Origin: an uncultured Gemmatimonadota bacterium
GTDB lineage: Bacteria > JAAXHH01
Assembly (NCBI GenBank): GCA_951812955.1
Contig: OX638340.1
Coordinates: forward strand, 2,976,001-3,040,000
Reading direction: 5' to 3'
Length of the DNA stretch: 64,000 bases
Shown here: positions 1-64,000 of the stretch, one piece after another
Layout of the letters: each line of letters starts with the position of its first letter
Position numbering within the stretch: the first letter of the stretch is position 1
Made by a program: the position numbers and the translations under genes
The notes under the pieces: generated by a model
Database searches by the model: none
What the model was told of the DNA's origin: nothing
The model's input: only the letters and a program-made list of their open reading frames with translations

Positions 1-421
1 TCGGCAGGTTCGCTTCGAAAACCTGGTCGAGCAACTTATGCCCTGGCTGAAAAAGTGCGAATACGATACGGGGGACATGCTGGCCGGATCGCGCAATCTT
101 CACGACGGGATGCAGCTCGTCGTCAGTGGCCGGGTTTCGGTCTACGATGCAATGGGCGCGCGGCTCCGCCAATACGGGCCCGGCAATGTTGTTGAACCCA
201 GGGCCGCGTTCGAATTGCTCCGACCCTCTTCCAGAGCCATTGCGGAAGAGCCCTGTGTAACGATGAAGCTAACACCAGGCCAGAGACGCGGCCTGGAATC
301 TGAGGTGCCCGGTCTCATCTGTGACCTCTACGGATACATGCTGACCGACGACGCCTGGACCGCTTCAGTCACCCCTGGAGAGAATCATGGACTTTATCCG
401 GAAGCGCAGAAGCAAGGGTAA
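1..421 (+). CDS. 3' fragment of a gene running in from upstream; cyclic-nucleotide-binding-like domain (tentative)
   Basis: ORF frame is open from position 2 with no start codon; segment ...GRVSVYDAMGARLRQYGPGNVVEPRAAFELL resembles the cNMP-binding beta-roll end (FGE-L-ALL-like). Confidence 0.3.
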   Translation, partial: RQVRFENLVEQLMPWLKKCEYDTGDMLAGSRNLHDGMQLVVSGRVSVYDAMGARLRQYGPGNVVEPRAAFELLRPSSRAIAEEPCVTMKLTPGQRRGLESEVPGLICDLYGYMLTDDAWTASVTPGENHGLYPEAQKQG

Positions 422-2180
422 GCCGGCTCGTAGCCTGGCCCTCATCGTCCTCATCCAATTGGCTACTCTGACGGCCTCCGCGCAGTACATGCCGGTCGGC
501 CCCGATGACGTGGTCGACCTGTCGCCGGTCATATCCGGACGCCATTACCAGTACTGGCCGGGAGGGCAGGTCCACCACCAGCCCCTCGTCGTACCCTATA
601 TCGTCCATGGCGACCGGCCCTGGGCATCGGACCTGATCATCCTGGACGAGAATACGGCGACGCAGACGGATACGCCGGCCCACATGATGCCGCCCCAGCA
701 CAGCGGGCTGCCGAACGCCCACTACTGGGGCGATTTGACGGTGGAGAAAGTCCCGGCATGGCAACTGGTGGGCGAGGTGTACAAGATCGACGGCCGTTCC
801 ATGCTGGACCAGGCTCCACCGGGCGTAAGCCCCCTGTTTACCATGGACCTGGTCAAGGCGGCCGAGGCAGCCCACAGGCCCATGGGGCCGGGCGATGCCG
901 TTTTGTATTGGAGCGGCTACGACGACCGCCACGATCTGCCCGTGCCCGAGGACCGCCGCCTGATCGTCGAACCGGTCGGCGGGACGGTACCCGGATGGCC
1001 CGCGCCCGATTACGATGCGGCCGAATACGTGGGCAGCCGGGGGGTGTGGCTGATGGGCATCGACAGCCCGAGCATGGGCGGGCTGGGCCCACCGAAGTAC
1101 GCGGCACAGGGTCCAGAGGGCATGTTCGAGAATCCTCTCGCCCTGGAAAGCCATCTCGGCCACTTCAAGTATGGCGCCGTCCATACCGAGGGATTGATCA
1201 ACCTGGGCAGGACACCCAACGGTTCGATGTACATCGCCCTGCCGGTGAAGCACGAGAACTCCCCCACGGTTGAAACCCGGGCCGCGGCCATTGTCAACCC
1301 CGCCCTGGCCTCGAGCCTGCTCGAAGCCGTGAAGGCCAAACGCGTGGTCGACCTGTCCGTCACCCTGTCCATGGAGCATCCAGTCTGGTGGCCGGGCCGC
1401 GGCGTGGGCCGCCACGTCTTCCCCTATTCGAGGGTACAACCCGTAAACTACTTCGATGGACCCTTCGGACCGTACTGGGTCAACACCCACATCATGGATG
1501 CCCATACAGGAACCCATGTGGATCCGCCCGCGCACTACGGTCCTCCGCCCGGATTCGATGAAGCCGCCTTTGACGAAACGACCCGCAGGGCGTTACGGGA
1601 CTTCGAGGCCGCTCACGGAACGCTCAAGCGTACGGAGAGAACGTCGGACAGGATCCCGCTGCACTGGTTCATGGGTCCCGCCCGGGTCATCAACGTGCAG
1701 CATCTTGTGGGGACGACCTCGCGGGAAGACTGGCCGGCGTCACCGGTCATCACGGTGGAGGACGTCAGAAGGCACGAAAGGTTATACGGAGAAATCGAGG
1801 GTGGGGAAGTCGTGCTTTTCCAGACCGGCCATACGGACGCCCACTTCCGCCGTTTCGAGCGCGGCCGAACGGATCAGAGCATCAAATCGCCCCTGGACGG
1901 GCTGTCCGAGGGCTGGCCGGCGCCGGGTCCGGACGTCATCGCCTACCTGGCCGGGAAAGGCGTGAAGCACGTCGGCATCGATGCGCCCGACATGGGTTCG
2001 GTGGATCCGGTTGAATCGATGAAGACGCACTGGGCGGCGGTGAACCACGACATGATCTTCACAGAGTATCTGATTGGCGTGGGGCAGCTTCCGTCGAAAG
2101 GGGCGTTCTACGTCTTCCTGAGTCCCCGGCTCGAGAACAATCACGGCGGACCGGGAAGGGCCATTGCCATACTACCGTAG
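387..2180 (+). CDS. secreted cyclase-family protein (kynurenine-formamidase-like fold), two tandem cyclase-like domains
   Basis: N-terminal signal-peptide-like segment (ARSLALIVLIQLATLTASAQ). C-terminal half has the cyclase-family motif HTGTHVDPPAHY plus HVGIDAPDMGS; N-terminal half has a degenerate copy (TDTPAHMMPPQH, MGIDSPSMGG). Confidence 0.55.
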   Translation: MDFIRKRRSKGKPARSLALIVLIQLATLTASAQYMPVGPDDVVDLSPVISGRHYQYWPGGQVHHQPLVVPYIVHGDRPWASDLIILDENTATQTDTPAHMMPPQHSGLPNAHYWGDLTVEKVPAWQLVGEVYKIDGRSMLDQAPPGVSPLFTMDLVKAAEAAHRPMGPGDAVLYWSGYDDRHDLPVPEDRRLIVEPVGGTVPGWPAPDYDAAEYVGSRGVWLMGIDSPSMGGLGPPKYAAQGPEGMFENPLALESHLGHFKYGAVHTEGLINLGRTPNGSMYIALPVKHENSPTVETRAAAIVNPALASSLLEAVKAKRVVDLSVTLSMEHPVWWPGRGVGRHVFPYSRVQPVNYFDGPFGPYWVNTHIMDAHTGTHVDPPAHYGPPPGFDEAAFDETTRRALRDFEAAHGTLKRTERTSDRIPLHWFMGPARVINVQHLVGTTSREDWPASPVITVEDVRRHERLYGEIEGGEVVLFQTGHTDAHFRRFERGRTDQSIKSPLDGLSEGWPAPGPDVIAYLAGKGVKHVGIDAPDMGSVDPVESMKTHWAAVNHDMIFTEYLIGVGQLPSKGAFYVFLSPRLENNHGGPGRAIAILP

Positions 2181-2195
2181 GAACGGGCGGCCGCC

Positions 2196-2334
2196 CCGCG
2201 CTCGACCGGTGGGTACGCAGCAACACTTACGCGCGCAAGTCCGGGCAGTGCGCGGCCGCACCGGTCCGGTCGGTACGCTGTACCTCCGCGCTCGACAGGT
2301 GGGTACGAAGCCACTCTTTGCCGCGCAGGTCCGT
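2196..2334. repeat. two ~48-bp imperfect direct repeats in the intergenic region (ccgcgctcgac[c/a]ggtgggtacg[c/a]agc...)
   Basis: Copies at 2196-2244 and 2287-2334, period about 91 bp, between the cyclase gene and the AhpD-like gene. Confidence 0.6.
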
Positions 2335-2358
2335 ATCCGCGTGTGGTAAAGCGGCGTC

Positions 2359-2937
2359 TTACGAATCCTCCGCGTCCCGCCCAATCCCCAGGGCGTCCGC
2401 AACGCGGTTGATGTAGTTGAACCACGACGCGATCAATGTGATCTGAAGGATGGCGACGTCGTCGAATCCTACGGACCGTAATCCATCGATATCGGTTTTC
2501 TGAATTCTCGTGGCATCCTCGGTGAGCCGGATGACGAAATCCAGCATCGCCCGATCCTGCTTTTCCAGCGGCGCACTGTCGTAATCGTACTTGAGTGATT
2601 CAACCAGCTCGCTGTCCAACGTGACCCGACGCAGAAACTCTGCGTGCGAGTCAATTCAGTAAACGCACCGGTTAACCGATGAGACCACGGTCGAGATCAT
2701 CTCGTGCTGGCGGCGGTTCAATGGAAGGTCGGGCGACATCAGCACGCCGAAGGTGGCGAAGGCGTGATGCAGCGCGTCCGGGATCAGCGAATGGGATGCC
2801 ACGATCCCGGAGGTGCCGTCTCCTGTGGGGTGCACCGGCGTGTCGTACTCCGCGGGATAGAGCGATCGCTGCGCCTCGAGGGCGGCGAGCAGCCGGTCAT
2901 CCCCTTCTGTCGCGGATATCGTCTTGATCCAGGCCAT
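2359..2937 (-). CDS. AhpD-like / carboxymuconolactone decarboxylase-family peroxidase-related protein with in-frame UGA (putative selenocysteine)
   Basis: ORFs 2656..2937 and 2359..2619 share one frame, separated only by TGA at 2656-2658. Joined sequence reads ...NRCVY-U-IDSH..., matching the AhpD-core redox motif C-x-x-C-x3-H with Sec at the second Cys. Hairpin ACGCAGA-GUU-UCUGCGU starts 10 nt downstream of the UGA. Confidence 0.5.
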
Positions 2938-4279
2938 GATCTTCTCCTGTATTGCTCGTTTGCGTGGATTGATTCCGAAACACGAGATAGTACACCGGAA
3001 TTCCCAGTGCGGTCACCCCCACGCCGATCATGGCCTGCAGCGGACTGTTGCCGAGCAGCAACAGCAGCACCACAGCAGCAAGGAGAAGAAACACGATCGG
3101 GGTGAAGGGATAAAGCGGGACCCGGTACGGCGGCATGTCCGGCCGTTTTCTGCGTATCACGAACATGCCCGCCACGGTCAGGGCGATAAACAGCACGGCG
3201 ACAAAGATGAAGTAATTCAGTATTTGCGTGAAGGTTCCCAGCCACACCAGCAGGGAGGCCAGTCCCCCCTGGATGGAGATCGCGAGATAGGGCGTGCCGA
3301 ATGTGGGATGGACCGTGCTGGCGAAACGGAGGAAGACGCCGTCCGTGGCCATGGCGTAGTATACCCTTGGCGCCATCAACAACAACCCGGTGAGACTGCC
3401 GACGATGGAGAGGATGACCACGGAGGAGAATAGGATGCCCCCGCTTCTTCCGAACAGCACCTCGCCGGCCTGGGCCGCGAAAGTCTCGTCGCTGGTGACC
3501 TGGGAGACCGGCACGAGATACATGAAGACGGCGCTCGTGGAGATATAGGTCAACGCGACAATAACCACGGCCAGTAGCAACGCCCTGGGCAGGGTCTTGG
3601 CCGGATCGCGGATTTCGCCGGCCACCTTGTTCAGATCCCACCAGCCGGCGAAGGCGAAGAATGCGCCCACGATGCCGCCCGCGAGCGCGCCGAACAGCGG
3701 TCCAGAGTCCGCGGGCCGTGCCACGAAGGGGGTGAAATTCGACCAGTCGCCGAGGCCCAGGCCGAAGCCCAGGATGGATATGACGGCGAGTACACCGACC
3801 TTGAAAATCGTCAGCAGGACGATGATCAACGCGCCGATGCGCACGCCGTAGATGTTCACTCCGGTGAGGACGATCAACACGGCGATGGCGAACATCTTCA
3901 TCGCGGCCGGCTCCATCGGATAGATGTGGGCCGCGTAACTCGCCATGCCGGTCGCCAGGGTCGCCGTGATTCCCGGATCCAGCACCATAAGCGACATCCA
4001 GCCGTACAGGAAGGCGGTCCGGGTGCCGTAAGCCTCGCGAAGATAGACGTATCCGCCACCCGCGTGGGGAAACCGGGAAGCCAGTTCTCCAAAGCAAAGC
4101 GATCCGCTCAGGGCCATCCCTGCCATCGCCAGCCAGATGACGAGCAGTAGCAGGGGGGATCCCAAAGACTTGGCCATCCCGGCGGGTACCAGGAATATGC
4201 CCACGGCGATCATGCCGCTGATCACCATCGCCGTGGTCGGCCAGATACCCAGTTGTCGACGCAGGTTACCCGAGGTCAT
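2897..4279 (-). CDS. APC-family amino acid permease
   Basis: 460 aa, about 12 predicted TM helices, N-terminal region typical of APC amino-acid/polyamine permeases (GxxxGxGIFxxP-like). Confidence 0.7.
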   Translation of the reverse strand: MTSGNLRRQLGIWPTTAMVISGMIAVGIFLVPAGMAKSLGSPLLLLVIWLAMAGMALSGSLCFGELASRFPHAGGGYVYLREAYGTRTAFLYGWMSLMVLDPGITATLATGMASYAAHIYPMEPAAMKMFAIAVLIVLTGVNIYGVRIGALIIVLLTIFKVGVLAVISILGFGLGLGDWSNFTPFVARPADSGPLFGALAGGIVGAFFAFAGWWDLNKVAGEIRDPAKTLPRALLLAVVIVALTYISTSAVFMYLVPVSQVTSDETFAAQAGEVLFGRSGGILFSSVVILSIVGSLTGLLLMAPRVYYAMATDGVFLRFASTVHPTFGTPYLAISIQGGLASLLVWLGTFTQILNYFIFVAVLFIALTVAGMFVIRRKRPDMPPYRVPLYPFTPIVFLLLAAVVLLLLLGNSPLQAMIGVGVTALGIPVYYLVFRNQSTQTSNTGEDHGLDQDDIRDRRG

Positions 4280-4318
4280 GAAGAAGGTTTCATTGAGGCC
4301 GCGGTATGGACCGGTTGC

Positions 4319-5122
4319 TCACACCAGTTCAGGTTCGTTTTCGATCCGGCTCAACCAGTAGTGGTTGTCGAACTGGTCGTCTCCGGTCAGGAATCGCCAG
4401 AAGTGGATACGATTGACGTGTTCGATGCGTTCCTCGTTCCCGTGCCAGGGCTGGTTCGTACTTAAAATATGGTTTACTTCCGGGTCGTCGATGTCGTCCG
4501 TATTCCACAGACGCAGCTGCCGGACCGTGGGGTTGAGGCGCAGTTTGAACATGTAACGCTTTTCGTCGGTCCGGTTCGGCTGGGCGCAGTGCCACATGCC
4601 GTGATGGAGGACGATTACCGTCCCGGCCTTGCACACCATGGGTACCTGCCCCACGAAGTTGTGATACCGGGCGATGTCGGATTCACTGATCCGGCGGTAG
4701 TGGCTTCCGGGCAGGATCAACGTTCCGCCCATCTCCCTGGGCGTATCGTGGGCGAAATACATGAACTGGATGTCGAAATGCTTCCGCGTGTCGATAATGG
4801 CGTCCGCGTGCCAGTGCTGTCCGAAATGGTGGCCCGCCGCCACGGTGTGCACGGCATGGTGGTCGTACAGCGGGTCCTTTCCCACGAGACTGTGGATGAT
4901 ACCTTCGATCTCCGGCAGCCTGAACACACGTCCCACGGCCGTATCGTTCCAGATCGTGCTCAGGGGCGAACCCGCTTCTTCCCGGGGTACGGCCTGGTCG
5001 TCCATCTCCCGTTTAACGGCACGGTTGAGCTCATCGGGAACCAGTTCATCGAAGCGGAGATATCCTTCCGCGACAAACCGGGCCATCTGCTTGGAATTCA
5101 ATAGATGGGTGCTGTCAGCCAT
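4319..5122 (-). CDS. phytanoyl-CoA dioxygenase (PhyH)-family Fe(II)/2-oxoglutarate oxygenase
   Basis: HWHAD (HxD) iron-binding motif and distal His (HHGMWH); size and motif spacing typical of the PhyH family. Confidence 0.6.
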   Translation of the reverse strand: MADSTHLLNSKQMARFVAEGYLRFDELVPDELNRAVKREMDDQAVPREEAGSPLSTIWNDTAVGRVFRLPEIEGIIHSLVGKDPLYDHHAVHTVAAGHHFGQHWHADAIIDTRKHFDIQFMYFAHDTPREMGGTLILPGSHYRRISESDIARYHNFVGQVPMVCKAGTVIVLHHGMWHCAQPNRTDEKRYMFKLRLNPTVRQLRLWNTDDIDDPEVNHILSTNQPWHGNEERIEHVNRIHFWRFLTGDDQFDNHYWLSRIENEPELV

Positions 5123-5423
5123 CGACCACCTCCATTTTTTCGAGTATGTACTCGTACTTGAGATAGGACACCTGGTATTCCGTACCCGGATAGGCCGGGT
5201 ACTGCTGGGGAAACTGTACGACCCGCCAGCCGTCTCTCATGGCGTCTACCACCGAATCGTAAGGTGGATTCGTAGCGCCGCCGGAGTCGGCCGCATCGCC
5301 CGAGGTGTGCCGCTCGTCGGCAGACGCGGTCCCATCGTATTCGGACCAGGCCACGACGCCGGCATGCAGGTCGGGAGTCCGCAGATAGAGCACCAGCAGC
5401 TTCTGACGTGATTCTGACATCAT
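5115..5423 (-). CDS. hypothetical protein (102 aa), translationally coupled to PhyH-family gene
   Basis: 8-nt overlap with downstream dioxygenase gene and 13-nt gap to upstream gene; no recognisable motif. Confidence 0.35.
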   Translation of the reverse strand: MMSESRQKLLVLYLRTPDLHAGVVAWSEYDGTASADERHTSGDAADSGGATNPPYDSVVDAMRDGWRVVQFPQQYPAYPGTEYQVSYLKYEYILEKMEVVDG

Positions 5424-5435
5424 GTTCCTTTCAGG

Positions 5436-5927
5436 TCATCCGGTTCCCGTGATGCGCTCGATCGTGCCGGTGGTGGACATTCCATCCATCACAGGTACCC
5501 TTTCCACGCGGCCGCCGTAGGCTTCCACCACGTCCCAACCCACCACTTCTTCGTGACCGTAGTGGCCTCCTTTGACGAGGATATCCGGTTTGAGCAGGAG
5601 GAGGAGGGGGATGGGGGTCGGTTCTTGAAAGAGGACCACGTGATCCACGCAGGCCAGGGCACCGAGCATGAAAGCCCGTTCCGATTCGTCGTATATCGGG
5701 CGTCCCTCGTCCTTGATCGTCCGGACGGAATCGTCGGTATTTATAGCCACGATCAGCAGGTCGCCGAATGAGCGCGCGGTCTGCAGCAGGTGGACGTGGC
5801 CGGGATGGAGCAAATCGAAACACCCGTTCGTAAACACGACAGTGCTGCCCTTCTGTCGTACGCGCTCCACCACCTTTGCAAGTTCATCGCGCTCGATGAG
5901 TTTGCCACAGGGTTGGCGAAGGTGCAT
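5436..5927 (-). CDS. cytidylyltransferase-like protein, RfaE domain II / HldE C-terminal-like (D-glycero-beta-D-manno-heptose-1-phosphate adenylyltransferase family)
   Basis: TNGCFDLLHPGHVHLL nucleotidyltransferase (HxGH) motif; 163 aa. Confidence 0.65.
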   Translation of the reverse strand: MHLRQPCGKLIERDELAKVVERVRQKGSTVVFTNGCFDLLHPGHVHLLQTARSFGDLLIVAINTDDSVRTIKDEGRPIYDESERAFMLGALACVDHVVLFQEPTPIPLLLLLKPDILVKGGHYGHEEVVGWDVVEAYGGRVERVPVMDGMSTTGTIERITGTG

Positions 5928-6039
5928 AGCGGACCACAGGGTGCAATGAACGGGTAAGCCGGGCTGTTCTTGATGTAATATCGCGGGAGCCGGGAACTGT
6001 CAACCTAAATTACCAGCAGGAAGCCGTGAGATCTCGAGT

Positions 6040-7140
6040 TCAGGACCGCACGAACACCATGCCGGGCAACTGACGTACCGCGCCTTTGAGTTCGAGCGCC
6101 AGCAGAACGCCAAGGGCCTGCGACGAGGTGAGGGACTGGCCGGAAGCCAATTGATCGATGTGTTTCGGTTCCGACGATACCCGGCTGTACATGTTTTCTT
6201 CCTCGGACGACAGGTCGAACGACGGGGCAACCGGTCTGCGTTCGACCTTCGCAGGATCGAAATCGAGGTGCGGAGCCAGTTCTTCCACCACGTCCTCGAT
6301 CCGCTGGATCAGCTTGGCCGTGCCGTCTTTGATCAGCCTGTTGACCCCCTCGCTGCAGGGGGCTTTCAGCGGACCGGGAACGGCAAAGACCTCGCGGCCC
6401 TGGTCCAGGGCGAATCGGGCGGTGATCAGCGCTCCGCTGTTTTCTCCGGCCTCCACCACGACCGTACCCAGCGTTGATCCGCTGATGATCCGGTTCCGCT
6501 GGGGGAAATTTACCGCGTCCGGACCCGTACCGAAAGGATGTTCCGTCATCACGGCGCCATGGTCCCTGATCGATGCCATCAACTTACGGTTTTCCGCGGG
6601 ATAGGGCCTGTCCAGCCCCGATCCCAGCACAGCTACGGTACGGCCGTTCCCCTTCAGGGCCGTCCTGTGCGCGAGCGTGTCCACGCCACGGGCCATGCCG
6701 CTTACGACGGTGAAACCGTGCGCGCTCAGCTCGGCGCTGAACTCCTCGGCAATTCTCCGGCCGTAGGAAGAGGCATTCCGCGTTCCCACGATGGCGATGG
6801 ACTGTTCGTCCTTCGTCTCCCAGCGGCCGGAAACGAACAGCAACGGCGGTGGATCGTATATCTCGCGAAGCCGCCCAGGATATTCCTGGTGTTGGAAGGT
6901 GACGATTTGCGCGTCATACCGTTCCAGGAGTCGCAACTGGCGGTCGACAAAGGCCTGGTCCCGGTGGGTGCGTATCGCCCGGGCAATCTGCGGACCCAGC
7001 CCCGCTATCGCGGTCAATTCGTCCGTGGGAGCGGAAAGGGCGGCAGCGGGCGTCCCGAACTTGCGGAGCAATGCCTGGTACCGCGCCGCGCCTACACCCG
7101 GTACGCGGGCCAGTGTGAGCCAGGATGCCAGATCCGACAT
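6040..7140 (-). CDS. dprA: DNA processing protein DprA (Smf)
   Basis: Rossmann-like DprA core (IVGTRNASSYG...VVSGMARGVDTLAH...GSGLD) and C-terminal winged-helix extension. Confidence 0.85.
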   Translation of the reverse strand: MSDLASWLTLARVPGVGAARYQALLRKFGTPAAALSAPTDELTAIAGLGPQIARAIRTHRDQAFVDRQLRLLERYDAQIVTFQHQEYPGRLREIYDPPPLLFVSGRWETKDEQSIAIVGTRNASSYGRRIAEEFSAELSAHGFTVVSGMARGVDTLAHRTALKGNGRTVAVLGSGLDRPYPAENRKLMASIRDHGAVMTEHPFGTGPDAVNFPQRNRIISGSTLGTVVVEAGENSGALITARFALDQGREVFAVPGPLKAPCSEGVNRLIKDGTAKLIQRIEDVVEELAPHLDFDPAKVERRPVAPSFDLSSEEENMYSRVSSEPKHIDQLASGQSLTSSQALGVLLALELKGAVRQLPGMVFVRS

Positions 7141-7232
7141 GGACAGATCCTTACAAATCGTGCATTCGAAGCAGGTTCGCTTGGCAGGGGTCAGGTGGCA
7201 AACGTCTGAGCGTGCGGTTCTCCGACTTAATT

Positions 7233-8258
7233 TCAGTCGAGACCGGCGGGACCGATCTCGTAAAGAATCCGGCCGATCTCCCGCAGGAACTCGGGGATGC
7301 CTTCGCCGGTGGCGGATGAGATCGCCAGCACGGGGTTATTGCGTTGCCCGGCGTGTTTGCCGCGGACGGGATCCACCGGGAGACTTTCCAGCATGGAACG
7401 ATCCACGATCAGGTCCAGTTTGGAAAACACGACCAGGGCGGGACGGGAAAGGAGTACGGAGTTGAACTCGCGGAGTTCGCTGACGAGCACCTCATAGTCG
7501 TGCAGGGGATCGGGCTGGCTCGCGTCGAGCAGAAAGACGAGGATCCGGGTCCGCTCGATGTGTCGGAGAAACTGGTGGCCGAGGCCCTTGCCTTCATGGG
7601 CGCCCTCGATCAGGCCCGGGATGTCCGCCATGACGAAGCGGTCGTATTCCCCCAGCTTGACGATGCCCAGGTTGGGTTCGAGGGTGGTGAAGGGATAGTC
7701 GGCGATTTTGGGTCTTACGGCGGACAGGCGGGACAATAGGGTGGACTTACCCGCGTTCGGATGACCGACCAGCCCCACGTCGGCGATCAGCTTCAGTTCG
7801 AGTTCGAGCAGGCGTTCCTCGCCCAACTGGCCTTCTTCCCAGCGACGGGGCGCCCGGTTGGTAGAGGTGGCGAAGGCCGAGTTGCCACGGCCTCCGTTTC
7901 CCCCGCGGGCGATGACCAGGGTCTGGTCCTCCCCGACCATGTCTGAGATTACCGACCCGGTCTCCCGGTCCTTGACGATGGTCCCGGGGGGGACGCCGAT
8001 CACCAGATCCGGCGCGTTCCGCCCATGCATGTCCTTACCCAGTCCGTGCGTGCCGTTCCTTGCCCGGTAAAGGTGCTGGAACTGGAAATCGAGCAGGGTG
8101 CGCTTGCCCGGGTCGACCCGCAGGACGACATGGCCGCCGTCGCCTCCGTGGCCGCCGTCCGGCCCGCCCCGCGGTACGTTCTTCTCACGCCGGAAACTGC
8201 AGCAGCCGTTGCCGCCGCGCCCGGCTTTTACGTGGATTCTCGCAAAGTCGACGAACAT
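7233..8258 (-). CDS. obg: GTPase Obg/CgtA
   Basis: Gly-rich Obg fold N-terminus (AGRGGNGCCSFRREK...GGPDGGHGGDGG), G1 motif GHPNAGKST, DIPGLIEGA switch. Confidence 0.9.
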   Translation of the reverse strand: MFVDFARIHVKAGRGGNGCCSFRREKNVPRGGPDGGHGGDGGHVVLRVDPGKRTLLDFQFQHLYRARNGTHGLGKDMHGRNAPDLVIGVPPGTIVKDRETGSVISDMVGEDQTLVIARGGNGGRGNSAFATSTNRAPRRWEEGQLGEERLLELELKLIADVGLVGHPNAGKSTLLSRLSAVRPKIADYPFTTLEPNLGIVKLGEYDRFVMADIPGLIEGAHEGKGLGHQFLRHIERTRILVFLLDASQPDPLHDYEVLVSELREFNSVLLSRPALVVFSKLDLIVDRSMLESLPVDPVRGKHAGQRNNPVLAISSATGEGIPEFLREIGRILYEIGPAGLD

Positions 8259-8318
8259 GGGATATATCCGGGGTAACCCATCATCCGCGTTCGGTTAAAC
8301 GGACGCAGCGATCGATAT

Positions 8319-9548
8319 CTACATCCGTTCTATGATGGCGGTGCCGAATTCCGAGCACCTTACTTCCTTCGCGCTGTCCATCAGCCTGGCGAAATCGTAG
8401 GTCACGATCCTGTCCGCTATGGCCTTTTCGATACCCTGAACGATGAGGTCGGCCGCTTCGTCCCACCCGAGATGCCGGAGCATCAACTCGCCTGAAAGAA
8501 CGACCGAGCCGGGGTTGACCTTGTCCTGATTTGCGTATTTCGGCGCCGTGCCGTGGGTCGCTTCGAACACGGCATGCCCGGTAAGGTAGTTTATGTTGCC
8601 GCCCGGCGCGATGCCGATACCGCCCACCTGGGCAGCCAGCGCGTCGGAGATGTAATCGCCGTTCAGGTTCATGGTGGCGATGACGTCGAACTCGTCGGGA
8701 CGGGTCAGGATTTGCTGAAGGAAAATATCGGCGATGGCGTCCTTGATCAGGATCCTGCCTTGCGGGACGTTGCCCTGGCATTCGTCCCAGCTGATCAGCC
8801 GGTCCGGATACTCCTCCGCCGCGAGTTCGTATCCCCACTTCTGGAACGCGCCTTCGGTGTATTTCTGGATGTTGCCCTTGTGCACCAGCGTGACGCTATT
8901 TCGGTTCCGCGCGATGGCGTACTCGATCGCCGCCCGGATCAACCGCTTGCTTCCGGCCTCGCTGATCGGCTTGATGGCGATGCCCGAATCGGACCGGATG
9001 TCCCATCCGAACTGTTCCCTGCAGAATGCGATCAGCCTGCCGGCCTCGTCGCTGTAGGCCTCATGTTCCTTTCCTGCGTATACGTCCTCCGTATTTTCGC
9101 GGAAGATGACCATGTCCACTTTTTCGGGATGACGCACGGGACTGGGCACCCCGGTGAACCATCGTACGGGTCTCAGGCAAACGTACAGGTCGAGGATCTG
9201 GCGCAGCGCCACGTTCAGACTGCGGATACCGCCCCCCACAGGGGTGGTCAGGGGACCCTTGATCCCCACCAGGTATTCCTGGAAACGCGCCACGGTCTCG
9301 TCCGGCAGCCAACTGCCTGTAAGGTTGAAAGCTTTCTCTCCTGCCAGCACCTCGTGCCACCTGATGCGCCGATCTCCGCCGTACGCCTTTTCAACGGCGG
9401 CTTCGAAAACGCGTTGCGCCGTCCTCCATATATCAGGTCCCGTGCCGTCGCCCTCGATAAAGGGAATGACCGGCTGGTCGGGGACGTTCAGCACGCCCCG
9501 GTCATCAATGGTGATGGGTTGTCCACCAGCGGGTGGTTTAGTCGTCAT
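8319..9548 (-). CDS. icd: NADP-dependent isocitrate dehydrogenase
   Basis: 409 aa with canonical IDH motifs ([25 protein letters not shown]). Confidence 0.9.
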
Positions 9549-9584
9549 GCGGGTTTCTTCCTCCTTCTGCCGAATGGATAATTA

Positions 9585-10508
9585 CTATATGCCGAGTTCG
9601 TCCAGGCTCTCCTGGTACACCGAGGCGGAAGCATGCAGCGCCGTGCGCTCGTCGTCCGACAACTCCAGTTCGATCACTTCTTCTATACCCGCGCTACCCA
9701 GCTTGACGGGCACCCCGACACAGACGTCCTGCAGTCCGTATTCCCCTTGCAGCATTACCGACGCGGGCAGCACGCGATTCTTGCCTTTCAGGACGGATTC
9801 CACCATCTGGACAACGGAGGCCGCGGGGGCGTAGTAGGCGCTGCCCGTCTTGAGGTAGTTGACGATCTCAGCGCCGCCGTCGCGGGTACGTTGCACGATG
9901 CGGTCGATGGCCTCACGAGGCAAAAGTTCGGTGATGGGAATACCGGAGACCGTCGTGTAACGGGGAATGGGGACCATGGTGTCGCCGTGTCCACCCAGAA
10001 TGATCGCCTGGGTATCTTCCATGGATACGCCCAGTTCCATGGCGACAAAGCTGCGGTATCGGGCGCAGTCGAGTACACCGGCCTGCCCGTAAACGCGTTT
10101 TCGCCCGAATCCCGATACCTTGAGGGCGATATAGGTCATGACGTCCAGCGGGTTGCTGACCATCAGGATCTGGGAATCCGGCGCGTACTTTACAATGTTT
10201 TCGGTGACCGACGTGATGATTTCCGCGTTCTTCTTCAGCAGGTCGAGCCGGTCCATGCCCGGCTTGCGGGCCAGACCGGCGGTGACCACCACGAGCGCGG
10301 CGTCTTCCAGGGCTGCGAAATCGTTGGATCCTTCTATCGCCGAATCATATCCCAGTACGGGTCCGGCTTCCATCATGTCCAGTCCCTTGCCTTGCGGGAT
10401 CCCGTCGACGACGTCGATGAGGGCGATATCGCCCAGTTCTTTCTGCGCGGCGTAAAGCGCCGCGGTCGCCCCCACGTTCCCCGCCCCGACAATGCCGATC
10501 TTTACCAT
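9585..10508 (-). CDS. mdh: malate dehydrogenase (LDH-like MDH)
   Basis: N-terminal GAGNVG Rossmann motif, ILGGHGDTMVP catalytic region; 307 aa. Confidence 0.9.
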   Translation of the reverse strand: MVKIGIVGAGNVGATAALYAAQKELGDIALIDVVDGIPQGKGLDMMEAGPVLGYDSAIEGSNDFAALEDAALVVVTAGLARKPGMDRLDLLKKNAEIITSVTENIVKYAPDSQILMVSNPLDVMTYIALKVSGFGRKRVYGQAGVLDCARYRSFVAMELGVSMEDTQAIILGGHGDTMVPIPRYTTVSGIPITELLPREAIDRIVQRTRDGGAEIVNYLKTGSAYYAPAASVVQMVESVLKGKNRVLPASVMLQGEYGLQDVCVGVPVKLGSAGIEEVIELELSDDERTALHASASVYQESLDELGI

Positions 10509-10635
10509 TTGATCCTCCGTGGAATTACGATGTACCGGTCCTCGTCCAACCCGCTAGTGATGAAGAACCTTGCCAATTGCCGCATACTCGTGCCGGTCAC
10601 TCCCGGCTTTCCGTCCCGAGCGTCCCTTTTCCCGT

Positions 10636-11829
10636 TCATCGCGCCGTATTCATGTCGATCAGCAGCGACTCGCCGATAGCGTGATACCGGTCCGCTGCTT
10701 CCATCAGGTCCCGTGCCGTGTTGTGCGGGAAGGAGAACACCTCCACGCGCGGACCCAGTTCCTTGAGCAACTGGATCAGGGATACGAAATCACCATCGCC
10801 GCTGGCCAGGATGACGACGTCGACCTTTTCGGCCATTCTGATCATGTCGATGGCCATCTCCATGTCCCAGTCTCCCTTCGCGGAGCCGTCGCTGCGCCTG
10901 CGGAGGTCTTTCCGCTTAACCTGGTAACTGAACTGTTCCAGCATGGTAACGAACCCGCTCTGGTCCACTTCCGGAGTCTGAATCACGTATGCGTTCGCGC
11001 AAATCAGCCGCCTGTCACCCACGGCCGCCTGCAGGAGTTTCTCAAAATCCAGCCTGGCGGATATCCCGTAGTGCTGCCGCGCGGCGTACCACATGTTCTG
11101 CACGTCGATGAAGATGGCCACTCTCTCATCGATGGGGTGTCCGCGAACAACCTGCCCGCCGGGATCCGATTCGTGACGCAGGTTACTGAGTTGATCCACC
11201 TCCTGGCGGACGGCCTTTAAGGCTTTAAGGACGTCCATGCAGTGCGTCTCGATGTGTTTTACGGTGTCCCGAATAGCCGATCCCAGGTCCCGCGCCGCCG
11301 GGGAGGAGGGTACTCCCGCGGCCTCACCGTCCAGAACCGAATCACCCCGCAGGTACGGGAACGCCGTTTCTTCCGATACTCCAGACCGGGCGGGATCCGC
11401 CGGGGTCCGGTTCAGGAGTTCAATGGCTGGAGCGTGCACGGCCTCCCGCTCATCCAGCAGCATGGCCGTCGCCAGCCGCCCGCACTCCCGGCTGTAGGCG
11501 CTGGTGCGATCGCCCAGCAGCGAACCGATGCGCCCGGGGGACGTCGCGCCGACCCTCGAAATCTCCCTGGCGCTGGATTGAACCAGGGTACTGACGACCT
11601 GGGCAGCCGTGACCTCACGCTCGAAACAGTCCCTGGCAAGCTGAGTTGCCAGCACATGGGTCTCCGTGGACTCCAGGTCCTGGCCGTCGCTGGCCAGGCC
11701 GCAGATGTGGCAGAGTTTGGCGATCAAACTACGGTCGAGGGCGAGTTCCAGAAGCCGTGCCAGTCCGCTCTCGTCGACCCTTCTGAAGAGATGCCGGTAG
11801 TCCGGTAGTGTGTTGTGCCGATTCTCCAT
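10636..11829 (-). CDS. NYN (LabA-like) nuclease-domain protein with uncharacterised N-terminal domain
   Basis: C-terminal VAIFIDVQN...GDWDMEMAIDM...ILASGDGDF matches the NYN/LabA PIN-like fold acidic residues; N-terminal ~230 aa unrecognised. Confidence 0.55.
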   Translation of the reverse strand: MENRHNTLPDYRHLFRRVDESGLARLLELALDRSLIAKLCHICGLASDGQDLESTETHVLATQLARDCFEREVTAAQVVSTLVQSSAREISRVGATSPGRIGSLLGDRTSAYSRECGRLATAMLLDEREAVHAPAIELLNRTPADPARSGVSEETAFPYLRGDSVLDGEAAGVPSSPAARDLGSAIRDTVKHIETHCMDVLKALKAVRQEVDQLSNLRHESDPGGQVVRGHPIDERVAIFIDVQNMWYAARQHYGISARLDFEKLLQAAVGDRRLICANAYVIQTPEVDQSGFVTMLEQFSYQVKRKDLRRRSDGSAKGDWDMEMAIDMIRMAEKVDVVILASGDGDFVSLIQLLKELGPRVEVFSFPHNTARDLMEAADRYHAIGESLLIDMNTAR

Positions 11830-11871
11830 GTCTCCACCGAGCTTTCGACAGGCTGCCGCGGTACCTCGCGG

Positions 11872-13083
11872 TCATCCCGCCAATGACGAAAGTCCTTTCT
11901 CTACCCGGTCCATCCCTTGCTCGATAACATCCAGGGTGGTTGCGTAGGAAAACCGCAGGCATCCTTCCGTCCCGAAGGCGGCGCCGGGCGCCGAGACGAC
12001 CTGGTACGCCTCGAGCAGGTACATTGCGAGGTCCAGCGATCCCTCGATGGGACTCCCGTCGGGCCGGCTGTGGCCCGAATAGGCCGACATGTCCGGGAAT
12101 ACGTAGAACGCGCCGCCGGGCCGGGCGCACGTCACGCCTTCCATGTTTTCCAGTCTTTCTATAATGTAGTTCCGGCGTTGATCGAATGCCCGAATCATGG
12201 GGGGCAGGAAGTCCTCGGGACCGGTCAGTGCGGTAATGGCCGCATGCTGGGTGATGGCGCTCGGATGCATGACGGTCTGCCCCTGGAACTTCACGACCAG
12301 ATCCATCACTTCTGCGGGACCGGCGGCGTAACCCAGGCGCCAACCGGTCATGGCGTACGCCTTGGACAGCCCGTTGACCACCAGCGCCTGTTCCTTCATC
12401 CGCGGATGAAGGGCCGCGATGCTCTCGTGGCGATGACCGTCATACAGGATTTTCTCGTACAACTCGTCGGTTATGACGAATATCCCGGATTCCATGACCA
12501 CTTCGGCAATGGCGTCGAGTTCTTCACGTGTGTACACCATGCCGGTAGGATTGGAAGGGGTGTTCAGCATGAGTGCCTTGGTCTTCGGCGTAATCGCGGA
12601 CCGCACCTGGCCGGCCGTCACCTTGAAAGAAGAGGATGAATCCGTATCCAGTACCACCGGCACGGCGCCCGCCAGTTTCACCATCTCGGGATAACTGACC
12701 CAGTATGGCGCCGGGACGAGGACTTCGTCTCCTTCGTCGCAGATCACGTATAGCAGGTTGTACAGGGCGTGCTTGCCGCCGGATGTCGTAGCAATTTGGT
12801 TTGGAGCGTACTCGAGTCCGTTATCCCTGGCCAGCTTGTGGCAGATCGCTTCCTTCAGGTCCAGGATGCCGGTCGCGGGTGTATACCGTGTTATGTTCTC
12901 CCTTATCGCCTCCATGCCCGCTTCCTTGATGTGCTCCGGCGTGGGGAAGTCCGGTTCACCCACGGCGAAGTTGAACACATCGACGCCGTCGCGTTTCATC
13001 GCGATGGCGCGTTCGTTGAGCACGGTGGTCGCGGAGGGTGCGATGCGATCCAGTTTTCGGGAAAGGGGACGTATAACAGGCAT
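11872..13083 (-). CDS. class I/II pyridoxal-phosphate aminotransferase (aspartate aminotransferase-like)
   Basis: LNTPSNPTG, SKAYAMTGWRLGY (PLP-Lys region), 403 aa. Confidence 0.8.
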   Translation of the reverse strand: MPVIRPLSRKLDRIAPSATTVLNERAIAMKRDGVDVFNFAVGEPDFPTPEHIKEAGMEAIRENITRYTPATGILDLKEAICHKLARDNGLEYAPNQIATTSGGKHALYNLLYVICDEGDEVLVPAPYWVSYPEMVKLAGAVPVVLDTDSSSSFKVTAGQVRSAITPKTKALMLNTPSNPTGMVYTREELDAIAEVVMESGIFVITDELYEKILYDGHRHESIAALHPRMKEQALVVNGLSKAYAMTGWRLGYAAGPAEVMDLVVKFQGQTVMHPSAITQHAAITALTGPEDFLPPMIRAFDQRRNYIIERLENMEGVTCARPGGAFYVFPDMSAYSGHSRPDGSPIEGSLDLAMYLLEAYQVVSAPGAAFGTEGCLRFSYATTLDVIEQGMDRVEKGLSSLAG

Positions 13084-13132
13084 TGGAATGGGGCGGCGCG
13101 TGGTGTGGGTCAGGCTTTAGTATGACCAGCGC

Positions 13133-13618
13133 TCAGGTGGTCGACCCGCGCTTCTCCGATAGCGCATTTAACACGGGAGGCGGGACTTGATGGCTTACAT
13201 CGCCACCGAATCGGAAGACCTCTTTGACGAGCGAAGAACTCACGTACACCGATGGTTCCCCGGGAAAGAACGAGACCGTGACCACCGTTGGGGCCAGGTG
13301 TCGGTTCATGAGCGCCATCTGGGATTCTGTTTCCAGGTCTCCGGTCGATCGAACACCACGGACAATGGCGCCTGCGTCTAAACTTTTTGCCAGGTCGACG
13401 GTCAACCCGTCCGAAGATAGTACTTCGACCCCTGACCAGCCATCCACGGCCCGCCGGAACAGGTCCACCCGTTCATCCACCGAGAACATCGGGTGCTTGC
13501 CTATGTTGGGCGCAACGGCCACCACGACCCGGTCGAACACGGCCAGCGCCTGTCTCAGTACGTCCAGATGTCCGTTGGTCACCGGATCGAAAGTACCGGG
13601 ATACACCGCAACTTTCAT
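13133..13618 (-). CDS. coaD: phosphopantetheine adenylyltransferase
   Basis: AVYPGTFDPVTNGHLD nucleotidyltransferase motif; 161 aa; 4-nt overlap with rsmD. Confidence 0.9.
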   Translation of the reverse strand: MKVAVYPGTFDPVTNGHLDVLRQALAVFDRVVVAVAPNIGKHPMFSVDERVDLFRRAVDGWSGVEVLSSDGLTVDLAKSLDAGAIVRGVRSTGDLETESQMALMNRHLAPTVVTVSFFPGEPSVYVSSSLVKEVFRFGGDVSHQVPPPVLNALSEKRGSTT

Positions 13619-14343
13619 CGCCGGGTTCTCGATGAAGGAGGTGGAAGAACTGTAGGAAGGATTTCCGACCGGTTCACGGTCGCTGCCGGTACGGGCTGAA
13701 AGAACGACAGCGCCGTGTCTCCGATGTTCCGTCTGCGCGTCAGATCGAGACCGGGGCAGGTTTCCAGTGGATCGTCTCCGTGATGCTCCAGGACGAGCAG
13801 GCCACCTGGAGCCAATACGTTTCGTTCGCCAACGGTTCGGACAATTTCCTGGGCGACCGGATCGCCATAGGGTGGATCTGCGAGAATGACATCCACCACA
13901 CAGGCATGGTCGGCGAGTTGTCGGAGTCCCAGGATCGCATCCGTCATCCAGACCTTGGCCTTTCTGTTCGATGGGTTCTGTTCAAGCGGTAACCGCCCGT
14001 CATGCGGGACTTGCCCGTCATACGGGCCAGAACGGACAGGCTGACCTGGCTGACCAGGCTGTCCAGGCTGACCACCGAATTCGCAGCGGACCAGGTTGTC
14101 TCTTATCATCCGTACGGCACGCCGGTCGCTGTCGATGAACAGACAGCAGCGCGCCCCCCGGCTCAACGCTTCGATGCCCAGGCTCCCGCTGCCGGCACAC
14201 AGGTCCACCACCGTGCCATCGACGATCCTTACCGACAGGATGTCAAACAACGATCCGCGTACGCGGCTGCCGGTGGGACGCATGGCGCCGGTTACGGTCT
14301 TAAGCCGCCGGCCTTTGGCGGTACCCGTACCGATTCGCAGCAT
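13615..14343 (-). CDS. rsmD: 16S rRNA (guanine966-N2)-methyltransferase RsmD, with GQPGQP repeat insertion
   Basis: DLCAGSGSLGIEALSRGA SAM motif and DPPY catalytic motif; internal GQPGQPGQPGQP insertion encoded by a short tandem DNA repeat at about 14039-14077. Confidence 0.8.
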   Translation of the reverse strand: MLRIGTGTAKGRRLKTVTGAMRPTGSRVRGSLFDILSVRIVDGTVVDLCAGSGSLGIEALSRGARCCLFIDSDRRAVRMIRDNLVRCEFGGQPGQPGQPGQPVRSGPYDGQVPHDGRLPLEQNPSNRKAKVWMTDAILGLRQLADHACVVDVILADPPYGDPVAQEIVRTVGERNVLAPGGLLVLEHHGDDPLETCPGLDLTRRRNIGDTALSFFQPVPAATVNRSEILPTVLPPPSSRTRR

Positions 14344-14494
14344 AATCCCCCACTTCCGGCCATTACCGTTCGGACCACATCGAAAATAGAATTTCAGGGG
14401 GTGAATGTCAACAAAAAAGCCCGGAGAGAACCCCTGTACCCGGGCTGTTCGCGAGGTTATGCGACCAGGTGTTCCATGGGCGCTGGCCAGCCGC

Positions 14495-15025
14495 TCACTT
14501 CAGTTCCACGAAGGGGCGTAAACGGCCGAGTTTGGCGGGGCCGATTCCCTTTACTTCGAGCAGTTGTTCAACGCTTGCGAAGTGTCCTGACCGTTGCCGG
14601 TAGGCGATTATCTCCGCCGCCAGTTTCGGCCCGATGCCTGGAAGTTTCTGAAGTTCGGACGCAGGGGCGGTATTTACAGGCACTTGCAGGCCGCCGGCCG
14701 ATGAGGCCGGTTTCGAAGAGACTCCGGCGGCCGGGTATCCTGAATCCGACCTCCTGGGGTCGGCAGAAGGATCCGTAACGTTCCCGGCGGCCTTCTGCCC
14801 TTCGATTTCACGCGCCCCGGCTGGAGACTGCACCGCACCGGCCGCGGTGGTTCCCGAGACTGGCACCCTCTCGGGGCGGACTCCGGCATTAGGCCGTCCT
14901 ACGGCAGGGGCCGGTCCCAGATCGGGCAGGAAACCCGAATCGTACTGTTTCACGAGCAGAACGAAGGCTCCAACCAGCATACTGACCGCAACGAAAATGA
15001 CGGCTTGAATTTCCGCTCTCGTCAT
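14495..15025 (-). CDS. comEA: ComEA-family helix-hairpin-helix DNA-binding protein
   Basis: N-terminal TM anchor, low-complexity linker, C-terminal tandem HhH (LPGIGPKLAAEII...GIGPAKL). Confidence 0.8.
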   Translation of the reverse strand: MTRAEIQAVIFVAVSMLVGAFVLLVKQYDSGFLPDLGPAPAVGRPNAGVRPERVPVSGTTAAGAVQSPAGAREIEGQKAAGNVTDPSADPRRSDSGYPAAGVSSKPASSAGGLQVPVNTAPASELQKLPGIGPKLAAEIIAYRQRSGHFASVEQLLEVKGIGPAKLGRLRPFVELK

Positions 15026-15098
15026 GGTTTGACCGTTCGATAGCCTTAGATGGTGCGTCGAAGCCGATTCTGTTACACCGGCGACACGGCAAGACCGG

Positions 15099-18000
15099 TC
15101 AGTTGAAAACGAACTCGGTCCACAGCCCGCCGCCTCGCCGAATCCGTTTCTGCCGGGTGATTACATTCAGCGTATTCGTAAACTCGAGCGTGACGCCGCC
15201 GCGGATGTACCTGCTGAACCGATAGTCCGTCGTGACCGAGAACCGGTTCTGATTCTGTCCGTTGCTGGGTTGGAAATCGCCGGCTATCCGCGATATAAGC
15301 GTCTCGTTGGTATTCCGGGTGTATTGCAGCCGGGCGTTAATGTCCCCGCTCGTCCGCTTCCCGAAGATCCGGATACCGGACCTGAGCCGGTAGTCCACCG
15401 CGACAGTGAGTGACCTGTTCTGCTGTTTCTGGTCGGTCGCGTTCCGTCCGAACTCGGTCAATCCGTCTAATGTTGTAAAGTTGCCTCGAATCACCACGCC
15501 CGCGTTCAGATCGAAGACGAAGCCGATCAGAGGAGACAGGGAAGTCGTGGTCGTCCGGGTGATACCGGCTTCACCAGGGTCCGTATCTCCCGCAGACCCC
15601 TGCGCGACCGCGGGGGCCACCTGCCCCAGGTCGGTGTTCTTCCCCTTGCGTCTCGAGTACCCGCTGGACAGTTCGATGCGGCGGAAGCTCCGGCCGAAGT
15701 CGCCCATGCTCCTGAGATTGGGACTCCACCGCAGGTTTACTTCAGGCCATGTGGTGTTATTCTGCTTCCGGTTCAGATTTGAGGACCGGTTATGGGTCGA
15801 CACCCACGTGGGCCGGATGGACAGGGTCGCGCCGCGTAACCGGATTCCCGTTCCCAGGTTGAAGGAAGACCGGTTCGCTTCCGACTCCTGGTTACGCTGG
15901 ATGCCGGTAACTCCGCCACCGGACCCCAGGGTATCGAACAGTACCGAGAAACTATCCGACAGCCCCATGCGTTCCCGCAAGGTCGGGCGGGATACCGCGT
16001 TGAAGAAGTTCTGGTTGCGGCTGATCGTGTAGTTCAGTGTGACCGGCGTGAAGTTACTCAAGACTGCGGCAAGCCGGTCCGACACGTTTCGTCGGAACCA
16101 TCCTGCGTCTTCTGGACTCGATCGTCGAGAAGATTCCCCGAGGACGTTCGATACCATTCTAGCCAAATTGACGTTCGTTCGCACGCCCTGCTGGTTGCTG
16201 AACGTGATGGTCCGCGCGCTTGGAGAAGCTCCGACAAGTTGCAACTGTGGATTCCGGTTCTCCGCGTAAGACGTGGTAAAGTTGTAGGACGGCCTGAACC
16301 AGGTCGTGATACCGGGACGATAGTCGACACCCAGGTTCTGGCGGTAGCTGGTTTCTGGACCGAATTCCAGCTTGGTAAAAGATACGGTGGAATCGGATTT
16401 CATGTCGTTGGAAACCGCGAGGTTGTAATTCATCCTCAAGGATCCGAAAGGTTCCATGATTGCCCGGATATTTCGGTTTAGATACCTGATGAAACGTTCG
16501 CCGCGGTCCGTACTTGCCGCCTCCGTTTCACCGGTGTTTCCGGCCACGACGGACTGCCTCGCCCTGTTGAGGTAGATCCGCCTGTCGCGATTTACTTCCG
16601 AGAACAACTCCAGTCGTACGGGCAGCGGGTTGAAAGTCAGTCCTGAAATAGACTCCGGCAATGGCATCCATCTTAGAATCGGCCACTGGATCTTAGAGCG
16701 CGGGGTCAGGTTGTAATGCAGTCGGGCCCGGTAGGAGCCGGACGTATCGATCCTGGAGACCGAGTGACGGAAATAACTGGTCGACGTGAAATCGAACCGG
16801 AATCGCTCCAGGGTCCAGGCGACGAAGGGATTCCTTGAACCGATACGCTTGGAGAAAGAAGCCGAAAACGAGCGGTCGTTGTTCTCCGTGCGCTGCGCTT
16901 CACGCTGTTCCTGGTTCAACAGGACGATATCGGACCCTACCTGCAACCGCGGCAGCCTCAGGTCGTTCTTCCAGCGGAGACGGAGTGGAATGGACAGTCC
17001 CCAGTCTTCCGGCAGCATGTTTCCCAGATTCAACAGGGAGGAAAAGTTTATCAAAGTGGATCTGCTCCCTGATTCTTCACCGCCAATCCTGCGGAAGTGA
17101 CTGCCCACGCTTCTGACGGTTCCGAACACTGATAAAACGTCGGCGAGATCGGCGTCGAACTTCAGTCGGCCGGCAAGTCCCCGGTCGCGCCTGACATCGC
17201 CCGCCCTCAGTTCGTCCAACCAGAGCTCACCTCCCACCAGAACCTGGTCGTAAGGATTGTAAATCCCCACTGTGATATGGCGAACACGGGCCAGGGCGGG
17301 TGAACCCAGAACCCTGTACTGCCTGTTTCCCTCCAGTTCGACTATGGCCAGCGTAAGCCCCTCATTTCGAGGACCATCCTTGAATCGCACGGGACGTGAA
17401 ATCCCGTCGCTCAGCGTAACCGCATAGGTCGTATCCGTTGTCGTCACCGTCCTCCGCGCTGTTTCCGTTTCGCTCTTGAGGACCGTCAGATCGTCGAAAA
17501 CGACCCTGAGATGGTTCGCTTCGTCCCATCCGGGCAAGACACGCGTCCGATATTCGTAATAGTCGAATTCTCCGCTTCCGAATCGAATAAAAAACTCGGG
17601 CGATCGGCCTGGTTCGAAGTTGTCCGAGCCGTGAATGTAAAGCCGCAGCGTGTTGTAGAGCGTATAGTCCTGATCGGAAAACAGCGTACGATAAGCCTGT
17701 GCGCTGTGGTGCGGCTGCAGGTTGGTATAGGTGATGATCAGGGACTGTTCCTTGTTCTGGAGGCCGGTCACCCGGTCGTACTCGATGATCGCACCGGGAG
17801 GCGACGTATATTCACCCGGATTGTCGTATGTGTTCTTCACGGCGACATCGAAAGTCTCTCCGGCGGCGGACAACGCGGAAGCAGGAACCGGATTGCCGGT
17901 GGAATCGGTTATCGCCCCGGTAAAGTCTTCCTGCCATTGGTTGCCGACGATATTGATGGAGGCGATACGCGTTTTTACCGGCTCGTCCACCTCCGTGATC

Positions 18001-21000
18001 CAAAGCCTGACCATTTCGATCCGCTCGAATGTCGGCATGCCCACCGAACCGGCGTAAGCGCGGTTCGCCAGGCCGGCAGCGCCTTCGGCCGTTTCTACAT
18101 CCGCACCGTCCTGGCGGTCCATGCCGTCCAACGACGGGTCCACACCGGCCGTCGCACCGAGGATTTCGGTGTCCAGCGGTATGCGGTACATGCGCCAGCT
18201 GTCCGGATTGCCCCAGTTGGAGCGATCCAGGTCGCCGCCGGCTACGAGCACCGTGTCATCGTGGTCCGGACTCAGATTCACGGCGAATTCGAAATAGTCG
18301 TTTTGTAAGTCCAGAAAGCCGGAGTAATCGAGATCTTCGGTATCGGGCCGACGGTTCTGATCCGGATCGTTGGCATTCACTTCCGGTCCGTTGATTTTGC
18401 TGTAGTCGACCTGGTCGACCGGCACGGAGCCACCCTTCGTACCTTTGAAGTGGAAGTTGTCCCCGTGTGGATCGGGGTTGCTCACCGGATCGTAACCGGC
18501 CTCCTCTTCGTCCCTCAGACCGTCCATCCCGATGTCTTCTTCCGGTTCCAGGAGGTTGTTGCCGAATCCGCCACTCCGGTCGTCTTCCGTATCCAGACTG
18601 TCGTTACCGTTGACATCCTCGCTGATTGCCCCGAGGTCGATATGCAGTTCGCCGCGATTCCCGTTCACCCATATCTCGATGAACCGGCTGCGCGTCTGGT
18701 CCACGTTGGCCCCGGAGAGCGGATGCATCAACCCGGCCCACCTGTTCAGCACGTCGCCCTGGCCGTTTTCCCGGCCGGGCGCGCTGAAGGTCGAGTCCGC
18801 AGACAAGCCGCCCCAGCGAAGGTCGGGTTCCGTGGGATCGTATTCCATGATCAGCACGTGCTGCAACTGGTCGCGGCCCGTGACCTCGCGGGTGGGGTAA
18901 ATCTGGCGGACATCGACCTGTTCGAGGGGATTGTACCAGATCATCCGGCCCCGCTGTTGGTGTTCGTATCGATCGGGTGGGCTGGCCGGCCGCCAGCCGC
19001 TCCGGCGCACGCCCAGGTCTGTTTCCTCCTTGCTTCCTTCGAAATCGTCGATAAACCCGTCGCCCAGGATATTGGGGTTGGGAACGCTCTGAGCCAGTTC
19101 GGCCTCGATGATCAACGAGGACGATTCGTCCGCCAGGTCCGCGGGGGAGATGAAATCCACGAAGGAAGTCAGAAAGTCAGGTTCGAACGCCAGCCGCGTA
19201 TCGATCCCCCACATCATGTACCGTCCGGTTTCACGGCCGATCCGGGACTTCTGCTCCAGGGACTTGTCGGACCGGTATAGAAATGTGCCTTTAATCCAGG
19301 ACTGTTCGCTGAACTGGTATTCACCCTGAAATCCCATCAGGGTGTTCGACACAGGCTTGAAGAACGGGGCAAACTGGAACTGGACGGTCACGTCCGCATC
19401 CGGGGTCAGAGCCTCCTCGTTCGTGAAACGGATCTGCCCGACTTCGTAGAGAATGATGTAATCGGTTCCCCGCTGCAGTTGCTGGCCGTTCAATCGCACG
19501 ATTTCACTCCCCTCGATGATATTGGTCCGCCCGAGGGAGTACTGGGACAACTGGTTACGGTATTCGACTTCAAGGAAGTACTTGTTCAGCCTGCTGTGCT
19601 GGCTGAAGATCTGTTCGCTCGAAAGATTATAGAACCCGGGCGTTTCATCGGGAAGGCCTTCGCCCTGCGTATTCGGATAGGCCAGTTGGCCGGCGGATGT
19701 TACGGTCAGGGCGGGCGCGAAGGGATACTGGTCCGGGAAAATCAGTTCCCCGCGTTCGAAATTGAACAACGCATAGTCGATGTCGACGATCCGGTCGGGC
19801 TCGGAACCGGGGTCCACCCCCCTCCGGTCGAGCCCCAGCAACTGGATGAAGGGCGTCCCGTTCTCGTCGACCTCACTGTGCTCGCCCTCGGACTGCAACT
19901 GGTAGATTCTCAATTCGAAATTGTTCGGATCGATGTCCGTCTGGCCGAGGTAATACACATTCCGCCACTCGTACTGCCAGGTGTCCCACTGGGCGGGATC
20001 GTCCGGGGCGGCGGGAGGGCGCTCCTGCTGCCGCTTGAGCAGGCGCAGCAGCGGGACGTCGCCTTCCAGTCGGCCGTACTTTTTGACTTCTCCGTTCTGG
20101 TTCACGGTCTCGTAGTATACTCCGAGCATGTCGTCTTCTTGCAAGGGCGTGTTCAACGCGATGTAGCCGAATTGCTGGTTTACGTAGAATTCGTCGGATT
20201 CCAGGTACCTGAACTTCCCTTCCACGAATTCACCCGCCTCGGAACCCTGGATGAGCACATCCTCCGAGTCGTACACGGGGGGATCCGGATAGGCATTGGC
20301 ATTGACCAGCTTGGCCTGGTTGGTCAGGGTGAGCCGTCCCGACACGTAGACCTGGATGACACGCACCGAGTCATCGGGCGCGACGCGGGACCCGTTTACG
20401 TCCCTGCGCGAGAAATCGCGGCGGTACTGCTCATCAATGAAATAGTAGGTCCTGCGCCTGAAGTCGAGGTCCCGGATCACCCGCTGAGACCCTTTGGTCC
20501 CGGCCTGGAACGTGGCGGATTCTCCTTCTCCCTTCTCCTGGCTGGCGATCGCGGTCAGGTGGAAGCTGCCGAGTTGGCCCGTCATTTTGACTCCAAACAA
20601 TCCGGTGTGCTGCTGCGTATAGCCCGTGAACTCCGTGTTCTTCAGATCGAGAGAAACGTTTCCAGCCTCGAAACTCTTCAGGATGCCGTTCCCATCCCGG
20701 CCGTCGTCGTAAACGTCCTGGTACCGAATGGCAAGGTTGTTGTCGAGGTCGGTGAACGCTTCGCTGTTCTGCTTGATGTTCACCTCGACCTTCTGGCCTA
20801 TGTTCCCGGAAACGGTAAACTCCTGGTTCTGCTTCATGGAAATGTTCGGTGCGCGAGAGAACCGGTTTGTCGCCGTACTCGCGCTGCCTTCCGTCCATTC
20901 GCTGGCCATGTCCATCTCGATGCGCTGGTTTCCGAGAATACGAATAACGGGCGTGCCGCCGCCCAGAAAAGTAGGCAGGTTCACCGGCAGATCGAGGGTC

Positions 21001-21401
21001 AGAAGGCCTTCCTGGCTCAGTCGGGTTTCGGTGTCGAAGACGTAGGACAGCACGGACGTTCGCCACAGTTTTTTGAATTGAGCCGCACTGCGAAGTCGGT
21101 AATATTGGTCAAAAGAGAGGACCAGGGGCACGCGGCGGCCAAGCCCCCGTTCTGCGTCTATGAAAGCCAGTAGCAGGAGGTCGGGATAGACGACGGTCCG
21201 GCCGCCCAAAGGCAACGGCCGGTCGGAGAGGGTACGCAGTGCCGGTCTGTTTTGCCCGCGGGCGATTTCGTCGACCTCATCGAAAGCAACGACGTGCAGG
21301 CGTGCGCTTTCGAGCCGGATCGCCGGGCCTTCCGCCAGTGCGGAGAAGGTCCACAGGGATATCAGCACGTGGCTGAAGACAATCGGACAAATGCGTTTCA
21401 T
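15099..21401 (-). CDS. giant (2100 aa) secreted/outer-membrane protein, SprA-like (type IX secretion translocon / cell-surface protein SprA family) candidate
   Basis: Signal peptide MKRICPIVFSHVLISLWTFSALA; 2100 aa with beta-rich composition throughout. Size, architecture and lineage context resemble SprA of FCB-group bacteria. Assignment is by recollection, not alignment. Confidence 0.4.
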   Translation of the reverse strand: MKRICPIVFSHVLISLWTFSALAEGPAIRLESARLHVVAFDEVDEIARGQNRPALRTLSDRPLPLGGRTVVYPDLLLLAFIDAERGLGRRVPLVLSFDQYYRLRSAAQFKKLWRTSVLSYVFDTETRLSQEGLLTLDLPVNLPTFLGGGTPVIRILGNQRIEMDMASEWTEGSASTATNRFSRAPNISMKQNQEFTVSGNIGQKVEVNIKQNSEAFTDLDNNLAIRYQDVYDDGRDGNGILKSFEAGNVSLDLKNTEFTGYTQQHTGLFGVKMTGQLGSFHLTAIASQEKGEGESATFQAGTKGSQRVIRDLDFRRRTYYFIDEQYRRDFSRRDVNGSRVAPDDSVRVIQVYVSGRLTLTNQAKLVNANAYPDPPVYDSEDVLIQGSEAGEFVEGKFRYLESDEFYVNQQFGYIALNTPLQEDDMLGVYYETVNQNGEVKKYGRLEGDVPLLRLLKRQQERPPAAPDDPAQWDTWQYEWRNVYYLGQTDIDPNNFELRIYQLQSEGEHSEVDENGTPFIQLLGLDRRGVDPGSEPDRIVDIDYALFNFERGELIFPDQYPFAPALTVTSAGQLAYPNTQGEGLPDETPGFYNLSSEQIFSQHSRLNKYFLEVEYRNQLSQYSLGRTNIIEGSEIVRLNGQQLQRGTDYIILYEVGQIRFTNEEALTPDADVTVQFQFAPFFKPVSNTLMGFQGEYQFSEQSWIKGTFLYRSDKSLEQKSRIGRETGRYMMWGIDTRLAFEPDFLTSFVDFISPADLADESSSLIIEAELAQSVPNPNILGDGFIDDFEGSKEETDLGVRRSGWRPASPPDRYEHQQRGRMIWYNPLEQVDVRQIYPTREVTGRDQLQHVLIMEYDPTEPDLRWGGLSADSTFSAPGRENGQGDVLNRWAGLMHPLSGANVDQTRSRFIEIWVNGNRGELHIDLGAISEDVNGNDSLDTEDDRSGGFGNNLLEPEEDIGMDGLRDEEEAGYDPVSNPDPHGDNFHFKGTKGGSVPVDQVDYSKINGPEVNANDPDQNRRPDTEDLDYSGFLDLQNDYFEFAVNLSPDHDDTVLVAGGDLDRSNWGNPDSWRMYRIPLDTEILGATAGVDPSLDGMDRQDGADVETAEGAAGLANRAYAGSVGMPTFERIEMVRLWITEVDEPVKTRIASINIVGNQWQEDFTGAITDSTGNPVPASALSAAGETFDVAVKNTYDNPGEYTSPPGAIIEYDRVTGLQNKEQSLIITYTNLQPHHSAQAYRTLFSDQDYTLYNTLRLYIHGSDNFEPGRSPEFFIRFGSGEFDYYEYRTRVLPGWDEANHLRVVFDDLTVLKSETETARRTVTTTDTTYAVTLSDGISRPVRFKDGPRNEGLTLAIVELEGNRQYRVLGSPALARVRHITVGIYNPYDQVLVGGELWLDELRAGDVRRDRGLAGRLKFDADLADVLSVFGTVRSVGSHFRRIGGEESGSRSTLINFSSLLNLGNMLPEDWGLSIPLRLRWKNDLRLPRLQVGSDIVLLNQEQREAQRTENNDRSFSASFSKRIGSRNPFVAWTLERFRFDFTSTSYFRHSVSRIDTSGSYRARLHYNLTPRSKIQWPILRWMPLPESISGLTFNPLPVRLELFSEVNRDRRIYLNRARQSVVAGNTGETEAASTDRGERFIRYLNRNIRAIMEPFGSLRMNYNLAVSNDMKSDSTVSFTKLEFGPETSYRQNLGVDYRPGITTWFRPSYNFTTSYAENRNPQLQLVGASPSARTITFSNQQGVRTNVNLARMVSNVLGESSRRSSPEDAGWFRRNVSDRLAAVLSNFTPVTLNYTISRNQNFFNAVSRPTLRERMGLSDSFSVLFDTLGSGGGVTGIQRNQESEANRSSFNLGTGIRLRGATLSIRPTWVSTHNRSSNLNRKQNNTTWPEVNLRWSPNLRSMGDFGRSFRRIELSSGYSRRKGKNTDLGQVAPAVAQGSAGDTDPGEAGITRTTTTSLSPLIGFVFDLNAGVVIRGNFTTLDGLTEFGRNATDQKQQNRSLTVAVDYRLRSGIRIFGKRTSGDINARLQYTRNTNETLISRIAGDFQPSNGQNQNRFSVTTDYRFSRYIRGGVTLEFTNTLNVITRQKRIRRGGGLWTEFVFN

Positions 21402-21975
21402 AGATTAACGAAAATAAACCGGGGGAGCGACACTCGCAACACCTGATCATACGTTGGAAGGACGCCCGGCGGGTACCTCGCGTTCCATGGCGGGAACCCG
21501 GAGGTAAAAGACTTGACAGGGACCGGAGCCGGGATTAGGGTACACGGGAACCGCTCGGAATCCGATTTCAATAAAGAACCCCGGAGTTCGCTTCCCATGG
21601 AACAGCAAACCGCCGAATTGACCACGGGTGGATGGGTCTTTCTCGTGATCGCATGGACCGTGATCACAGGGTTGACCGCCGCTTGTTTTCTCCGGGTAAG
21701 AAAGCTGAAATAGGATTCTGCCCCCGCCAGGTTGTCCTGGGGTCTCCCGTTTCGTCTTCCAGTCCGCCTCCCTCTCCGCCTTAAATCGCTGCCGATCCTC
21801 CGGCGTCGATTACCAGCCGTCAGCCCCGAACCACGTGCTTCGAACAACGCGTCATCCCGTCCCGAACGCGGCATGCCGTCCCATTCTAAATGCGCGCCCT
21901 GCTTGACATTTGGGCGTTTTTGCCGTATCCTGTAACGGTTTTCCCGACTTGGAATGATGCCTGCAAAGGACAGCC

Positions 21976-22233
21976 ATGCGGATCATCGTCAAATGTTTCG
22001 CCGGGTGCAGAGACGCGGTAGGCTCGACATCGGTCTCCGTGGAGTTCCCGGACGGCACCACCGTGGGCGAGGCCTTTGCGGAGCTCATTGATTCATATCC
22101 CGCACTGGCGAGTTATGACCGGAGCGTGATGCTGGCCGTGAACCGCGATTACGCCGACCGGCAGGTCGTGCTCGCGGATGGCGACGAACTGGCGTGCATT
22201 CCGCCTGTGAGCGGCGGCGCTACACGGCGTTGA
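21976..22233 (+). CDS. moaD: MoaD/ThiS-family sulfur-carrier protein with 4-residue extension after the Gly-Gly
   Basis: 85 aa beta-grasp; ends ...IPPVSGG-ATRR; adjacent to moaE. Confidence 0.65.
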   Translation: MRIIVKCFAGCRDAVGSTSVSVEFPDGTTVGEAFAELIDSYPALASYDRSVMLAVNRDYADRQVVLADGDELACIPPVSGGATRR

Positions 22234-22317
22234 CGCGGATCAGCAGAGGCTGATTCAGTCACCGGCGTTTACGCGGTTCAGCGGCGGCAGTCTTCGATAA
22301 AGGACGAAATCAGGCCC

Positions 22318-22731
22318 GTGTACAAGATCATTGACGAATACATCAAGCCGGATGCCCTCTTCGAGTGGTCCCTCAAGCCCCATCACGGCGCAGTAGTCAC
22401 CTTCGCCGGTACCGTGCGGGACAATACGGATGGCCGGCGGACGCTGCGGCTGGAATACGAGGCCTATGCCGAGATGGCCGAAGCCAAGATGCGGGAAGTG
22501 GGCGCGGAAATCCGCGAAAGATGGGGTATTGAAGACGTCGCCATGATTCATCGGGTCGGCACACTCGAAATCGGGGAGATCAGCATCCTGATCTCCGTGG
22601 CGTCCCCTCACCGCAAGAACGCATTCGAGGCCTGTTCCTACGCGATCGACCGCGTCAAGCAGATCGTGCCCGTCTGGAAGAAGGAAATCTGGGCAGACGG
22701 GGAGCGGGAATGGGTGGAACGTAATACCTGA
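22318..22731 (+). CDS. moaE: molybdopterin synthase catalytic subunit MoaE
   Basis: 137 aa; conserved MoaE segments (GAVVTFAGTVRD..., ISVASPHRKNAFEACSYAIDRVKQIVPVWKKE). Confidence 0.8.
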   Translation: MYKIIDEYIKPDALFEWSLKPHHGAVVTFAGTVRDNTDGRRTLRLEYEAYAEMAEAKMREVGAEIRERWGIEDVAMIHRVGTLEIGEISILISVASPHRKNAFEACSYAIDRVKQIVPVWKKEIWADGEREWVERNT

Positions 22732-22746
22732 AATCCGGTCCCTGTC

Positions 22747-23898
22747 ATGATAAACCTAGACCACGGCGCGGCGCCGCCGGTTGACTCCCGTGTCATCGAA
22801 GAGATGGCGCCCTGCCTCCGCGAATACACCGGCAATCCTTCAAGCCTTCACCAGGCGGGTGCGCTTGCGCGCAACGTACTGGAACTGGCACGCGGCCGGG
22901 TCTCGGCACTGATCGGTGCCGATCCCGGCGAGATCGTATTCACCGCAAACGGAACGGAAGCGGACAACCTGGCCGTCAAGGGCCTGGCCCAGGCGAGAGC
23001 GAATCACGGGCGGCACATCGTCATTTCCAGTATCGAGCATCATGCCGTGCTGTATGCCGCGAAGGCGATGGAACGACAGGGATTCACGGTCACCCAGGTT
23101 CCGGCGGACGGGGACGGCATCGTGCCGCCCGACGGGATTGCGCGGGCCATGCGGGACGACACCATCCTCGTCTCCGTTACGCTCGCTAACGACGAAACAG
23201 GTACGATACAGCCCGTGCGCGAAATCGCCGAGATCGCCCACGGCAACGGTGCGGTCATCCATTCCGATGCCGTGGCCGCGATGGGGCGCCTGCCTGTAGA
23301 TGTTCACGATTTAGAGGTCGATGCCTTGTCCATTTCCGCCCGACCCCTGAACGGCCCGCCCGGCGCCGGCGCCCTCTATGTGAAGGAGGGTACCCGGCTT
23401 CGTCCCCAGGTGGAAGGGGGCGTGCAGGAAGACGGCCGCCGCGGCGGACATGAGAACATCCCCGCAATCGTGGGTTTCGGCAGGGCGGCGGAACTGGCGG
23501 CGGTGGAGTTGCCGGCCCGGATCGACCGATTGAAGCGGCTGGATGCATCGATGTTTCTTGGCCTGAAGGACCGCCTGCCGGATGTCTCCATCAATGGGCA
23601 CGAGACCCTGCGTCTGCCCGGGCACCTGAACCTGTGGATACCGGAGGTCGACGGGGAATCCCTGGTCCTGATGCTCGACGCCCGGGGGATTGCCGCTTCC
23701 GTTGGATCCTCCTGCACCGCCCAGGTGTCCAAGCCGTCCCACGTGCTTCTGGCCCTGGGACGGACGGCGGCCGAAGCCCGCTGCTCGCTGCTGCTCACCG
23801 CCGGTCCGGACACGGCCGAAGGCGAGGTCGGCGAGGCACTTGACGCCCTGACCGAGGTCGTGGGAGCGTTGCGGGCCATCGCGGGTGTGAGCGCATGA
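22747..23898 (+). CDS. class-V aminotransferase / cysteine desulfurase homolog (IscS/NifS family) lacking the canonical PLP lysine
   Basis: Fold-typical motifs (GNPSSLH, catalytic-loop GSSCTA). The expected S-x-S-x-H-K-x-x-G-P-K-G region reads SISARPLNGPPGAG, with Lys replaced by Pro. Confidence 0.6.
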   Translation: MINLDHGAAPPVDSRVIEEMAPCLREYTGNPSSLHQAGALARNVLELARGRVSALIGADPGEIVFTANGTEADNLAVKGLAQARANHGRHIVISSIEHHAVLYAAKAMERQGFTVTQVPADGDGIVPPDGIARAMRDDTILVSVTLANDETGTIQPVREIAEIAHGNGAVIHSDAVAAMGRLPVDVHDLEVDALSISARPLNGPPGAGALYVKEGTRLRPQVEGGVQEDGRRGGHENIPAIVGFGRAAELAAVELPARIDRLKRLDASMFLGLKDRLPDVSINGHETLRLPGHLNLWIPEVDGESLVLMLDARGIAASVGSSCTAQVSKPSHVLLALGRTAAEARCSLLLTAGPDTAEGEVGEALDALTEVVGALRAIAGVSA

Positions 23899-24128
23899 TG
23901 AGGCCGGCAATGACCCTGGATACATTCGGCCTGCTCTGTCCCGTGCCGATCATGAAAACCGCGTCGGCCATCCGGGAGATCTCCGTGGGCGAAGTCCTGG
24001 AAGTGCTGGCAGACGATCCCCAGATCCTGGAGGACATGCCGGCCTGGTGCGCGAGTAATGGACACGCGCTGCTCGACACCATAGAGGAAAACGAGGAATT
24101 CAAACTATACGTGCGAAAGGTAAAGTGA
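23895..24128 (+). CDS. tusA: TusA-family sulfurtransferase
   Basis: 77 aa with LCPVP (CPxP) motif; 4-nt overlap with upstream desulfurase homolog. Confidence 0.8.
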   Translation: MMRPAMTLDTFGLLCPVPIMKTASAIREISVGEVLEVLADDPQILEDMPAWCASNGHALLDTIEENEEFKLYVRKVK

Positions 24129-24232
24129 TTGCTCTGGCGTATCGCCGGATGTAGATTGCGCATCGAGATTCAGTTCGCGCGAAAGAATTTAGTAGGAACG
24201 AAACGCCGATATGCCACCGGTAGGAGAAAAAG

Positions 24233-25318
24233 ATGGCCCATGAAGTGACCATGCGGGACGTGGTGGACCGACTGAAGCAGATCATGTACCCGGGATTCGA
24301 CCGCGACATCGTCTCCTTCGGCCTGGTTAAGAACGTACAGGCCTCCGGCGGCCACGTGGCCTTCAGCCTGGCCTTTTCCACGCAGGACGAAGCTTTGCGG
24401 CGTCAGATCACCATGACGGCGAAAGAAGCGGTGGAGCGCATTCCCGGTGTGCACGACGTGCAGATCACCGGTCCGCCGCCGGGACAATCGGCCACGGCAC
24501 AGGGCCCCGCGGCGGGGCAATCGGGACAGCCCGGACAGCCCGGGCAGCCCGGCAAGATCGAACTGCCCGGCGTAAAGACCATCGTGGCAGTGGCCAGCGG
24601 CAAGGGCGGCGTGGGCAAATCCACGGTCTCGGTGAACCTGTCGGTGGCCCTGGCCGACGCCGGCGCGAGCGTGGGCTTGCTCGATGCAGATATTTACGGC
24701 CCCAGCATACCGACGATGATGGGCGTCAAGGACCAGCCCGGGGTGGTCGGTCAGAAAATCCTGCCCATGATCGCCCACGACATAAAGATGATGTCCTTCG
24801 GCTTCCTGATCCCGGAGGACCAGTCGGTCACCTGGCGCGGACCCATGGTCCACCAGGCCGTGCAGCAACTGCTGCGCGACGTCCTGTGGGGAGAACTGGA
24901 CTGCCTCGTCATCGACATGCCGCCGGGCACGGGAGACGCGCACCTTACGCTTACCCAGTCCGTGCCACTGACCGGCGGTCTGGTAGTAACGACGCCGCAG
25001 GACGTGGCCCTCATCGACGCGCGGCGCGGCGTGGCCATGTTCCAGCAGGTCAACGTACCCATACTCGGCATCATCGAAAACATGAGCTATTTCAAATGTC
25101 CCCACTGCGGCGACCGTACGGATATCTTCACGACGGGCGGAGGGAGAAAGGCCAGCGAAGCGCTGGGCGTGCCCTTCGTCGGCGAATTGCCCATCGATCC
25201 GGCGGTCTGCCTGGCGGGCGACCAGGGTACCCCCATCGTCCGGAGGGAACCGGACTCGCAGCAGACGGATGCCTTCCGCCAGGTGGCGGACACGTTGCGG
25301 CAATCGATCGGGGTATAA
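24233..25318 (+). CDS. apbC: Mrp/ApbC/NBP35-family Fe-S cluster carrier ATPase with N-terminal MIP18/DUF59 domain
   Basis: P-loop VASGKGGVGKST, CPHCG Fe-S ligand motif, DUF59-like N-terminus; GQSGQPGQPGQPG linker insertion. Confidence 0.85.
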   Translation: MAHEVTMRDVVDRLKQIMYPGFDRDIVSFGLVKNVQASGGHVAFSLAFSTQDEALRRQITMTAKEAVERIPGVHDVQITGPPPGQSATAQGPAAGQSGQPGQPGQPGKIELPGVKTIVAVASGKGGVGKSTVSVNLSVALADAGASVGLLDADIYGPSIPTMMGVKDQPGVVGQKILPMIAHDIKMMSFGFLIPEDQSVTWRGPMVHQAVQQLLRDVLWGELDCLVIDMPPGTGDAHLTLTQSVPLTGGLVVTTPQDVALIDARRGVAMFQQVNVPILGIIENMSYFKCPHCGDRTDIFTTGGGRKASEALGVPFVGELPIDPAVCLAGDQGTPIVRREPDSQQTDAFRQVADTLRQSIGV

Positions 25319-25332
25319 AGGGGAAAGCGACC

Positions 25333-26373
25333 ATGTCCAAATCCGTGAAAGCAGTCGGACTGCTGTCCGGCGGCCTGGACAGTACGATCGCGGCCGCCAT
25401 GCTGATGCGCCAGGGCATCGAAGTCCAGGGACTCACGTTCTACACCGGTTTCTGCGTGGTGGAACACAATCGAAGGTCCAAGACGCGGAAGCGCAAGAAA
25501 CCGGTGCGCAACGAGGCCCTGCAGGCCGGCGCCAAACTGGACTTGCCCGTGGAGATGATCGACATATCGGGACCGGACTACCTCAAGGTACTCACTGATC
25601 CCAAATACGGATACGGCTCGGCCGTGAACCCGTGTATCGACTGCCGCATTTTCATGTTCCGGCGTGCCCGTCAGTACATGGACGAGATCGGCGCCCAGTT
25701 CATGTTTACCGGCGAGGTCCTCGGACAGCGGCCCATGTCACAGCGCCGCCAGCCCATGAATGTCATCGACCGGGACGCGGAGCTGGACGGCCTGCTGCTG
25801 CGGCCGCTTTCCGCCAAGAAGCTGCCGCCCACGGTGCCGGAAGAGAAGGGGTGGGTCGACCGGGAGCAACTGGGCGACATCCAGGGCCGTTCCAGGCAGC
25901 AACAGATGGAGCTGGCCGAGGAGTACGGCATCGAGGACTATCCATCCCCCGCGGGTGGATGCTGCTTTCTGACCGACAAGAACTTCGGCCGGCGCATCCT
26001 CGACTTCTTCGAACACGAGGGCAAAGAGAACCTGACCATGGACGACGTGATGCTGCTCAAGATCGGCCGCCACTTCCGCGTCAAGCCCGACGTGAAGGTG
26101 GTGATGGGCAGGGAAGAAGGGGAGAACAAGTTCCTCGAACGCTACACGCCCGGCCGGTGGAGACTGGAGACGAAGGACGTCACGGGTCCGACCACCCTCG
26201 TCGAGGGCCATCCTACCGACGACGACCTCCGGCGGATCGCCGGCATGACCGTACGGTACGCGGGGTCGAAGGCCGATCCCGGCGCCACAGTGGCCTGCCG
26301 CTACGAAGATTCCGAGCGCACCCTCGAGCCGTCCCCGGTGGAAGAGTCTGTTGTGGAGGAATGGCGGATATAG
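25333..26373 (+). CDS. PP-loop ATP pyrophosphatase, MnmA-like tRNA 2-thiouridylase candidate
   Basis: SGGLDS PP-loop at N-terminus and NPCIDC segment resembling the MnmA catalytic PNPDxxCN region; 347 aa; lies in the sulfur-relay neighbourhood. Confidence 0.5.
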   Translation: MSKSVKAVGLLSGGLDSTIAAAMLMRQGIEVQGLTFYTGFCVVEHNRRSKTRKRKKPVRNEALQAGAKLDLPVEMIDISGPDYLKVLTDPKYGYGSAVNPCIDCRIFMFRRARQYMDEIGAQFMFTGEVLGQRPMSQRRQPMNVIDRDAELDGLLLRPLSAKKLPPTVPEEKGWVDREQLGDIQGRSRQQQMELAEEYGIEDYPSPAGGCCFLTDKNFGRRILDFFEHEGKENLTMDDVMLLKIGRHFRVKPDVKVVMGREEGENKFLERYTPGRWRLETKDVTGPTTLVEGHPTDDDLRRIAGMTVRYAGSKADPGATVACRYEDSERTLEPSPVEESVVEEWRI

Positions 26374-26569
26374 GGTATAACGAATTGCCGGCCTGAGAAG
26401 TCATCAGCGTGCAAATCGACCATAAAACCCACTTGCCTGACAGCTCTAAAGCCGGATAACCGGTTTTTGTTCGCTAGATTGTGAATACCAATCTCGACTG
26501 AAATAAGTAGCTATATTGAGGCTACAAGGAGATCGTTCATTGTGAATGCTGTTACAGTGAAGAATCTCC

Positions 26570-26612
26570 TCTTGTTCGCTATTGACAAGTGATTATTGTC
26601 ACTTTACATTCT
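26570..26612 (+). promoter_or_regulatory. sigma70-like promoter with palindromic operator upstream of higBA
   Basis: TTGACA (26582-26587) with TATTGT/TACATT -10 candidates; perfect inverted repeat AAGTGA-ttattg-TCACTT at 26587-26604 overlaps the promoter. Confidence 0.45.
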
Positions 26613-26614
26613 GA

Positions 26615-26893
26615 ATGGTACGCAGCTTCCGACATCGTGGACTCAGACGCCTCTACAAGCGCGGCGATGCCAGCCTCATTCGTACCGACCTGCGCGAAAG
26701 AGTCGAAGTGATGCTGGCACAACTCGAAGTGGCAGGTACCGTGAACGCTATGCGCCTGCCTCGATACCGGTTACACGCTCTCAAAGGAGATCTTAAAGGC
26801 TACTGGTCGGTCACCGTGAAGGCCAACTGGCGCATCACCTTCCGCTTCGAGCACGGGGATGTCTACGACGTAGATTTGACTGATTACCACTGA
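26615..26893 (+). CDS. higB: HigB toxin (RelE/ParE superfamily mRNA interferase)
   Basis: 92 aa; N-terminal RSFRHRGLRRLYK matches the HigB 'plasmid maintenance system killer' signature; followed by HTH antitoxin. Confidence 0.75.
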   Translation: MVRSFRHRGLRRLYKRGDASLIRTDLRERVEVMLAQLEVAGTVNAMRLPRYRLHALKGDLKGYWSVTVKANWRITFRFEHGDVYDVDLTDYH

Positions 26894-26910
26894 AGAAAGT
26901 AGGACTGAAA

Positions 26911-27204
26911 ATGCCCATGAAGAACCCGCCACATCCCGGTAAGGTGGTACGCGTGTCGTGCCTGGAACCGCTCAACCTCAGCGTGACCGATGGCGCGAAG
27001 GTGTTGGGCGTCAGCCGTCAGGCGCTATCGAATCTGGTGAATTGCCATTCGCGGATTTCCGGCGACATGGCGGTCCGGCTGGCAAAGGCCTTCGGCTCGA
27101 CCACGGAGACCTGGATACGTCTTCAGGCGGCTTACGACATCGCCCAGGCACAGGACCGAGAGGATCAGATCGAGGTTGAGCGTTACGTTCCACATGCGGT
27201 CTGA
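26911..27204 (+). CDS. higA: HigA antitoxin (XRE-family HTH)
   Basis: 97 aa; HTH segment DGAKVLGVSRQALSNLVN; toxin-first HigBA order. Confidence 0.75.
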   Translation: MPMKNPPHPGKVVRVSCLEPLNLSVTDGAKVLGVSRQALSNLVNCHSRISGDMAVRLAKAFGSTTETWIRLQAAYDIAQAQDREDQIEVERYVPHAV

Positions 27205-27210
27205 TCAACT

Positions 27211-27879
27211 ATGACCGATCTCCCCGTTATAGAACGCACCTCCAACAGTTTGCCCGAGGTTTACGCGTCCATCATCTGGCTCCATGGTCTGGGGGCGGAC
27301 GGCGGCGATTTTGCGCCGATTGTTTCGCAACTGGGGCTGCCGGCGTCCTACGCGGTCCGTTTCGTGTTTCCGTCCGCGCCATCCATTGCAGTGACGATCA
27401 ACCAGGGGATGGTCATGCCCGCATGGTACGATATCCTGGAACTGGGCGGCGCCCGGTGTCACGACGAAACCGGGTTACGCGCTTCCGCGGGCAAGGTGCA
27501 GGCATTGATGCGACGGGAGATCGATCGGGGCGTACCGAGTGAACGAATCCTGCTGGCGGGCTTTTCCCAGGGCGGCGCGGTCTGTCTCGAAGCCGGGTTG
27601 TCGTTCCAACGCCGACTCGGCGGCATCATGGCCCTGTCTACCTATTTTCCGACGGCCGACAGCGTCATCGTGCATCCGGCTCAGAACAGGCTTCCCGTAC
27701 TGGTGTGCCATGGTTCGATGGACCCGATGCTGGACGTATCCCTGGGGCGCAACGCCGCAGAAGCCCTCAGTCGATTGGGCCTGGTTCCGGAATACAAGGT
27801 ATATCCCATGGCACACGAGGTGTCTCCACAGGAAATCATCCGGATCGGCCAGTGGATCCGTGCCATACTGGGGAACTGA
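27211..27879 (+). CDS. phospholipase/carboxylesterase-family alpha/beta hydrolase
   Basis: GFSQGG nucleophile elbow; 222 aa; LHGLGADGGDF N-terminal motif. Confidence 0.7.
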   Translation: MTDLPVIERTSNSLPEVYASIIWLHGLGADGGDFAPIVSQLGLPASYAVRFVFPSAPSIAVTINQGMVMPAWYDILELGGARCHDETGLRASAGKVQALMRREIDRGVPSERILLAGFSQGGAVCLEAGLSFQRRLGGIMALSTYFPTADSVIVHPAQNRLPVLVCHGSMDPMLDVSLGRNAAEALSRLGLVPEYKVYPMAHEVSPQEIIRIGQWIRAILGN

Positions 27880-27890
27880 GTGGTGGTTTA

Positions 27891-28688
27891 CTAAGGCGGC
27901 GCATTGGAAGTTTTTGGATTCAATTCGCCGGTTCGAACGCTCATCAGATTCGCCGCGTTATCCTCCAGAAGAGCCTTGGCTGCGTCGTCCGAAAGATCGT
28001 TGACCACCCGCGCCACGGCCGCAGACGGCATGAAAACCGGGGCGTGGGAACCGAATAGCAACTTGCCCCCGAGTCCCGCGTCCACAAGCATCTTCACACT
28101 GTCCACTCCGTCCACCTGGGATGTATCCGCGTAAAAACCGGGTAGTTCGCGTAGCTCCTCCTTGAAGTCCCTCAGGACGGTCACGCTCGCCCCTCCGATA
28201 ACAAGCTTCAGTTCGGGGTGGCGCTTCGCCCCTTCCACCACGTCTCGTGCCGGTACGTCGGGAACCATGGCCAATGGGTGATGGCGTCTCGGGTCATCGA
28301 TCCGAACCTGGACCATCACGACCAGGCACGCTCGTCGCGCTTCTTCGAGCAAATCATCCGTCGCGGCTAAGCCATACCCGCCGTAACCAGGCAGCAGCTT
28401 GATCATACGGACGGCATGATGTACGGCAGCCTTTTCCAACTCCTCCGGCCAGGTGGGCAGCGTCGGGTCGATGACCGGCACGGGCCTGACGTCATCAAAC
28501 TTTTTTACCGCTTCGTAAACCTCCGAGTTAGATAGATGTGGATTGGCACTCCACGCGGCTGCCAGCGGGGCCATGAATATGCGTTCGACCCCCAGATTCC
28601 GTAGCGATGCACGTACCGACGCCACATCGTGCGGTACGTTGACCAGCGCCGGCCATGGCCCAGCCCAGGCGTTGACGTCGATGATCAT
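27891..28688 (-). CDS. amidohydrolase-2 (TIM-barrel metal-dependent hydrolase) family protein
   Basis: Likely start MIIDVNAW (28688); the listed ORF extends to 28784. Amidohydrolase_2-like. Confidence 0.5.
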   Translation of the reverse strand: MIIDVNAWAGPWPALVNVPHDVASVRASLRNLGVERIFMAPLAAAWSANPHLSNSEVYEAVKKFDDVRPVPVIDPTLPTWPEELEKAAVHHAVRMIKLLPGYGGYGLAATDDLLEEARRACLVVMVQVRIDDPRRHHPLAMVPDVPARDVVEGAKRHPELKLVIGGASVTVLRDFKEELRELPGFYADTSQVDGVDSVKMLVDAGLGGKLLFGSHAPVFMPSAAVARVVNDLSDDAAKALLEDNAANLMSVRTGELNPKTSNAPP

Positions 28689-29563
28689 GAATCGCTCCCG
28701 GGTTCCTGCCCCTCTATCTCTCTGTCGCCGGGCCTGGTCCCTGGTCTCCCGTCCAACTTCAAGACCCGCAACGCATTGTCCCACAGGATCGCCCGTTTTG
28801 CCGTATCCGGTATATCCGCCCCAAGGACCTTGTTCATCGTGACGCCGAAGTGCCGGATAGGCGCGTCCGAACCATAGACGACCCGGTCTGCGCCCAGGCG
28901 CTGGACGGCCATTTCGACCATGCCGCTTTCCGGATCGCCGCCCGAGGTATCCACGACCACGTTGGGTACGTCGACCACCGCCTCGATGCCCCGGTAGCCC
29001 ACGCCGTTGAGATGGGCCATGATAATCCTTGCCCGGGGGTGGCGGAGGGCAAGGTCGGCCACGTCGAAGGGCGTCGATTCACCGGGCAGGTTGCCCGTGG
29101 TTTTCAGCCAGGCGTGTTGCAGCACCGGTACGTCCAGCGCGATGGCCGACTCCATGATCGGATCGAGGCCGGGATCGGTTACACGACGCGCCACCCATAG
29201 TTTCACGCCGGCCATGTCCTGGCCGCCGACGCATCGCTCGATTTCGGCGACGGCTTCGTCGGGGAAAGCCGGGGTAACGTAGCAGAACGGCAGGATCGCA
29301 TCCGGCTCGGCGTCTCGCATCCGAAGCACGTAGTCGTTCGCCAACCGGCACTGTTCGGACGTGGGCTTATACGGGGTGGTCTCGTACAACGAAAACACGC
29401 ACATCCGGGTAACTCCGGAGCGCCTTGCCGTGGCAATCAGTTGCTCGGCGTCCGAGGTTGCAGAGGATACCCCGTAGGAGCCGAAACAGTTCAGGGGGTG
29501 TACATGGATATCCAGCGCTGGTCCGTCCGGCAGAAGCCTTTTGCGCATGGAAGCAAGGGTCAT
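28685..29563 (-). CDS. amidohydrolase-2 family protein
   Basis: LDIHVHP... metal-binding HxH start, conserved D near C-terminus (GSDAP); 4-nt overlap with downstream paralog. Confidence 0.55.
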   Translation of the reverse strand: MTLASMRKRLLPDGPALDIHVHPLNCFGSYGVSSATSDAEQLIATARRSGVTRMCVFSLYETTPYKPTSEQCRLANDYVLRMRDAEPDAILPFCYVTPAFPDEAVAEIERCVGGQDMAGVKLWVARRVTDPGLDPIMESAIALDVPVLQHAWLKTTGNLPGESTPFDVADLALRHPRARIIMAHLNGVGYRGIEAVVDVPNVVVDTSGGDPESGMVEMAVQRLGADRVVYGSDAPIRHFGVTMNKVLGADIPDTAKRAILWDNALRVLKLDGRPGTRPGDREIEGQEPGSDS

Positions 29564-29663
29564 GGCTTTGGAGCAGCTAGTTACATTGCGTGACGGGGCC
29601 GTGTTGCTGCTGCGGAACTACAGAAATCAGAAGGAGACCGTCACAGCCGACGGCAGGAAACCG

Positions 29664-30545
29664 TTACAGCCGGTAGAATGCGATGGCGTTGTCCCGGAAG
29701 AGCATCCTGCGTTCCGCGTCCGAGAGTCCGCTGGTCGCCCAGGACAGGGTCTCTACCCACCGGGGATAGTCGGTAGCCTGGAAGGCGACGGGCCAGTCCC
29801 CGCCGTACATGACGCGGTCGATGCCGAAACATTCGATCACGTGATCGATGTAGGGTTTCAGGTCTTCGGACGTCCACCGTTCCATGTCAGCTTCGGTGAC
29901 CAGTCCCGACACTTTGCAGCAGACATTGGGCATTTCCGCCAGGGTCTTCATCTCGTCCTTCCACGGGTCGAACACCTGGTTCCTGATATCGGGCTTGCCG
30001 ATATGGTCCAGGATGAAGGAGACTTCGGGGCACTGCCGGACAAATTCGATCGCATTCGCCAACTGTGGATGGAAGATGCAGATATCGAAGGATAGCCCGT
30101 GGGACGGAAGCAGGCGGACGCCTTCGATAAAATCGGGCTGGAGGCAGAATTCAACGGATTCGGGTTGCAGCAGTCGCCGTATGCCCTTGACCAGCGGAAT
30201 TCGGGCCAGGGTTTCGAGATCTTCATCGACCGGCGCACCCCGCTCAAGCTGTGCGTTGGCCACGATCCCGCGAATCCGGCCGTCCTCTCGGGCCAATCCG
30301 GAAACCCACTCCGCTTCCTGAACGTGTTGACCGGCGTCGCATTCGCATTGCACGAAGACCATCTGCTCCACGTGGACTTCCCCGCAGGCCTTCCGGTATT
30401 CATCCAGCAGGTACCGCTGGTTCAGCAGGGGGATATCGTCCAGCCAGCTGTACCGCAGGTGACTCGGGTCCCAGAGATGTACGTGGGTGTCGACGATGGG
30501 GTAGTCCAACATGGTAAAGTCCTCTGTTGCGGCCTGTTCAGGCAT
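29664..30545 (-). CDS. amidohydrolase-2 family protein (LigI / 2-pyrone-4,6-dicarboxylate-lactonase-like)
   Basis: IVDTHVHLWD N-terminal metal motif, LDHIGKP, GGDWP C-terminal motif. Confidence 0.6.
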   Translation of the reverse strand: MPEQAATEDFTMLDYPIVDTHVHLWDPSHLRYSWLDDIPLLNQRYLLDEYRKACGEVHVEQMVFVQCECDAGQHVQEAEWVSGLAREDGRIRGIVANAQLERGAPVDEDLETLARIPLVKGIRRLLQPESVEFCLQPDFIEGVRLLPSHGLSFDICIFHPQLANAIEFVRQCPEVSFILDHIGKPDIRNQVFDPWKDEMKTLAEMPNVCCKVSGLVTEADMERWTSEDLKPYIDHVIECFGIDRVMYGGDWPVAFQATDYPRWVETLSWATSGLSDAERRMLFRDNAIAFYRL

Positions 30546-30766
30546 TTAGAAGGCTAGTATATTCGCGAGGTCATTCTACGATGGGGATCGTTTTCCGTCA
30601 ATGGTATTCACACCTTTTGTGCTTGAACATTCCCGCCGCCGCGTGTACTATGCTGGATCGTTCTCCACGTTTATTTATGAATCGATTCCATTAAAACGTC
30701 GCAGGCTGGATCACGGGCCTGAGCGTTGCATACTGATCTGGATCATCACCTTACGGACTTCCATCG

Positions 30767-32221
30767 ATGTCATCCGAAACCACCAACGAAGCCACCCGTC
30801 CACTCGGCAAGCTGTCGCCCCTGAAGATGGCCGCCGTGCCCACCTTCGCGGGCATGCTGAAATACATCGGTCCGGGCATCGTCTGGGCCGGGCTGGCGCA
30901 GGGCAGCGGCGAGCTCATCTGGTGGCCCTACCTGACCGCCAAGTACGGCGCGGCCTTCATCGGCCTCCTCATCCCGGCCGCCCTGATGCAATACTGGGTG
31001 AACGTGGAGATCGCCCGGTATACGATGATGACCGGGGAGACGGCCCTGACGGGTTTCAGCCGCATCGGCAAATGGTACGTTTCTTTGATCTGGGTGGGCG
31101 TTTTTCTGGAGAACATCTGGTTCGGCGCCTACGCGTCGGCGGGCGGGGGCGCGCTGGCGGAGTTGACCGGCTTCCCGGACGGATGGACGGTCCGCGGCCA
31201 GTCGCTCTTCTGGGCCTATCTGACCATCGGGATCTACCTGGTGGCCCTGTTCATGGGCCGCGTGGTCTACCTGATCGTGGAACGGCTCACCATGGCCGTG
31301 GTCGTCATCACGATCGTGGGAATCGTCTTCGCCGTATTCCAGCAACCCGTGCTGGCAGTGGCGGGCGAGTTCTTCGGCGTCCTGCTCACGCCCGGCTACC
31401 ACAGGCCCGCCAACTGGGATCCAGCGGACCTGTCCACGGTGCTCACCGCCATCGTATTCGCCGGGGCCGGCGGCTTCGGACAGCTCTTCCTCTCCTACTG
31501 GATGCGGGACAAGGGCGTGGGGATGTCGTCCTATATCGGACGTATAACGAGCCCCCTGCGCACGGCGCCGGAGGCTATTTCAGCTACGGGATACGCTTTC
31601 GAGGATACAGCGTCCAACCGGACGAACTACCGGAAATTCATGCGGTACCTGCACCTGGAATCCGGACTCGGCGTCACATTGAATCTGGTCACGACCGTCA
31701 TCATGTGCTGGCTGGCCTGGGCCCTGCTGAAGCCGCAGGGCATCGTTCCCCAGGGCTGGGAAATCGCCGTGGTACAGTCCGCATTCTTCGAGGTCAGTTG
31801 GGGCGCTATCGGCAAGATTATCTTCCTTGTCATCGCCGCGGCTTTCCTCTGCGATGCCTGGCTGCAGTCCACCGACGGCTTCGCCCGCATGCAGGCCGAC
31901 TTCATCTACGCCAACGTGAAGCGGGCGCGCCGGTTTCATTTCCGTACGCTGTATTATGGTTTTGTCGTGGTTTTCACCATACTGACGACGATTACGCTGC
32001 CCCTTGCGCAGCCTGGGGATCTGCTCATCATACGGGGCGTCATCGCCTTCATGGCCATGGGACTCTTCTGTCCCGGACTGATCTACCTGAATTACGTGCT
32101 CGTCCCCCGGGCTTTCCCTTCGTGGACCAAACCCCATCCCCTCACCCGGGTCATCATGGTCGCCATCACCGCGACCTATATCTCCATCGGGCTCTGGTAC
32201 ATATTCGTTCGCCTGATTTGA
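30767..32221 (+). CDS. polytopic membrane transporter, Nramp-superfamily-related (divergent metal-site motif)
   Basis: 484 aa, about 11-12 TM. First TM has GPGIVWAGLAQGSGEL, aligning to the Nramp GPGFLxxxAYxDPGN region with DPGN replaced by QGSGE. Confidence 0.35.
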   Translation: MSSETTNEATRPLGKLSPLKMAAVPTFAGMLKYIGPGIVWAGLAQGSGELIWWPYLTAKYGAAFIGLLIPAALMQYWVNVEIARYTMMTGETALTGFSRIGKWYVSLIWVGVFLENIWFGAYASAGGGALAELTGFPDGWTVRGQSLFWAYLTIGIYLVALFMGRVVYLIVERLTMAVVVITIVGIVFAVFQQPVLAVAGEFFGVLLTPGYHRPANWDPADLSTVLTAIVFAGAGGFGQLFLSYWMRDKGVGMSSYIGRITSPLRTAPEAISATGYAFEDTASNRTNYRKFMRYLHLESGLGVTLNLVTTVIMCWLAWALLKPQGIVPQGWEIAVVQSAFFEVSWGAIGKIIFLVIAAAFLCDAWLQSTDGFARMQADFIYANVKRARRFHFRTLYYGFVVVFTILTTITLPLAQPGDLLIIRGVIAFMAMGLFCPGLIYLNYVLVPRAFPSWTKPHPLTRVIMVAITATYISIGLWYIFVRLI

Positions 32222-32295
32222 TCGTCCCTGCCACAAGCCGGAACCCGAGCCGGACCGGCGCAGTAATCGGCAGGTTTCGCGGTTATCGCGGTGAG

Positions 32296-32395
32296 AACGC
32301 GGTCCGGCGTGGTAACCATGCGCATTGGTCCGGCGCGGTAACGGCACGCATTGGTCCGGCGCGGAAACCATACGCATTGGCTCCGGCGGTCTTAC
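32296..32395. repeat. three to four tandem ~26-bp repeats (cgcattggtccggcgcggtaac) between convergent genes
   Basis: Units at about 32316-32344, 32345-32370 and 32371-32395, plus a partial upstream copy. Confidence 0.6.
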
Positions 32396-33777
32396 ACGGC
32401 CGCAGGCGCCACCCGCGCGGTACGTTCCTCTGCGATCCGGAGTCCGGCCTCGATGATTTCCAGGGATTCGTCGATCTGGGCTTCGGTAATGGTGATCGGC
32501 GGCATGAATCGCAGTACCTGGGAACCCGACAGTTCCATGAAGCGCAGGCTCAACGGATCCTTATTCTGCATCCTGGGCACGATGGGCAGCCAGAGTCCGT
32601 TTTCGTAGCAGTACTCCGTCACCATGGCGGCCCCTTCGAAATTGGGCGTCCTACTCCGCTTGTCCGTCACCAGTTCGAGGCCGAGGCAGAGACCGAGCCC
32701 CCGGGCTTCACCCACGATTTCGAGTTCATCTTCCAGCACCTTGAGCCGGTCCATGAAGTAGTTCCCCACGACCCGGGCGTTTTCCACCAGGTTTTCCCGG
32801 TCGACGATTTCAATATTGGCCAGGCCGGTCTCGCAAAGGAGCGGGTCTCCGGCGTGGGACGAGAAGGGCATGAATCCCTTTGCCACCGCGGCGTCCGCGA
32901 TCTCAGCGCTGGTCATGACCGCGCACAGGGGCACGGCGCCACCGAGTCCCTTGGAACAGGTGACGATATCGGGTACGAAATCGAAGTGCTCGAATGCAAA
33001 CCACTTGCCCGTCCGCCCGAAGCAGGTCAGGGCCTCGTCCGCCACCGTCAGGATATCCCGTTCCCGGCAGATTTCCACGATCCGCTGGATCCACTCCTTT
33101 GACGGCACGATCTGTCCCGCCGCGCTCATCAAGGGTTCGAAGAAGAAGGCCGCGGGCCGTCCGGAAGTCGACGAGTCGATCACGTTCTCGGCCGCGTCGG
33201 CGCATCCCAGGTTGCAGCAGGCTTCATCCCGGCAGAACTGGCAGCGGTACTCGTAGGGCGTCGGGATGAACGAGGCGCCCGTGGGCATCGGTCCGTACCC
33301 TTCCCGTAGCATGCCGCCCCGTCCGGTGATGGACGCGCTGCCGTAGGACTGGCCGTGGTAGCCGCGCATGAGGGCGATCACCTCGAACCGGTCCGTGTAT
33401 TTCCGCACTAGGCGCAGCGCCATTTCGTTGGATTCGGATCCCGTGCAGGCGAAGAAGGACTTCTGTAACGGGTCCGGCGCGATCTCGGCCATCTTCTTGG
33501 CCAGCAGCACCTCGGACGGCGCGATGAAGGTCGTTCCCACCTGGATGATCTTGTGGGCCTGATCGCAGAGGGCCTTCACGTATTCCGGGTGGGAATGGCC
33601 CAGGGTTACGCACAGTTGACCCGATTGAAAATCGATGAATCGCCGGCCTTCCACGTCCCACATGTAAAGCCCGTCGCCGCGCTCGGGCACCAGGGGCGCG
33701 GTACGCATCGGATGTCTCAACAGGTACTGGTTGCCGAGTTCAAGCCAGCCCGCATTTGTGGTGGGTAGCGACGCCAT
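32392..33777 (-). CDS. class-III pyridoxal-phosphate aminotransferase (omega-/acetylornithine/GABA aminotransferase family)
   Basis: TCSKGLGG PLP-lysine motif, DEALTCFGRTG, 461 aa. Confidence 0.8.
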   Translation of the reverse strand: MASLPTTNAGWLELGNQYLLRHPMRTAPLVPERGDGLYMWDVEGRRFIDFQSGQLCVTLGHSHPEYVKALCDQAHKIIQVGTTFIAPSEVLLAKKMAEIAPDPLQKSFFACTGSESNEMALRLVRKYTDRFEVIALMRGYHGQSYGSASITGRGGMLREGYGPMPTGASFIPTPYEYRCQFCRDEACCNLGCADAAENVIDSSTSGRPAAFFFEPLMSAAGQIVPSKEWIQRIVEICRERDILTVADEALTCFGRTGKWFAFEHFDFVPDIVTCSKGLGGAVPLCAVMTSAEIADAAVAKGFMPFSSHAGDPLLCETGLANIEIVDRENLVENARVVGNYFMDRLKVLEDELEIVGEARGLGLCLGLELVTDKRSRTPNFEGAAMVTEYCYENGLWLPIVPRMQNKDPLSLRFMELSGSQVLRFMPPITITEAQIDESLEIIEAGLRIAEERTARVAPAAV

Positions 33778-34088
33778 GATCCGTCTCCTGGAGTAAATGA
33801 CCTTGGGGAATTTGCTCCCGATTTTCGGGTAGGAAAGGGTAAGGGCATGCTAAATCACCGGGCAAGGCGTGTCAATACAATTCGCCGGTGCCGGAGGCCT
33901 GAGAATGCGTTGCATTGCGGCTGGTCCCGCTCTATCTTCAATCAGAGCGGTATGGCGCGTTCTGTCAGAGGGACTATGCCGCGTTCGACCGAATGTCTTC
34001 GGACCACGAAAAAAACAGCCCCACCGATCGGATCGCATGATATTCGTGCATAACGCCATTTGAGAAAGTTTATGATGTCAGGGACGAT

Positions 34089-34427
34089 ATGGTGATCAAT
34101 TCAAGTAATGCAGAACATTACAAATGGGGCAAAGACTGTGATGGATGGCACCTCCTGAATACCACTTCCTTGAGCGTAATCAAAGAAAAGGTACCCAAGG
34201 GTGGCGTGGAAGAGATGCACTATCACATGTATGCACAGCAGTTATTCTATGTTTTGCAGGGTGTCGCCACCATTCAACTGAGGGAGGAGACCTACAGGGT
34301 GCCGCAAGGCGAGGCAGTACATGTCCCACCGAATACGCCGCACCGATTGGAGAACGCCGGGGAAGAAGACCTCGAATTCCTCGTCATATCTCAACCCCAT
34401 AGTCACACTGACAAGATAAAGCGCTGA
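34089..34427 (+). CDS. cupin-domain protein
   Basis: 112 aa; HYHMYAQQ...VHVPPNTPH metal-binding cupin motifs. Confidence 0.6.
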   Translation: MVINSSNAEHYKWGKDCDGWHLLNTTSLSVIKEKVPKGGVEEMHYHMYAQQLFYVLQGVATIQLREETYRVPQGEAVHVPPNTPHRLENAGEEDLEFLVISQPHSHTDKIKR

Positions 34428-34487
34428 CTTCAGGGGAACCGCGAGCGAGTTCATCGGATACCAAACCTTGAAACACCCTTTAAACCT

Positions 34488-35582
34488 ATGAAAACCTATC
34501 GCGTGGGAATCATCGGCCTGGGTCGCATGGGCAGTACCATCGACGACGAGGGCCACACACCCCTTCCTTACTCCATTGCCGCAGCCTGCCGGGCGAGTGA
34601 ACGGCTGGAAATCGCCGCGGGCTGCGACCTTCTGCCGGAACGCAGAGGGGATTTCACCCGGCGCTGGCGCGTCCATGCCGTGTACGAGGACTACACGGAA
34701 ATGGTCCGGGAGGAGCGACCGGATCTCGTCGCCGTATGCACCACCGCATCGGGCCTGCAGAAACCTGCCAGGGAGGCGCCCGACGCTTCGTTCCGTGGAG
34801 ATTCCCACGCCGAACTGGCCGTCGCGCTGGCTGAAATGGGCGTGCCGATGATCTACGTGGAGAAGGCCATGGCCAGCTCCATGGCGGCGGCGGACCGCAT
34901 TCGGGACGCCGTGAAGAAAAACGGCACGGTATTCAATACGGGTGTATTGAGGAGGTTCGACAACCGGTACGAGGTGGTCCGCAACGCTGTGCTTCGGGGG
35001 GATGTGGGCGAGCCCAGGGCGGCCATCCATTACGCGCAATCTTCCCTGATGCACGGCCACATACATTCCATCGATACCCTGTCCTGGCTGATCGGAGATC
35101 CCGCCATTTCGAGCGTTCGCGGTGAAATCGCGCCCAGGGATTACGTCATAGAAAACGACCATATTCCCTACGATCCGACCGCGACCTACGAACTGATGTT
35201 CGAGAACGGTGTACGGGCGTGGTCGATTCCCGCGGCGGGATGGGAGTACGAGATCATCGGGACCGAAGGGACCATCCGGTCCCTGAACAACGGGGCCGGC
35301 GCCTCGTTAAGAAGGGTTCCGCCGGGAGACGGACACGAGCGCAAGGGGCGCAGCAACTGGGAAGAGGCGCCTTTCGATTTCGTAACGCCAAAGAGCACCG
35401 TCGTATCCTGCCTCGAAGATCTTGTTAACGCATATGAGACGGGCCGCAAGAGCCTGGGGAACATCGAAACAGCCCACCACATCACGGAAGCCTGCATCGC
35501 CGTCGCCGAAAGCCATCGTCGCGGCGGTGCCTGGGTTGAACTACCGCTGGCTGGCCGGGACCTCTACATCTGGCACGTTTGA
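34488..35582 (+). CDS. Gfo/Idh/MocA-family NAD(P)-dependent oxidoreductase
   Basis: N-terminal Rossmann VGIIGLGRMG; 364 aa. Confidence 0.7.
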   Translation: MKTYRVGIIGLGRMGSTIDDEGHTPLPYSIAAACRASERLEIAAGCDLLPERRGDFTRRWRVHAVYEDYTEMVREERPDLVAVCTTASGLQKPAREAPDASFRGDSHAELAVALAEMGVPMIYVEKAMASSMAAADRIRDAVKKNGTVFNTGVLRRFDNRYEVVRNAVLRGDVGEPRAAIHYAQSSLMHGHIHSIDTLSWLIGDPAISSVRGEIAPRDYVIENDHIPYDPTATYELMFENGVRAWSIPAAGWEYEIIGTEGTIRSLNNGAGASLRRVPPGDGHERKGRSNWEEAPFDFVTPKSTVVSCLEDLVNAYETGRKSLGNIETAHHITEACIAVAESHRRGGAWVELPLAGRDLYIWHV

Positions 35583-35657
35583 ATGCTCGATCGGAAGAAC
35601 ACGGGCTGACAAGGCAGCAATCGATTACACTAGTCGGACTAAAAGAGCGGGCTGTTC

Positions 35658-35873
35658 TCACTGACGACTATTGGAATCGTTGTACGTTACGAGGTCCGCG
35701 ATCGCAATCCGGATCATTCGGATGTCTTCCTTGATGTCTTCAAGCGTCGTTTTTACTCCACTTTCAAACCCCTCTCTCTTCCCCATCCAAAGGCACAGTT
35801 TTACTATAGCCCCGATTATAGCGATCAACAGTACGGTAACAACCGCCGGCAACCACGAAGGCATCGATTCCAT
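35658..35873 (-). CDS. small hypothetical membrane protein (71 aa)
   Basis: Single N-terminal TM helix; sits in a low-GC, ORF-poor stretch. Confidence 0.25.
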   Translation of the reverse strand: MESMPSWLPAVVTVLLIAIIGAIVKLCLWMGKREGFESGVKTTLEDIKEDIRMIRIAIADLVTYNDSNSRQ

Positions 35874-36462
35874 CGGGTTTCCTTTCTGAGCAAATTTACC
35901 GTTCCGTGCGAAGGTTCACGAGAAGAATAGCTTGATCAGGATCGCGACGGTCATGACCGACTGGCCAATTGCTACCGTTTCGATGCGGGATAGGCGCTTG
36001 TCTCTATCTTTTCAATGATACCTTCCAGGCGTCCGATACGTCCTTCATGGTTCGTACTTTCGGCCGGCATGAACCAGTTTCATTCCTTCGGTGGCACTCG
36101 TTGTGCGGTGCAGAAGGTTTGAATTACAAGTTTCCCTGACCTCGTCTACTTTGTTTCCACCCTGTTTAAAAACCCCGTATATCCCGGAGTTTCTCACTTA
36201 TTTCAGCTTGCAGGCTACCCATTTCAGTTCCCATACACTTCGTCATACGCCCACGATGTCAGAGGTTCCTTTTTCCCTTAGTCGGGGAATGGCCTTGAAT
36301 CTCGTAATTAAAAAATGAAATCTCAGCGTACCGTTAAGTCGTCCGTGTTATCCTGGTCTTGTGGTCTTTAAAAGCGCTGGATAGAACCTCGTAGAATCAA
36401 AAGTGTCTTGGGCGGTCCATTGATTTGTAAGCGCATAGGTATTGCCCGATATTGGAAAGAAT

Positions 36463-37179
36463 TCATTGTCTTGAATGAAGTCTCTCAGGCAAGGGAAGAT
36501 TGGATTCCACCTGTACCAACCGGTCTTCTTCCAATACGTATCCACTCAGGGACCCGCCATAGACACATCCCGTGTCCAAGCCGATCACGTAAGGCGAACC
36601 GTCTCCCCGGCGTTTGGCGACAAGGCCGCCAGGCGCGTCGTGGCCGAAAATGATTAGTTTACCCGAGGGCTCATAGGCGTCATGCCATCTCGGTCCCACG
36701 ATGCCTTCCACGGGAGGCCAGGTTCGGATGACGAGAAACTCGTCCCGGGTAGTCCCTTGCAGGCCTTTTACCGGGTTGATGCCCGCGTGGACCAGGAGGA
36801 AATCGGGTTCGTCGATCCACAAGGGAAGCGATTCCAGCCAGGGGATCAGGGCTTCCGCGAAGGGTGCGAGGGCTTCCAGGGTTTGACGGTATACATGCCA
36901 TTTTACGGGCACCGGCTCTCCGGACAGGTGCCTGCGTAGCCGATCCGGCAGCCTGACATCGTGGTTGCCGAGGACCATCCTGGCATTGGTATCCTGGATC
37001 AGCTTCCACACTGCGACGGGATCCGGACCCTTGGTAAAAGCGTCGCCCGTCAGATAGAGGAGATCCGTATCCCGCTGGAATTCCAGTTTGGAGATCAGTT
37101 GTTCGAATTCACGGGCGCAGCCGTGAATGTCGCCGATGAACAGGGTACGCAAGGGAATACAGGACTCCGGAATGATCAA
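36463..37179 (-). CDS. calcineurin-like metallophosphoesterase (ApaH/PrpA-like Ser/Thr phosphatase family)
   Basis: GDIHG...GD...GNHD phosphoesterase motifs; 238 aa. Confidence 0.7.
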   Translation of the reverse strand: MIIPESCIPLRTLFIGDIHGCAREFEQLISKLEFQRDTDLLYLTGDAFTKGPDPVAVWKLIQDTNARMVLGNHDVRLPDRLRRHLSGEPVPVKWHVYRQTLEALAPFAEALIPWLESLPLWIDEPDFLLVHAGINPVKGLQGTTRDEFLVIRTWPPVEGIVGPRWHDAYEPSGKLIIFGHDAPGGLVAKRRGDGSPYVIGLDTGCVYGGSLSGYVLEEDRLVQVESNLPLPERLHSRQ

Positions 37180-37385
37180 TACACCGGTATATACGGATGG
37201 ATACGACGGCCCAAATTACGTCTACCGGAGAAAACGGAAGGCCTTAGATAATGGAAGACCGGTAATTTCGACATCCTGAATTATAACCGCGCGACTCGGG
37301 GAGGGTCAAGAGAATGAACTGCCAGGTAGGGCTCAGTTTGGAATGTTGCGACTGGCTCGTTACAGAACAACGCTCCCTATAATCG

Positions 37386-37434
37386 TTGAATACAGAAAAG
37401 CCCCGCTAACTGCAACGGGGCTTTTCCTTTTTTC
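37386..37434. repeat. repeated hairpin element copy 1 (TTGAATACAGAA + AGCCCCG...CGGGGCT stem + T-run); also a rho-independent terminator candidate
   Basis: ttgaatacagaaaagccccgctaactgcaacggggcttttcctttttt; second copy at 41605-41643. Confidence 0.5.
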
Positions 37435-37664
37435 GGGACCGATCGCCCTTTTCAGTGGCCGAAGCTCCTACTCAGGGCGAACGGGAAGGTGTAACGAAAT
37501 GACCGAGACAAATGCAGGGCGGATACTGAATCGATTGCTTGCCCTGTCGGGATAACTTCCGGGGGTCACTCGATACTTGGTCTGATGGGGTACATGAGAA
37601 GGTACCCCATCTCGCCACAGGAGTCTGTCAGCGCCCTGTCTACGGGACCCGGATTATCCCGATG

Positions 37665-39188
37665 TTAACTATCCAGCGGCGCCGTGATAGCTACCGTGAA
37701 ATGAATGCGCTTGGATACCGCACCATTTACCTTCAGTTCAACGATATAGTTCTTGGACTCTGCCCCGTCCGCGCCAATACCCACTGGGCCATTTGCTATT
37801 GGCGCACTGCTATCATTCGCGATCGGGTCTGAGTCATCGAAATTCTGCGCCGTAACCGTCACAGTAACTACACCGCCTGCTGCCGTTTCTGTGGCAACTA
37901 ACCCAACTGTTTCGGCCTTATTGCCACTGGTGACGGTGACGCCTAATGCGTTTTCATCGAAACCATCGATTCGTGCGTCAGAAATCGCATTATACAGTTC
38001 GACGGTAAACGTGGTGGAAGTGTTTCCGTCCTTCCACGCCGCCGTAGCCTGGTCTCGTTCCCACGTGAAGGTGCGAGTTTCCGGCTCGGTGTAGATTATG
38101 TCACGTGTGATGCTGGAACCGGAAACGCTGATATCGACGGAAGCCGACGAACCTTCGATAGTAGCTGAAATGGTAGCATCGCCACTGCTCTTTCCGGAGA
38201 TTGTTGCCGCGGCCCCGGCGGCCATCACAAACTTACCTGCCATTTCATGGCCTTTGGGGTGTTTATCGGCGCCAACACCAGCAGAGCCCGTATCACTAGC
38301 CCATTCGTAATTACCCATAGCACCCAAATTGGGTACCGCCTTATCGTCAGAATCAAGCGCACTGGCAGTAATCTTTGTGGTTTCACCGATGGCCAACGGG
38401 ATCAGGCTATCCTTGCTGAGCTTGACCTTGGCAACCGCATTGGAAACATTCACCGACAACTCACCGGCAACGAGATGGGTAGGTGACTTGAAGGATACCA
38501 TCGATGGACTGTACCCGTCATCTGCATCATAATTCGATGCAAGAGCAGTAATTACCCCATCTTCAACTGAAATACCCTCCTCTTCCTCGTCGATAGACCA
38601 AACCAGGTCAGCGCCTTCAATTATGCTGCCATCCTGTGTGCGGACTGCAGCTTTCACTGTAGCTTCCTGGCCTACTCTGAGAAGGATGCTCGTGCCGTCT
38701 CCAATTCTTGCCGGAGTAAGTTCTTCCAAAGCACCATACGCTTCGGACGAGTGCTCAAGCACCATAGCAGCAACATGGTCTGCTGCCAAGATACCGAGAA
38801 TCTCTTCCGGGCTTAAACCAGGAGGCAGTGTAGCTGCTTCACCTTGCGGACCCTGCTCACCTTGCGGACCTGCCGGCCCCGTGGCACCATCAGCGCCATC
38901 AGCGCCATCAGCGCCTGCCGGACCTGCCGGCCCCGTGGCACCATCAGCGCCATCAGCGCCATCAGCGCCTGCCGGACCTGCCGGACCCGTGGCACCATCA
39001 GCACCTGCCGGACCTGCCGGACCCGTGGCACCATCAGCACCTGCCGGACCAGTCGAACCCTGCGGGCCTGCCGGACCTGCCGGACCGCCCGGACCGCCCG
39101 GACCGCTCGGACCCGCGGGGCCGGTCTTACCCTCGCATCCCATCAGGGACAAACCGAAGGCCAATACAGCAATTATGAGGTAATGCAT
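37665..39188 (-). CDS. collagen-like (GXY-repeat) lipoprotein with C-terminal Ig-like beta-sandwich domains
   Basis: Lipobox LSLMGC. About 110 aa of uninterrupted Gly-X-Y triplets ([17 protein letters not shown]...) encoded by tandem DNA repeats at about 38830-39120. Remainder rich in T/S/V beta-strand repeats (Big_2-like, inferred). Confidence 0.6.
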
Positions 39189-39697
39189 TGTGTTCTCCCG
39201 TTTATGGAAACACTACTAATTAGGATTGACGAAAATTACGAAACTTGCCTATATCGCCTCCTTTCCCGCTAATGGATCGGTTGACTTAAATGCATTACAA
39301 GACTGCTAATTACAGACTCCTAGACTGGCGGATTTCAGTCCGCATTTAGATACTTTTCCCCTTAAATATGGTTAAATTGAGCCATCAGGAAGTGGTTGGC
39401 TCTCTTGTCCGGTTGATGCAAACGAGCGCCACACACGGCTGCAATCAGCCACCACACCCTGTACTGGCTGGGAGGTAGGAATCGTGTTACGTCAGGCAGG
39501 ATCAGGTGCGTCAGGTAAGGGAAAACGGGGGTGTTGAGATAGGGCGAAGTTGTTACTATCTATCATATCTACTGCCAAGGTGAATTGGCTTGAGTCTACC
39601 CTGCACGCAGCATATATTGACACGTGAGGCATATATCGACGAGGCTGTTGAGACGCAGGAGAACCGGAGATTTACCTAAGCTTTAGCGAGGTTCGAT

Positions 39698-41272
39698 TTG
39701 CGCAGAATTGGCCTATTCGGCTGGGGCATCGTAGCGCCCCGTTCGCCCAACATGGAAGCCTTTTCCCGAAACCTGGAGCAGTCGGAAAGCTGGCTTGCGC
39801 CTTTCGAAGGGTTCGGCCCCAACAACTTCCTGGTCGGGGAACCCGAATTCGACTTCCGGGACTACCGGGAATGGATCGATGCCCGATTCCCGTCGAACCG
39901 GTACCCCCGCCTGGTCGACAAGATGGACCCCACCACGCTGCATGCAGTCGGAGCCTTCATCCAGGCGTTGGAACAGAATCCGGGACTGGAAGGGGAACTC
40001 AAGGCGCTGGGAACGGCCGCCCACGTGTACATTGGTACTGGTGTGGGCAATATCCCCACGATCAGCCGGATCAGTATGGAGCTGTACCGGGCCCAGCGCG
40101 CGTGGGACCGGTTCTGGGGTTCGGCCGAACGGAATGCCCGGCTTCGCGCGTATCTCACTCGGCATGACGACGAAGACGAGGGCGAAGCCATCCCGCCCCA
40201 TCCTGAAACCACACCTTCCGCGGCGCGAGACCAGGCCGAAGAATCATGGAATGTCTACTGGACGTCCCAGTCTGAAGAGTTGAGGTCATACCTGGAGACG
40301 CTCGCCAGGATCGAGGGGATGAACGTCGAGGGGACCGTCGAATCAGGCAAGCTGAAACTCATCCGCGAAAAGCAGCGCCGCAAGCAACAACTGCAGGACG
40401 ATTGGGGCGCGCCCGAACCGCCATGGGAATGCGTCTCGGCCGACCTGATCTGGAACATCCATAACACGCCCGCGTCGCAGGTCACCATGATGGGGCAGAT
40501 TCACGGGCTGTCTCTTGCGCCCGTGGCCGCCTGCTCCACCTTCGGCGTGTGCCTTAAACTCGGCATGGACGCCATCCGGCGCGGCGAAGCGAAGGCGGTC
40601 GTCGTCGGCGCCACCGATCCGCCGCCCACGGCCCTGCTGGTGGGCGCCTTCTACCGCGCCCGTGTTTCCGCTGCAGACGGCGCCGTTTCCAAACCCCTGA
40701 CCGGGCTGCGCGGCACCCACGTCTCGGGCGGCTCCGTGCTGTGGATCATCGGGGACTACGAATACATGACGGAGAAGGGGTTCAATCCGATCGGGATGGA
40801 GCCGCTGGCCGTGGGCGTCAGTTCCGACGCCGACCATATCATCACGCCATCGAAGGAAGGACCGCAGATAGCGGTCCACCAGGCTATTGCGGATGCCCGC
40901 GTCTCCCCCGAAGACATCGCCTCGTGGGACCTGCACGCGACGGCGACGCCCGGCGATTTCCTGGAAATGGAGAACCTGCTCGAAATGGTGCCCGGCTCCG
41001 TGACGGTTACCGCGCGGAAAGGCACCTTCGGCCATGGCATGAGCGCCGGAGGAGGGTGGGAACTGACGGCGCAATACCTCGGCTACGAACGGGGCGCGCT
41101 ATATCCCACGCCCCTTTCCCAAGACGAGGTGAATCCGGAAATCGGCGGACTTCACTCCCGGTTCGTCTACGATACATCCTGCCCGCTCCCCGAAGGTATC
41201 GCCGGCAAGCTGTCCATGGGGATCGGCGGCATCAACGCCTGTGTCATTTCCCGGCCGCTTAAAGATGACTGA
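39698..41272 (+). CDS. beta-ketoacyl-ACP synthase (KAS I/II, thiolase fold) homolog with ~110-aa charged insertion
   Basis: Catalytic triad context AACSTFG (Cys), HATATPGD (His), FGHGMSAGG (His) and C-terminal GIGGINACV. Acidic/basic insertion (RHDDEDEGE...KQRRKQQLQDD) in the N-terminal half has no counterpart in FabF/FabB. Starts at TTG. Confidence 0.6.
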   Translation: MRRIGLFGWGIVAPRSPNMEAFSRNLEQSESWLAPFEGFGPNNFLVGEPEFDFRDYREWIDARFPSNRYPRLVDKMDPTTLHAVGAFIQALEQNPGLEGELKALGTAAHVYIGTGVGNIPTISRISMELYRAQRAWDRFWGSAERNARLRAYLTRHDDEDEGEAIPPHPETTPSAARDQAEESWNVYWTSQSEELRSYLETLARIEGMNVEGTVESGKLKLIREKQRRKQQLQDDWGAPEPPWECVSADLIWNIHNTPASQVTMMGQIHGLSLAPVAACSTFGVCLKLGMDAIRRGEAKAVVVGATDPPPTALLVGAFYRARVSAADGAVSKPLTGLRGTHVSGGSVLWIIGDYEYMTEKGFNPIGMEPLAVGVSSDADHIITPSKEGPQIAVHQAIADARVSPEDIASWDLHATATPGDFLEMENLLEMVPGSVTVTARKGTFGHGMSAGGGWELTAQYLGYERGALYPTPLSQDEVNPEIGGLHSRFVYDTSCPLPEGIAGKLSMGIGGINACVISRPLKDD

Positions 41273-41604
41273 CGGACGGAAATCCCTCCTGTCTTAGCTG
41301 AGATAACAAGGGCTCCCGGTTTGTCGGACGTGGGCAGGGCTCGATTTACGGGTTTTCCACCTGGTCGATGCAACTCTTTATGCCTTTATCCACGACAAGC
41401 TGGTGGCAACGCAATGGCGCCGTCTTTACCGCGCCAATAGCCCTCTTCGCACTAATGACTTATTTGCATGTTTCCATGATTTAACACTGCCAGCCCGTTC
41501 CGGAAACTGCCTCCGGCAGATCAGACGAAGTAAGGAAACAGCAGGAATAGTATAGTGTTCTCCGTTTATGGGCACTAACGCTTTCCTGACCAACTGATTA
41601 ATCC

Positions 41605-41643
41605 TTGAATACAGAATAGCCCCGTGGTCACCACGGGGCTATT
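41605..41643. repeat. repeated hairpin element copy 2
   Basis: ttgaatacagaatagccccgtggtcaccacggggctatt; shares the TTGAATACAGAAWAGCCCCG...CGGGGCTWTT pattern with copy 1. Confidence 0.5.
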
Positions 41644-42232
41644 CACTTTCAATATGATTATGCTGAGCATCAGGTATGAGAAAGTTTGAAAATTGAACCA
41701 ATTACCAGACAGTTTGTGATTTGATGTTGACGTTGGATCAATTACTAAATAACATGGATGTGTATTTTACGTGATCGTACTTTTGTAAGAGAATTAAAAT
41801 AAAGTATAATACGAATAATGATGAAAAAATATAAGTTTTTTCTTGACTTATTACTCAACGTAACCATATATATACGGATAAATATCACAAAAAAATCATT
41901 TTTTGTCACGATATGGTTGACTTGGCCCTGCAACCAAGCGTACCTTACAATCTAAAGATTCAACAGAAGATAATAAGGAAGCCGTCATGACGGGTTAACA
42001 TGCCCTAAATTCAACCGCGAGCACACAGTCGATCCCGTTGTAGGGGACGCAGCCCAAACCCCCGGGCAACGGTATTCGATCCTGCAGACTACGCCGTCCG
42101 AAATGCGTTAAACCGTCTCATTCATCACACAGGAACATCGAGGCAGGAGTTAGCGGCTTAATTTTCTGCCTATCTCACCCTGAAGAACACGATATATCGA
42201 TCTCGCCCATGAGAGCGTGATGAGCCTCTTGC

Positions 42233-43192
42233 GTGGAGATAGTACCGGGTACCATGCAGCTACGCATTTCCTTACAGTCTCCCCTCGACAGCAAGGCCGA
42301 TCCGTTGTCCATTGATGTCGCGCGCTTGCTGCATGCCAGCATTGCGCCGAACACGGCGAAGGCGTACGGCGATGCATTGCGCAAGTTGTTCGAGCATCTG
42401 GATGGGCAGACACTGACCGACGCTGCGCTGGCCGGTTACCTGGCGCACTTGTATGCCAAAGGACTGGCGCCGGCTTCGGTCACGGTAGTGGTACAGGCCG
42501 TCCGTTTCTGGGAAAAGCTGGAAAACCGCCCGTCCAGTGTCGAGTCGTTGACGAGTCGAACACTGGCCGGAATCCGACGCGAAGGTCGAAACCGGGGCCG
42601 CGGCCAGGTAACCGGGCTGACCCGAGAAACGGTCAATCTCATGGTTCAGAACGCCATCAATACCGACACACTGGCCGGACTGAGAGACGCCGCTCTGTTT
42701 CGTGTAATGAGCGATGCCCTGTTGCGGATTGGGGAAGCCGTCGCCATCGACTGTGAGCACATCACCACCGAGTTCGACGGGAGCGGGCGGCTGATGTTGC
42801 TTCGAAGCAAGACCGACCAGGAGGGAAAGGGTACCAGTCTCTTCCTGACCAACCGTACCGTCGACGCGATCCGGCAATTGCAGCATGGAGCGGGGTTCAC
42901 CACCGGCCCCCTCTTCCGCCGGATGGTGAAGGGCGACCGAATGTGCGACGGCCGTCTGACGGTGGACGGCGCCCGGCTGACTATCAAAGCGTCTGCGGAG
43001 CGGGTCGGTATCAAGGGCGTGAGCGGCCACAGTCTTCGCATCGGAACCGCCCAGGAACTCGCGCAGCGCGGCGCATCCCTGGTGGAATTGCAGAACGCCG
43101 GCCGATGGACCGACAGCCAGATGCCCGCGCACTACACCCGTGAGCAGGCCGCGGGCAAGGGTGCCGTCGCCCGCTTGCTGGGGATTGACTGA
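42233..43192 (+). CDS. tyrosine site-specific recombinase (phage-integrase / XerCD family)
   Basis: Catalytic-domain motifs R...HSLRIG...RWTDSQMPAHYTRE (R-H-R-Y); preceded by a ~580-bp AT-rich region. Confidence 0.75.
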   Translation: MEIVPGTMQLRISLQSPLDSKADPLSIDVARLLHASIAPNTAKAYGDALRKLFEHLDGQTLTDAALAGYLAHLYAKGLAPASVTVVVQAVRFWEKLENRPSSVESLTSRTLAGIRREGRNRGRGQVTGLTRETVNLMVQNAINTDTLAGLRDAALFRVMSDALLRIGEAVAIDCEHITTEFDGSGRLMLLRSKTDQEGKGTSLFLTNRTVDAIRQLQHGAGFTTGPLFRRMVKGDRMCDGRLTVDGARLTIKASAERVGIKGVSGHSLRIGTAQELAQRGASLVELQNAGRWTDSQMPAHYTREQAAGKGAVARLLGID

Positions 43193-43200
43193 GGGGAGAC

Positions 43201-43280
43201 TGAGTCGTGAGTCTCTACGGTGAGTCGTGAGTCTCTACGGTGAGACGCGGGTCTCTACGGTGCGTCGTGGAACGCTACGG
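43201..43280. repeat. four tandem 20-bp repeats (tgagtcgtgagtctctacgg and variants)
   Basis: Direct tandem copies at 43201, 43221, 43241 and a partial at 43261, immediately after the integrase stop codon. Confidence 0.7.
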
Positions 43281-43302
43281 AGGAGACGTCACGCGTGCGA
43301 TA

Positions 43303-45420
<2,118 letters not shown>

Positions 45421-45421
45421 T

Positions 45422-46447
45422 TCACACCATACCTTCCTCGATCATGCGTTCCAGGGCGAAATCGCCGACGTCGATAGGAAACTCCAGGAGACAACGCCTG
45501 GCGGAGGACTCGAAAATACCCATGATGGTTTCCAGGGCCACGCGGGCGATCTTCGCTTCGGACCGGTGGACGGCGCGGCCCTCCACGGTGGAGACCAGTT
45601 CCTCCAGTTCGCGGCAGACGTTGGAATAGACCTCGTTTAACTCGGGTACGTGCCATCCGTTTGAGCGGTAACTGGACAGCATTTTCAACGGCGGCCCGTC
45701 CGGATTATTCACTTCGATGACTCCGTCGGAGCCGATGATCCGGAAGGTAAAGGACTGGCTGGCCCGTTCACCCAGCTCGATGAAACCCACAACCCCGTTG
45801 CTGTAACCGACCCGTCCGATCGCCATGTCTTCGGCCGGCATGTCCGGATGGTTGCGCCGTCCTTCGATCTTGCCGTGACGGTCTATCTGGCCCATGACCC
45901 AAATGGGTGGACTGTCTCCGTTCAGGTAGTTGATCAGGTCGATGACGTGGGTGCCGTTGTTCATCAGGTCGAGGGTGCAGTGCCCCCAGACCATGGCGAT
46001 CTCCCCGATTTCTCCCGCCCTGACCCATTCCCTCGCCTGAACGGCCTGGGGCGAGAACCGGTGGGCGTGTCCGATAGCGAGCGCCGCGCCGGCCTTTTCG
46101 CAGGCCTCGATCATCCGGTCGGCTTCGTCCAGGGAGACGGCCATGGGTTTTTCGCACAGGATGCCCTTCGCGCCGTTTTCCGCCGCCGCGATCGTCGCCT
46201 CACAGTGTCCGCGGGGCCAGGTGCATACACTCACCAGGTCGAGTTCCTCCCGTTCCAGCATTTCGAGGTGGTCCTCGTACAACCGGATACCGTGTTCGCT
46301 GGCGAGAAACTGCGCCTTCTCTCCTGCCGGATTGATGTCCGATCCAGCGACCAGTTCGATTTCGGCGTTATTCAAGTGGCGGTATCCGTCCGCGTGGGCG
46401 GTGGCGATGCCGCCGCAACCGATGAAGCCAGCCCGGTACTTGTTCAT
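45422..46447 (-). CDS. Gfo/Idh/MocA-family oxidoreductase
   Basis: [10 protein letters not shown] Rossmann N-terminus; 341 aa. Confidence 0.7.
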
Positions 46448-46477
46448 GGGTGGGGTTTCCTGTGAAGATGCAGGTGG

Positions 46478-49413
<2,936 letters not shown>

Positions 49414-49418
49414 TTATG

Positions 49419-52109
49419 CTAGTCGGCGCTCGCGACTTTCGACCGCGGTGATTTCCTGGCGCGTCTGATTTCTTCTCGTTTCTTCGATATCCAGTTCTGC
49501 CACCAGACCACGATGGGACTAGCTATGAAGATCGAAGAGTAGGTTCCTGTGATTACTCCGAATGTCAACGCCAGGGCGAAACCCCAGTTGGTCGACGCGC
49601 TGCCGGCCAGCAGGAAGACCAGGACCAGGAGTACGGTGAGCGACGTCATCATGGTTCGATTCAGGCATTCATTGATGCTTCGGTCCACCACGCCTGAAAA
49701 CCCCTCCGTTCGGGTTCGGCCCAGGCTTTCCCTTATGCGGTCGTAGACCACGATGGTATCGTTTGTTGAATACCCCACGACGGTCAGCAGGGCCGCAACG
49801 ACCGCCATGGTCAGTTCCTCACCCACCAGGGTGAGCATGGCCAGGACGATGAGTACGTCGTGTATCAGCGCGACGATCGTTCCGATGCCGAACCGGAAGC
49901 CGTTGACCTGCCGGAACCGAATGGTGATGTAGAGGACGATACCGATGATGGAAGCCCCCACGGCGCCCATGGCGTCGACCGTGAGTTCCTTGCCGATCTT
50001 CGGGCTGACGTTGTATTCCTGGCGAAGCCAGTCCTGTTCGTCGCCCTTGAGGTTCTCGGGAAACTGTTCCTGGAGCGTCGTTTTAACCGCGGATGCGATC
50101 TGTTGCTCATTCCATTCGCTGTCGGCCGCCCTGATCAGGATGTTGTCCTCCTCGCCGATCACCTTGATCTCGCTCTGGCTCAGGTCCACCGCCTGGTTCT
50201 CGATGGTGACGTTACCGAGTGCGCCACGTATTTCCTGTACCTCCACCGGAGGATCGAACCGCATCTCGATCAGAGACCCGCTTTGAAAGTCCACGCCCCA
50301 ATCCACTCCGCCGCGTATGACGATGGTTCCCAGCCCGACCACGATGATGCACCAGGTAATGACGAACGCCGCCTTGCCGAATCGCATGAATCCGAAGAAC
50401 AGGCGTCCGAAGGGATCGGTTCTCCCGATGCTGACCTGGACTAGCTGCCACCGGTCGATGAGCGCGTCGAACAGGGACCGCGTAATGAATATGGCCGTGA
50501 ACATGCTGATCAGAATGCCGAAACCCAGCGTCACGGCGAATCCCTTGATGGGGCCGGTTCCGAACTCGTACAGGGCGAAAGCGGTGATCAGCGTGGTAAT
50601 ATTAGCGTCCACGATGGTGCGCAGCGCATTCCCGTAACCGCTGTCCACGGCCTGCCGGATGGTCTTCTGTCCCGACTTGAGCTCTTCCTTGATCCGTTCG
50701 AAAATGAGGATATTGGCGTCCACCGACATGCCCATGGTCAGTATGATTCCAGCGATGCCGGGCAGCGTCAGCGTAGCCTGGAAGGCGCCGAGGACGGCCA
50801 GAAGAAAGAGGAGGTTCAGAATCAGGGCGAAATTCGCGATGAAGCCGGCCGTCCGGTAATACACCGCCATGAAGATCATGACGGCGATGAGACCCAGGAT
50901 CGAGGCCCACTTGCCGGAGTTGATGGCGTCCGCTCCCAGGGACGGTCCCACGACATACTTGCTTATGATCTCCATGGGAGCGGGCAAGGCGCCCGCGCGC
51001 AACACGATGGCGAGATCTCTGGCTTCCTCAAGCGAGTTGATGCCCGTGATCTCGCCCCGGCCATTGGGTATGCGCCCCTGAATGACCGGAGCCGAAAACA
51101 CCCGGCCGTCCAGCACGATCGCCAGGCGCCGGCCGATGTTGTTCCCCGTCACGCGGGAGAAGGTCCTTGCGCCGTCGTCTGTGGTCGCAAAACCCACCGA
51201 CGCCACTCCCATGCTGCCGATATCGCTTCCCGATCCGGTCTGTGGAAAGGCGTCCGCCAGTACCGCGCCAGTAAGTTCCGGCAGGGCGTTCATGTAGTAA
51301 TAGGACCTTACGCGTTGTCCGTTCGCCGTCGTCCGCAGCACTCCGCCCCGGATCTCCGCGGCGTCCGGTATGAAGCTCTGCACCTGGGGCTGAGCCAGGA
51401 TCTCGTCCACCCGGGCGATATTGCTCGCCGGTACGATGATCTCGTTGTCGGAGAGGTCGATCAAGGACAGAAAGGGGTTGCGTTCCGCCGATGCGCTCAC
51501 TTCAGGGATCAGGGCGCTCGTATCCGCAGGGACGCTCGTGGTATCGCGGGCTGCCAGCAGTGCGTCTATGCGCTCGACGACCGAACGCAACTTGCCGCCG
51601 TCGCGCAACAGCCTGAACTCCAGTTGGGCGGTCTGGTTGATCAGGGTCATCGCACGATCGATATCCTTCAGTCCCGGCAACTCGACGATGATGCGGTCTT
51701 CGCCTTCCTGCTGGATGATCGGTTCGGTGACGCCGAATTCATTGACGCGGTTCGAGATGACCTGCATGGCCCGTTCCACCACGTCTACCGCTTCTTCCTC
51801 CGGCAGGTTGGATTTGTCCACTTCAAGCTTGATGTGCACGCCGCCCTGAAGATCCAGACCCAGGCGGATGGACTGATCCTGAAGCCGGTCATGTTCGGCT
51901 TTGGACAGGTTCAGTCTTTTGAGCTCTTCCCGGTCCGCGCCGGTCAGCAGCGGATTCGAATCGATCGCTTCGGTCTGTTCCGGGGAAAAAGCGTTTTGAA
52001 AAGGGGAGTATTGCCAGTAGTCAGAAGTTCTGAAGGAAGGATAGACGTACCACAGCGCGGTGAAGATGACTGCGAGAATAAGAACGATGCGTACCTGTTT
52101 CCACTGCAT
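49419..52109 (-). CDS. secDF: fused protein-export membrane protein SecD/SecF
   Basis: 896 aa with two periplasmic-domain/6-TM units matching SecD then SecF. Confidence 0.85.
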   Translation of the reverse strand: MQWKQVRIVLILAVIFTALWYVYPSFRTSDYWQYSPFQNAFSPEQTEAIDSNPLLTGADREELKRLNLSKAEHDRLQDQSIRLGLDLQGGVHIKLEVDKSNLPEEEAVDVVERAMQVISNRVNEFGVTEPIIQQEGEDRIIVELPGLKDIDRAMTLINQTAQLEFRLLRDGGKLRSVVERIDALLAARDTTSVPADTSALIPEVSASAERNPFLSLIDLSDNEIIVPASNIARVDEILAQPQVQSFIPDAAEIRGGVLRTTANGQRVRSYYYMNALPELTGAVLADAFPQTGSGSDIGSMGVASVGFATTDDGARTFSRVTGNNIGRRLAIVLDGRVFSAPVIQGRIPNGRGEITGINSLEEARDLAIVLRAGALPAPMEIISKYVVGPSLGADAINSGKWASILGLIAVMIFMAVYYRTAGFIANFALILNLLFLLAVLGAFQATLTLPGIAGIILTMGMSVDANILIFERIKEELKSGQKTIRQAVDSGYGNALRTIVDANITTLITAFALYEFGTGPIKGFAVTLGFGILISMFTAIFITRSLFDALIDRWQLVQVSIGRTDPFGRLFFGFMRFGKAAFVITWCIIVVGLGTIVIRGGVDWGVDFQSGSLIEMRFDPPVEVQEIRGALGNVTIENQAVDLSQSEIKVIGEEDNILIRAADSEWNEQQIASAVKTTLQEQFPENLKGDEQDWLRQEYNVSPKIGKELTVDAMGAVGASIIGIVLYITIRFRQVNGFRFGIGTIVALIHDVLIVLAMLTLVGEELTMAVVAALLTVVGYSTNDTIVVYDRIRESLGRTRTEGFSGVVDRSINECLNRTMMTSLTVLLVLVFLLAGSASTNWGFALALTFGVITGTYSSIFIASPIVVWWQNWISKKREEIRRARKSPRSKVASAD

Positions 52110-52218
52110 GCAACCCGGCTCCTAAGCAGACGAAGGCGGGTTGCCTGACTGCCTGCCACCCGCCTTCGTTTCTGCGTTTCGTATTGGTAAATCATGTAGT
52201 TCGATGGGAATCTGGTCG

Positions 52219-53388
52219 TTAGTCTCTCAGGGCGAAAAGCACGTTCTGACCAGAAAAATTATCCGGTACGAGCAATTCGATGGATACCCTGTCGCCAGAG
52301 GGATGGAATGCGACGACGTAGTCCTGGCCGTCCCTGAAAGTGCGCGGGAACACGTCCACTTTCTTGATACTGTCCAACGACGGGAAGGCCGACCGTTCGA
52401 TCGTAAGTACCGTGCCTTCACGCAGGTCCTGCGACTGGGAGAAGTCCACGCCGGAGAGAGATTCGACACGGGGGCCGCCGAAGAACGGATCCTTGATGAC
52501 CATCGAGTCTTTCCAGTGATCCATGGTATTTACTGCGTAGAATATGGAGTTCAACTTCATCTCGGCCGCCAGCTTTGCCTGTTCCTCCATGTCCCGCTGT
52601 GCCAGCGCCTCGTCGCGGGCATCGCTCAACATCGCGATTTGCCCCGTCAGGCGTTCTTCCTCGCTGCGGAGGAATACGATACGCTCTTCGAGCATGTCCT
52701 TGACCTGGCCCAGCGAATCGGCGATGAACGCCGCACGGGCCTCGGCCGCGTCGCGCTCGTCGGTCAGCGTGGAGATGGTGCGCTCGATGCGCGCCCTGGC
52801 GATGCGTTGCGCACGGCCCGGCGACATGTCAGCCGTTCCCTGCGTCACGTAGGTGCCGAGGATGCCGTCCTTGTAGAGCAGCCAGACCTGGTTGCCGACG
52901 TTCAGGTCCTCCACCAGCGCGGTTTGCTCAACCACGTCGCGGGCTTCGGCTGTCGAAAGGCCGTGATTCTCCATGAGGTACTGCAGGGTGACCTGGATGT
53001 GGGAATCACCGCGCTGCACCGTGTAAGGCGCCGGAAGATCGTCTCGAAGATCCTGCATCTGCTGCTGCAGTTCCGCGACCTCGCCCCGGGTATCGATGAT
53101 CTCCTGTACGAGACCGCGGTACGAGACGTCCGCCTCGGTGGCCAGCATTTCGTTCAAAACGGCTTCGTGGTCGGGATTCAGCGCCATATTGGTCAACGAT
53201 TCCGCATCGACCTGACGATCAGGATGCGTTTCGTTGAACTGCGCTATCGTCGCCTGGATCGCATCCTGTCTTTCGCGGATTTCCTGCTCCGTAGCGTCCA
53301 ACCGTTCAACGAGCTCCTCGAAGTTCGCAGGTTCGGTGGCGCAGCCCATGAGCAGCGTCATGGATAGCAGTACGAATATACCTCGCAT
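52219..53388 (-). CDS. lipoprotein with LysM domain and coiled-coil regions (hypothetical)
   Basis: Lipobox LLMGC; LysM-like segment YTVQRGDSHIQVTLQYL; long Q/E/R-rich helices. Confidence 0.5.
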   Translation of the reverse strand: MRGIFVLLSMTLLMGCATEPANFEELVERLDATEQEIRERQDAIQATIAQFNETHPDRQVDAESLTNMALNPDHEAVLNEMLATEADVSYRGLVQEIIDTRGEVAELQQQMQDLRDDLPAPYTVQRGDSHIQVTLQYLMENHGLSTAEARDVVEQTALVEDLNVGNQVWLLYKDGILGTYVTQGTADMSPGRAQRIARARIERTISTLTDERDAAEARAAFIADSLGQVKDMLEERIVFLRSEEERLTGQIAMLSDARDEALAQRDMEEQAKLAAEMKLNSIFYAVNTMDHWKDSMVIKDPFFGGPRVESLSGVDFSQSQDLREGTVLTIERSAFPSLDSIKKVDVFPRTFRDGQDYVVAFHPSGDRVSIELLVPDNFSGQNVLFALRD

Positions 53389-53547
53389 TTGTTTCCTCCG
53401 TAAAAGAGTTTACCCTAACGAATCAAGCTTGAATCGTGGTAGATGTAGTTTTCTGATATTACACAATTATATGTAACAAGTCGAAATTTGTCAAGAATAC
53501 TTGGTTTGTGCGTCAAACTAATTTAGGCCGTTTTTATGTTATACGAT

Positions 53548-53618
53548 CCCGCTGAAATCGACCCTTAAGCGGAAGGCGCTGAGGATTCCGGTTCCCGCTG
53601 AAACCGACCCTTAAGCGA
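53548..53618. repeat. two direct 24-25-bp repeats (cccgctgaaa[t/c]cgacccttaagcg) in an AT-rich promoter-side intergenic region
   Basis: Copies at 53548-53572 and 53594-53618. Confidence 0.6.
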
Positions 53619-53663
53619 GACCTTTGCGGCAGGCACGCATGGGACTCCGGTCCGGCCTGCCGC

Positions 53664-54098
53664 TCAGTCCGGATACCTTCGTTTCATCTCCGCGACAGTC
53701 GTGCGCACCAGGGTTTCCAGCACGTCCATGTCCACGTCGGCCAGTTTGTTGATGTACAGACAGGACTTGCCGGTTTTGTGCTTGCCAAGGCGGAAAAGCA
53801 GGTCCTCGCATTCCCCGAAACCGATCAAGATGTAAATCGACAGGTTCTGCTTGCGCGGCGAGAACCCGACGATGGGCCAGTCGTATTCCTTCCCGCTGGC
53901 GTACCGGTAACTGTAGCGTCCGAACCCCACGATGGCCGGTCCCCACATAACTGGTTTTTCTCCCGTCACCCTGCGCATGAGATCCAGCAGGATATGCGCG
54001 TCTTCCCGTCTGCGCGGGTGGTCCACCGCGTCGATGAATGCTTCCACGCTGGCGTCAGTGGGCCGTGTCTTAAGGTCGGACATGGTGGTCCTTGTCAA
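53664..54098 (-). CDS. DUF1801 (YdhG/YdeI-like) domain protein
   Basis: 144 aa; family assignment by recollection of conserved W/G pattern. Tentative. Confidence 0.35.
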   Translation of the reverse strand: MTRTTMSDLKTRPTDASVEAFIDAVDHPRRREDAHILLDLMRRVTGEKPVMWGPAIVGFGRYSYRYASGKEYDWPIVGFSPRKQNLSIYILIGFGECEDLLFRLGKHKTGKSCLYINKLADVDMDVLETLVRTTVAEMKRRYPD

Positions 54099-54428
54099 AT
54101 GAGGTTACACGCGTGCTTCCGGCAACAACTCGGCCGGTCTCCTACCTGCCTGGCAGAAGCGGCTTGGTTTAACTTAGCCTTATCGTGGTTCTCATACATA
54201 TTTATGTCAATAGGAATCTGGGATCAACCGAGTACCGTTGTCGAACCCTGATGAAGTCACAATACGGCTTGACAGACCTGCGGTTTCGCCTACATTTATC
54301 TGTACCCACATTAAGCGGACCTTGTCCCTTGGTGTCGTGGTGCCATTACCCTCGATCTGATCGAACGCCTACCGGAACCGAAGAGGCAGACCGATATCCG
54401 GCGGTACGGATCAGCGCGCTCCTTCCGG

Positions 54429-56582
54429 ATGCCGGCGTTGCCGATAGCGGATATCCCGTACATGTCTCAAATCACCTCGCACCAGGATGCAGAACGACAA
54501 ACGAGTGAAGCGGTGCCGAACATTTCGTCCAGGCCGCCTGCCGATGCCCCGGTCGAAACCCGACCCGTGACCTACGTGTTCACCGGAGGCGGGACGGGCG
54601 GCCACGTCTATCCGGGTCTGGCCATCGCCGACGAGGTCCGGTCCCGGAACCCCGGGGTCCGGATCGTGTACATCGGCGCACGGGGCAGGATGGAAGCCTC
54701 CCTCGTGCCGAAGCGAGGCTATCCGATACACCTGGTCCATGCACGTGGACTGCCGTCGGGCAGGCGGGTTCTTGCGCTCCTGGGATTCGCGGCCTACACC
54801 GGATTCGGCGTTTTTCAAAGCCTGTTCCACCTGGTGCGGCATCGACCCCGCATGATTGTCGCCACGGGCGGCTATGCCAGCAGTCCCGTTCTCCTGGCCT
54901 ACTGGATGCTCAGAACACTCCGTCTCGCGGGGGCCTGTCGGTGTTTCGTCCACGAACAAAACGTCGTGCCCGGGAAGGTCAACCGTCTGGCCGGACGAAT
55001 CGCGGACCGTATCGGCGTATCTTTCGAAGCGTCGTTGCGACATTTTCCTGCGGGGAAGGCGACGTGGACGGGCTATCCAGTCAGGACGGAGATCGGCGCC
55101 GTGTCGGGCGCCGAAGCGCGTAGTTCACTGGGGCTTCCGTCCGAAGCGAAGGTCATTTTCGCCTTCGGCGCTTCGTCGGGCGCCCGTTCCATCAACCGGG
55201 CCGTGGTCGACGCGCTGCCCCGCCTGCTGTCCAGGCAGGATATCCACGTCATCCACGTTATCGGACAGACCCGAAGTCCGGATTACCACGCCGAAGCCGA
55301 CACCCTGGACCGCCTTGAGAGACTCGACCTCACCGATGAACAGCGGTCGAGATACCTCCAATCAGAGTACTCCCACGAAATCGAAACGCTCTACGCCGCC
55401 AGCGACCTGGTTATCACCCGTTCCAGTGCAGGGGTCATCACGGAGATCGGCATTTGCGGTATACCGTCCGTACTCGTACCGCTGCCCTACGCGCCCGGCG
55501 ACCATCAGGCCGTGAACGCCAGGACGCTCGAATCGAGCGGCGCGGCCAGCGTGGTGTACGAATCGATTTCCATGGAGAACGGCCAGACCATTGGCGAGGT
55601 CAACGGAGTGCGCCTGGCCCGTCTGGCCCTCGAGATCCTGGACGATCCGGCCCGACGCGACGCCATGATCCGGCGTGCGCGGGAGACCTTCGATCGCGGC
55701 GGGCTGGACCGGATCGCCGACCAGTTGGATCAGATATCGACAGACCGGCCGTCGGACCGGGTTCTCTCCAATGGCAGGCCCGATGAACCCGATGTTGCCG
55801 GGTCCGTTTTTCCCCCCGAACACGTGTTTTCCGCGTTTTCCCTGGTCCGCCGGTTCACGACGGACCGCGATCAGACATTCATCGACTCCGTGGGAGAAGA
55901 CTACCTCAAGTACCGTGTCGACGGATACCTCAAGAGCGCGCGCTGGCAGATCCGGAACGAAGGCGTCAAACTCGTCGGACTGCTCGGCTACCGGGATCGC
56001 CTGCCCTTCATCCTTGCGCTGCTGCGCGACAAGACACCGGCGCCCAGGTTGCAGCGGTTGTTTGGGGGAGATTACAGGCAGGTCGGCTTCATTCGCAGGA
56101 ACGCCGTGACGACGATCAGCCAGCTCGGTGTCTACGATACGCCGGTGCGCGCCACGCTGCTGGACCTGTTGTCGGATCCCTATTACGAAGTCCGGTCGGC
56201 CGCCGCCAGGGGTTTCGCCGCCCTCGCTCCGGAAACCGGGGATAGGGACGACGAGGTCCTGGGCGGACTGCGCGGCCTGTTGCGGGAATCCTCCTTCGAA
56301 GTCCGGTCTGCCGCCATACTCGCCATGGGCAAAACGGGCGACGGCGCCGTCGCGGAATGGCTCAGGCCCTTTTACCAGGACCCGAACGGGAAGGTCCGCC
56401 AGGCCGTCATCGACGCCCTGAACGACCTGGTCAGGAGGAAGATGATCGACGACCTGGATGGACTGCGCGAAGAACTCGACGGGATTCTGATCACCAGCAA
56501 TCACTTCGACCCGGACTTCCCGATTAAACGTACGCTGAACCGGCTGATCGACATGATCCGCCGTCAGCAGGAATCCCCATGA
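54429..56582 (+). CDS. murG: MurG glycosyltransferase fused to a C-terminal HEAT/PBS-lyase-like repeat domain
   Basis: N-terminal FTGGGTGGHVYPGLAIA (MurG G-loop) and GT-B fold to about residue 400. C-terminal ~300 aa has repeated alpha-helical units (EVRSAAARGFAAL, EVRSAAILAMGKTGD, KVRQAVIDALNDL). Confidence 0.75.
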   Translation: MPALPIADIPYMSQITSHQDAERQTSEAVPNISSRPPADAPVETRPVTYVFTGGGTGGHVYPGLAIADEVRSRNPGVRIVYIGARGRMEASLVPKRGYPIHLVHARGLPSGRRVLALLGFAAYTGFGVFQSLFHLVRHRPRMIVATGGYASSPVLLAYWMLRTLRLAGACRCFVHEQNVVPGKVNRLAGRIADRIGVSFEASLRHFPAGKATWTGYPVRTEIGAVSGAEARSSLGLPSEAKVIFAFGASSGARSINRAVVDALPRLLSRQDIHVIHVIGQTRSPDYHAEADTLDRLERLDLTDEQRSRYLQSEYSHEIETLYAASDLVITRSSAGVITEIGICGIPSVLVPLPYAPGDHQAVNARTLESSGAASVVYESISMENGQTIGEVNGVRLARLALEILDDPARRDAMIRRARETFDRGGLDRIADQLDQISTDRPSDRVLSNGRPDEPDVAGSVFPPEHVFSAFSLVRRFTTDRDQTFIDSVGEDYLKYRVDGYLKSARWQIRNEGVKLVGLLGYRDRLPFILALLRDKTPAPRLQRLFGGDYRQVGFIRRNAVTTISQLGVYDTPVRATLLDLLSDPYYEVRSAAARGFAALAPETGDRDDEVLGGLRGLLRESSFEVRSAAILAMGKTGDGAVAEWLRPFYQDPNGKVRQAVIDALNDLVRRKMIDDLDGLREELDGILITSNHFDPDFPIKRTLNRLIDMIRRQQESP

Positions 56583-56589
56583 GCGCCCT

Positions 56590-57699
56590 ATGATCTATCA
56601 CCTGGTCACGTACCTGTTCGATACCGTCGATTCACTATCGTTTCTGCGCCTTTTCCAGTACCTGAGCTTCCGCGCCATCTGCGCGGCGCTGACGGGATTC
56701 GGCGTAACGCTGCTATTCGGCCAACGCATCATCCGCCTGTTGTACGTGAACCACGTGCGGGACAATCCCCGGACGCACGGCGAGGTTTCCACCGCCTCGA
56801 AGGCCGGTACGCCGCTCATGGGCGGGCTGCTGATCATCGCGTCCATTTTCGCCAGCATCCTGCTTTGGAGCGACCTGCTCAACCGCTTCACCATGGTCTT
56901 CCTGCTCGCACTGGTCTGGTTCTCCCTGTTCGGTTTCATCGACGACTACCGGAAGGTCAGGTACCGGGACAGCGACCGCGGCCTGTCCCAGGCCGCCAAG
57001 CTGTTTTTTCAGGCGGTGTTCGGCTTCGGCTTCGGACTGATCTTCCTGCTGCCCGACCTGTCACCCGTGTCGGCGGAGATCTCATCGGAACTCTATCTCC
57101 CCTTCGTCAAGGACCCTGTCCTCGACCTGGGCTGGTGGTACCTGCCCTTCATAGCCTTCGTCATAGTGGCAATTGCCAACGCGGTGAATTTCGCCGACGG
57201 CCTGGACGGACTGTCTATCGTACCGGTCTCGTTCACGGTGGTTGTGTACGGGGTGTTCGCCTATGTCATAGGAAACGCCATCTATTCCGGATACCTGCAA
57301 TTCACCTACCTGCCGGGCAGCGGTGAATTGACGGTGATCTGTGCGGGAGTATTCGGCGCTTGCATGGGTTTCCTATGGTACAACGCCTATCCCGCCCAGG
57401 TATTCATGGGCGACGTCGGCGCCCTGCCCCTGGGTGGGATCGTCGGCACTCTTGCCGTACTGCTCAAACAGGAGTTCCTCTTCGTCATCACCGGCGGGAT
57501 CTTCGTCGCCATGGCCTTCTCGGTCCTGGTGCAGGAAAAGATCGGAATCAGATGGCTCGGCCGGCGCATCTTCTACATGGCGCCGCTCCATCATGCCTTC
57601 CAGTACCGGGGCCTGGCCGAGACGAAGGTCGTGATCCGGATCTGGATCATCGCGGGTATCCTGGCGATCATCGGACTGTCTACGCTGAAGATCCGGTAG
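56590..57699 (+). CDS. mraY: phospho-N-acetylmuramoyl-pentapeptide transferase
   Basis: 369 aa polytopic; NAVNFADGLDGL and PAQVFMGDVGALPLGG MraY signatures. Confidence 0.9.
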   Translation: MIYHLVTYLFDTVDSLSFLRLFQYLSFRAICAALTGFGVTLLFGQRIIRLLYVNHVRDNPRTHGEVSTASKAGTPLMGGLLIIASIFASILLWSDLLNRFTMVFLLALVWFSLFGFIDDYRKVRYRDSDRGLSQAAKLFFQAVFGFGFGLIFLLPDLSPVSAEISSELYLPFVKDPVLDLGWWYLPFIAFVIVAIANAVNFADGLDGLSIVPVSFTVVVYGVFAYVIGNAIYSGYLQFTYLPGSGELTVICAGVFGACMGFLWYNAYPAQVFMGDVGALPLGGIVGTLAVLLKQEFLFVITGGIFVAMAFSVLVQEKIGIRWLGRRIFYMAPLHHAFQYRGLAETKVVIRIWIIAGILAIIGLSTLKIR

Positions 57700-57725
57700 G
57701 CGCGGCGGAAGGGCGGTGGCCTCAA

Positions 57726-58820
57726 GTGATCGAGATACAGTATACGAAGTGGATTCCCCGCGTCGACGATGTCGAAGACCGACTCGAACAACTGTTCGGC
57801 CTGTTGAGCCAGATTCTCATCCATACCAGCGGCGACGTGGAGGAAGCCCTGAAATGGATGCGCTACATCGACCAGCGCCAGGGCATCTTCGACGACAACA
57901 TCAGCTATGAATCCTTCGTCAAGGAACTCGAAAAGCGGGGTTACGTAAAGCAGGACGAAAACGAGTTCACCCTCACTGAAAAGGGCGGGCGGCGTATCCG
58001 CGAGGATTCGCTCCGCTTTGTCTACGGCAGTCTCAAGAAGGGATTGAGCGGGGGGCACGAGACGCCCTTCGAGGGGGAAGGCGTGGAAAGACTGAGCGAG
58101 ACCCGTCCCTACCGCTACGGCGACCAGGCGTCGAACGTCGATTTTACCTCTACCCTCGGCAATGCGATCCGCCGGTCCGGATTCAATCTGGACCTGCACG
58201 AGGACGACTTCGAGGTCTACGAGGTCGAACACACCACGTCATGCGCTACCGTCATGCTCCTAGACGTCAGCCACAGCATGATCCTCTACGGCGAGGACCG
58301 CATTTCCCCGGCCAAGCGAGTGGCCATGGCCCTGGCGGAGCTCATTCTCCGCAAGTACCCGAAGGACGAACTGCATCTCGTCCTCTTTGGCGACGACGCG
58401 AAGCAGGTGAAGATCGAAGACCTGCCCTACGTCTCGGTCGGCCCTTACCACACGAACACCAAGGCCGGCCTCCTCATGGCCCGGAACATCCTGCGCCGGA
58501 CCCGGAACGTCAACAAGCAGGTCTTCATGATTACCGACGGCAAGCCTTCGGCCATCTACGACCGGAACGGCCGCCTGTACCTGAATTCATTCGGTCTTGA
58601 CCCCCGGATCGTGAACCGGACCCTCGACGAGGCCATAACCTGCCGCCGGGAGAAGATCACCATCAGCACCTTCATGGTCACCCAGGATCCCTACCTTGTC
58701 GGCTTCGTGGAGAAACTCACGGAGATGAACCACGGCCGCGCCTATTACTCCTCGCTCGACAGCCTGGGTGAGTACATTCTCGTGGACTATGTCAAGAACC
58801 GCCGCCGCCGGGTGAATTGA
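57726..58820 (+). CDS. von Willebrand factor type A (VWA) domain protein
   Basis: GTG start; MIDAS motif LLDVSHSM (DxSxS) followed by T and D positions; 364 aa. Confidence 0.6.
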   Translation: MIEIQYTKWIPRVDDVEDRLEQLFGLLSQILIHTSGDVEEALKWMRYIDQRQGIFDDNISYESFVKELEKRGYVKQDENEFTLTEKGGRRIREDSLRFVYGSLKKGLSGGHETPFEGEGVERLSETRPYRYGDQASNVDFTSTLGNAIRRSGFNLDLHEDDFEVYEVEHTTSCATVMLLDVSHSMILYGEDRISPAKRVAMALAELILRKYPKDELHLVLFGDDAKQVKIEDLPYVSVGPYHTNTKAGLLMARNILRRTRNVNKQVFMITDGKPSAIYDRNGRLYLNSFGLDPRIVNRTLDEAITCRREKITISTFMVTQDPYLVGFVEKLTEMNHGRAYYSSLDSLGEYILVDYVKNRRRRVN

Positions 58821-59121
58821 GGACGGGCATTTTCCCGGGTATTCCGGTCGGGCGATTGGTTGCGGACTACCGTGGCCTGCGTCATGCGTTCCGGTGCAGC
58901 GCAGTCATGGTTATTTCGTTTTAGTCAATAAAATAGAATAGTATTAAATCTTATTCCATTAATCCTAATAACATGTGTATCAGGTATCTCCTTCGGAAAT
59001 AGAACGAATCTTGACTGTAGTATCGCCTTGTGCGTAAAAGGACGCTGTTGTAAATTAAGTCTTAAAATGGAATAGCAAACTATGTAATTCCACCAAATGA
59101 AATAAAGAAAGGGCGGCAGTA

Positions 59122-60285
59122 GTGGAACGGGGACTGAGTGGCACCTATGACCGAATGACCATAGGTGGAGAAACGGTACAGGCCTTTGTACCGCTGCCAT
59201 TGCCTCCCAATCCACGACTGGATCTGGACGGACCGCTACAACAGTTATTCGAATCTGCGGTACTCGCCCTGGGACGGCTCGACAGCATTACGACGCTCCT
59301 CCCCGATGAGGAGCTTTTCCTTTATGCCTACGTGCGTAAGGAAGCGGTACTTTCTTCCCAGATCGAAGGCACTCAGTCTTCATTATCAGACCTTTTGCTC
59401 TTCGAACTAGAAGATGTCCCAGGCACACCAAACATCGATGTACATGAAGTCTCAAATTATGTAGCGGCGATGGAACATGGATTAAATCGTCTGAAGAATA
59501 ACTTCCCGTTATCGAATCGACTGATCCGCGAAGCACATAAAATACTATTGTCTCACGGTCGAGGCAGTTCCAAGTCTCCGGGTGAATTCAGACGGTCGCA
59601 GAACTGGATTGGAGGCACTCGCCCGGGCAACGCCATCTATGTGCCTCCACCACAAACGGTCTTACCGGACTGCATGGCCGAGTTCGAGCGTTTTCTGCAC
59701 ACGGAGGACGACGGGTTGCCCGTGTTGCTACGTGCGGGACTGGCCCATGTTCAGTTTGAGACCATCCACCCGTTTCTCGATGGGAACGGTCGAGTTGGTC
59801 GGTTGCTTATCACGTTGCTGTTATGCCAAGCAGGGATACTGCACCAACCCATGCTGTACTTGAGCTTGTACTTCAAGCAACATCGCAGCGAATACTACGA
59901 GTTGCTTAACAACGTACGCCTCACCGGCAACTGGGAAGAATGGCTTTCCTTTTTCCTTGAAGGAGTTAAAATCACAGCCGACGGCGCGGTCGGTACGGTT
60001 CAGCGACTCAACACAATGTTCAGACTGGATCGAGACAGGATCGAGGAGGTCGCAGGTAGAAAAGCCGGATCAGCGCTACGTGTACACGAAGCACTTAAAT
60101 CTCAAATGCTTCTGTCTCTTCCTGCTACCCGTCTCAAAACCGGTCTGTCTTATCAGGCAACAGCCACTGCCATGGATCTACTGGTTTCACTGGGTATCGC
60201 ACAGGAAATCACGGGGAAGCGCCGCAACCGGCTCTACGTTTATAAAAAGTATTTGTCTATTCTCAACGAAGGGACCGAAGTTTAG
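59122..60285 (+). CDS. Fic-family protein (class II, with N-terminal inhibitory motif and C-terminal winged-helix)
   Basis: Fic core HPFLDGNGRVGR; upstream SSQIEG matches the [ST]xxxE[GN] inhibitory helix motif; lower GC than surroundings; AT-rich 5' region. Confidence 0.8.
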   Translation: MERGLSGTYDRMTIGGETVQAFVPLPLPPNPRLDLDGPLQQLFESAVLALGRLDSITTLLPDEELFLYAYVRKEAVLSSQIEGTQSSLSDLLLFELEDVPGTPNIDVHEVSNYVAAMEHGLNRLKNNFPLSNRLIREAHKILLSHGRGSSKSPGEFRRSQNWIGGTRPGNAIYVPPPQTVLPDCMAEFERFLHTEDDGLPVLLRAGLAHVQFETIHPFLDGNGRVGRLLITLLLCQAGILHQPMLYLSLYFKQHRSEYYELLNNVRLTGNWEEWLSFFLEGVKITADGAVGTVQRLNTMFRLDRDRIEEVAGRKAGSALRVHEALKSQMLLSLPATRLKTGLSYQATATAMDLLVSLGIAQEITGKRRNRLYVYKKYLSILNEGTEV

Positions 60286-60412
60286 CTACCAGGTTTACTC
60301 GGTCTGGAATAATGAGAACGGTCGGCCATTGGCGTTCGTTTCGAATTGTAAAGGACGGACTATGTTCAATGAACAAGCGCACTCCCTGCGGTCTCCTTGA
60401 CTATCGGCCACC

Positions 60413-61048
60413 ATGACCCCTGCCTCGTTTGTGCATTCCCTTCAGCAACTCGAGTTCGATCAGGTATTCAACCCGTACACGGATCGATGTTCCGTATACG
60501 ACCGGGAAGACGCCCCGCTCTTGCGATCGCGGCTTCTGCGAGACATGGTCGAATCGGCAACTGAATCAAGACTCGATGCACTTTGGGTCGGCCGCGACTA
60601 CAGCTACCGCGGTGGGCGCCGTACAGGCCTGGCTTTCACCGACGACGTACACCTCGGCGAACACGCGCTCAGGTGGGGGCTGACGATGCAACGGCCGGTC
60701 CGTGGCGATCCGGTCAAGGAACGCTCCGCCAGCATAGTCTGGAGCGTACTGTCTCGCATCGAGGCGACCGTATTCCTCTGGAACGTCTTTCCTCTACACC
60801 CCCACGAGCCGGGCAATCCCTTCAGCAACAGGTCCCACAATGCGCAGGAGCGCCGGGCAGGACAGTCCCTCCTCGATCAGCTGGTCCGGCTTCTGCAACC
60901 GTCCGCCATTATCGCCATTGGAAACGACGCGGAAAAGGCGGCCCTAAGGCTCGAGAGACCCGCGGAGGTCACAAAGGTACGCCATCCCAGCTATGGGGGC
61001 CGGACCGAGTTCCTGGAAGGCATGAAAACGTACTACGGTTTCCGCTGA
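60413..61048 (+). CDS. uracil-DNA-glycosylase-superfamily-like protein (tentative)
   Basis: VGRDYSYRGGRRTGLAFTD resembles UDG motif A (GEAPG...G.PF.G); C-terminal VRHPSY resembles motif B (HPS). Confidence 0.35.
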   Translation: MTPASFVHSLQQLEFDQVFNPYTDRCSVYDREDAPLLRSRLLRDMVESATESRLDALWVGRDYSYRGGRRTGLAFTDDVHLGEHALRWGLTMQRPVRGDPVKERSASIVWSVLSRIEATVFLWNVFPLHPHEPGNPFSNRSHNAQERRAGQSLLDQLVRLLQPSAIIAIGNDAEKAALRLERPAEVTKVRHPSYGGRTEFLEGMKTYYGFR

Positions 61049-61276
61049 ATCGATTCGGCGCGGAACGTCGGTGTCCCGGCCGGACGACCCGCTCCGCACG
61101 GTCCTGCAAACCGCCGTACTTTCATCCACGGGTTGATACACGGAACCCGTTTGATCTGGCTTGACGAGCCGGAATCGGCCGTGTAGTATATCTCGACACA
61201 CTCAACACGATCAAACCACATTTATTTTCATCATCCCATCACCCACTATCATCGGTGTCAGCCGGGAGATCACACC

Positions 61277-62683
61277 ATGAGTGCATTGCTCAGTCACGTA
61301 TTGTCTTACAGGCCGCGCGGCATTTCGTCGATGAAACTGCTGGCCGTGCTGGCAGCGGCGGTCTGCGGCGCAGGGACCGCCTTTGCCATGGCGGAGCACG
61401 AAGGCGTCCTCGTCTCATCGCCGGACCAGTTCGTGTTCAACACCATTTCCTTCATGCTCTGGGGCGCACTGGTGATGTGGATGTGTGCTGGTTTTACCAT
61501 GCTTGAATCCGGGTCGGTGCGGACCAAGAACGCCTCCATGATCTGCCTGAAGAACATCGGCCTCTATTCCATCGCCGGGATCGCCTACTATTTCCTGGGT
61601 TACAATCTCATGTACGTCGACGTGGGTAGTTTCGTGGGATCATTCTCGCTTTCGTACGGACCGACGGCCGACGAGATCGCCCTGGTGAACGGTACGGAGT
61701 CGGCCGCAGCCGAGGTGATCGCACTGGGATACTCCACCATGTCGGACTGGTTCTTCCAGATGGTTTTCGTGGCCACGGCCGCATCCATCGTTTCGGGCGC
61801 GCTGGCGGAAAGAGTCAAGCTCTGGTCTTTCTTTATCTTCGTCCTGTTCCTCACCGGGGTCATCTATCCCGTCGTCGGTGCGTGGACCTGGGGCGAGGGT
61901 TGGCTCAGCCAGTTGGGGTTCAAGGATTTCGCGGGATCCACGATCGTCCACAGCACGGGCGGATGGGCGGCCCTGGCCGGCCTGATCGTCGTCGGCCCCA
62001 GACTCGGCAAGTACCGCAAGGACGGTTCGGTAAAAAACACCCCGCCTTCCAACGTGCTGGTGGTGACCCTGGGCGTCTTCATCCTGTGGCTCGGATGGTT
62101 CGGATTCAACGGCGGTTCGCAGCTGGCGCTGGGTAGTCCACTGGACGCCGTGGCGATGAGTCACGTCCTCGTGAATACCAACCTGGCGGCCGCGGCGGGC
62201 GCGCTCATGGCGCTGTTCTGCACGCGGCCCGTCTTCGGCCGTATCGATCTATTCGCCTGCCTGAACGGCGCCATTGCGGGCCTGGTCTCGATCACTGCGG
62301 GACCGGACATGGTGCAGCACTACTGGGCCCTCATCATCGGGGCCATCGGCGGCGTCATCTGCACGGTTGGGATGAAACTGTTGGAATCGGTTAGAATCGA
62401 CGACGTGGTCGGCGCCGTGCCCGCCCATCTCTTCGCGGGCATCTGGGGTACGGTGGCCGTGTGTATCGTGAGTGGAGGCAACCTGGGCGTGCAGTTGATC
62501 GGCATTCTCTCGATCGGCGCTTTCGTCTTCGCAGCGTCCTGGGTGATCTGGAAGCTGATCGACCTGGTCCTTTCCGTCCGGGTGACTGCCCAGGTCGAAC
62601 GGCTGGGACAGGACGTCGGGGAACTCGGCATCGAGGCGTATCCCGAATTCGTGCTTACGCCCGAAGAACTGGATGAAGACTGA
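61277..62683 (+). CDS. amt: ammonium transporter (Amt/MEP family)
   Basis: Amt signature segments (DFAGSTIVHSTGGWAALAG, twin-His context). Likely true start at 61331 (MKLLAVLAAAV signal peptide). Confidence 0.9.
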   Translation: MSALLSHVLSYRPRGISSMKLLAVLAAAVCGAGTAFAMAEHEGVLVSSPDQFVFNTISFMLWGALVMWMCAGFTMLESGSVRTKNASMICLKNIGLYSIAGIAYYFLGYNLMYVDVGSFVGSFSLSYGPTADEIALVNGTESAAAEVIALGYSTMSDWFFQMVFVATAASIVSGALAERVKLWSFFIFVLFLTGVIYPVVGAWTWGEGWLSQLGFKDFAGSTIVHSTGGWAALAGLIVVGPRLGKYRKDGSVKNTPPSNVLVVTLGVFILWLGWFGFNGGSQLALGSPLDAVAMSHVLVNTNLAAAAGALMALFCTRPVFGRIDLFACLNGAIAGLVSITAGPDMVQHYWALIIGAIGGVICTVGMKLLESVRIDDVVGAVPAHLFAGIWGTVAVCIVSGGNLGVQLIGILSIGAFVFAASWVIWKLIDLVLSVRVTAQVERLGQDVGELGIEAYPEFVLTPEELDED

Positions 62684-62740
62684 AATCAAGGAAGGCGGAG
62701 CGCCATGCCGCCTGCTCATGACCCCGATTGAAGAAATAAG

Positions 62741-62776
62741 AAAACGGCGGTAACCGATTCCCGGTTACCGCCGTTT
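62741..62776. terminator. bidirectional rho-independent terminator between convergent amt and rplQ
   Basis: Perfect 15-bp inverted repeat aaacggcggtaaccg/cggttaccgccgttt; U-rich tract on the minus-strand side. Confidence 0.6.
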
Positions 62777-62895
62777 CTGTACGCTATCGAATGTACCGTT
62801 CAAATTCCGGGCTGGAGTGCCTGCTCGGTTCCGGTCTCACCGCTCAGCTCAGGGCCGGAGCGCCGATCGGCACCTCCTCCAGCCGTTCAGCCGGT

Positions 62896-63321
62896 CTATT
62901 CCTTCTCCGCCTGGACTTCCTTCTTTTCGTCAGCTGTCTCGGCGGTCTGTTCTTCCGTCGCGACTTCCCGGTCGATCAACTCGAGTATGGACATATCTGC
63001 GGCGTCGCCCTGCCGGTGCCCGAGACGGACGATACGCGTGTACCCCCCGGGCCGGTCGGCGTACCGGTCGGCCAGCGGACCAAACAGCTTAGCGACCACG
63101 GTTTCGTTGCGGATGACCCGGAGAACCTGCCGCCTGGCATGCAGGTCTCTGCGTTTGCCAAAGGTGATGAGCCGCTCCACGAGGCGGCGCACTTCCTTGG
63201 CCTTCGCGGTGGTAGTCTGCACGCGTTCCGTGTCCAGCACCGAAGTGGCCAGGTTGCTCAGCATCGCCTTGCGGTGGCTGGGTGAGCGGCTGAGACCGCG
63301 CCCCTGCTTTCGATGTCGCAT
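62896..63321 (-). CDS. rplQ: 50S ribosomal protein L17
   Basis: MRHRKQGRGLSRSPSHRKAMLSNLATSV... canonical L17 N-terminus; directly downstream of rpoA. Confidence 0.9.
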   Translation of the reverse strand: MRHRKQGRGLSRSPSHRKAMLSNLATSVLDTERVQTTTAKAKEVRRLVERLITFGKRRDLHARRQVLRVIRNETVVAKLFGPLADRYADRPGGYTRIVRLGHRQGDAADMSILELIDREVATEEQTAETADEKKEVQAEKE

Positions 63322-63373
63322 TCCTTATGCTCCTGTCCCAACTGCTCGAATGACCTGGCTGCAGGCCATTCGA

Positions 63374-64000
63374 TTACGTGTTTTCCGCTTCGGCTTCGAT
63401 GTACTCGTCGATGTCCATGCCGAATGCCAAGTCCATCGCCTGAAGGATCTGGCTCAGTTCGGTCAGCGACTTGCGGCCGAAGTTCCGGTATTTCAGCATC
63501 TCGGTCTCGCTCTTCTGCACCAGGTCCGCCAGCGTCTTGATGTCCGCCGCCCTCAGGCAATTGCTGGAGCGAACCGACAGTTCCAACTCCTCCACGTTCA
63601 TCTGCAACAGTTTCCTGGTCTCTTCGAATTTCTCGTCCACTTCCTCGTCAGGTTCGGAGATGAACTGATCTTCGATAGAGATAAACAGCTGGAGGTGGTT
63701 CCGCAGGATCTGGGACGCGGTGGACAGTGCGTCTTGCGGAACCACACTGGCGTCGGTCCAGATTTCGAGCACGAGCCGGTCGTAATCCGTGCGCTGGCCG
63801 ATCCGCGTGTTCTCCACCTGGAAGTTCACGCGCGTGACCGGGGAGAACATGGAGTCCATGGGGATCACGCCGATAGGTTGGTCCGGTATCTTGTTCTGCT
63901 CTGCGATCACGTATCCACGGCCGTTGTCGACATGAATCTCCATGCGTAACTGTCCGCCTTCGTCCAGGGACGCGATATGCAGATCCGGATTGAGAATCTC
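63374..64000 (-). CDS. rpoA: DNA-directed RNA polymerase alpha subunit, 3' part (N-terminal region lies beyond window end)
   Basis: C-terminal domain motif [18 protein letters not shown] and [10 protein letters not shown]; gene is open to the window edge. Confidence 0.85.

Follow-up and report, generated by a model that had tools for sequence, protein, structure and literature searches.

A probable selenocysteine-encoding AhpD-like gene with an in-frame UGA and a conserved downstream hairpin in an uncultured bacterial lineage

In the 64-kb stretch of DNA analysed in this study (hereafter the window), two open reading frames on the minus strand lie in one frame and are split only by a TGA at positions 2656-2658. 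This raises the question of whether the two halves belong to one functional gene and, if so, how the UGA codon is read. The frame runs from the ATG at 2937-2935, the start also chosen by gene callers in six other assemblies, to the TGA at 2658-2656 and continues in the same frame to the TAA at 2361-2359. The gene (2359..2937, minus strand) comprises 192 codons plus the TAA, with the UGA as codon 94. In a mechanical list of open reading frames it appears as two entries, one of 93 aa (2656..2937) and one of 86 aa that starts at an internal TTG (2359..2619). The original prediction had described this arrangement with correct coordinates, frame and motif. A Shine-Dalgarno-like AGGAG read from the sequence (2944..2948, minus strand) is located 6 nt 5' of the ATG. 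With a probability of about 0.93, we regard 2937-2359 on the minus strand as one functional gene for a selenocysteine (Sec)-encoding AhpD-like protein.

The AGGAG lies within the 3' end of the upstream neighbour, an amino-acid permease gene of the APC family (2897..4279, minus strand; AA_permease_2, E = 7.8e-58), whose stop is located 41 nt within the selenoprotein ORF, and the two overlapping genes probably form an operon and are co-transcribed. The permease gene is adjacent in 44 of 143 loci and is also found beside Cys-type homologs (L163, L164, L174). A scan of positions 2100-4500 gave no promoter or terminator sites, and a look-up of the permease protein found no record.

Protein family and active site

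When the UGA was translated as Cys, the joined ORF matched TIGR01926 ("peroxidase-related enzyme") with 112.5 bits (cut-off 81.8) in an alignment that spans positions 37-174 of the 178 in the model. The joined product also matched the AhpD core domain TIGR00778 (39.3 bits, cut-off 27.8) and Pfam CMD (33.2, cut-off 23). Three further models were considered and rejected. The score against TIGR00777, the M. tuberculosis-type AhpD, was 22.5 bits at a cut-off of 191.95, so the protein is not an AhpD equivalog. Matches to NF041238 (AhpD_rel_CFYUT; 57.7, cut-off 175) and NF053654 (YciW-related; 27.5, cut-off 310), other AhpD-superfamily groups flagged by NCBI as possible selenoproteins, were weak, and the gene is a member of neither. 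No ahpC gene was found near the gene.

The AhpD-type active site has the spacing E-x11-C-x2-C-x3-H, and the second Cys of AhpD is the nucleophilic one. By residue count, the joined protein reads E79-x11-C91-x2-U94-x3-H98, and in the alignment of relatives E79, C91 and H98 are invariant. The corresponding minus-strand codons are GAG for Glu79 (2701..2703), TGC for Cys91 (2665..2667), which opens the C-x-x-U redox pair and is Cys in 158 of 158 unique sequences, the UGA itself at the second-Cys position of CxxC (2656..2658), and CAC for His98 (2644..2646), the catalytic His of the motif. The His98 codon, with which the conserved RNA core described below opens, is CAC in all 158 sequences and never CAT. 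The nearest solved structures, 2pfx (E = 8e-24), 3c1l, 2oyo, 6k40 and 2prr, align over residues 54-189 (E = 8e-24 to 5e-17), share N-x-C-x-Y-C-x-x-x-H and place their CxxC onto C91/U94. In these alignments, as in those to Cys-containing AhpD-like homologs, the UGA occupies the column of the second CxxC Cys, which bears out the proposal that it replaces this residue of the AhpD motif. Judging from the matches to solved structures, the protein would adopt an AhpD-like all-helical fold. The structures, annotated as uncharacterized peroxidase-related proteins (2pfx, 3c1l, 2oyo, 2prr) or as AhpD (6k40), are all Cys forms and have roughly 40-45% identity or less to the window protein, judged by eye.

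Conservation of the UGA and translation beyond it

Full-length homologs with 61-74% identity were obtained by a search of a collection of 5.8 billion proteins. The closest MAG proteins carry the labels Gemmatimonadetes (97% identical) and Candidatus Latescibacterota (86-89%), and more distant ones the labels Gemmatimonadota, Acidobacteriota, Planctomycetales, Verrucomicrobiae, KSB1 and others; a scan of viral contigs found no relatives. The six same-species assemblies used below come from several metagenome samples and have the same local gene order as the window.

For analysis of the UGA on the DNA level, 167 genes were used that had not been picked as Cys controls and are therefore called unselected: 80 from metagenome loci, 80 from loci of GTDB species representatives, one second paralog (in L140) and six from the same-species assemblies. 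Codon 94 is TGA in all 167. At protein level the picture appears different, as about 75 of the best 120 database homologs show Trp at this position, always within W-I-[ED]-S-H, while the remaining ones have Cys save for one Leu and one Ser. If taken at face value, the Trp residues would suggest that UGA is a sense codon for Trp (or Gly) throughout the organism. They are artefacts of gene callers on short contigs, however, because the fetched DNA, metagenome and GTDB loci alike, reads TGA and never TGG; the "W" protein P0022, for example, is exactly L043 with its TGA translated as Trp. Furthermore, TGA is the commonest ordinary stop in the window, where it closes 30 of the 45 long ORFs, the adjacent permease gene among them. 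This shows that the genetic code is standard, and no other coding region in the 64 kb requires UGA read-through. A scan of the window for a second TGA-joined ORF pair with a redox motif gave none, only adjacent genes or off-frame noise. A reassigned code thus deserves practically no weight.

A nonsense mutation had been considered as one alternative in the original prediction: a catalytic Cys codon (TGC or TGT) turned into TGA, leaving a dead or truncated gene. From TGC this needs a single base change, and public gene callers do stop the product at 93 aa. Against this stand the identical TGA in 167 related genes of several phyla and the selection acting on the sequence beyond it. In comparison with ten relatives, dN/dS was 0.12-0.24 after the UGA and 0.09-0.23 before it, and in close relatives the downstream part showed neither dN/dS near 1 nor frame-breaking indels. 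As purifying selection is alike on both sides, the downstream half is translated, and decay to a pseudogene is very improbable.

A sequencing or assembly error at 2656-2658, the other alternative named there, is a general possibility that nothing in the data favours. The exact 93-aa N-terminal product is recorded in 27 blocks of the collection of assemblies, and the contigs read that carry it number at least 18, multi-megabase ones (3.8-3.9 Mb) among them. The six fetched same-species copies differ from the window in 8-21 of 579 nt and all have TGA, which excludes an error to the point that its probability is negligible.

It could also be argued that the two halves are separate small genes of 93 aa and 86 aa, perhaps for a split enzyme, since gene callers give a 93-aa product and an 86-aa (or 62-aa) product. 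The 12 codons from the TGA to the TTG start (2619), however, hold the invariant I-[ED] segment including His98 and are conserved as protein, the downstream start is inconsistent among assemblies (86 aa vs 62 aa), and Cys-type homologs are single chains of 188 aa. Two independent genes are therefore hardly to be expected, and a single continuous chain with a recoded UGA is the reading followed below.

The hairpin downstream of the UGA

Beginning 10 nt past the UGA, the transcript can form a hairpin whose core, CACGCAGAGUUUCUGCGU (2629..2646, minus strand), was recognized by synonymous-site conservation and by folding. It consists of a stem of ACGCAGA (2645-2639) and UCUGCGU (2635-2629) with the loop GUU (2638-2636); when the closing A-U pair is opened, the loop reads AGUUU. 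The predicted fold of the window RNA is GACUCG(C)ACGCAGA-GUU-UCUGCGUCGGGUC, i.e. an extended hairpin GACUCG(C)-core-CGGGUC (2623..2652, minus strand) in which GACUCG (2652-2647) pairs with CGGGUC (2628-2623) and C2646 is bulged. The minimum free energies were -8.2 kcal/mol for the 17-nt core (z = -4.5 vs shuffles), -17.9 kcal/mol for the 30-nt hairpin (z = -5.3 vs shuffles) and -24.9 kcal/mol for a 67-nt context (z = -2.85). Rfam at gathering thresholds gave no match in the window.

Only the 7-bp upper stem and the loop are conserved. In 158 unique Sec-type sequences, the third positions of codons +4 to +9 after the UGA (CAC GCA GAG TTT CTG CGT; 2646-2629) hardly vary, with an entropy of 0-0.34 bits, against 0.53-1.83 bits at almost every codon elsewhere, save for Met and the UGA itself. 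Of 163 distinct Sec-type genes, 146 have exactly this core 18-mer, and the other Sec-type genes deviate from it by one or two bases and keep at least 6 bp. None of seven Cys-type homologs, a small control set, has the 18-mer. Although these homologs share the H-x-E-F-L-R peptide, 2-6 of their 18 nt differ and their hairpins reach only 0 to -4.9 kcal/mol; in place of the core codons they use CAT, GCC/GCG/GTC/CTC, GAA, TTC, CTC and CGC/CGG/CGA/AGG. The RNA constraint therefore tracks the UGA and not the peptide, and conservation of the hairpin in TGA forms only is a further argument against a pseudogene. The loop G is supplied by the GAG codon, whose synonym GAA is never used in the 158 sequences. 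Pairing cannot account for this avoidance, whereas a contact of SelB with the loop G would.

The upper stem is 99% paired across the family and nearly invariant, without compensatory double changes. As the stem hardly varies, its structure is supported by synonymous-site conservation and not by covariation. One candidate for a compensatory change, in L097, was rejected: a T-to-C exchange breaks the loop-closing A-U pair and an A-to-G exchange yields a G-U pair. The hairpin had been predicted to include an outer GAC...GUC pairing. Its position and its 7-bp stem and loop proved to be under constraint, whereas the outer part was rejected as an element of the conserved structure: it is paired in 64% of 150 sequences, no better than in shuffles, and hairpins with exchanged 3' flanks fold no weaker (-13.97 vs -14.03 kcal/mol). 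The outer 6 bp are thus specific to the lineage.

The model of bacterial SECIS elements specifies a loop of 3-9 nt, an upper stem of 4-16 bp, the loop sequence N1-G-[G|U]-N-N2 with G in the first two loop positions, a UGA-to-loop distance of 16-37 nt and a minimum free energy of -7.5 kcal/mol or below (PMC13188914, Fig. 2 legend). Compared with this published model, the hairpin agrees in every feature: the loop is GUU (3 nt) or AGUUU (5 nt), the stem has 7 or 6 bp, A-G-U-U-U matches the loop sequence, the loop starts 17 or 16 nt after the UGA, and the energy of -8.2 kcal/mol is below the limit. The SECIS-like nature proposed for the hairpin is consistent with these values.

The identity of the core goes further than pairing plus a fixed peptide would demand. 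The MAGs that carry the 163 genes bear the labels of at least five phyla, their proteins share only 65-75% identity, and adjacent synonymous sites are saturated; even so, about 90% of the genes agree in the core letter by letter, and the pair-preserving U-G alternatives CAU and UUG are never used. SECIS elements of different genes usually have no common sequence (PMC13188914), unlike this core with its near-invariance across phyla. The identity could reflect a stricter sequence recognition by SelB than in the current SECIS model or a second function of the element; selection against weaker stems, or inheritance of the gene and its SECIS together, could also be the cause. Only tentatively do we consider that gene and SECIS may be a frozen, portable unit; if this were true, the gene would mark the putatively sponge- or coral-associated Latescibacterota/Gemmatimonadota lineage of the window as Sec-decoding. 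The 18 nt are also a clean natural case of superimposed RNA and protein constraints.

Selenocysteine decoding and comparison with known systems

According to the SECIS model, the UGA at codon 94 would be recoded to Sec. The hairpin 10 nt past the UGA would present its apical G-U to SelB carrying Sec-tRNA(Sec), and Sec would be delivered to the ribosomal A site in place of termination by release factor 2, so that the protein would contain selenium. By homology to AhpD, Sec94 and Cys91 may form a C-x-x-U redox pair flanked and assisted by Glu79 and His98, which could cycle between selenol/thiol and selenenylsulfide and thereby reduce either a peroxide or a partner of the peroxiredoxin type.

Genes for the Sec machinery had been reported as missing from the window, and ARAGORN, Rfam and Pfam agree with this: ARAGORN found no tRNA in the 64 kb, and Pfam no selA, selB or selD among its 47 long ORFs. 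In 1.64 Mb of the window plus fetched loci, ARAGORN detected no tRNA-Sec. In a tblastn search with approximate sequences of E. coli SelA, SelB and SelD, the only match was a selB in a Longimicrobiales relative (L092; Gemmatimonadota, 76% identical protein), which lies 7 kb from its copy of the gene and was then confirmed by NCBIfam (TIGR00475; 366.7 bits, cut-off 242.25). A database search with this SelB gave at least 120 matches, those listed all being from Longimicrobiales or other Gemmatimonadota, and no SelB among the matches listed could be tied to the window species: none lay on its contigs of 3.8-3.9 Mb, and the accessions that were looked up disagreed with those of its MAGs. Since the UGA and the SECIS are upheld across relatives at dS of ~0.4-0.6, the host genome is expected to encode the Sec machinery.

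The UGA might instead be read through without Sec, either by a near-cognate Trp or Cys tRNA, with the hairpin as a generic stimulator of read-through, or by a SelB-like factor that brings Cys on a tRNA resembling tRNA-Sec. The inserted residue cannot be told from the sequence alone, and tRNA-Sec-like tRNAs charged with Cys are reported for some bacteria. We nevertheless consider such a read-through improbable: the loop sequence, the spacing and the energy of the hairpin match the SelB-type SECIS model, L092 has a canonical selB besides the same gene and hairpin, a lasting need for Cys would be served at lower cost by a TGC codon like that of the Cys-type homologs, and the family is catalogued as Sec-containing (PMC1088965, PMC13188914).

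Decoding of the UGA as Sec would imply that the uncultured lineage has a selenium requirement. No literature on the use of Sec by Latescibacterota was found, and in the lineage the gene is not annotated as a selenoprotein gene, so the finding is new in a small way. The gene of the window species is on record solely as two fragments, with the C-terminal ones listed by NCBI as "hypothetical protein [Gemmatimonadetes bacterium]". As public calls either split the gene (93 aa + 86 aa) or put Trp at the UGA, any inference on function or structure from these entries would lose the active-site residue. General knowledge on selenoproteins is not altered by this gene, and its chief worth is the correction of the annotation.

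The SECIS of E. coli fdhF, the reference for bacterial SECIS elements, is an intragenic hairpin that follows the UGA directly, is bound by SelB and has an apical-loop G-U at a fixed distance. The window hairpin resembles it in being intragenic, directly 3' of the UGA and in its apical-loop G-U, but has an unrelated sequence, a spacing at the short end (16-17 nt) and a minimal loop, and is without a conserved bulged U. M. tuberculosis AhpD belongs to the same CMD/AhpD fold family and has the same active-site spacing, with Cys as its second Cys where the window protein has the UGA and would carry Sec.

The closest counterpart is the AhpD-like CxxU family, which has been catalogued as a selenoprotein family since 2005 and of which the window gene is a further member; that the family is not new had been correctly noted. 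Its earliest report is from the Sargasso Sea metagenome, whose representatives comprise 27 selenoproteins named "AhpD-like protein" (COG2128, CxxU) with predicted SECIS elements (PMC1088965). A genome survey from 2006 lists AhpD-like (COG2128) selenoproteins and has Acidobacteria among the selenoprotein-containing phyla (PMC1794560), the GOS study describes "AhpD-like 1" with 299 Sec and 902 Cys members (PMC2398784), and a review from 2026 has the entry "AhpD-like protein, TIGR01926, CxxU" (PMC13188914). With this family the window gene shares TIGR01926, Sec for the second Cys, a SECIS directly downstream with G in a small apical loop, and abundant Cys homologs, and no essential difference is apparent. 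What sets the window copy apart is its uncultured lineage, labelled by NCBI as Gemmatimonadetes or Latescibacterota, and its annotation as hypothetical fragments.

Conservation of the SECIS core

To compare the 18-nt SECIS core of the hairpin downstream of the UGA codon (window 2646–2629), all related Sec-type loci (L001–L160), those of the six same-species assemblies (L167–L172), and the window itself were used. The same letters were found in 146 of 163 distinct genes, which came from metagenome-assembled genomes (MAGs) of many phyla. No covariation was detected in the core among the Sec-type genes compared, and the wobble synonyms CAU and UUG, which would preserve the pairs, were not used in any of these cores. 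Conservation of the core exceeds what pairing together with a fixed peptide would demand.

The same hairpin also occurs in duplicate. Two paralogous AhpD-like genes lie 3.2 kb apart on a single contig of a MAG labelled Deferribacteres (L140; positions 10279 and 13476), both with the TGA codon and the hairpin. In a Longimicrobiales MAG (L092), a canonical selB (11378–13288, minus strand; TIGR00475, 366.7 bits) is located 7 kb away from the Sec-type AhpD-like gene; the contig stops 400 nt past selB, so that any upstream selA would lie beyond its end.

Gene neighborhood and other features of the window

Upstream of the AhpD-like gene, an APC-family amino-acid permease gene is encoded on the minus strand (2897–4279), whose 3′ end reaches 41 nt into the selenoprotein ORF (overlap 2897–2937). 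The order permease–AhpD-like was found in 44 of the 143 loci with sufficient upstream DNA, and it recurs at the Cys-type loci L163, L164, and L174. The two genes probably make up a conserved operon.

On the other side, in the intergenic gap where the AhpD-like gene converges with a cyclase gene, a 48-nt direct repeat is present (2196–2243 and 2286–2333; 83% identity between copies, 90-nt period). Its core, the 18-mer CGTACCCACCNGTCGAGC, has two copies in the window versus 0.02 expected by chance. This core was also found twice, 60–95 nt apart, in the related locus L081 and the same-species assemblies L168 and L172, and was absent from the other same-species assemblies examined (L167 and L169–L171); the repeat thus differs from strain to strain. 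The gap between the two genes is shorter in L167, L169, and L171.

Elsewhere, the stretch 34000–42000 has a G+C content of 0.53–0.56 versus about 0.60–0.62 in the rest of the window. It contains a collagen-triple-helix-repeat ORF (37665–39188) with a low GC3 of 0.50, and a phage-type integrase gene (42233–43192) lies just past it. The stretch may be an acquired island. A 2,100-residue ORF on the minus strand (15099–21401) carries an SprA_N domain (type IX secretion/gliding), consistent with an FCB-group organism.

Residues at the Sec position in homologs

In about 75 of the 120 top database homologs the Sec position is occupied by Trp, which originates from gene callers translating TGA as a sense codon on short JGI contigs; P0022, for example, is identical to the Sec-type locus L043 once the TGA of the latter is translated as W. 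NCBI entries for the window species are fragments only, the C-terminal ones being titled "hypothetical protein" (MCY4546326.1, MCY3770594.1).

Other substitutions are also found. Two Cys-type genes (L163, L174) retain a partial hairpin, CAUGCGGAGUUUCUGCGR (−4.9 kcal/mol), and the proteins P0056 and P0059 have Cys surrounded by the Sec-type "IESH" context, so that recent Sec-to-Cys conversions may have occurred. P0055 with Leu, and P0067 with Ser and additionally Asn replacing His, may represent inactivated copies. Finally, in L161 (1713–2567) and on the JGI contig with P0096, the Cys-type homolog adjoins one or two genes in which EF-hand matches and a T4_deiodinase/AhpC-TSA/Redoxin domain were found; selenoproteins are also known from the deiodinase-like family.

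What the first reader, a model, noticed from the sequence alone, without database searches (positions are those of the whole stretch)
21976..26373. Sulfur-relay neighbourhood with two atypical members: MoaD with post-GG extension and a Lys-less cysteine desulfurase homolog
Six co-directional, tightly spaced genes encode MoaD-like, MoaE, an IscS/NifS-fold protein, TusA (4-nt overlap), an ApbC/Mrp Fe-S carrier with DUF59 domain, and an MnmA-like PP-loop ATPase. Two features are unusual. First, the MoaD-like carrier ends ...SGG-ATRR, so the Gly-Gly needed for thiocarboxylation is not C-terminal and would need proteolytic trimming, as in CysO/QbsE-type carriers processed by JAMM proteases. No JAMM gene is in the window. 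Second, the desulfurase homolog keeps the catalytic-loop Cys (GSSCTA) but has SISARPLNGPPGAG where the PLP-binding His-Lys should be (K to P), which should abolish internal aldimine formation. This could be a pseudoenzyme or scaffold partner (TusA-docking) or a desulfurase using a non-canonical Lys. The combination hints at a non-standard persulfide or thiocarboxylate relay feeding Moco, Fe-S and tRNA thiolation.
Basis: partly seen in the sequence, partly recalled or inferred. Interest (0 to 1): 0.55.

Follow-up and report, generated by a model that had tools for sequence, protein, structure and literature searches.

The report
Dead desulfurase–TusA sulfur relay cluster
A conserved six-gene sulfur-handling cluster in marine Gemmatimonadota-like bacteria contains a cysteine-desulfurase look-alike that has lost its cofactor lysine and four or five other catalytic residues but keeps its sulfur-carrying cysteine. 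It always sits near the sulfur carrier TusA, and the cluster's MoaD carrier always has a disposable tail after its Gly-Gly end. Both oddities are real and conserved, and each has a known precedent.

Summary
Both observations are confirmed and neither is an error. The six + strand genes are MoaD-like, MoaE, IscS/NifS-like, TusA, Mrp/ApbC, and a PP-loop ATPase. The last is a ThiI-type enzyme fused to an NFACT-R_2 RNA-binding domain, not MnmA.

The order is identical in 20 related MAG genomes and in three relatives with different flanks (IscS* 53-60% identical). Every orthologous MoaD (>=57% identity) has a post-GG tail of 1-46 residues with no conserved sequence. More distant MoaDs mostly end at GG. 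This fits a pro-form trimmed by an unlinked protease, as shown for Deinococcus MoaD-MoaE.

The desulfurase homolog lacks K206 and also N155, Q183, H205, T243 and the substrate-binding R354. It keeps the loop Cys and is under purifying selection (dN/dS 0.22). Its best structural match is the inactive, Lys-less Archaeoglobus fulgidus IscS. It belongs to a broad Lys-less clade.

In an independent sample of 80 metagenome loci, TusA lies within 2 kb of 7/15 Lys-less homologs and 0/65 canonical ones (p = 2e-6).

Best reading: a non-catalytic, Cys-only IscS-type adaptor working with TusA, serving Moco, Fe-S and tRNA thiolation. This is a new variant of a known kind. Interest is moderate.

The parts
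21903..21931 (+). Sigma-70-like promoter match (TTGACA-17-TATCCT), 45 nt upstream of the moaD-like start
   Evidence: The number of such sites in the region is not above the shuffled expectation, so only its position is suggestive.
21976..22233 (+). MoaD/ThiS-family sulfur carrier (85 aa). Gly-Gly is at residues 80-81 (ends at nt 22218). A 4-residue tail ATRR (22219-22230) follows, then TGA.
   Evidence: PF02597 at 9.6e-15. TIGR01687 (MoaD_arch) scores 50.5 bits, above its cut-off of 49.5. TIGR01682 scores 60.6 bits, below its cut-off of 66.15. Tails of 1-46 aa with no conserved sequence occur in all orthologs. dN/dS is 0.15.
22318..22731 (+). MoaE, molybdopterin synthase catalytic subunit (137 aa, GTG start)
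   Evidence: PF02391 at 1.9e-41. It follows MoaD in all 24 clusters examined. MoaE is in frame with MoaD in only 8 of 21 loci, about what chance gives, so there is no fusion or read-through.
22747..23898 (+). IscS*: Lys-less IscS/NifS(MisS)-fold protein (383 aa). R199-P200 (nt 23341-23346) replace the His-Lys pair. The loop Cys323 (nt 23713-23715) is kept.
   Evidence: PF00266 at 4e-64. All NCBIfam desulfurase models score below their cut-offs. In E. coli numbering the changes are N155D, Q183A, H205R, K206P, T243H and R354L, while T76, H104, D180, S203 and C328 are kept. dN/dS is 0.225. The AF2 model has pLDDT 91.3. The top PDB fold match is A. fulgidus IscS 4hvk, TM 0.92-0.95.
23895..24128 (+). 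TusA sulfur carrier (77 aa) with the CPxP cysteine (Cys15). Its start overlaps the IscS* stop by 4 nt.
   Evidence: PF01206 at 1.3e-23. TusA follows IscS* in every type A cluster. It is also found within about 1.1 kb of Lys-less homologs in the other lineages sampled.
24233..25318 (+). Mrp/ApbC Fe-S carrier ATPase (361 aa) with an N-terminal DUF59/FeS_assembly_P domain, a low-complexity GQP linker, and a CPHC motif
   Evidence: PF10609 at 4e-103 and PF01883 at 7e-11. NF008669 (ApbC) scores 318.9 bits against a cut-off of 348. dN/dS is 0.09.
25333..26373 (+). ThiI-type PP-loop ATPase fused to the NFACT-R_2 RNA-binding domain (346 aa): predicted tRNA thiouridine synthase
   Evidence: PF02568, PF03054 and PF18297. 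SGGLDS is invariant, as are five Cys: C42, the CxxC pair C102/C105, and the adjacent pair C211/C212 (numbered in the translation from nt 25330, one higher than in the 346-aa protein). This was measured across 116 homologs. dN/dS is 0.064. The family is described in PMC4075521.

Best explanation
**What it is.** The locus is a conserved, TusA-centred sulfur-trafficking cluster in a Gemmatimonadota/'Latescibacterota'-labelled marine lineage.

**The desulfurase homolog (IscS*).** It is a folded, selected, catalytically dead derivative of a MisS/IscS-type cysteine desulfurase. Its sequence predicts that it cannot form the PLP aldimine or bind the cysteine substrate. It retains the mobile-loop cysteine. 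It most likely acts as a Cys-only adaptor that exchanges persulfide sulfur with its neighbour TusA, or that offers a cluster or persulfide ligand, as A. fulgidus IscS does for IscU.

**The proposed flow.** Sulfur on TusA/IscS* is passed in two directions:
- (i) To MoaD, which must first lose its post-GG tail to an unlinked protease and be adenylated by an unlinked MoeB-type E1. It then works with MoaE to make molybdopterin.
- (ii) To the ThiI+NFACT-R PP-loop enzyme for tRNA thiolation. The adjacent Mrp/ApbC probably supplies that enzyme's likely [4Fe-4S] cluster.

**Shown here.**
- Gene identities.
- Loss of six canonical active-site residues.
- Conservation of the cluster and of the tail.
- Purifying selection.
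- The statistical coupling of Lys-less IscS with TusA.

**Inferred.**
- The direction of sulfur flow.
- The original sulfur source (a canonical desulfurase elsewhere, or an inorganic/persulfide pool).
- Tail cleavage.
- The Fe-S dependence of the thiolase.
For: **Cluster conservation.** The six-gene order is identical in 20 species-level genomes. It is also identical in L023, L027 and L028, where IscS* is 53-60% identical and the flanks differ.

**Active-site loss.** Type A homologs (n = 72) show N155D, Q183A, H205R, K206[S/P/T], T243H and R354L. C328, D180 and H104 stay invariant.

**Coupled loss.**
- In a similarity-ranked sample of relatives, 48 of 49 Lys-less proteins also lack R354, while 148 of 149 Lys-containing ones keep it.
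- In the metagenome sample, 13 of 15 Lys-less proteins lack K206, R354, Q183 and H205 together.

**Selection.** dN/dS is 0.225 for IscS*, against 0.06-0.15 for its neighbours.

**Fold.** The AF2 model has pLDDT 91.3. Its best PDB match is A. fulgidus IscS 4hvk, at TM 0.92-0.95 and rmsd 1.5 A. By sequence, the E-value to 4eb5 is 3e-94.

**Precedent.** A. fulgidus IscS lacks activity because of its K->D change and supplies a Cys ligand to the IscU cluster. M. acetivorans IscS1 is also Lys-less (PMC7585200).

**TusA coupling.**
- TusA lies within 2 kb of 7/15 Lys-less and 0/65 canonical homologs in an independent metagenome sample (Fisher p = 2e-6).
- With at least 1.5 kb of flank on both sides, the counts are 7/8 and 0/40 (p = 1e-7).
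- The Chloroflexi-type and Archaeoglobus-type Lys-less genes sit in IscS*-IscU-(DsrE2)-TusA clusters.

**The thiolase.**
- ThiI+NFACT-R is directly followed by TusA in Eisenbacteria and Acidobacteriota, and TusA lies about 200 nt downstream in TA06.
- The pairing was predicted to be an s4U pathway (PMC4075521).
- The thiolase has an invariant CxxC plus a CC pair. This resembles the three-Cys [4Fe-4S] site of archaeal TtuI-type enzymes (my knowledge, plus the abstract of PMC9825150 listed).

**The MoaD tail.** It is present in all orthologs and its sequence is unconserved. JAMM cleavage of a MoaD precursor by an unlinked gene is shown in D. radiodurans (PMC8832034).
Against: - There is no biochemical evidence for this protein.
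- T76, H104, D180 and S203 are kept. The replacements R205 and H243 could still contact a phosphate, so non-covalent binding of PLP or another ligand is not excluded.
- One Lys (query K329, at E. coli position E334) is specific to the Lys-less type A and B clades relative to 23 canonical relatives.
- No IscU is in the cluster, unlike the A. fulgidus paradigm.
- No canonical desulfurase, MoeB/ThiF, rhodanese or JAMM gene was found in the 64-kb window. The rest of the genome could not be searched.
- Spacing between IscS* and TusA, and between TusA and Mrp, varies from 0 to about 250 nt among relatives. The six genes may therefore be two or three transcription units.
- The TusA association test ignores phylogenetic non-independence.
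Confidence: 0.55

Rival explanations
1. IscS* is still an active cysteine desulfurase. It would hold PLP through a relocated lysine (for example K329, six residues after the loop Cys) or non-covalently.
For: K329 is conserved in 96% of type A and 94% of type B Lys-less proteins and in 0 of 23 canonical relatives. D180, H104, S203 and T76 are retained, and R205 and H243 could bind a phosphate.
Against: - The substrate-carboxylate Arg354 is Leu in 71 of 72 type A proteins. Both O3'-contacting residues (N155, Q183) are also lost.
- The closest solved relative with the same K and R losses (A. fulgidus IscS) is reported inactive.
- The canonical enzyme 9wep carries both K206 and the Lys at the 334 position, so that Lys is not a replacement for K206.
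- Archaeoglobus-type Lys-less proteins have Glu at that position.
Confidence: 0.08
2. IscS* is mainly an Fe-S assembly partner, the A. fulgidus model transplanted. Its loop Cys would ligate a nascent cluster built on Mrp/ApbC (standing in for IscU), with sulfur delivered by TusA. MoaD/MoaE and the thiolase would be neighbours that consume sulfur or clusters, not direct IscS* clients.
For: - In the Lys-less lineages sampled outside type A, IscS* is usually next to IscU.
- In type A clusters an Mrp with a DUF59 domain takes the place of IscU.
- The TA06 thiI-NFACT-R locus also carries IscU and DUF59 genes.
- In the A. fulgidus structure the IscS Cys is a [2Fe-2S] ligand.
Against: - The tightest and most constant junction in type A clusters is MoaE to IscS* (15-105 nt). 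TusA to Mrp has the longest gaps (66-260 nt).
- No interaction between Mrp and IscS-type proteins is documented in the literature I read.
Confidence: 0.22
3. IscS* is a decaying relic (a pseudogene in the making) that hitch-hikes in the cluster. The MoaD tail is neutral stop-codon drift with no processing requirement.
For: IscS* is the fastest-evolving gene of the six (dN/dS 0.225 against 0.06-0.15). Position 206 is freely variable (S/P/T/L/A). The tail sequence is unconserved.
Against: - The full-length ORF is intact in all 24 genomic loci examined and in about 75 database homologs down to 52% identity.
- dN/dS is well below 1.
- Many new clade-specific invariant residues have appeared (D149, R199, R219, E343 and others).
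- The Cys loop is invariant.
- The model is confidently folded.
- A tail left on MoaD would block adenylation and insertion into MoaE (established MoaD/MoaE mechanism), yet PPVSGG is invariant.
Confidence: 0.05
4. The tailed MoaD-like protein is primarily a ubiquitin-like protein modifier or tRNA-thiolation carrier (SAMP/TtuB-like) for the PP-loop enzyme, not only the Moco carrier.
For: It passes the archaeal MoaD/SAMP-type model TIGR01687 but not the bacterial moaD equivalog. It also hits the SAMP1 model at 1e-12. C-terminal pro-peptides are typical of conjugation-type Ubls. It lies in the same cluster as a thiolase.
Against: - It is always immediately followed by MoaE.
- In other phyla the ThiI+NFACT-R family is paired with TusA, not with a ThiS/MoaD protein.
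- No E1 gene is in the cluster.
Confidence: 0.1

Closest known systems
Archaeoglobus fulgidus IscS (IscS2, AF0564; PDB 4eb5/4eb7/4hvk) and M. acetivorans IscS1: Lys-less MisS/IscS proteins
   Same: - Same fold: TM 0.92-0.95, 42-43% identity.
- Same loss of the Schiff-base Lys, of Q183 and of the Arg354 equivalent (LLLT motif in both).
- The loop Cys is retained.
- An Archaeoglobus-type relative also has TusA and DsrE2 next to it.
   Different: - The present protein is bacterial and comes from a marine, probably sponge- or coral-associated lineage (inferred from MAG isolate names).
- It has R-P at the H-K position rather than N-D, plus T243H and N155D.
- It has no adjacent IscU.
- It is embedded between moaDE and tusA-mrp-thiI(NFACT-R).
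E. coli IscS-TusA sulfur relay (PDB 3lvj), feeding mnm5s2U and Moco
   Same: An IscS-fold protein sits next to TusA with its CPxP cysteine. R55 and an acidic residue at position 52 of the TusA-binding helix are conserved. TusA is known to influence Moco synthesis in E. coli (my knowledge of Dahl et al. 2013, not checked here).
   Different: E. coli IscS is an active PLP enzyme that loads TusA. Here the IscS-like partner cannot desulfurate cysteine by the canonical mechanism, so either the direction or the origin of the sulfur must differ.
ThiI+DUF814(NFACT-R)/TusA predicted tRNA 4-thiouridylation pathway (Burroughs & Aravind 2014, PMC4075521)
   Same: Same two-domain PP-loop enzyme with a conserved CxxC and an internal Cys. 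Same association with TusA. An IscS-like gene is sometimes present in such neighbourhoods.
   Different: That paper assumed the IscS-like partner is an active desulfurase. Here it is Lys-less. Mrp/ApbC and MoaD-MoaE are additional conserved members.
JAMM/MPN+-matured sulfur-carrier precursors (D. radiodurans MoaD-MoaE fusion cleaved by DR0402; M. tuberculosis MoaX; QbsE/QbsD)
   Same: A MoaD-type beta-grasp carrier whose Gly-Gly is followed by extra residues that must be removed before adenylation. The protease gene can be unlinked.
   Different: The extension is a short, hypervariable peptide (1-46 aa) rather than a fused MoaE or a fixed dipeptide. No JAMM gene lies within +-10 kb in any relative. 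The protease is unidentified.

Membership tests
Type I cysteine desulfurase (IscS/NifS, Aminotran_5) | Class V aminotransferase fold with the mobile Cys loop | tested here: met
   PF00266 at 4e-64. AF2 pLDDT is 91.3, and Foldseek TM is 0.90-0.96 to IscS/NFS1/NifS structures. GSSC is conserved.
Type I cysteine desulfurase (IscS/NifS, Aminotran_5) | PLP Schiff-base lysine (E. coli K206) preceded by His205 | tested here: not met
   R199-P200 align with H205-K206. All 72 type A homologs have S/P/T/L/A at that position, while 23 of 23 canonical relatives have HK.
Type I cysteine desulfurase (IscS/NifS, Aminotran_5) | Substrate and PLP contacts N155, Q183, T243 and R354 | tested here: not met
   The query has D, A, H and L at these positions. 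Canonical relatives are invariant N, Q, T and R. All NCBIfam desulfurase models score below their curated cut-offs.
Type I cysteine desulfurase (IscS/NifS, Aminotran_5) | Cysteine desulfurase activity | not testable with these tools
   Needs the purified protein.
Lys-less MisS/IscS pseudo-desulfurases (A. fulgidus IscS type) | Loss of the Schiff-base Lys with retention of the loop Cys | tested here: met
   On a neighbour-joining tree the query falls in an all-Lys-less clade of 40 sampled sequences.
Lys-less MisS/IscS pseudo-desulfurases (A. fulgidus IscS type) | Adjacent IscU scaffold partner | tested here: not met
   No NifU_N gene is in the window cluster or in L023, L027 or L028. IscU is present next to the Chloroflexi-type and Archaeoglobus-type members.
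Lys-less MisS/IscS pseudo-desulfurases (A. fulgidus IscS type) | PLP-free, inactive protein that ligates a cluster through its Cys | not testable with these tools
   Known only for A. fulgidus.
MoaD (molybdopterin synthase small subunit) | ThiS/MoaD beta-grasp domain, encoded next to MoaE | tested here: met
   PF02597 at 9.6e-15. TIGR01687 scores 50.5 against a cut-off of 49.5. MoaE lies 84 nt downstream. The adjacency is conserved in all relatives.
MoaD (molybdopterin synthase small subunit) | Gly-Gly at the very C-terminus | tested here: not met
   The GG is followed by ATRR. All orthologs carry 1-46 extra residues. The bacterial equivalog TIGR01682 scores 60.6, below its cut-off of 66.15.
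JAMM-processed sulfur-carrier or Ubl precursors | Residues beyond the GG that require removal | tested here: met
JAMM-processed sulfur-carrier or Ubl precursors | A JAMM/MPN+ protease in the genome, often linked | tested here: inconclusive
   No ExnHxHx7Sx2D-type motif occurs in genuine ORFs of the 64-kb window, or within +-10 kb in 20 relatives. An unlinked precedent exists.
ThiI+NFACT-R / TusA predicted s4U pathway | PP-loop SGGxDS, CxxC plus internal Cys, and a C-terminal NFACT-R_2 domain | tested here: met
   PF02568 and PF18297. S13-G-G-L-D-S18, C42, C102, C105, C211 and C212 are invariant in 116 homologs (numbering from nt 25330).
ThiI+NFACT-R / TusA predicted s4U pathway | TusA in the neighbourhood | tested here: met
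   TusA is 1.2 kb upstream in the same cluster. In other phyla it follows directly or within about 200 nt.
ThiI+NFACT-R / TusA predicted s4U pathway | Absence of a THUMP-type ThiI from the genome; s4U formation | not testable with these tools
   Needs the whole genome and tRNA analysis.
Mrp/ApbC/NBP35 Fe-S carrier | Deviant P-loop NTPase with CxxC, and an N-terminal DUF59 | tested here: met
   PF10609 at 4e-103 and PF01883 at 7e-11. The sequence contains GKGGVGKS and CPHC. The ApbC equivalog scores 318.9, below its cut-off of 348.

The most novel reading that the evidence does not exclude
Lys-less IscS/MisS proteins may form a widespread cysteine-independent sulfur-entry module across bacteria (Gemmatimonadota-type, Chloroflexi, Nitrospirae) and archaea (Archaeoglobi, Odinarchaeota). 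In this module TusA, often with DsrE2, loads the IscS* loop cysteine with persulfide sulfur. This reverses the E. coli direction. IscS* then hands the sulfur to IscU, Mrp, MoaD or thiolases. In the Gemmatimonadota-type lineage the module would have been rewired from IscU to MoaDE, Mrp and ThiI-NFACT-R.
Probability: 0.25. Interest if true: 0.75.

Novelty: new variant of a known kind. Interest (0 to 1): 0.5.

Why it matters
How cells without an active cysteine desulfurase, or with 'dead' ones, obtain sulfur for Fe-S clusters, Moco and thio-tRNA is an open question for the minimal MIS/SMS systems.

This locus shows that the dead-desulfurase state is not an archaeal curiosity. It is a conserved, selected state in bacteria, and it is statistically tied to TusA (and often to DsrE2).

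That points to a concrete and testable donor for these proteins. It also gives a compact six-gene system in which Moco synthesis, Fe-S delivery and tRNA thiolation can be probed together.

The uniformly tailed MoaD adds a clean natural case for finding the bacterial protease that matures sulfur-carrier precursors.

Tried and rejected
- **Frameshift or sequencing error at the Lys codon: rejected.** The R-[P/S/T] motif is present in about 75 independent homologs, and the reading frame is continuous.
- **MoaD-MoaE read-through or decayed MoaX-type fusion: rejected.** MoaE is in the same frame as MoaD in the window, with a single TGA between them. However, only 8 of 21 loci share the frame, about what chance gives, and TGA is used as an ordinary stop.
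- **Moco riboswitch upstream of moaD: none found.** No Rfam match of any note lies in 21300-26700.
- **JAMM gene in the window or in the relatives' flanks: none.** Only spurious HxH hits in amidohydrolases turned up.
- **Second desulfurase, MoeB/ThiF, rhodanese, or moaA/B/C in the window: none**.
- **Exact-sequence lookup of the window's IscS*: not on record**, so the source genome itself could not be retrieved.
- **Co-variation of the E. coli IscS-TusA interface residues: not informative.** W45 and E49 are not conserved even among canonical relatives, and only R55 and D/E52 are general. The argument was dropped.
- **Literature search for a described link between Lys-less IscS and TusA/DsrE2: nothing found** in the open-access library. 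This does not prove absence.
- **Whole-genome questions were not answerable.** These are JAMM, a canonical SufS/IscS, IscU and THUMP-ThiI elsewhere in the genome.

Full report
**Observation check**

The region 21976-26373 holds six co-directional ORFs. Pfam and NCBIfam identify them:
- a ThiS/MoaD-family carrier (85 aa)
- MoaE (137 aa)
- an Aminotran_5 NifS/IscS-like protein (383 aa), here called IscS*
- TusA (77 aa), whose ATG overlaps the previous stop by 4 nt
- Mrp/ApbC, with an N-terminal FeS_assembly_P (DUF59) domain
- a PP-loop ATPase

The last gene is not MnmA proper. It is a ThiI-type PP-loop domain fused to an NFACT-R_2 RNA-binding domain (PF18297, 2.8e-21), and its true start is nt 25333.

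The DNA shows ...CCG CCT GTG AGC GGC GGC GCT ACA CGG CGT TGA, that is PPVSGG-ATRR-stop. The desulfurase homolog has CGA CCC (Arg-Pro) where canonical enzymes have His-Lys.

The flanks carry nothing related to sulfur, Moco or Fe-S. Upstream, on the opposite strand, is a 2100-aa SprA-like protein. Downstream is a HigB/HigA pair. No Moco riboswitch or other Rfam element lies in the region. A sigma-70-like hexamer pair sits 45 nt upstream of moaD, but the count of such sites is not above the shuffled expectation.

**Source lineage and cluster conservation**

The closest homologs of IscS* (74-94% identity) come from MAGs labelled Gemmatimonadetes/Gemmatimonadota. A scan of one genome per species returned 20 loci, from MAGs labelled Gemmatimonadetes or Candidatus Latescibacterota. 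Several have isolate names typical of sponge and coral studies.

All 20 carry the same six genes in the same order. These genomes are also syntenic further out, so this agreement alone says little. Three more distant contigs are more telling. In them IscS* is 53-60% identical and the flanking genes differ, yet they carry the same cluster (L023, L027, L028). It therefore behaves as a unit.

Pairwise dN/dS against the 20 loci is:

| Gene | dN/dS |
|---|---|
| MoaD | 0.15 |
| MoaE | 0.13 |
| IscS* | 0.225 |
| TusA | 0.10 |
| Mrp | 0.09 |
| PP-loop enzyme | 0.064 |

All six are under purifying selection. IscS* is the most relaxed.

**The MoaD tail**

In the window and all 20 loci, the invariant C-terminal motif DELACIPPVSGG is followed by 2-46 further residues before the stop. 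These residues have no conserved sequence beyond a preference for Ala or Gly at the first position. L023, L027 and L028 have tails of 15, 12 and 13 residues.

A database search gave the same picture:
- All 33 orthologs of at least 57% identity are tailed (1-38 aa).
- Most homologs of 54% identity or less end exactly at GG (81 aa).
- A few other lineages are tailed, including MoaD-MoaE fusions and one group with a conserved AQSRCES tail.

MoaE is in frame with MoaD in the window. This holds in only 8 of 21 loci, about what chance gives, so a read-through fusion is rejected.

An invariant GG followed by freely drifting sequence is what a removable pro-peptide would look like. Established MoaD chemistry requires a free Gly carboxylate, both for adenylation and thiocarboxylation and for insertion into MoaE.

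No JAMM motif is present in the window or within +-10 kb in any relative. That is not decisive. In D. radiodurans the JAMM protease DR0402 matures the MoaD-MoaE fusion DR2607 from an unlinked locus (PMC8832034).

**The Lys-less desulfurase homolog**

Aligned to E. coli IscS, type A proteins (n = 72) show:
- Changed: N155D, Q183A, H205R, K206 to S/P/T, K211P, T243H, R354L.
- Kept: T76, H104, D180, S203 and the loop Cys328.

The E. coli sequence was recalled from memory. All 17 residues I checked match published numbering. The 23 canonical relatives are invariant N, Q, H, K, T and R at the changed sites.

In a similarity-ranked sample of cluster representatives and nearer homologs, 49 of 198 proteins lack the Lys. 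Of these, 48 also lack R354, whereas 148 of 149 Lys-containing proteins keep it.

On a neighbour-joining tree, 40 Lys-less sequences form one exclusively Lys-less clade. It comprises the Gemmatimonadota-type sequences plus a Chloroflexi-type group with an N/S-Q motif. A separate six-member clade holds Archaeoglobus- and Odinarchaeota-type proteins.

The best solved-structure matches by sequence are a canonical enzyme (9wep) and A. fulgidus IscS (4eb5, E = 3e-94). Native A. fulgidus IscS has Asn-Asp at the His-Lys position and the same LLLT motif at the Arg354 position.

An AlphaFold2 model is confident, with pLDDT 91.3. It is low only in a loop at 221-240, in the Cys loop and at the C-terminus. 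Its top PDB fold match is 4hvk, the 'unusual' A. fulgidus IscS, at TM 0.92/0.95 and rmsd 1.5 A.

According to PMC7585200, A. fulgidus IscS lacks desulfurase activity because of the Lys substitution. It donates its Cys as a ligand to the [2Fe-2S] cluster on IscU. M. acetivorans IscS1 is likewise Lys-less.

The 'non-canonical Lys' reading is weak. The only clade-specific Lys is query K329, at the E. coli E334 position. The canonical 9wep has that Lys too, and Archaeoglobus-type Lys-less proteins lack it.

**Coupling to TusA**

Every Lys-less homolog whose context I retrieved had TusA close by:
- Type A clusters: MoaD-MoaE-IscS*-TusA-Mrp-ThiI/NFACT-R.
- Chloroflexi-type: (Rrf2)-IscS*-IscU-(Zn-ribbon-DsrE2)-TusA.
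- Archaeoglobus-type: TusA-DsrE2-IscS*-IscU.

To test this without my own selection, I fetched 80 metagenome loci using a family alignment. I classified each by its active-site residues. I then searched the flanks with HMMs built from the sequences already in hand.

| Sample | Lys-less with TusA within 2 kb | Canonical with TusA within 2 kb | Fisher p |
|---|---|---|---|
| All 80 loci | 7 of 15 | 0 of 65 | 2e-6 |
| At least 1.5 kb of flank on both sides | 7 of 8 | 0 of 40 | 1e-7 |

The test does not correct for shared ancestry, although at least four distinct Lys-less motif types contribute. I found no open-access paper describing this coupling.

**The thiolase and Mrp**

The ThiI+NFACT-R family is large and strongly conserved (50-56% identity across phyla). 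In Eisenbacteria and Acidobacteriota the gene is directly followed by TusA, and in TA06 TusA lies about 200 nt downstream. No IscS gene is present in any of the three. This matches Burroughs and Aravind (2014), who predicted a TusA-dependent tRNA 4-thiouridylation pathway and noted occasional IscS-like and IscU neighbours.

Across 116 homologs the PP-loop motif and five cysteines are invariant: C42, the CxxC pair C102/C105, and the adjacent pair C211/C212 (numbered from nt 25330, one higher than in the 346-aa protein). A CxxC plus a distal Cys is the ligand set of [4Fe-4S]-dependent thiolases. This is inference from the TtuA and TtuI literature, for example the PMC9825150 abstract listed. It would explain why an Mrp/ApbC carrier sits immediately upstream.

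**Mechanism proposed**

Shown here:
- IscS* is a folded, selected protein.
- It has lost the residues needed for PLP aldimine formation and for cysteine binding.
- It keeps the persulfide-carrying Cys.
- It is evolutionarily tied to TusA.
- The cluster travels as a unit with MoaD-MoaE, Mrp and the thiolase.
- MoaD is always made with a disposable tail.

Inferred:
- IscS* works as a Cys-only adaptor with TusA. It either receives persulfide sulfur from TusA or presents it to TusA and other clients. The primary source would be a canonical desulfurase elsewhere or a persulfide/inorganic pool, as the DsrE2 partners in other lineages suggest.
- Sulfur then reaches MoaD, after tail removal and adenylation by unlinked enzymes, for molybdopterin synthesis with MoaE.
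- Sulfur also reaches the ThiI-NFACT-R enzyme for tRNA thiolation, with Mrp providing that enzyme's cluster.

A close rival is that IscS* and Mrp form an Fe-S assembly pair analogous to A. fulgidus (IscS-IscU)2.

**Comparison, novelty, verdict**

Each element has a precedent:
- Lys-less IscS (A. fulgidus, M. acetivorans).
- Protease-matured MoaD precursors (D. radiodurans, M. tuberculosis MoaX).
- The TusA plus ThiI-NFACT-R pairing (predicted in 2014).

What appears new:
- A bacterial, IscU-less Lys-less IscS clade with its own replacement residues (R205, H243, D155).
- Its fixed embedding between moaDE and tusA-mrp-thiI.
- The general, statistically supported coupling of the Lys-less state to TusA.
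- The clade-wide hypervariable MoaD tail.

I classify this as a new variant of a known kind, with moderate interest (0.5). The main limits are the lack of whole-genome access and the absence of any biochemistry. Whole-genome access would be needed to look for JAMM, MoeB, a canonical desulfurase and IscU elsewhere.

Noticed in passing
window 15099-21401 (-): A 2100-aa ORF with a SprA_N domain (PF14349, 4.8e-18). It looks like a type IX secretion/gliding SprA-like outer-membrane protein, transcribed divergently from the cluster.
   Followed up: partly
window 26615-27204 (+): A HigB-like toxin (PF05015) and an HTH_3 antitoxin pair lie immediately downstream of the cluster, with a promoter-like site at 26582-26610.
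   Followed up: partly
window 34000-43200: A lower-GC stretch (0.53-0.56, against about 0.61 elsewhere) ends at a phage-integrase-family gene (42233-43192). No tRNA gene is found anywhere in the window. This may be a genomic island.
   Followed up: no
window 27891-30545 (-): Three consecutive Amidohydro_2 (PF04909) genes. The last one (HVHLWDP motif) is syntenic in nearly all related loci.
   Followed up: no
proteins P0391-P0405 (MoaD homologs, 88 aa): A separate MoaD lineage carries a conserved 7-residue post-GG tail, AQ[S/N]RCES, that includes a Cys. Unlike the hypervariable tails here, this one seems to be under selection.
   Followed up: no
window 23731-23733 (IscS* K329): There is a charge reversal at the hinge after the Cys loop. 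Canonical enzymes have Glu/Asp (E. coli E334). Lys is found in 96% of type A and 94% of type B Lys-less proteins and in 0 of 23 canonical relatives. It co-occurs with R354L.
   Followed up: partly
window 22183-22185 (MoaD Cys in ELACIPPVSGG): A Cys eight residues before the GG is conserved in all tailed orthologs. GG-terminal MoaDs mostly have Leu, Phe or Val there.
   Followed up: no
window about 24470-24560 (Mrp linker): A low-complexity Gly/Gln/Pro linker (GQSATAQGPAAGQSGQPGQPGQPG) joins the DUF59 and P-loop domains of Mrp.
   Followed up: no
L001-L020: Genomes whose IscS* proteins are each 76-92% identical to the window's are labelled variously 'Gemmatimonadetes', 'Candidatus Latescibacterota' or just 'bacterium'. 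The MAG taxonomy labels for this lineage are inconsistent.
   Followed up: no
L026 2052-2763, L029 8581-9277, L031 1315-1683: A small zinc-ribbon protein and a DsrE2-family protein recur between IscU and TusA in the Lys-less IscS clusters of Chloroflexi-type and Archaeoglobus-type lineages.
   Followed up: partly

Follow-up and report, generated by a model that had tools for sequence, protein, structure and literature searches.

Organization and composition of the locus

The locus lies in a window of 64,000 nucleotides, the whole stretch of DNA that was analyzed. Comparison with relatives (designated here by L numbers) shows that three core genes, encoding a metallophosphoesterase, a beta-ketoacyl synthase (KS), and a DUF255/thioredoxin-domain protein, are interspersed with the cassettes of an expandable collagen-like lipoprotein family. 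The region also includes a gene for a Cre-like tyrosine recombinase, a short segment bounded by inverted repeats, and a tandem repeat (Table 1). NCBI labels the host lineage Gemmatimonadota or Latescibacterota, and the namesake genome of the GTDB candidate phylum JAAXHH01 is the relative L021/L049.

Table 1. Features of the locus, with positions counted from the first letter of the window
Feature	Position	Strand	Remarks
Strain-specific segment	33956..34485	+	112-aa cupin-like ORF at 34089-34427; left edge of variable low-GC zone
Metallophosphoesterase (ApaH-like)	36463..37179	-	Left backbone core gene; Pfam Metallophos 2.8e-16
H1, intrinsic terminator	37380..37426	-	11-bp G+C stem then UUUUCUGUAUUC, plus conserved 3' flank; hairpin copy 1 of the original prediction
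Conserved structured RNA	37427..37664	-	Cassette 3' UTR; contains pseudoknot; ~285 nt together with H1
Cassette 1 ORF	37665..39188	-	507-aa collagen-like lipoprotein; Pfam Collagen 2.6e-12
R1, Shine-Dalgarno leader	39190..39207	-	CCATAAACGGGAGAACAC then AATG; 18-mer of the original prediction; common to cassettes
S1, recombination-site-like block	39352..39381	+	ACTTTTCCCCTTAAATATGGTTAAATTGAG; ~160 nt upstream of cassette 1
Beta-ketoacyl synthase	39698..41272	+	Core gene; ketoacyl-synt N and C domains; conserved ~520-aa family
R2, orphan leader	41555..41571	-	No ATG after it; relic of older lost cassette
H2, terminator of lost cassette 2	41599..41644	-	Perfect 15-bp palindrome; right arm is deletion junction
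Shortened invertible segment	41652..41869	.	218 bp; GC 0.28; inverted repeats S2' and S0
Conserved leader of recombinase gene	41870..42253	+	Aligns with relatives
Cre-like tyrosine recombinase	42254..43192	+	312 aa from ATG; Pfam Phage_integrase 4.1e-12
Tandem repeat (VNTR)	43201..43280	.	20-bp unit, 3.5-4 units; TRF: period 20, 3.5 copies, 87% matches
DUF255/thioredoxin-domain gene	43303..45420	-	Right backbone core gene; Pfam Thioredox_DsbH 2.7e-77

The original prediction had listed features of this region and read them as one low-GC island between 37.3 and 43.3 kb. The features are all real, lie where they had been placed, and do not arise by chance, but synteny contradicts the single-island interpretation. 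The intergenic stretches are AT rich, as had been noted, with a GC content of 0.50 (37180-37379), 0.47 (39189-39697), and 0.28 (41652-41869) versus 0.60 for the whole window. Low GC does not extend across the supposed island: GC3 is 0.77 in the KS gene and 0.75 in the recombinase gene, as in core genes (0.74-0.82). Besides intergenic DNA, atypical composition is restricted to the cassette C terminus (GC3 of 0.51) and the cupin gene. Low GC3 is a trait of the whole cassette family, with a median of 0.565 across 44 cassettes. The variable low-GC zone in fact begins at ~33.9 kb, left of the edge proposed at ~37.3 kb, with a strain-specific segment (GC of 0.50, GC3 of 0.58) in whose place L026 has 51 nt, between flanks of 94-95% nucleotide identity, and L002 has 67 nt.

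A family of collagen-like cassettes closed by a structured RNA

The cassette 1 protein has a lipoprotein signal with a lipobox, a collagen-like run, and a variable C-terminal region of 389 aa. The Gly-X-Y run had been recognized, but we count 33 to 34 triplets (aa 17/20-118), about 20% of the protein, rather than 37 triplets and one third. The Ig-like beta domains that had been proposed are not supported in this protein, where we found only a Big_1 match below threshold (E of 0.055); weak Big_2 matches occur in cassette paralogs of relatives. It remains plausible, as originally suggested, that the product is an adhesin-like surface lipoprotein with a collagen-like stalk. At least 44 distinct paralogous cassettes share an invariant N terminus, and their C termini are 23-32% identical or have no detectable similarity. 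Each is laid out as a 5' UTR with a site S, a Shine-Dalgarno leader R, the lipoprotein signal, the collagen stalk, a hypervariable C-terminal domain, a 3' RNA of ~285 nt, and a terminator H. Their number varies among relatives, from 0 to 1 left of the KS gene and from 0 to at least 4 right of it.

The repeated elements that had been noted are parts of this layout. The hairpin is present in exactly two copies, whose 26-nt flanks at 37380 and 41599 are 92% identical (0 matches expected by chance), and the 18-mer recurs at 41555 with a 1-nt deletion. Neither is an att site: every cassette of the family has them as its terminator and its Shine-Dalgarno leader. The arms of H1 (37395-37405 and 37416-37426) are 100% complementary, with a fold energy of -25.8 kcal/mol (z of -4.5). 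An element of this type closes every cassette in relatives, with compensatory changes in 5 stem pairs. The hairpin represents a family of terminators that has nothing to do with island ends. The R1-type leader adjoins the ATG in almost every cassette of the loci compared.

The structured RNA begins 2-3 nt past the cassette stop codon and has a minimum free energy of -116 kcal/mol (z of -5.3). Across the 50 distinct copies compared, pairing holds in 92.9% of cells, versus 39-52% when the pairing is slid, and both sides have changed in 29 of 73 pairs, a value reached by none of 500 shuffles. As no Rfam family matches it, the pseudoknotted ~285-nt element appears to be an undescribed structured RNA, new to Rfam.

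A core ketosynthase and a resident recombinase

The KS gene had been presented as unusual island cargo. Its Cys-His-His triad and its insertion (query 123-256 versus FabF 117-142) are real, but the insert, of ~108-110 aa, is family wide, is conserved across phyla with many invariant residues, and does not set this protein apart: more than 2000 homologs from several phyla are 62-67% identical over the full length. The order Metallophos, KS, DUF255 is kept in L002, L003, and L026; neither the collagen gene nor the recombinase gene occurs in L002 or L003. The metallophosphoesterase gene is syntenic in L002, L003, L005, L007, and L026, and the DUF255 gene is syntenic in all relatives. Upstream of the former is a promoter-like site (37309-37280, TTGACC-18-TATAAT, 11/12 matches), scored against a sigma-70-like consensus in a host whose promoters are uncharacterized. 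With its host-like codon composition, the KS gene is a core gene, not cargo.

What is the recombinase, then? Its ORF also opens at a GTG at 42233, and its closest solved relative is Cre (E of 4e-11, residues 67-316). The catalytic R, K, H, R, W, and Y of Cre are aligned and the C-terminal helix motif is kept, so that it is an intact Cre-like recombinase and not an inactive XerC/D paralog; it scores below the NCBIfam cut-offs for integron and Xer models. Homologs in relatives have 312 aa, 77-96% identity, and a dN/dS of 0.11-0.20. The sequence from ~41820 to 43192, covering leader and gene, aligns at 76-81% with the recombinase and upstream region of L004, L005, and L007. The gene adjoins the DUF255 gene in every relative with collagen-like genes, and the same position is found in L001, L004-L007, L021/L049, L040, L045, L050, and L051. 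Its dS (0.44-0.47) is the same as for the KS gene and it occupies a fixed spot in at least 10 diverged relatives, which points to vertical inheritance rather than a recent arrival. It thus appears to be resident, under purifying selection, and functional.

These data bear directly on the mobilizable island bounded by repeated hairpins and leaders, with the collagen gene and the KS gene as cargo. Such an island could account for the absence of the collagen gene and the recombinase from L002 and L003, for the atypical composition of the cassette variable region and intergenic DNA, and for a 59%-identical integrase homolog in a mobile-element-like context in another genome. However, the extra DNA relative to relatives forms two separate segments (37152-39686 and 41258-43333) with the core KS gene between them, the repeats belong to all cassettes, and the recombinase has host-like GC3 and the age and fixed place described above. 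The low GC3 of the cassettes, being family wide, is no sign of recent arrival. No tRNA or tmRNA that could mark an island boundary occurs within the 64-kb window, and comparison with relatives revealed no direct repeats flanking the extra segments at their true boundaries. Gene order is conserved in many relatives, but not in all, and the composition does not match throughout. The collagen gene and the recombinase are accessory, as the proposed horizontal acquisition implied, but the single island is very improbable. The region is a long-resident chromosomal locus.

An invertible segment carrying part of a putative promoter

The S motif occurs upstream of nearly every array cassette in uniform orientation, and a single opposed site lies beside the recombinase gene, which is transcribed divergently from the array. 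The S core does not vary among 29 aligned upstream regions, and no obvious lox-type dyad arms (13-8-13) were seen in S sites. Read in the cassette sense, S1 includes a -10-like CATATT without a -35. A consensus-based scan found no sigma-70-like promoter for cassette 1, in a lineage whose promoters are uncharacterized, and a -35 box is absent from the upstream regions examined of array cassettes. Paralogs that occur singly elsewhere carry a fixed TTGACT-N17-TATAAA promoter and show no S motif in array arrangement.

In relatives, a homologous AT-rich segment of ~390 bp flanked by inverted repeats separates the recombinase gene from the nearest cassette. It is flipped in L040 and L044 compared with L004, L005, L007, L021, L026, and L045, with breakpoints exactly at the S sites; with one orientation per assembly compared, 2 of ~12 assemblies are flipped and ~10 are not. 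In L040, the ~400-bp segment is reversed relative to L004, L005, L021, and L026 between collinear flanks, and the junction sequences place the exchange at TAAATATGAWTAGA. The closest match of L044 is L026 (91.6%), which has the opposite orientation, so the flips in L040 and L044 are independent. Solely in these two does TTGACT lie 16-17 nt from CATATT. In the window, the segment is bounded by S2' (41652-41667, + strand) and S0 (41854-41869, - strand), inverted repeats matching at 13 of 16 positions, and TTGACT (41843-41848) currently faces the recombinase gene.

Recombinase, switch, and array strictly co-occur among relatives. From this co-occurrence and their adjacency, we infer that the recombinase may catalyze inversion of the S-bounded segment and drive switching at the locus. 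TTGACT, the sole good -35 box, would be carried by the segment. Depending on orientation, it would either combine with the cassette -10 CATATT and turn the lipoprotein on or combine with TATATA and drive the recombinase gene, leaving the lipoprotein off. The TTGACT/TATATA pair was not listed by the consensus promoter scan. If this switching is true, it would result in phase-variable display of a surface protein. We consider it reasonably probable that the whole locus is a vertically inherited phase-variation contingency locus for collagen-like lipoproteins, in which a Cre-like recombinase flips a promoter segment.

Could the inversion instead be a rare accident of homologous recombination at short inverted repeats, next to an unrelated resident or decaying integrase? 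In its favor, only two flipped assemblies were found. Still, we give this very little credence, given two independent flips with identical breakpoints, a recombinase under purifying selection, the strict co-occurrence, and a promoter split across the repeat.

Alternatively, the recombinase could excise and insert whole cassettes between directly repeated S sites, as in an integron-like platform, with inversion a side reaction. The uniform S sites with their lone opposed copy, the divergent recombinase, the widely variable number and placement of cassettes, and the toxin-antitoxin-like pairs scattered among the cassettes of L004 would fit. Yet the observed indels do not end at S: the cassette 1 segment (~37320 to 39625) extends far beyond S1, and cassette 2 was lost through a microhomology join at the terminator (see below). 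A duplicated KS fragment adjoins H in L005, suggesting homologous or illegitimate recombination. The recombinase misses the integron and Xer cut-offs, and no attC-like sites were found: the 3' element is strand specific and G-U rich, and hence behaves as RNA. We regard this alternative as improbable.

A multi-site shufflon is unlikely too. Here, inversion between S0 and a distal S would carry the single mobile -35 to any cassette, flipping the intervening genes, including KS, and the array would be a library of surface proteins expressed singly. This would explain why distal cassettes are intact, with a Shine-Dalgarno sequence, a conserved 5' UTR, and an invariant S core but no -35, and why S is missing where a singleton paralog has a fixed promoter of its own. 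But the KS gene and the cassettes have the canonical relative orientation in all of the ~15 assemblies showing both, and no long inversion was seen.

State of the proposed switch in the window

To return to the promoter switch that we favor, its state differs in this window. L026 and L045 keep a cassette 2 between H and S2; L045, whose recombinase is 95.8% identical, retains RNA, ORF, and leader there. Comparison with them shows that the switch-proximal cassette was deleted here: the right arm of the terminator is joined at a CTTTTCC microhomology to the outer flank of S2. The interior of the switch is also ~200 nt shorter than in relatives. Still present are H2 (arms 41614-41628 and 41630-41644, 100% complementary), R2 as an orphan leader, and a switch of 218 bp facing the recombinase. 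Besides the window, only L001, L026, and L045 (in more diverged form) have R2; 27 nt separate it from the terminator of an intact cassette in L026 and L045. The internal rearrangement proposed earlier is thus corroborated, the second hairpin and 18-mer being its relics. With no cassette left beside it to control, the proposed switch would be vestigial here or serve only the recombinase's own expression. As there is no -35 at S1, the surviving collagen gene, on the far side of the KS gene, is probably silent, or at most weakly expressed, unless it is served by recombination or by another promoter.

The tandem 20-bp repeats, correctly located by the original prediction, sit between the convergent recombinase and DUF255 genes. 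L005 and L021 have one unit, L001 and L045 have ~2, and the repeat is absent from L004, L040, and L051. The repeat is a strain-variable VNTR, and it gave no folding signal (z of 0.09 and -1.1).

Comparison with known systems

As in Scl1/Scl2, Lcl, and BclA, a Gly-X-Y stalk of variable length would present a variable globular domain at the surface. Here, in contrast, a lipobox takes the place of LPXTG as the anchor, the collagen part lies at the N terminus, close to the membrane anchor, and the cassette 1 protein scores 55.9 with the NCBIfam collagen-like model, far under the cut-off of 325. Integrons likewise have a recombinase divergent from a same-orientation array of variable length with a structured element ending each cassette. 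They differ in that the recombinase described here fails IntI and Xer models, indel junctions are not at a repeated site, and the cassettes all belong to one paralogous family, each with its own leader and with a conserved-sequence 3' RNA instead of attC. The Cre/loxP system of phage P1 resembles the locus in the catalytic residues and C-terminal helix motif of its recombinase, the closest solved relative; overall identity is low, S has no 13-8-13 lox-like dyad, and this gene is chromosomal and lineage fixed rather than serving a phage or plasmid.

The vsa/HvsR shufflon of Mycoplasma pulmonis is a multiple-inversion surface-protein system. The Tsr recombinases of Bacteroides fragilis act in such a system according to Weinacht et al. 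2004, as cited in PMC11602134. Both combine one expression site, many paralogous surface-lipoprotein genes, each with its copy of the recombination site, and a tyrosine recombinase encoded alongside, whereas here only the local ~390-bp inversion was observed, with cassettes in one orientation and no long-range inversions. In Clostridioides difficile, the tyrosine recombinase RecV inverts a leader segment of cwpV, which encodes a phase-variable surface protein with variable C-terminal repeats (PMC2784873). Inversion of a putative control segment and a variable C terminus are shared, but the cwpV promoter is fixed and orientation makes or removes a terminator, whereas our segment appears to carry the -35; moreover, the RecV gene is not beside cwpV, and here the recombinase adjoins the switch.

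In the fimS switch of Escherichia coli, the tyrosine recombinases FimB and FimE invert a short promoter segment between imperfect inverted repeats, turning a surface structure on or off. Our locus differs in having a Cre-like rather than FimB/E-like recombinase, a putative split promoter whose -35 lies within the segment and whose -10 falls in the repeat or flank, and, as target, a lipoprotein cassette family with the same site upstream of many paralogs rather than a pilus operon. It resembles fimS in the short promoter segment within imperfect inverted repeats, the adjacent tyrosine recombinase, the predicted ON/OFF control of a surface structure, and the predicted orientation-dependent expression of the recombinase itself.

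Two variable segments around a core ketosynthase gene

Comparison with the loci of relatives leads us to read this region as an invertible-promoter contingency locus in a little-studied lineage. The original prediction was largely right in its observations of the sequence and largely wrong in seeing in them a horizontally acquired, mobilisable island. All three genes that it named are present, encoding a collagen-like lipoprotein, a beta-ketoacyl synthase (KS) and a tyrosine recombinase. At the loci of two relatives, with KS proteins 87% and 78% identical to that of the window (L002 and L003), the order is Metallophos (-), KS (+) and DUF255 (-), with intergenic gaps of 220-260 bp and 16-43 bp, and neither the collagen-like gene nor the recombinase is found. 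The KS is thus a core gene, and in BLAST against relatives the extra DNA of the window falls into two blocks on either side of it, 37152-39686 and 41258-43333, with smaller variable blocks at 33942-34487 (cupin) and 35584-36493. The drop in GC is real (the window averages 0.60, three intergenic stretches have 0.47-0.54 and the remnant of a switch segment described below has 0.28), but the coding sequences of the KS and the recombinase are host-like, with GC3 of 0.77 and 0.75 against 0.74-0.82 in core genes. Only the C-terminal part of the collagen-like gene (0.51), the cupin gene (0.58) and non-coding DNA are atypical. Moreover, the recombinase and the KS show equal synonymous divergence (dS against L005 and L007 is 0.47 and 0.44 for the former, 0.44 and 0.47 for the latter), which speaks against foreign cargo. 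No tRNA or tmRNA lies anywhere in the window, and the repeats are modules flanking individual genes. Synteny, composition and divergence therefore all contradict a mobile genomic island.

Coordinates of the features of the locus in the window
Feature	Position	Strand	Basis or detail
Collagen-like ORF (cassette 1)	37665-39188	-	ORF and domain match
3' RNA with terminator H1, ~285 nt, pseudoknotted	37380-37664	-	Covariation and fold
Site S1	39352-39381		Upstream of cassette 1; motif scan
Ketosynthase (KS)	39698-41272	+	ORF and domain match
Remnant switch segment, 218 bp, AT-rich	41652-41869		Inverted repeats 41652-41667 and 41854-41869, 13/16 matching
Tyrosine recombinase, Cre-like branch	42233/42254-43192	+	PF00589 Phage_integrase

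The KS deserves attention of its own. Its triad, C279 (AACST), H380 (DADHI) and H413 (LHATATPG), aligns to FabF and is invariant in 11 homologs from several phyla, as expected of an intact Cys-His-His enzyme. The insertion relative to FabF is also genuine (~108 aa, close to the ~110 predicted), but it is family-wide, and since many of its residues are invariant across lineages it is an old component of a distinct KS family. The family counts more than 2000 full-length homologs (62-67% identity), from genomes labelled Acidobacteriota, Thermoanaerobaculia, Holophagales, Gemmatimonadales, Zixibacteria and Krumholzibacteria. The fabF equivalog model (TIGR03150) is not reached (100.8 bits against a cut-off of 493.75), and the alignment to it covers only residues 253-517. 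We conclude that this is a highly conserved family of ~520 aa, separate from FabF/KAS II, with no assigned product. Two distant genomes, one of them from Holophagales, have it directly downstream of two tandem GAPDH-like genes (L046 and L048).

Other features of the window were recorded in passing. A 112-aa cupin-like gene (33956-34485, GC 0.50) is missing from L002 and the close relative L026. A 337-bp stretch (35924-36260) is missing from L001, with an AGA microhomology at the junction; its presence in L026, and in part in L007, makes a loss in L001 probable. The largest ORF has 2100 aa (15099-21401, minus strand). A tandem repeat at 32301-32388 (26-bp unit, 3.3 copies, score 125) overlaps two long ORFs on opposite strands, 30601-33102 (+) and 31580-32377 (-).

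A family of collagen-like cassettes

The collagen-like gene belongs to a family of cassettes with a constant layout. Among relatives, every collagen-like gene has the hairpin element H at its 3' end and, at its ATG, the leader R (CCATAAACGGGAGAACAC, then AATG). A scan of representative genomes for the conserved 3' motif returned 36 loci, all from metagenome-assembled genomes titled Gemmatimonadota/Gemmatimonadetes, "Latescibacterota" or "bacterium"; among them is JAAXHH01, after which a GTDB candidate phylum sampled in part from sponge tissue is named. Some cassettes stand alone and others form tandem arrays with a 2.0-kb period and up to four members; most flank the KS, on one side or on both. 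The 44 distinct proteins have in common an invariant N-terminal stretch, followed by 45-147 residues of Gly-X-Y and by C termini that are 23-32% identical or unrecognisable. GC3 is low throughout the family (median 0.565), and the composition of the cassette is therefore no evidence of recent transfer. Cassettes come and go to the left and right of the KS, since the window's own copy, cassette 1, is missing from L026 and L009.

The protein of cassette 1 has a Gly-X-Y run of 33-34 triplets, about 20% of its length, which is shorter than the ~37 triplets and one third originally estimated, and the Ig-like beta domains expected behind it gave only sub-threshold matches. It has an N-terminal lipobox and no C-terminal LPXTG, and it does not reach the models of LPXTG collagen-like adhesins of the Scl/Lcl type (55.9, 45 and 44 bits against cut-offs of 325, 400 and 500). 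A phage origin was rejected, the PHROG tail-fibre matches covering only the Gly-X-Y run (aa 15-120).

Some observations concern variation within and between cassettes. L049 and L050 have identical recombinase proteins and flanks ~100% identical, and differ solely in how many collagen repeat units the adjacent cassette has; the window and L001 differ by the same kind of length change. The array of L004 carries small gene pairs on the opposite strand between its cassettes (1754-2289 and 4632-5221), at the place of the KS in other genomes: a 100-aa gene with a DUF2283 gene, and a HigB-like toxin with an HTH gene. In L005, 268 bp of 5' KS coding sequence are present a second time (1377-1644; 83% identity with window 39759-40027), immediately next to the cassette 1 terminator, which suggests past recombination involving a cassette and part of the KS.

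A structured RNA at the 3' end of each cassette

The hairpin element occurs exactly twice in the window, at 37380 (H1) and 41599 (H2), where none is expected by chance, and the 26-nt flank is 92% identical; the 18-mer leader recurs as predicted at 41555, with one base deleted. Beyond these cores, lenient local alignments around the two pairs of repeats gave only noise. H1 consists of an 11-bp G+C-rich stem followed by UUUUCUGUAUUC (-25.8 kcal/mol, z -4.5). Found at the 3' end of every cassette in relatives, H has the features of a putative intrinsic terminator rather than of an island end, and H1 was missed by the terminator scan because its loop exceeds 8 nt. An att or attC site was also considered, as GTTGAAT resembles the integron R' core, yet only one side of the stem has this motif, the second copy has CTTGAAT in its place, and in all relatives the element serves as terminator of the cassette. 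We found no attC-like sites; the 3' elements of the cassettes behave as RNA.

The ~245 nt between the stop codon and H are conserved and highly structured (MFE of the window's copy -116 kcal/mol, z -5.3). A structure that combines a long-range closing helix, a pseudoknot and the terminator was tested on an alignment of 50 distinct copies (from L004-L043, in addition to that of the window). Pairing is possible in 92.9% of cells, against 39-52% when the partners are slid; both sides change in 29 of the 73 pairs, and none of 500 shuffles reached these values. Seven pairs of the pseudoknot helix covary. The frequency of G-U pairs shows the structure to be strand-specific, in the sense of the cassette mRNA. 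Most array copies start 2-3 nt past the stop codon, and two subtypes differ by the presence or absence of the first variable hairpin. Searching the whole window against Rfam 15 gave no match at the gathering score and only terminator-like partial matches at E up to 10. This is a well-supported new structured RNA, absent from Rfam and tied to one gene family, with no function assigned. An invariant stretch, CUUCCCGUU, is complementary to AACGGGAG (SD) in the cassette leader and could pair with it. Roles like those in DGRs, retrons or bridge RNAs were set aside, no reverse transcriptase or IS110-type gene having been noticed among the genes that were called in the fetched loci.

A segment in two orientations with a putative mobile -35 box

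The ~960 nt between the recombinase and the nearest cassette were compared among relatives. A segment of ~390-400 bp is reversed in L040 relative to L004, L005, L021 and L026, with both flanks collinear, and the junction sequences of the relatives place the exchange inside inverted repeats with the core TAAATATGAWTAGAYYGAG, the sites S2 (cassette side) and S0 (recombinase side). When metagenomes were scanned for one end of the segment, only two more loci came up, L045 in the common orientation and L044 flipped. The closest match of L044 is L026 (91.6%), which has the opposite orientation; the flips in L040 and L044 are therefore independent. Across genomes, these two stand against L004, L005, L007, L021, L026 and L045, with breakpoints at the repeats.

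The moving end of the segment carries TTGACT. In both flipped loci it lies 16-17 nt from CATATT at the cassette 5' UTR; in loci of the common orientation it points to the recombinase gene, beside TATATA. The pair TTGACT-16/17-CATATT, a match at the level of the consensus, is confined to flipped loci, and the promoter scan did not list the window's own pair. Nearly every array cassette has the S site, ACTTTTCCCCWTAAATATGAWTAGAYYGAGC, ~150-170 nt upstream, in constant orientation, and a single opposed copy lies by the recombinase. The core of the site is invariant in 29 aligned and otherwise diverging upstream regions of array cassettes, none of which contains a -35 box. Singleton paralogs at other loci lack the S motif as scanned and have instead a fixed consensus-level promoter, TTGACT-N17-TATAAA. 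This lies ~240 nt upstream in L010, L023, L024, L029, L032, L035, L037 and L038, and some singletons (e.g., L023 and L038) have an S-like AAATATGATTCGATTGA in the opposite sense after the -10.

We infer that the inversion is catalysed by the adjacent recombinase and is reversible within a population. The tyrosine recombinase would flip the segment, and the -35 TTGACT of the segment would then pair either with the CATATT of the cassette or with the TATATA on the recombinase side. An inversion by accident, in which the recombinase has no part, is hard to square with two independent flips, a putative promoter split at the repeats and the strict co-occurrence of the components. Integron-like exchange of cassettes at S sites is an attractive alternative, given that the site is repeated and the array variable, yet the indel boundaries that could be resolved are not at S. 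A multi-site shufflon would account for distal cassettes being promoter-less yet complete, but we saw no long inversion among about 15 assemblies.

The recombinase belongs to the Cre-like branch. Its PF00589 catalytic domain scores 46.7 bits (Pfam cut-off 27.1), and the best solved relative in phmmer is Cre (E 4e-11), to which all six catalytic residues align in the motifs LLRIGE (R), RSKTD (K), GHSLRIG (H, R), GRWTD (W) and AHYTR (Y). Their counterparts in Cre are R173, K201, H289, R292, W315 and Y324. An inactive XerC/XerD paralog, which the original prediction had considered, is contradicted by these residues, by the failure to reach either model (TIGR02224 and TIGR02225, 40.0 and 48.3 bits against cut-offs of 335 and 330) and by a dN/dS of 0.11-0.20 against seven orthologs. 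The score of an integron integrase (IntI) is not reached either, the best NCBIfam match, NF040815, giving 51 bits (cut-off 220), and plasmid relatives were rejected at <30% identity. Homologs 77-96% identical, nearly all of 312 aa, are common among genomes labelled Gemmatimonadota. In every locus fetched through them (L004, L005/L006, L007, L021/L049, L040, L045, L050 and L051) the gene is convergent with DUF255 and divergent from at least one collagen-like gene. It is a resident gene of the locus. A 59% homolog in another genome sits in a mobile-element-like context, and the clade probably derives from an element integrase that was later fixed.

A partly decayed copy in the window

The contingency locus is partly decayed in the window genome. 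L026 (flanks 94-95% identical) and L045 (recombinase 95.8% identical) have, in order, the KS, a short spacer, an orphan R, 27 nt, an intact cassette (H-RNA-ORF-R-S2), the switch and the recombinase. The window and its 97%-identical relative L001 are ~1.8 kb short of this arrangement, with a join at CTTTTCC, a sequence found both in the outer flank of S2 and in the right arm of the terminator; the window also lacks ~200 nt from inside the switch. The second hairpin is therefore the surviving terminator of the lost cassette, now a perfect 15-bp palindrome, and the second 18-mer is an older relic. We discarded a circle junction or empty attachment site for this R2-27 nt-H2 stretch, as L026 and L045 show it to be the normal 3' neighbourhood of an intact cassette. 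The remnant switch retains TTGACT at 41843, facing the recombinase. Cassette 1 has S1 and no sigma-70-like promoter by consensus scan, and no second inverted site was found by motif scan between S1 and the KS.

The 20-bp tandem repeats predicted after the recombinase are present in 3.5-4 copies. Relatives have 0, 1 or 2 units, and the array has no folding signal; a structured or binding element was therefore rejected. They are a strain-variable VNTR in the convergent recombinase/DUF255 gap. The same gap of L007 has an unrelated GC-rich tandem repeat (8940-9095), and it seems prone to repeat expansion.

Implications and known systems

These results replace a "genomic island" annotation with a different biology, the putative programmed variation of a cell-surface protein, and point to how these bacteria may vary their display to hosts, phages or grazers; at least one relative belongs to a candidate phylum that comes in part from sponge tissue. 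Literature searches returned nothing on the locus, the 3' RNA or phase variation in the lineage. As a by-product, the pseudoknotted RNA, with 50 distinct copies in one gene family, offers a concrete target for RNA biology. A bolder model, which we regard as improbable, is that the array works as a one-promoter, many-cassette system of antigenic variation, where a single mobile -35 would be delivered to one S-bearing, promoter-less cassette at a time, and where the ~285-nt RNA would be a new functional class acting in cassette choice, expression or exchange. If true, it would join a Cre-like recombinase system to a dedicated structured RNA, a combination not seen before, in a candidate phylum that has hardly been studied. 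The inversion itself, if confirmed, would provide a compact and testable recombinase/site pair related to Cre. By analogy, the closest likeness may be to the fim switch, whose architecture of an invertible promoter with an adjacent tyrosine recombinase this locus appears to have.
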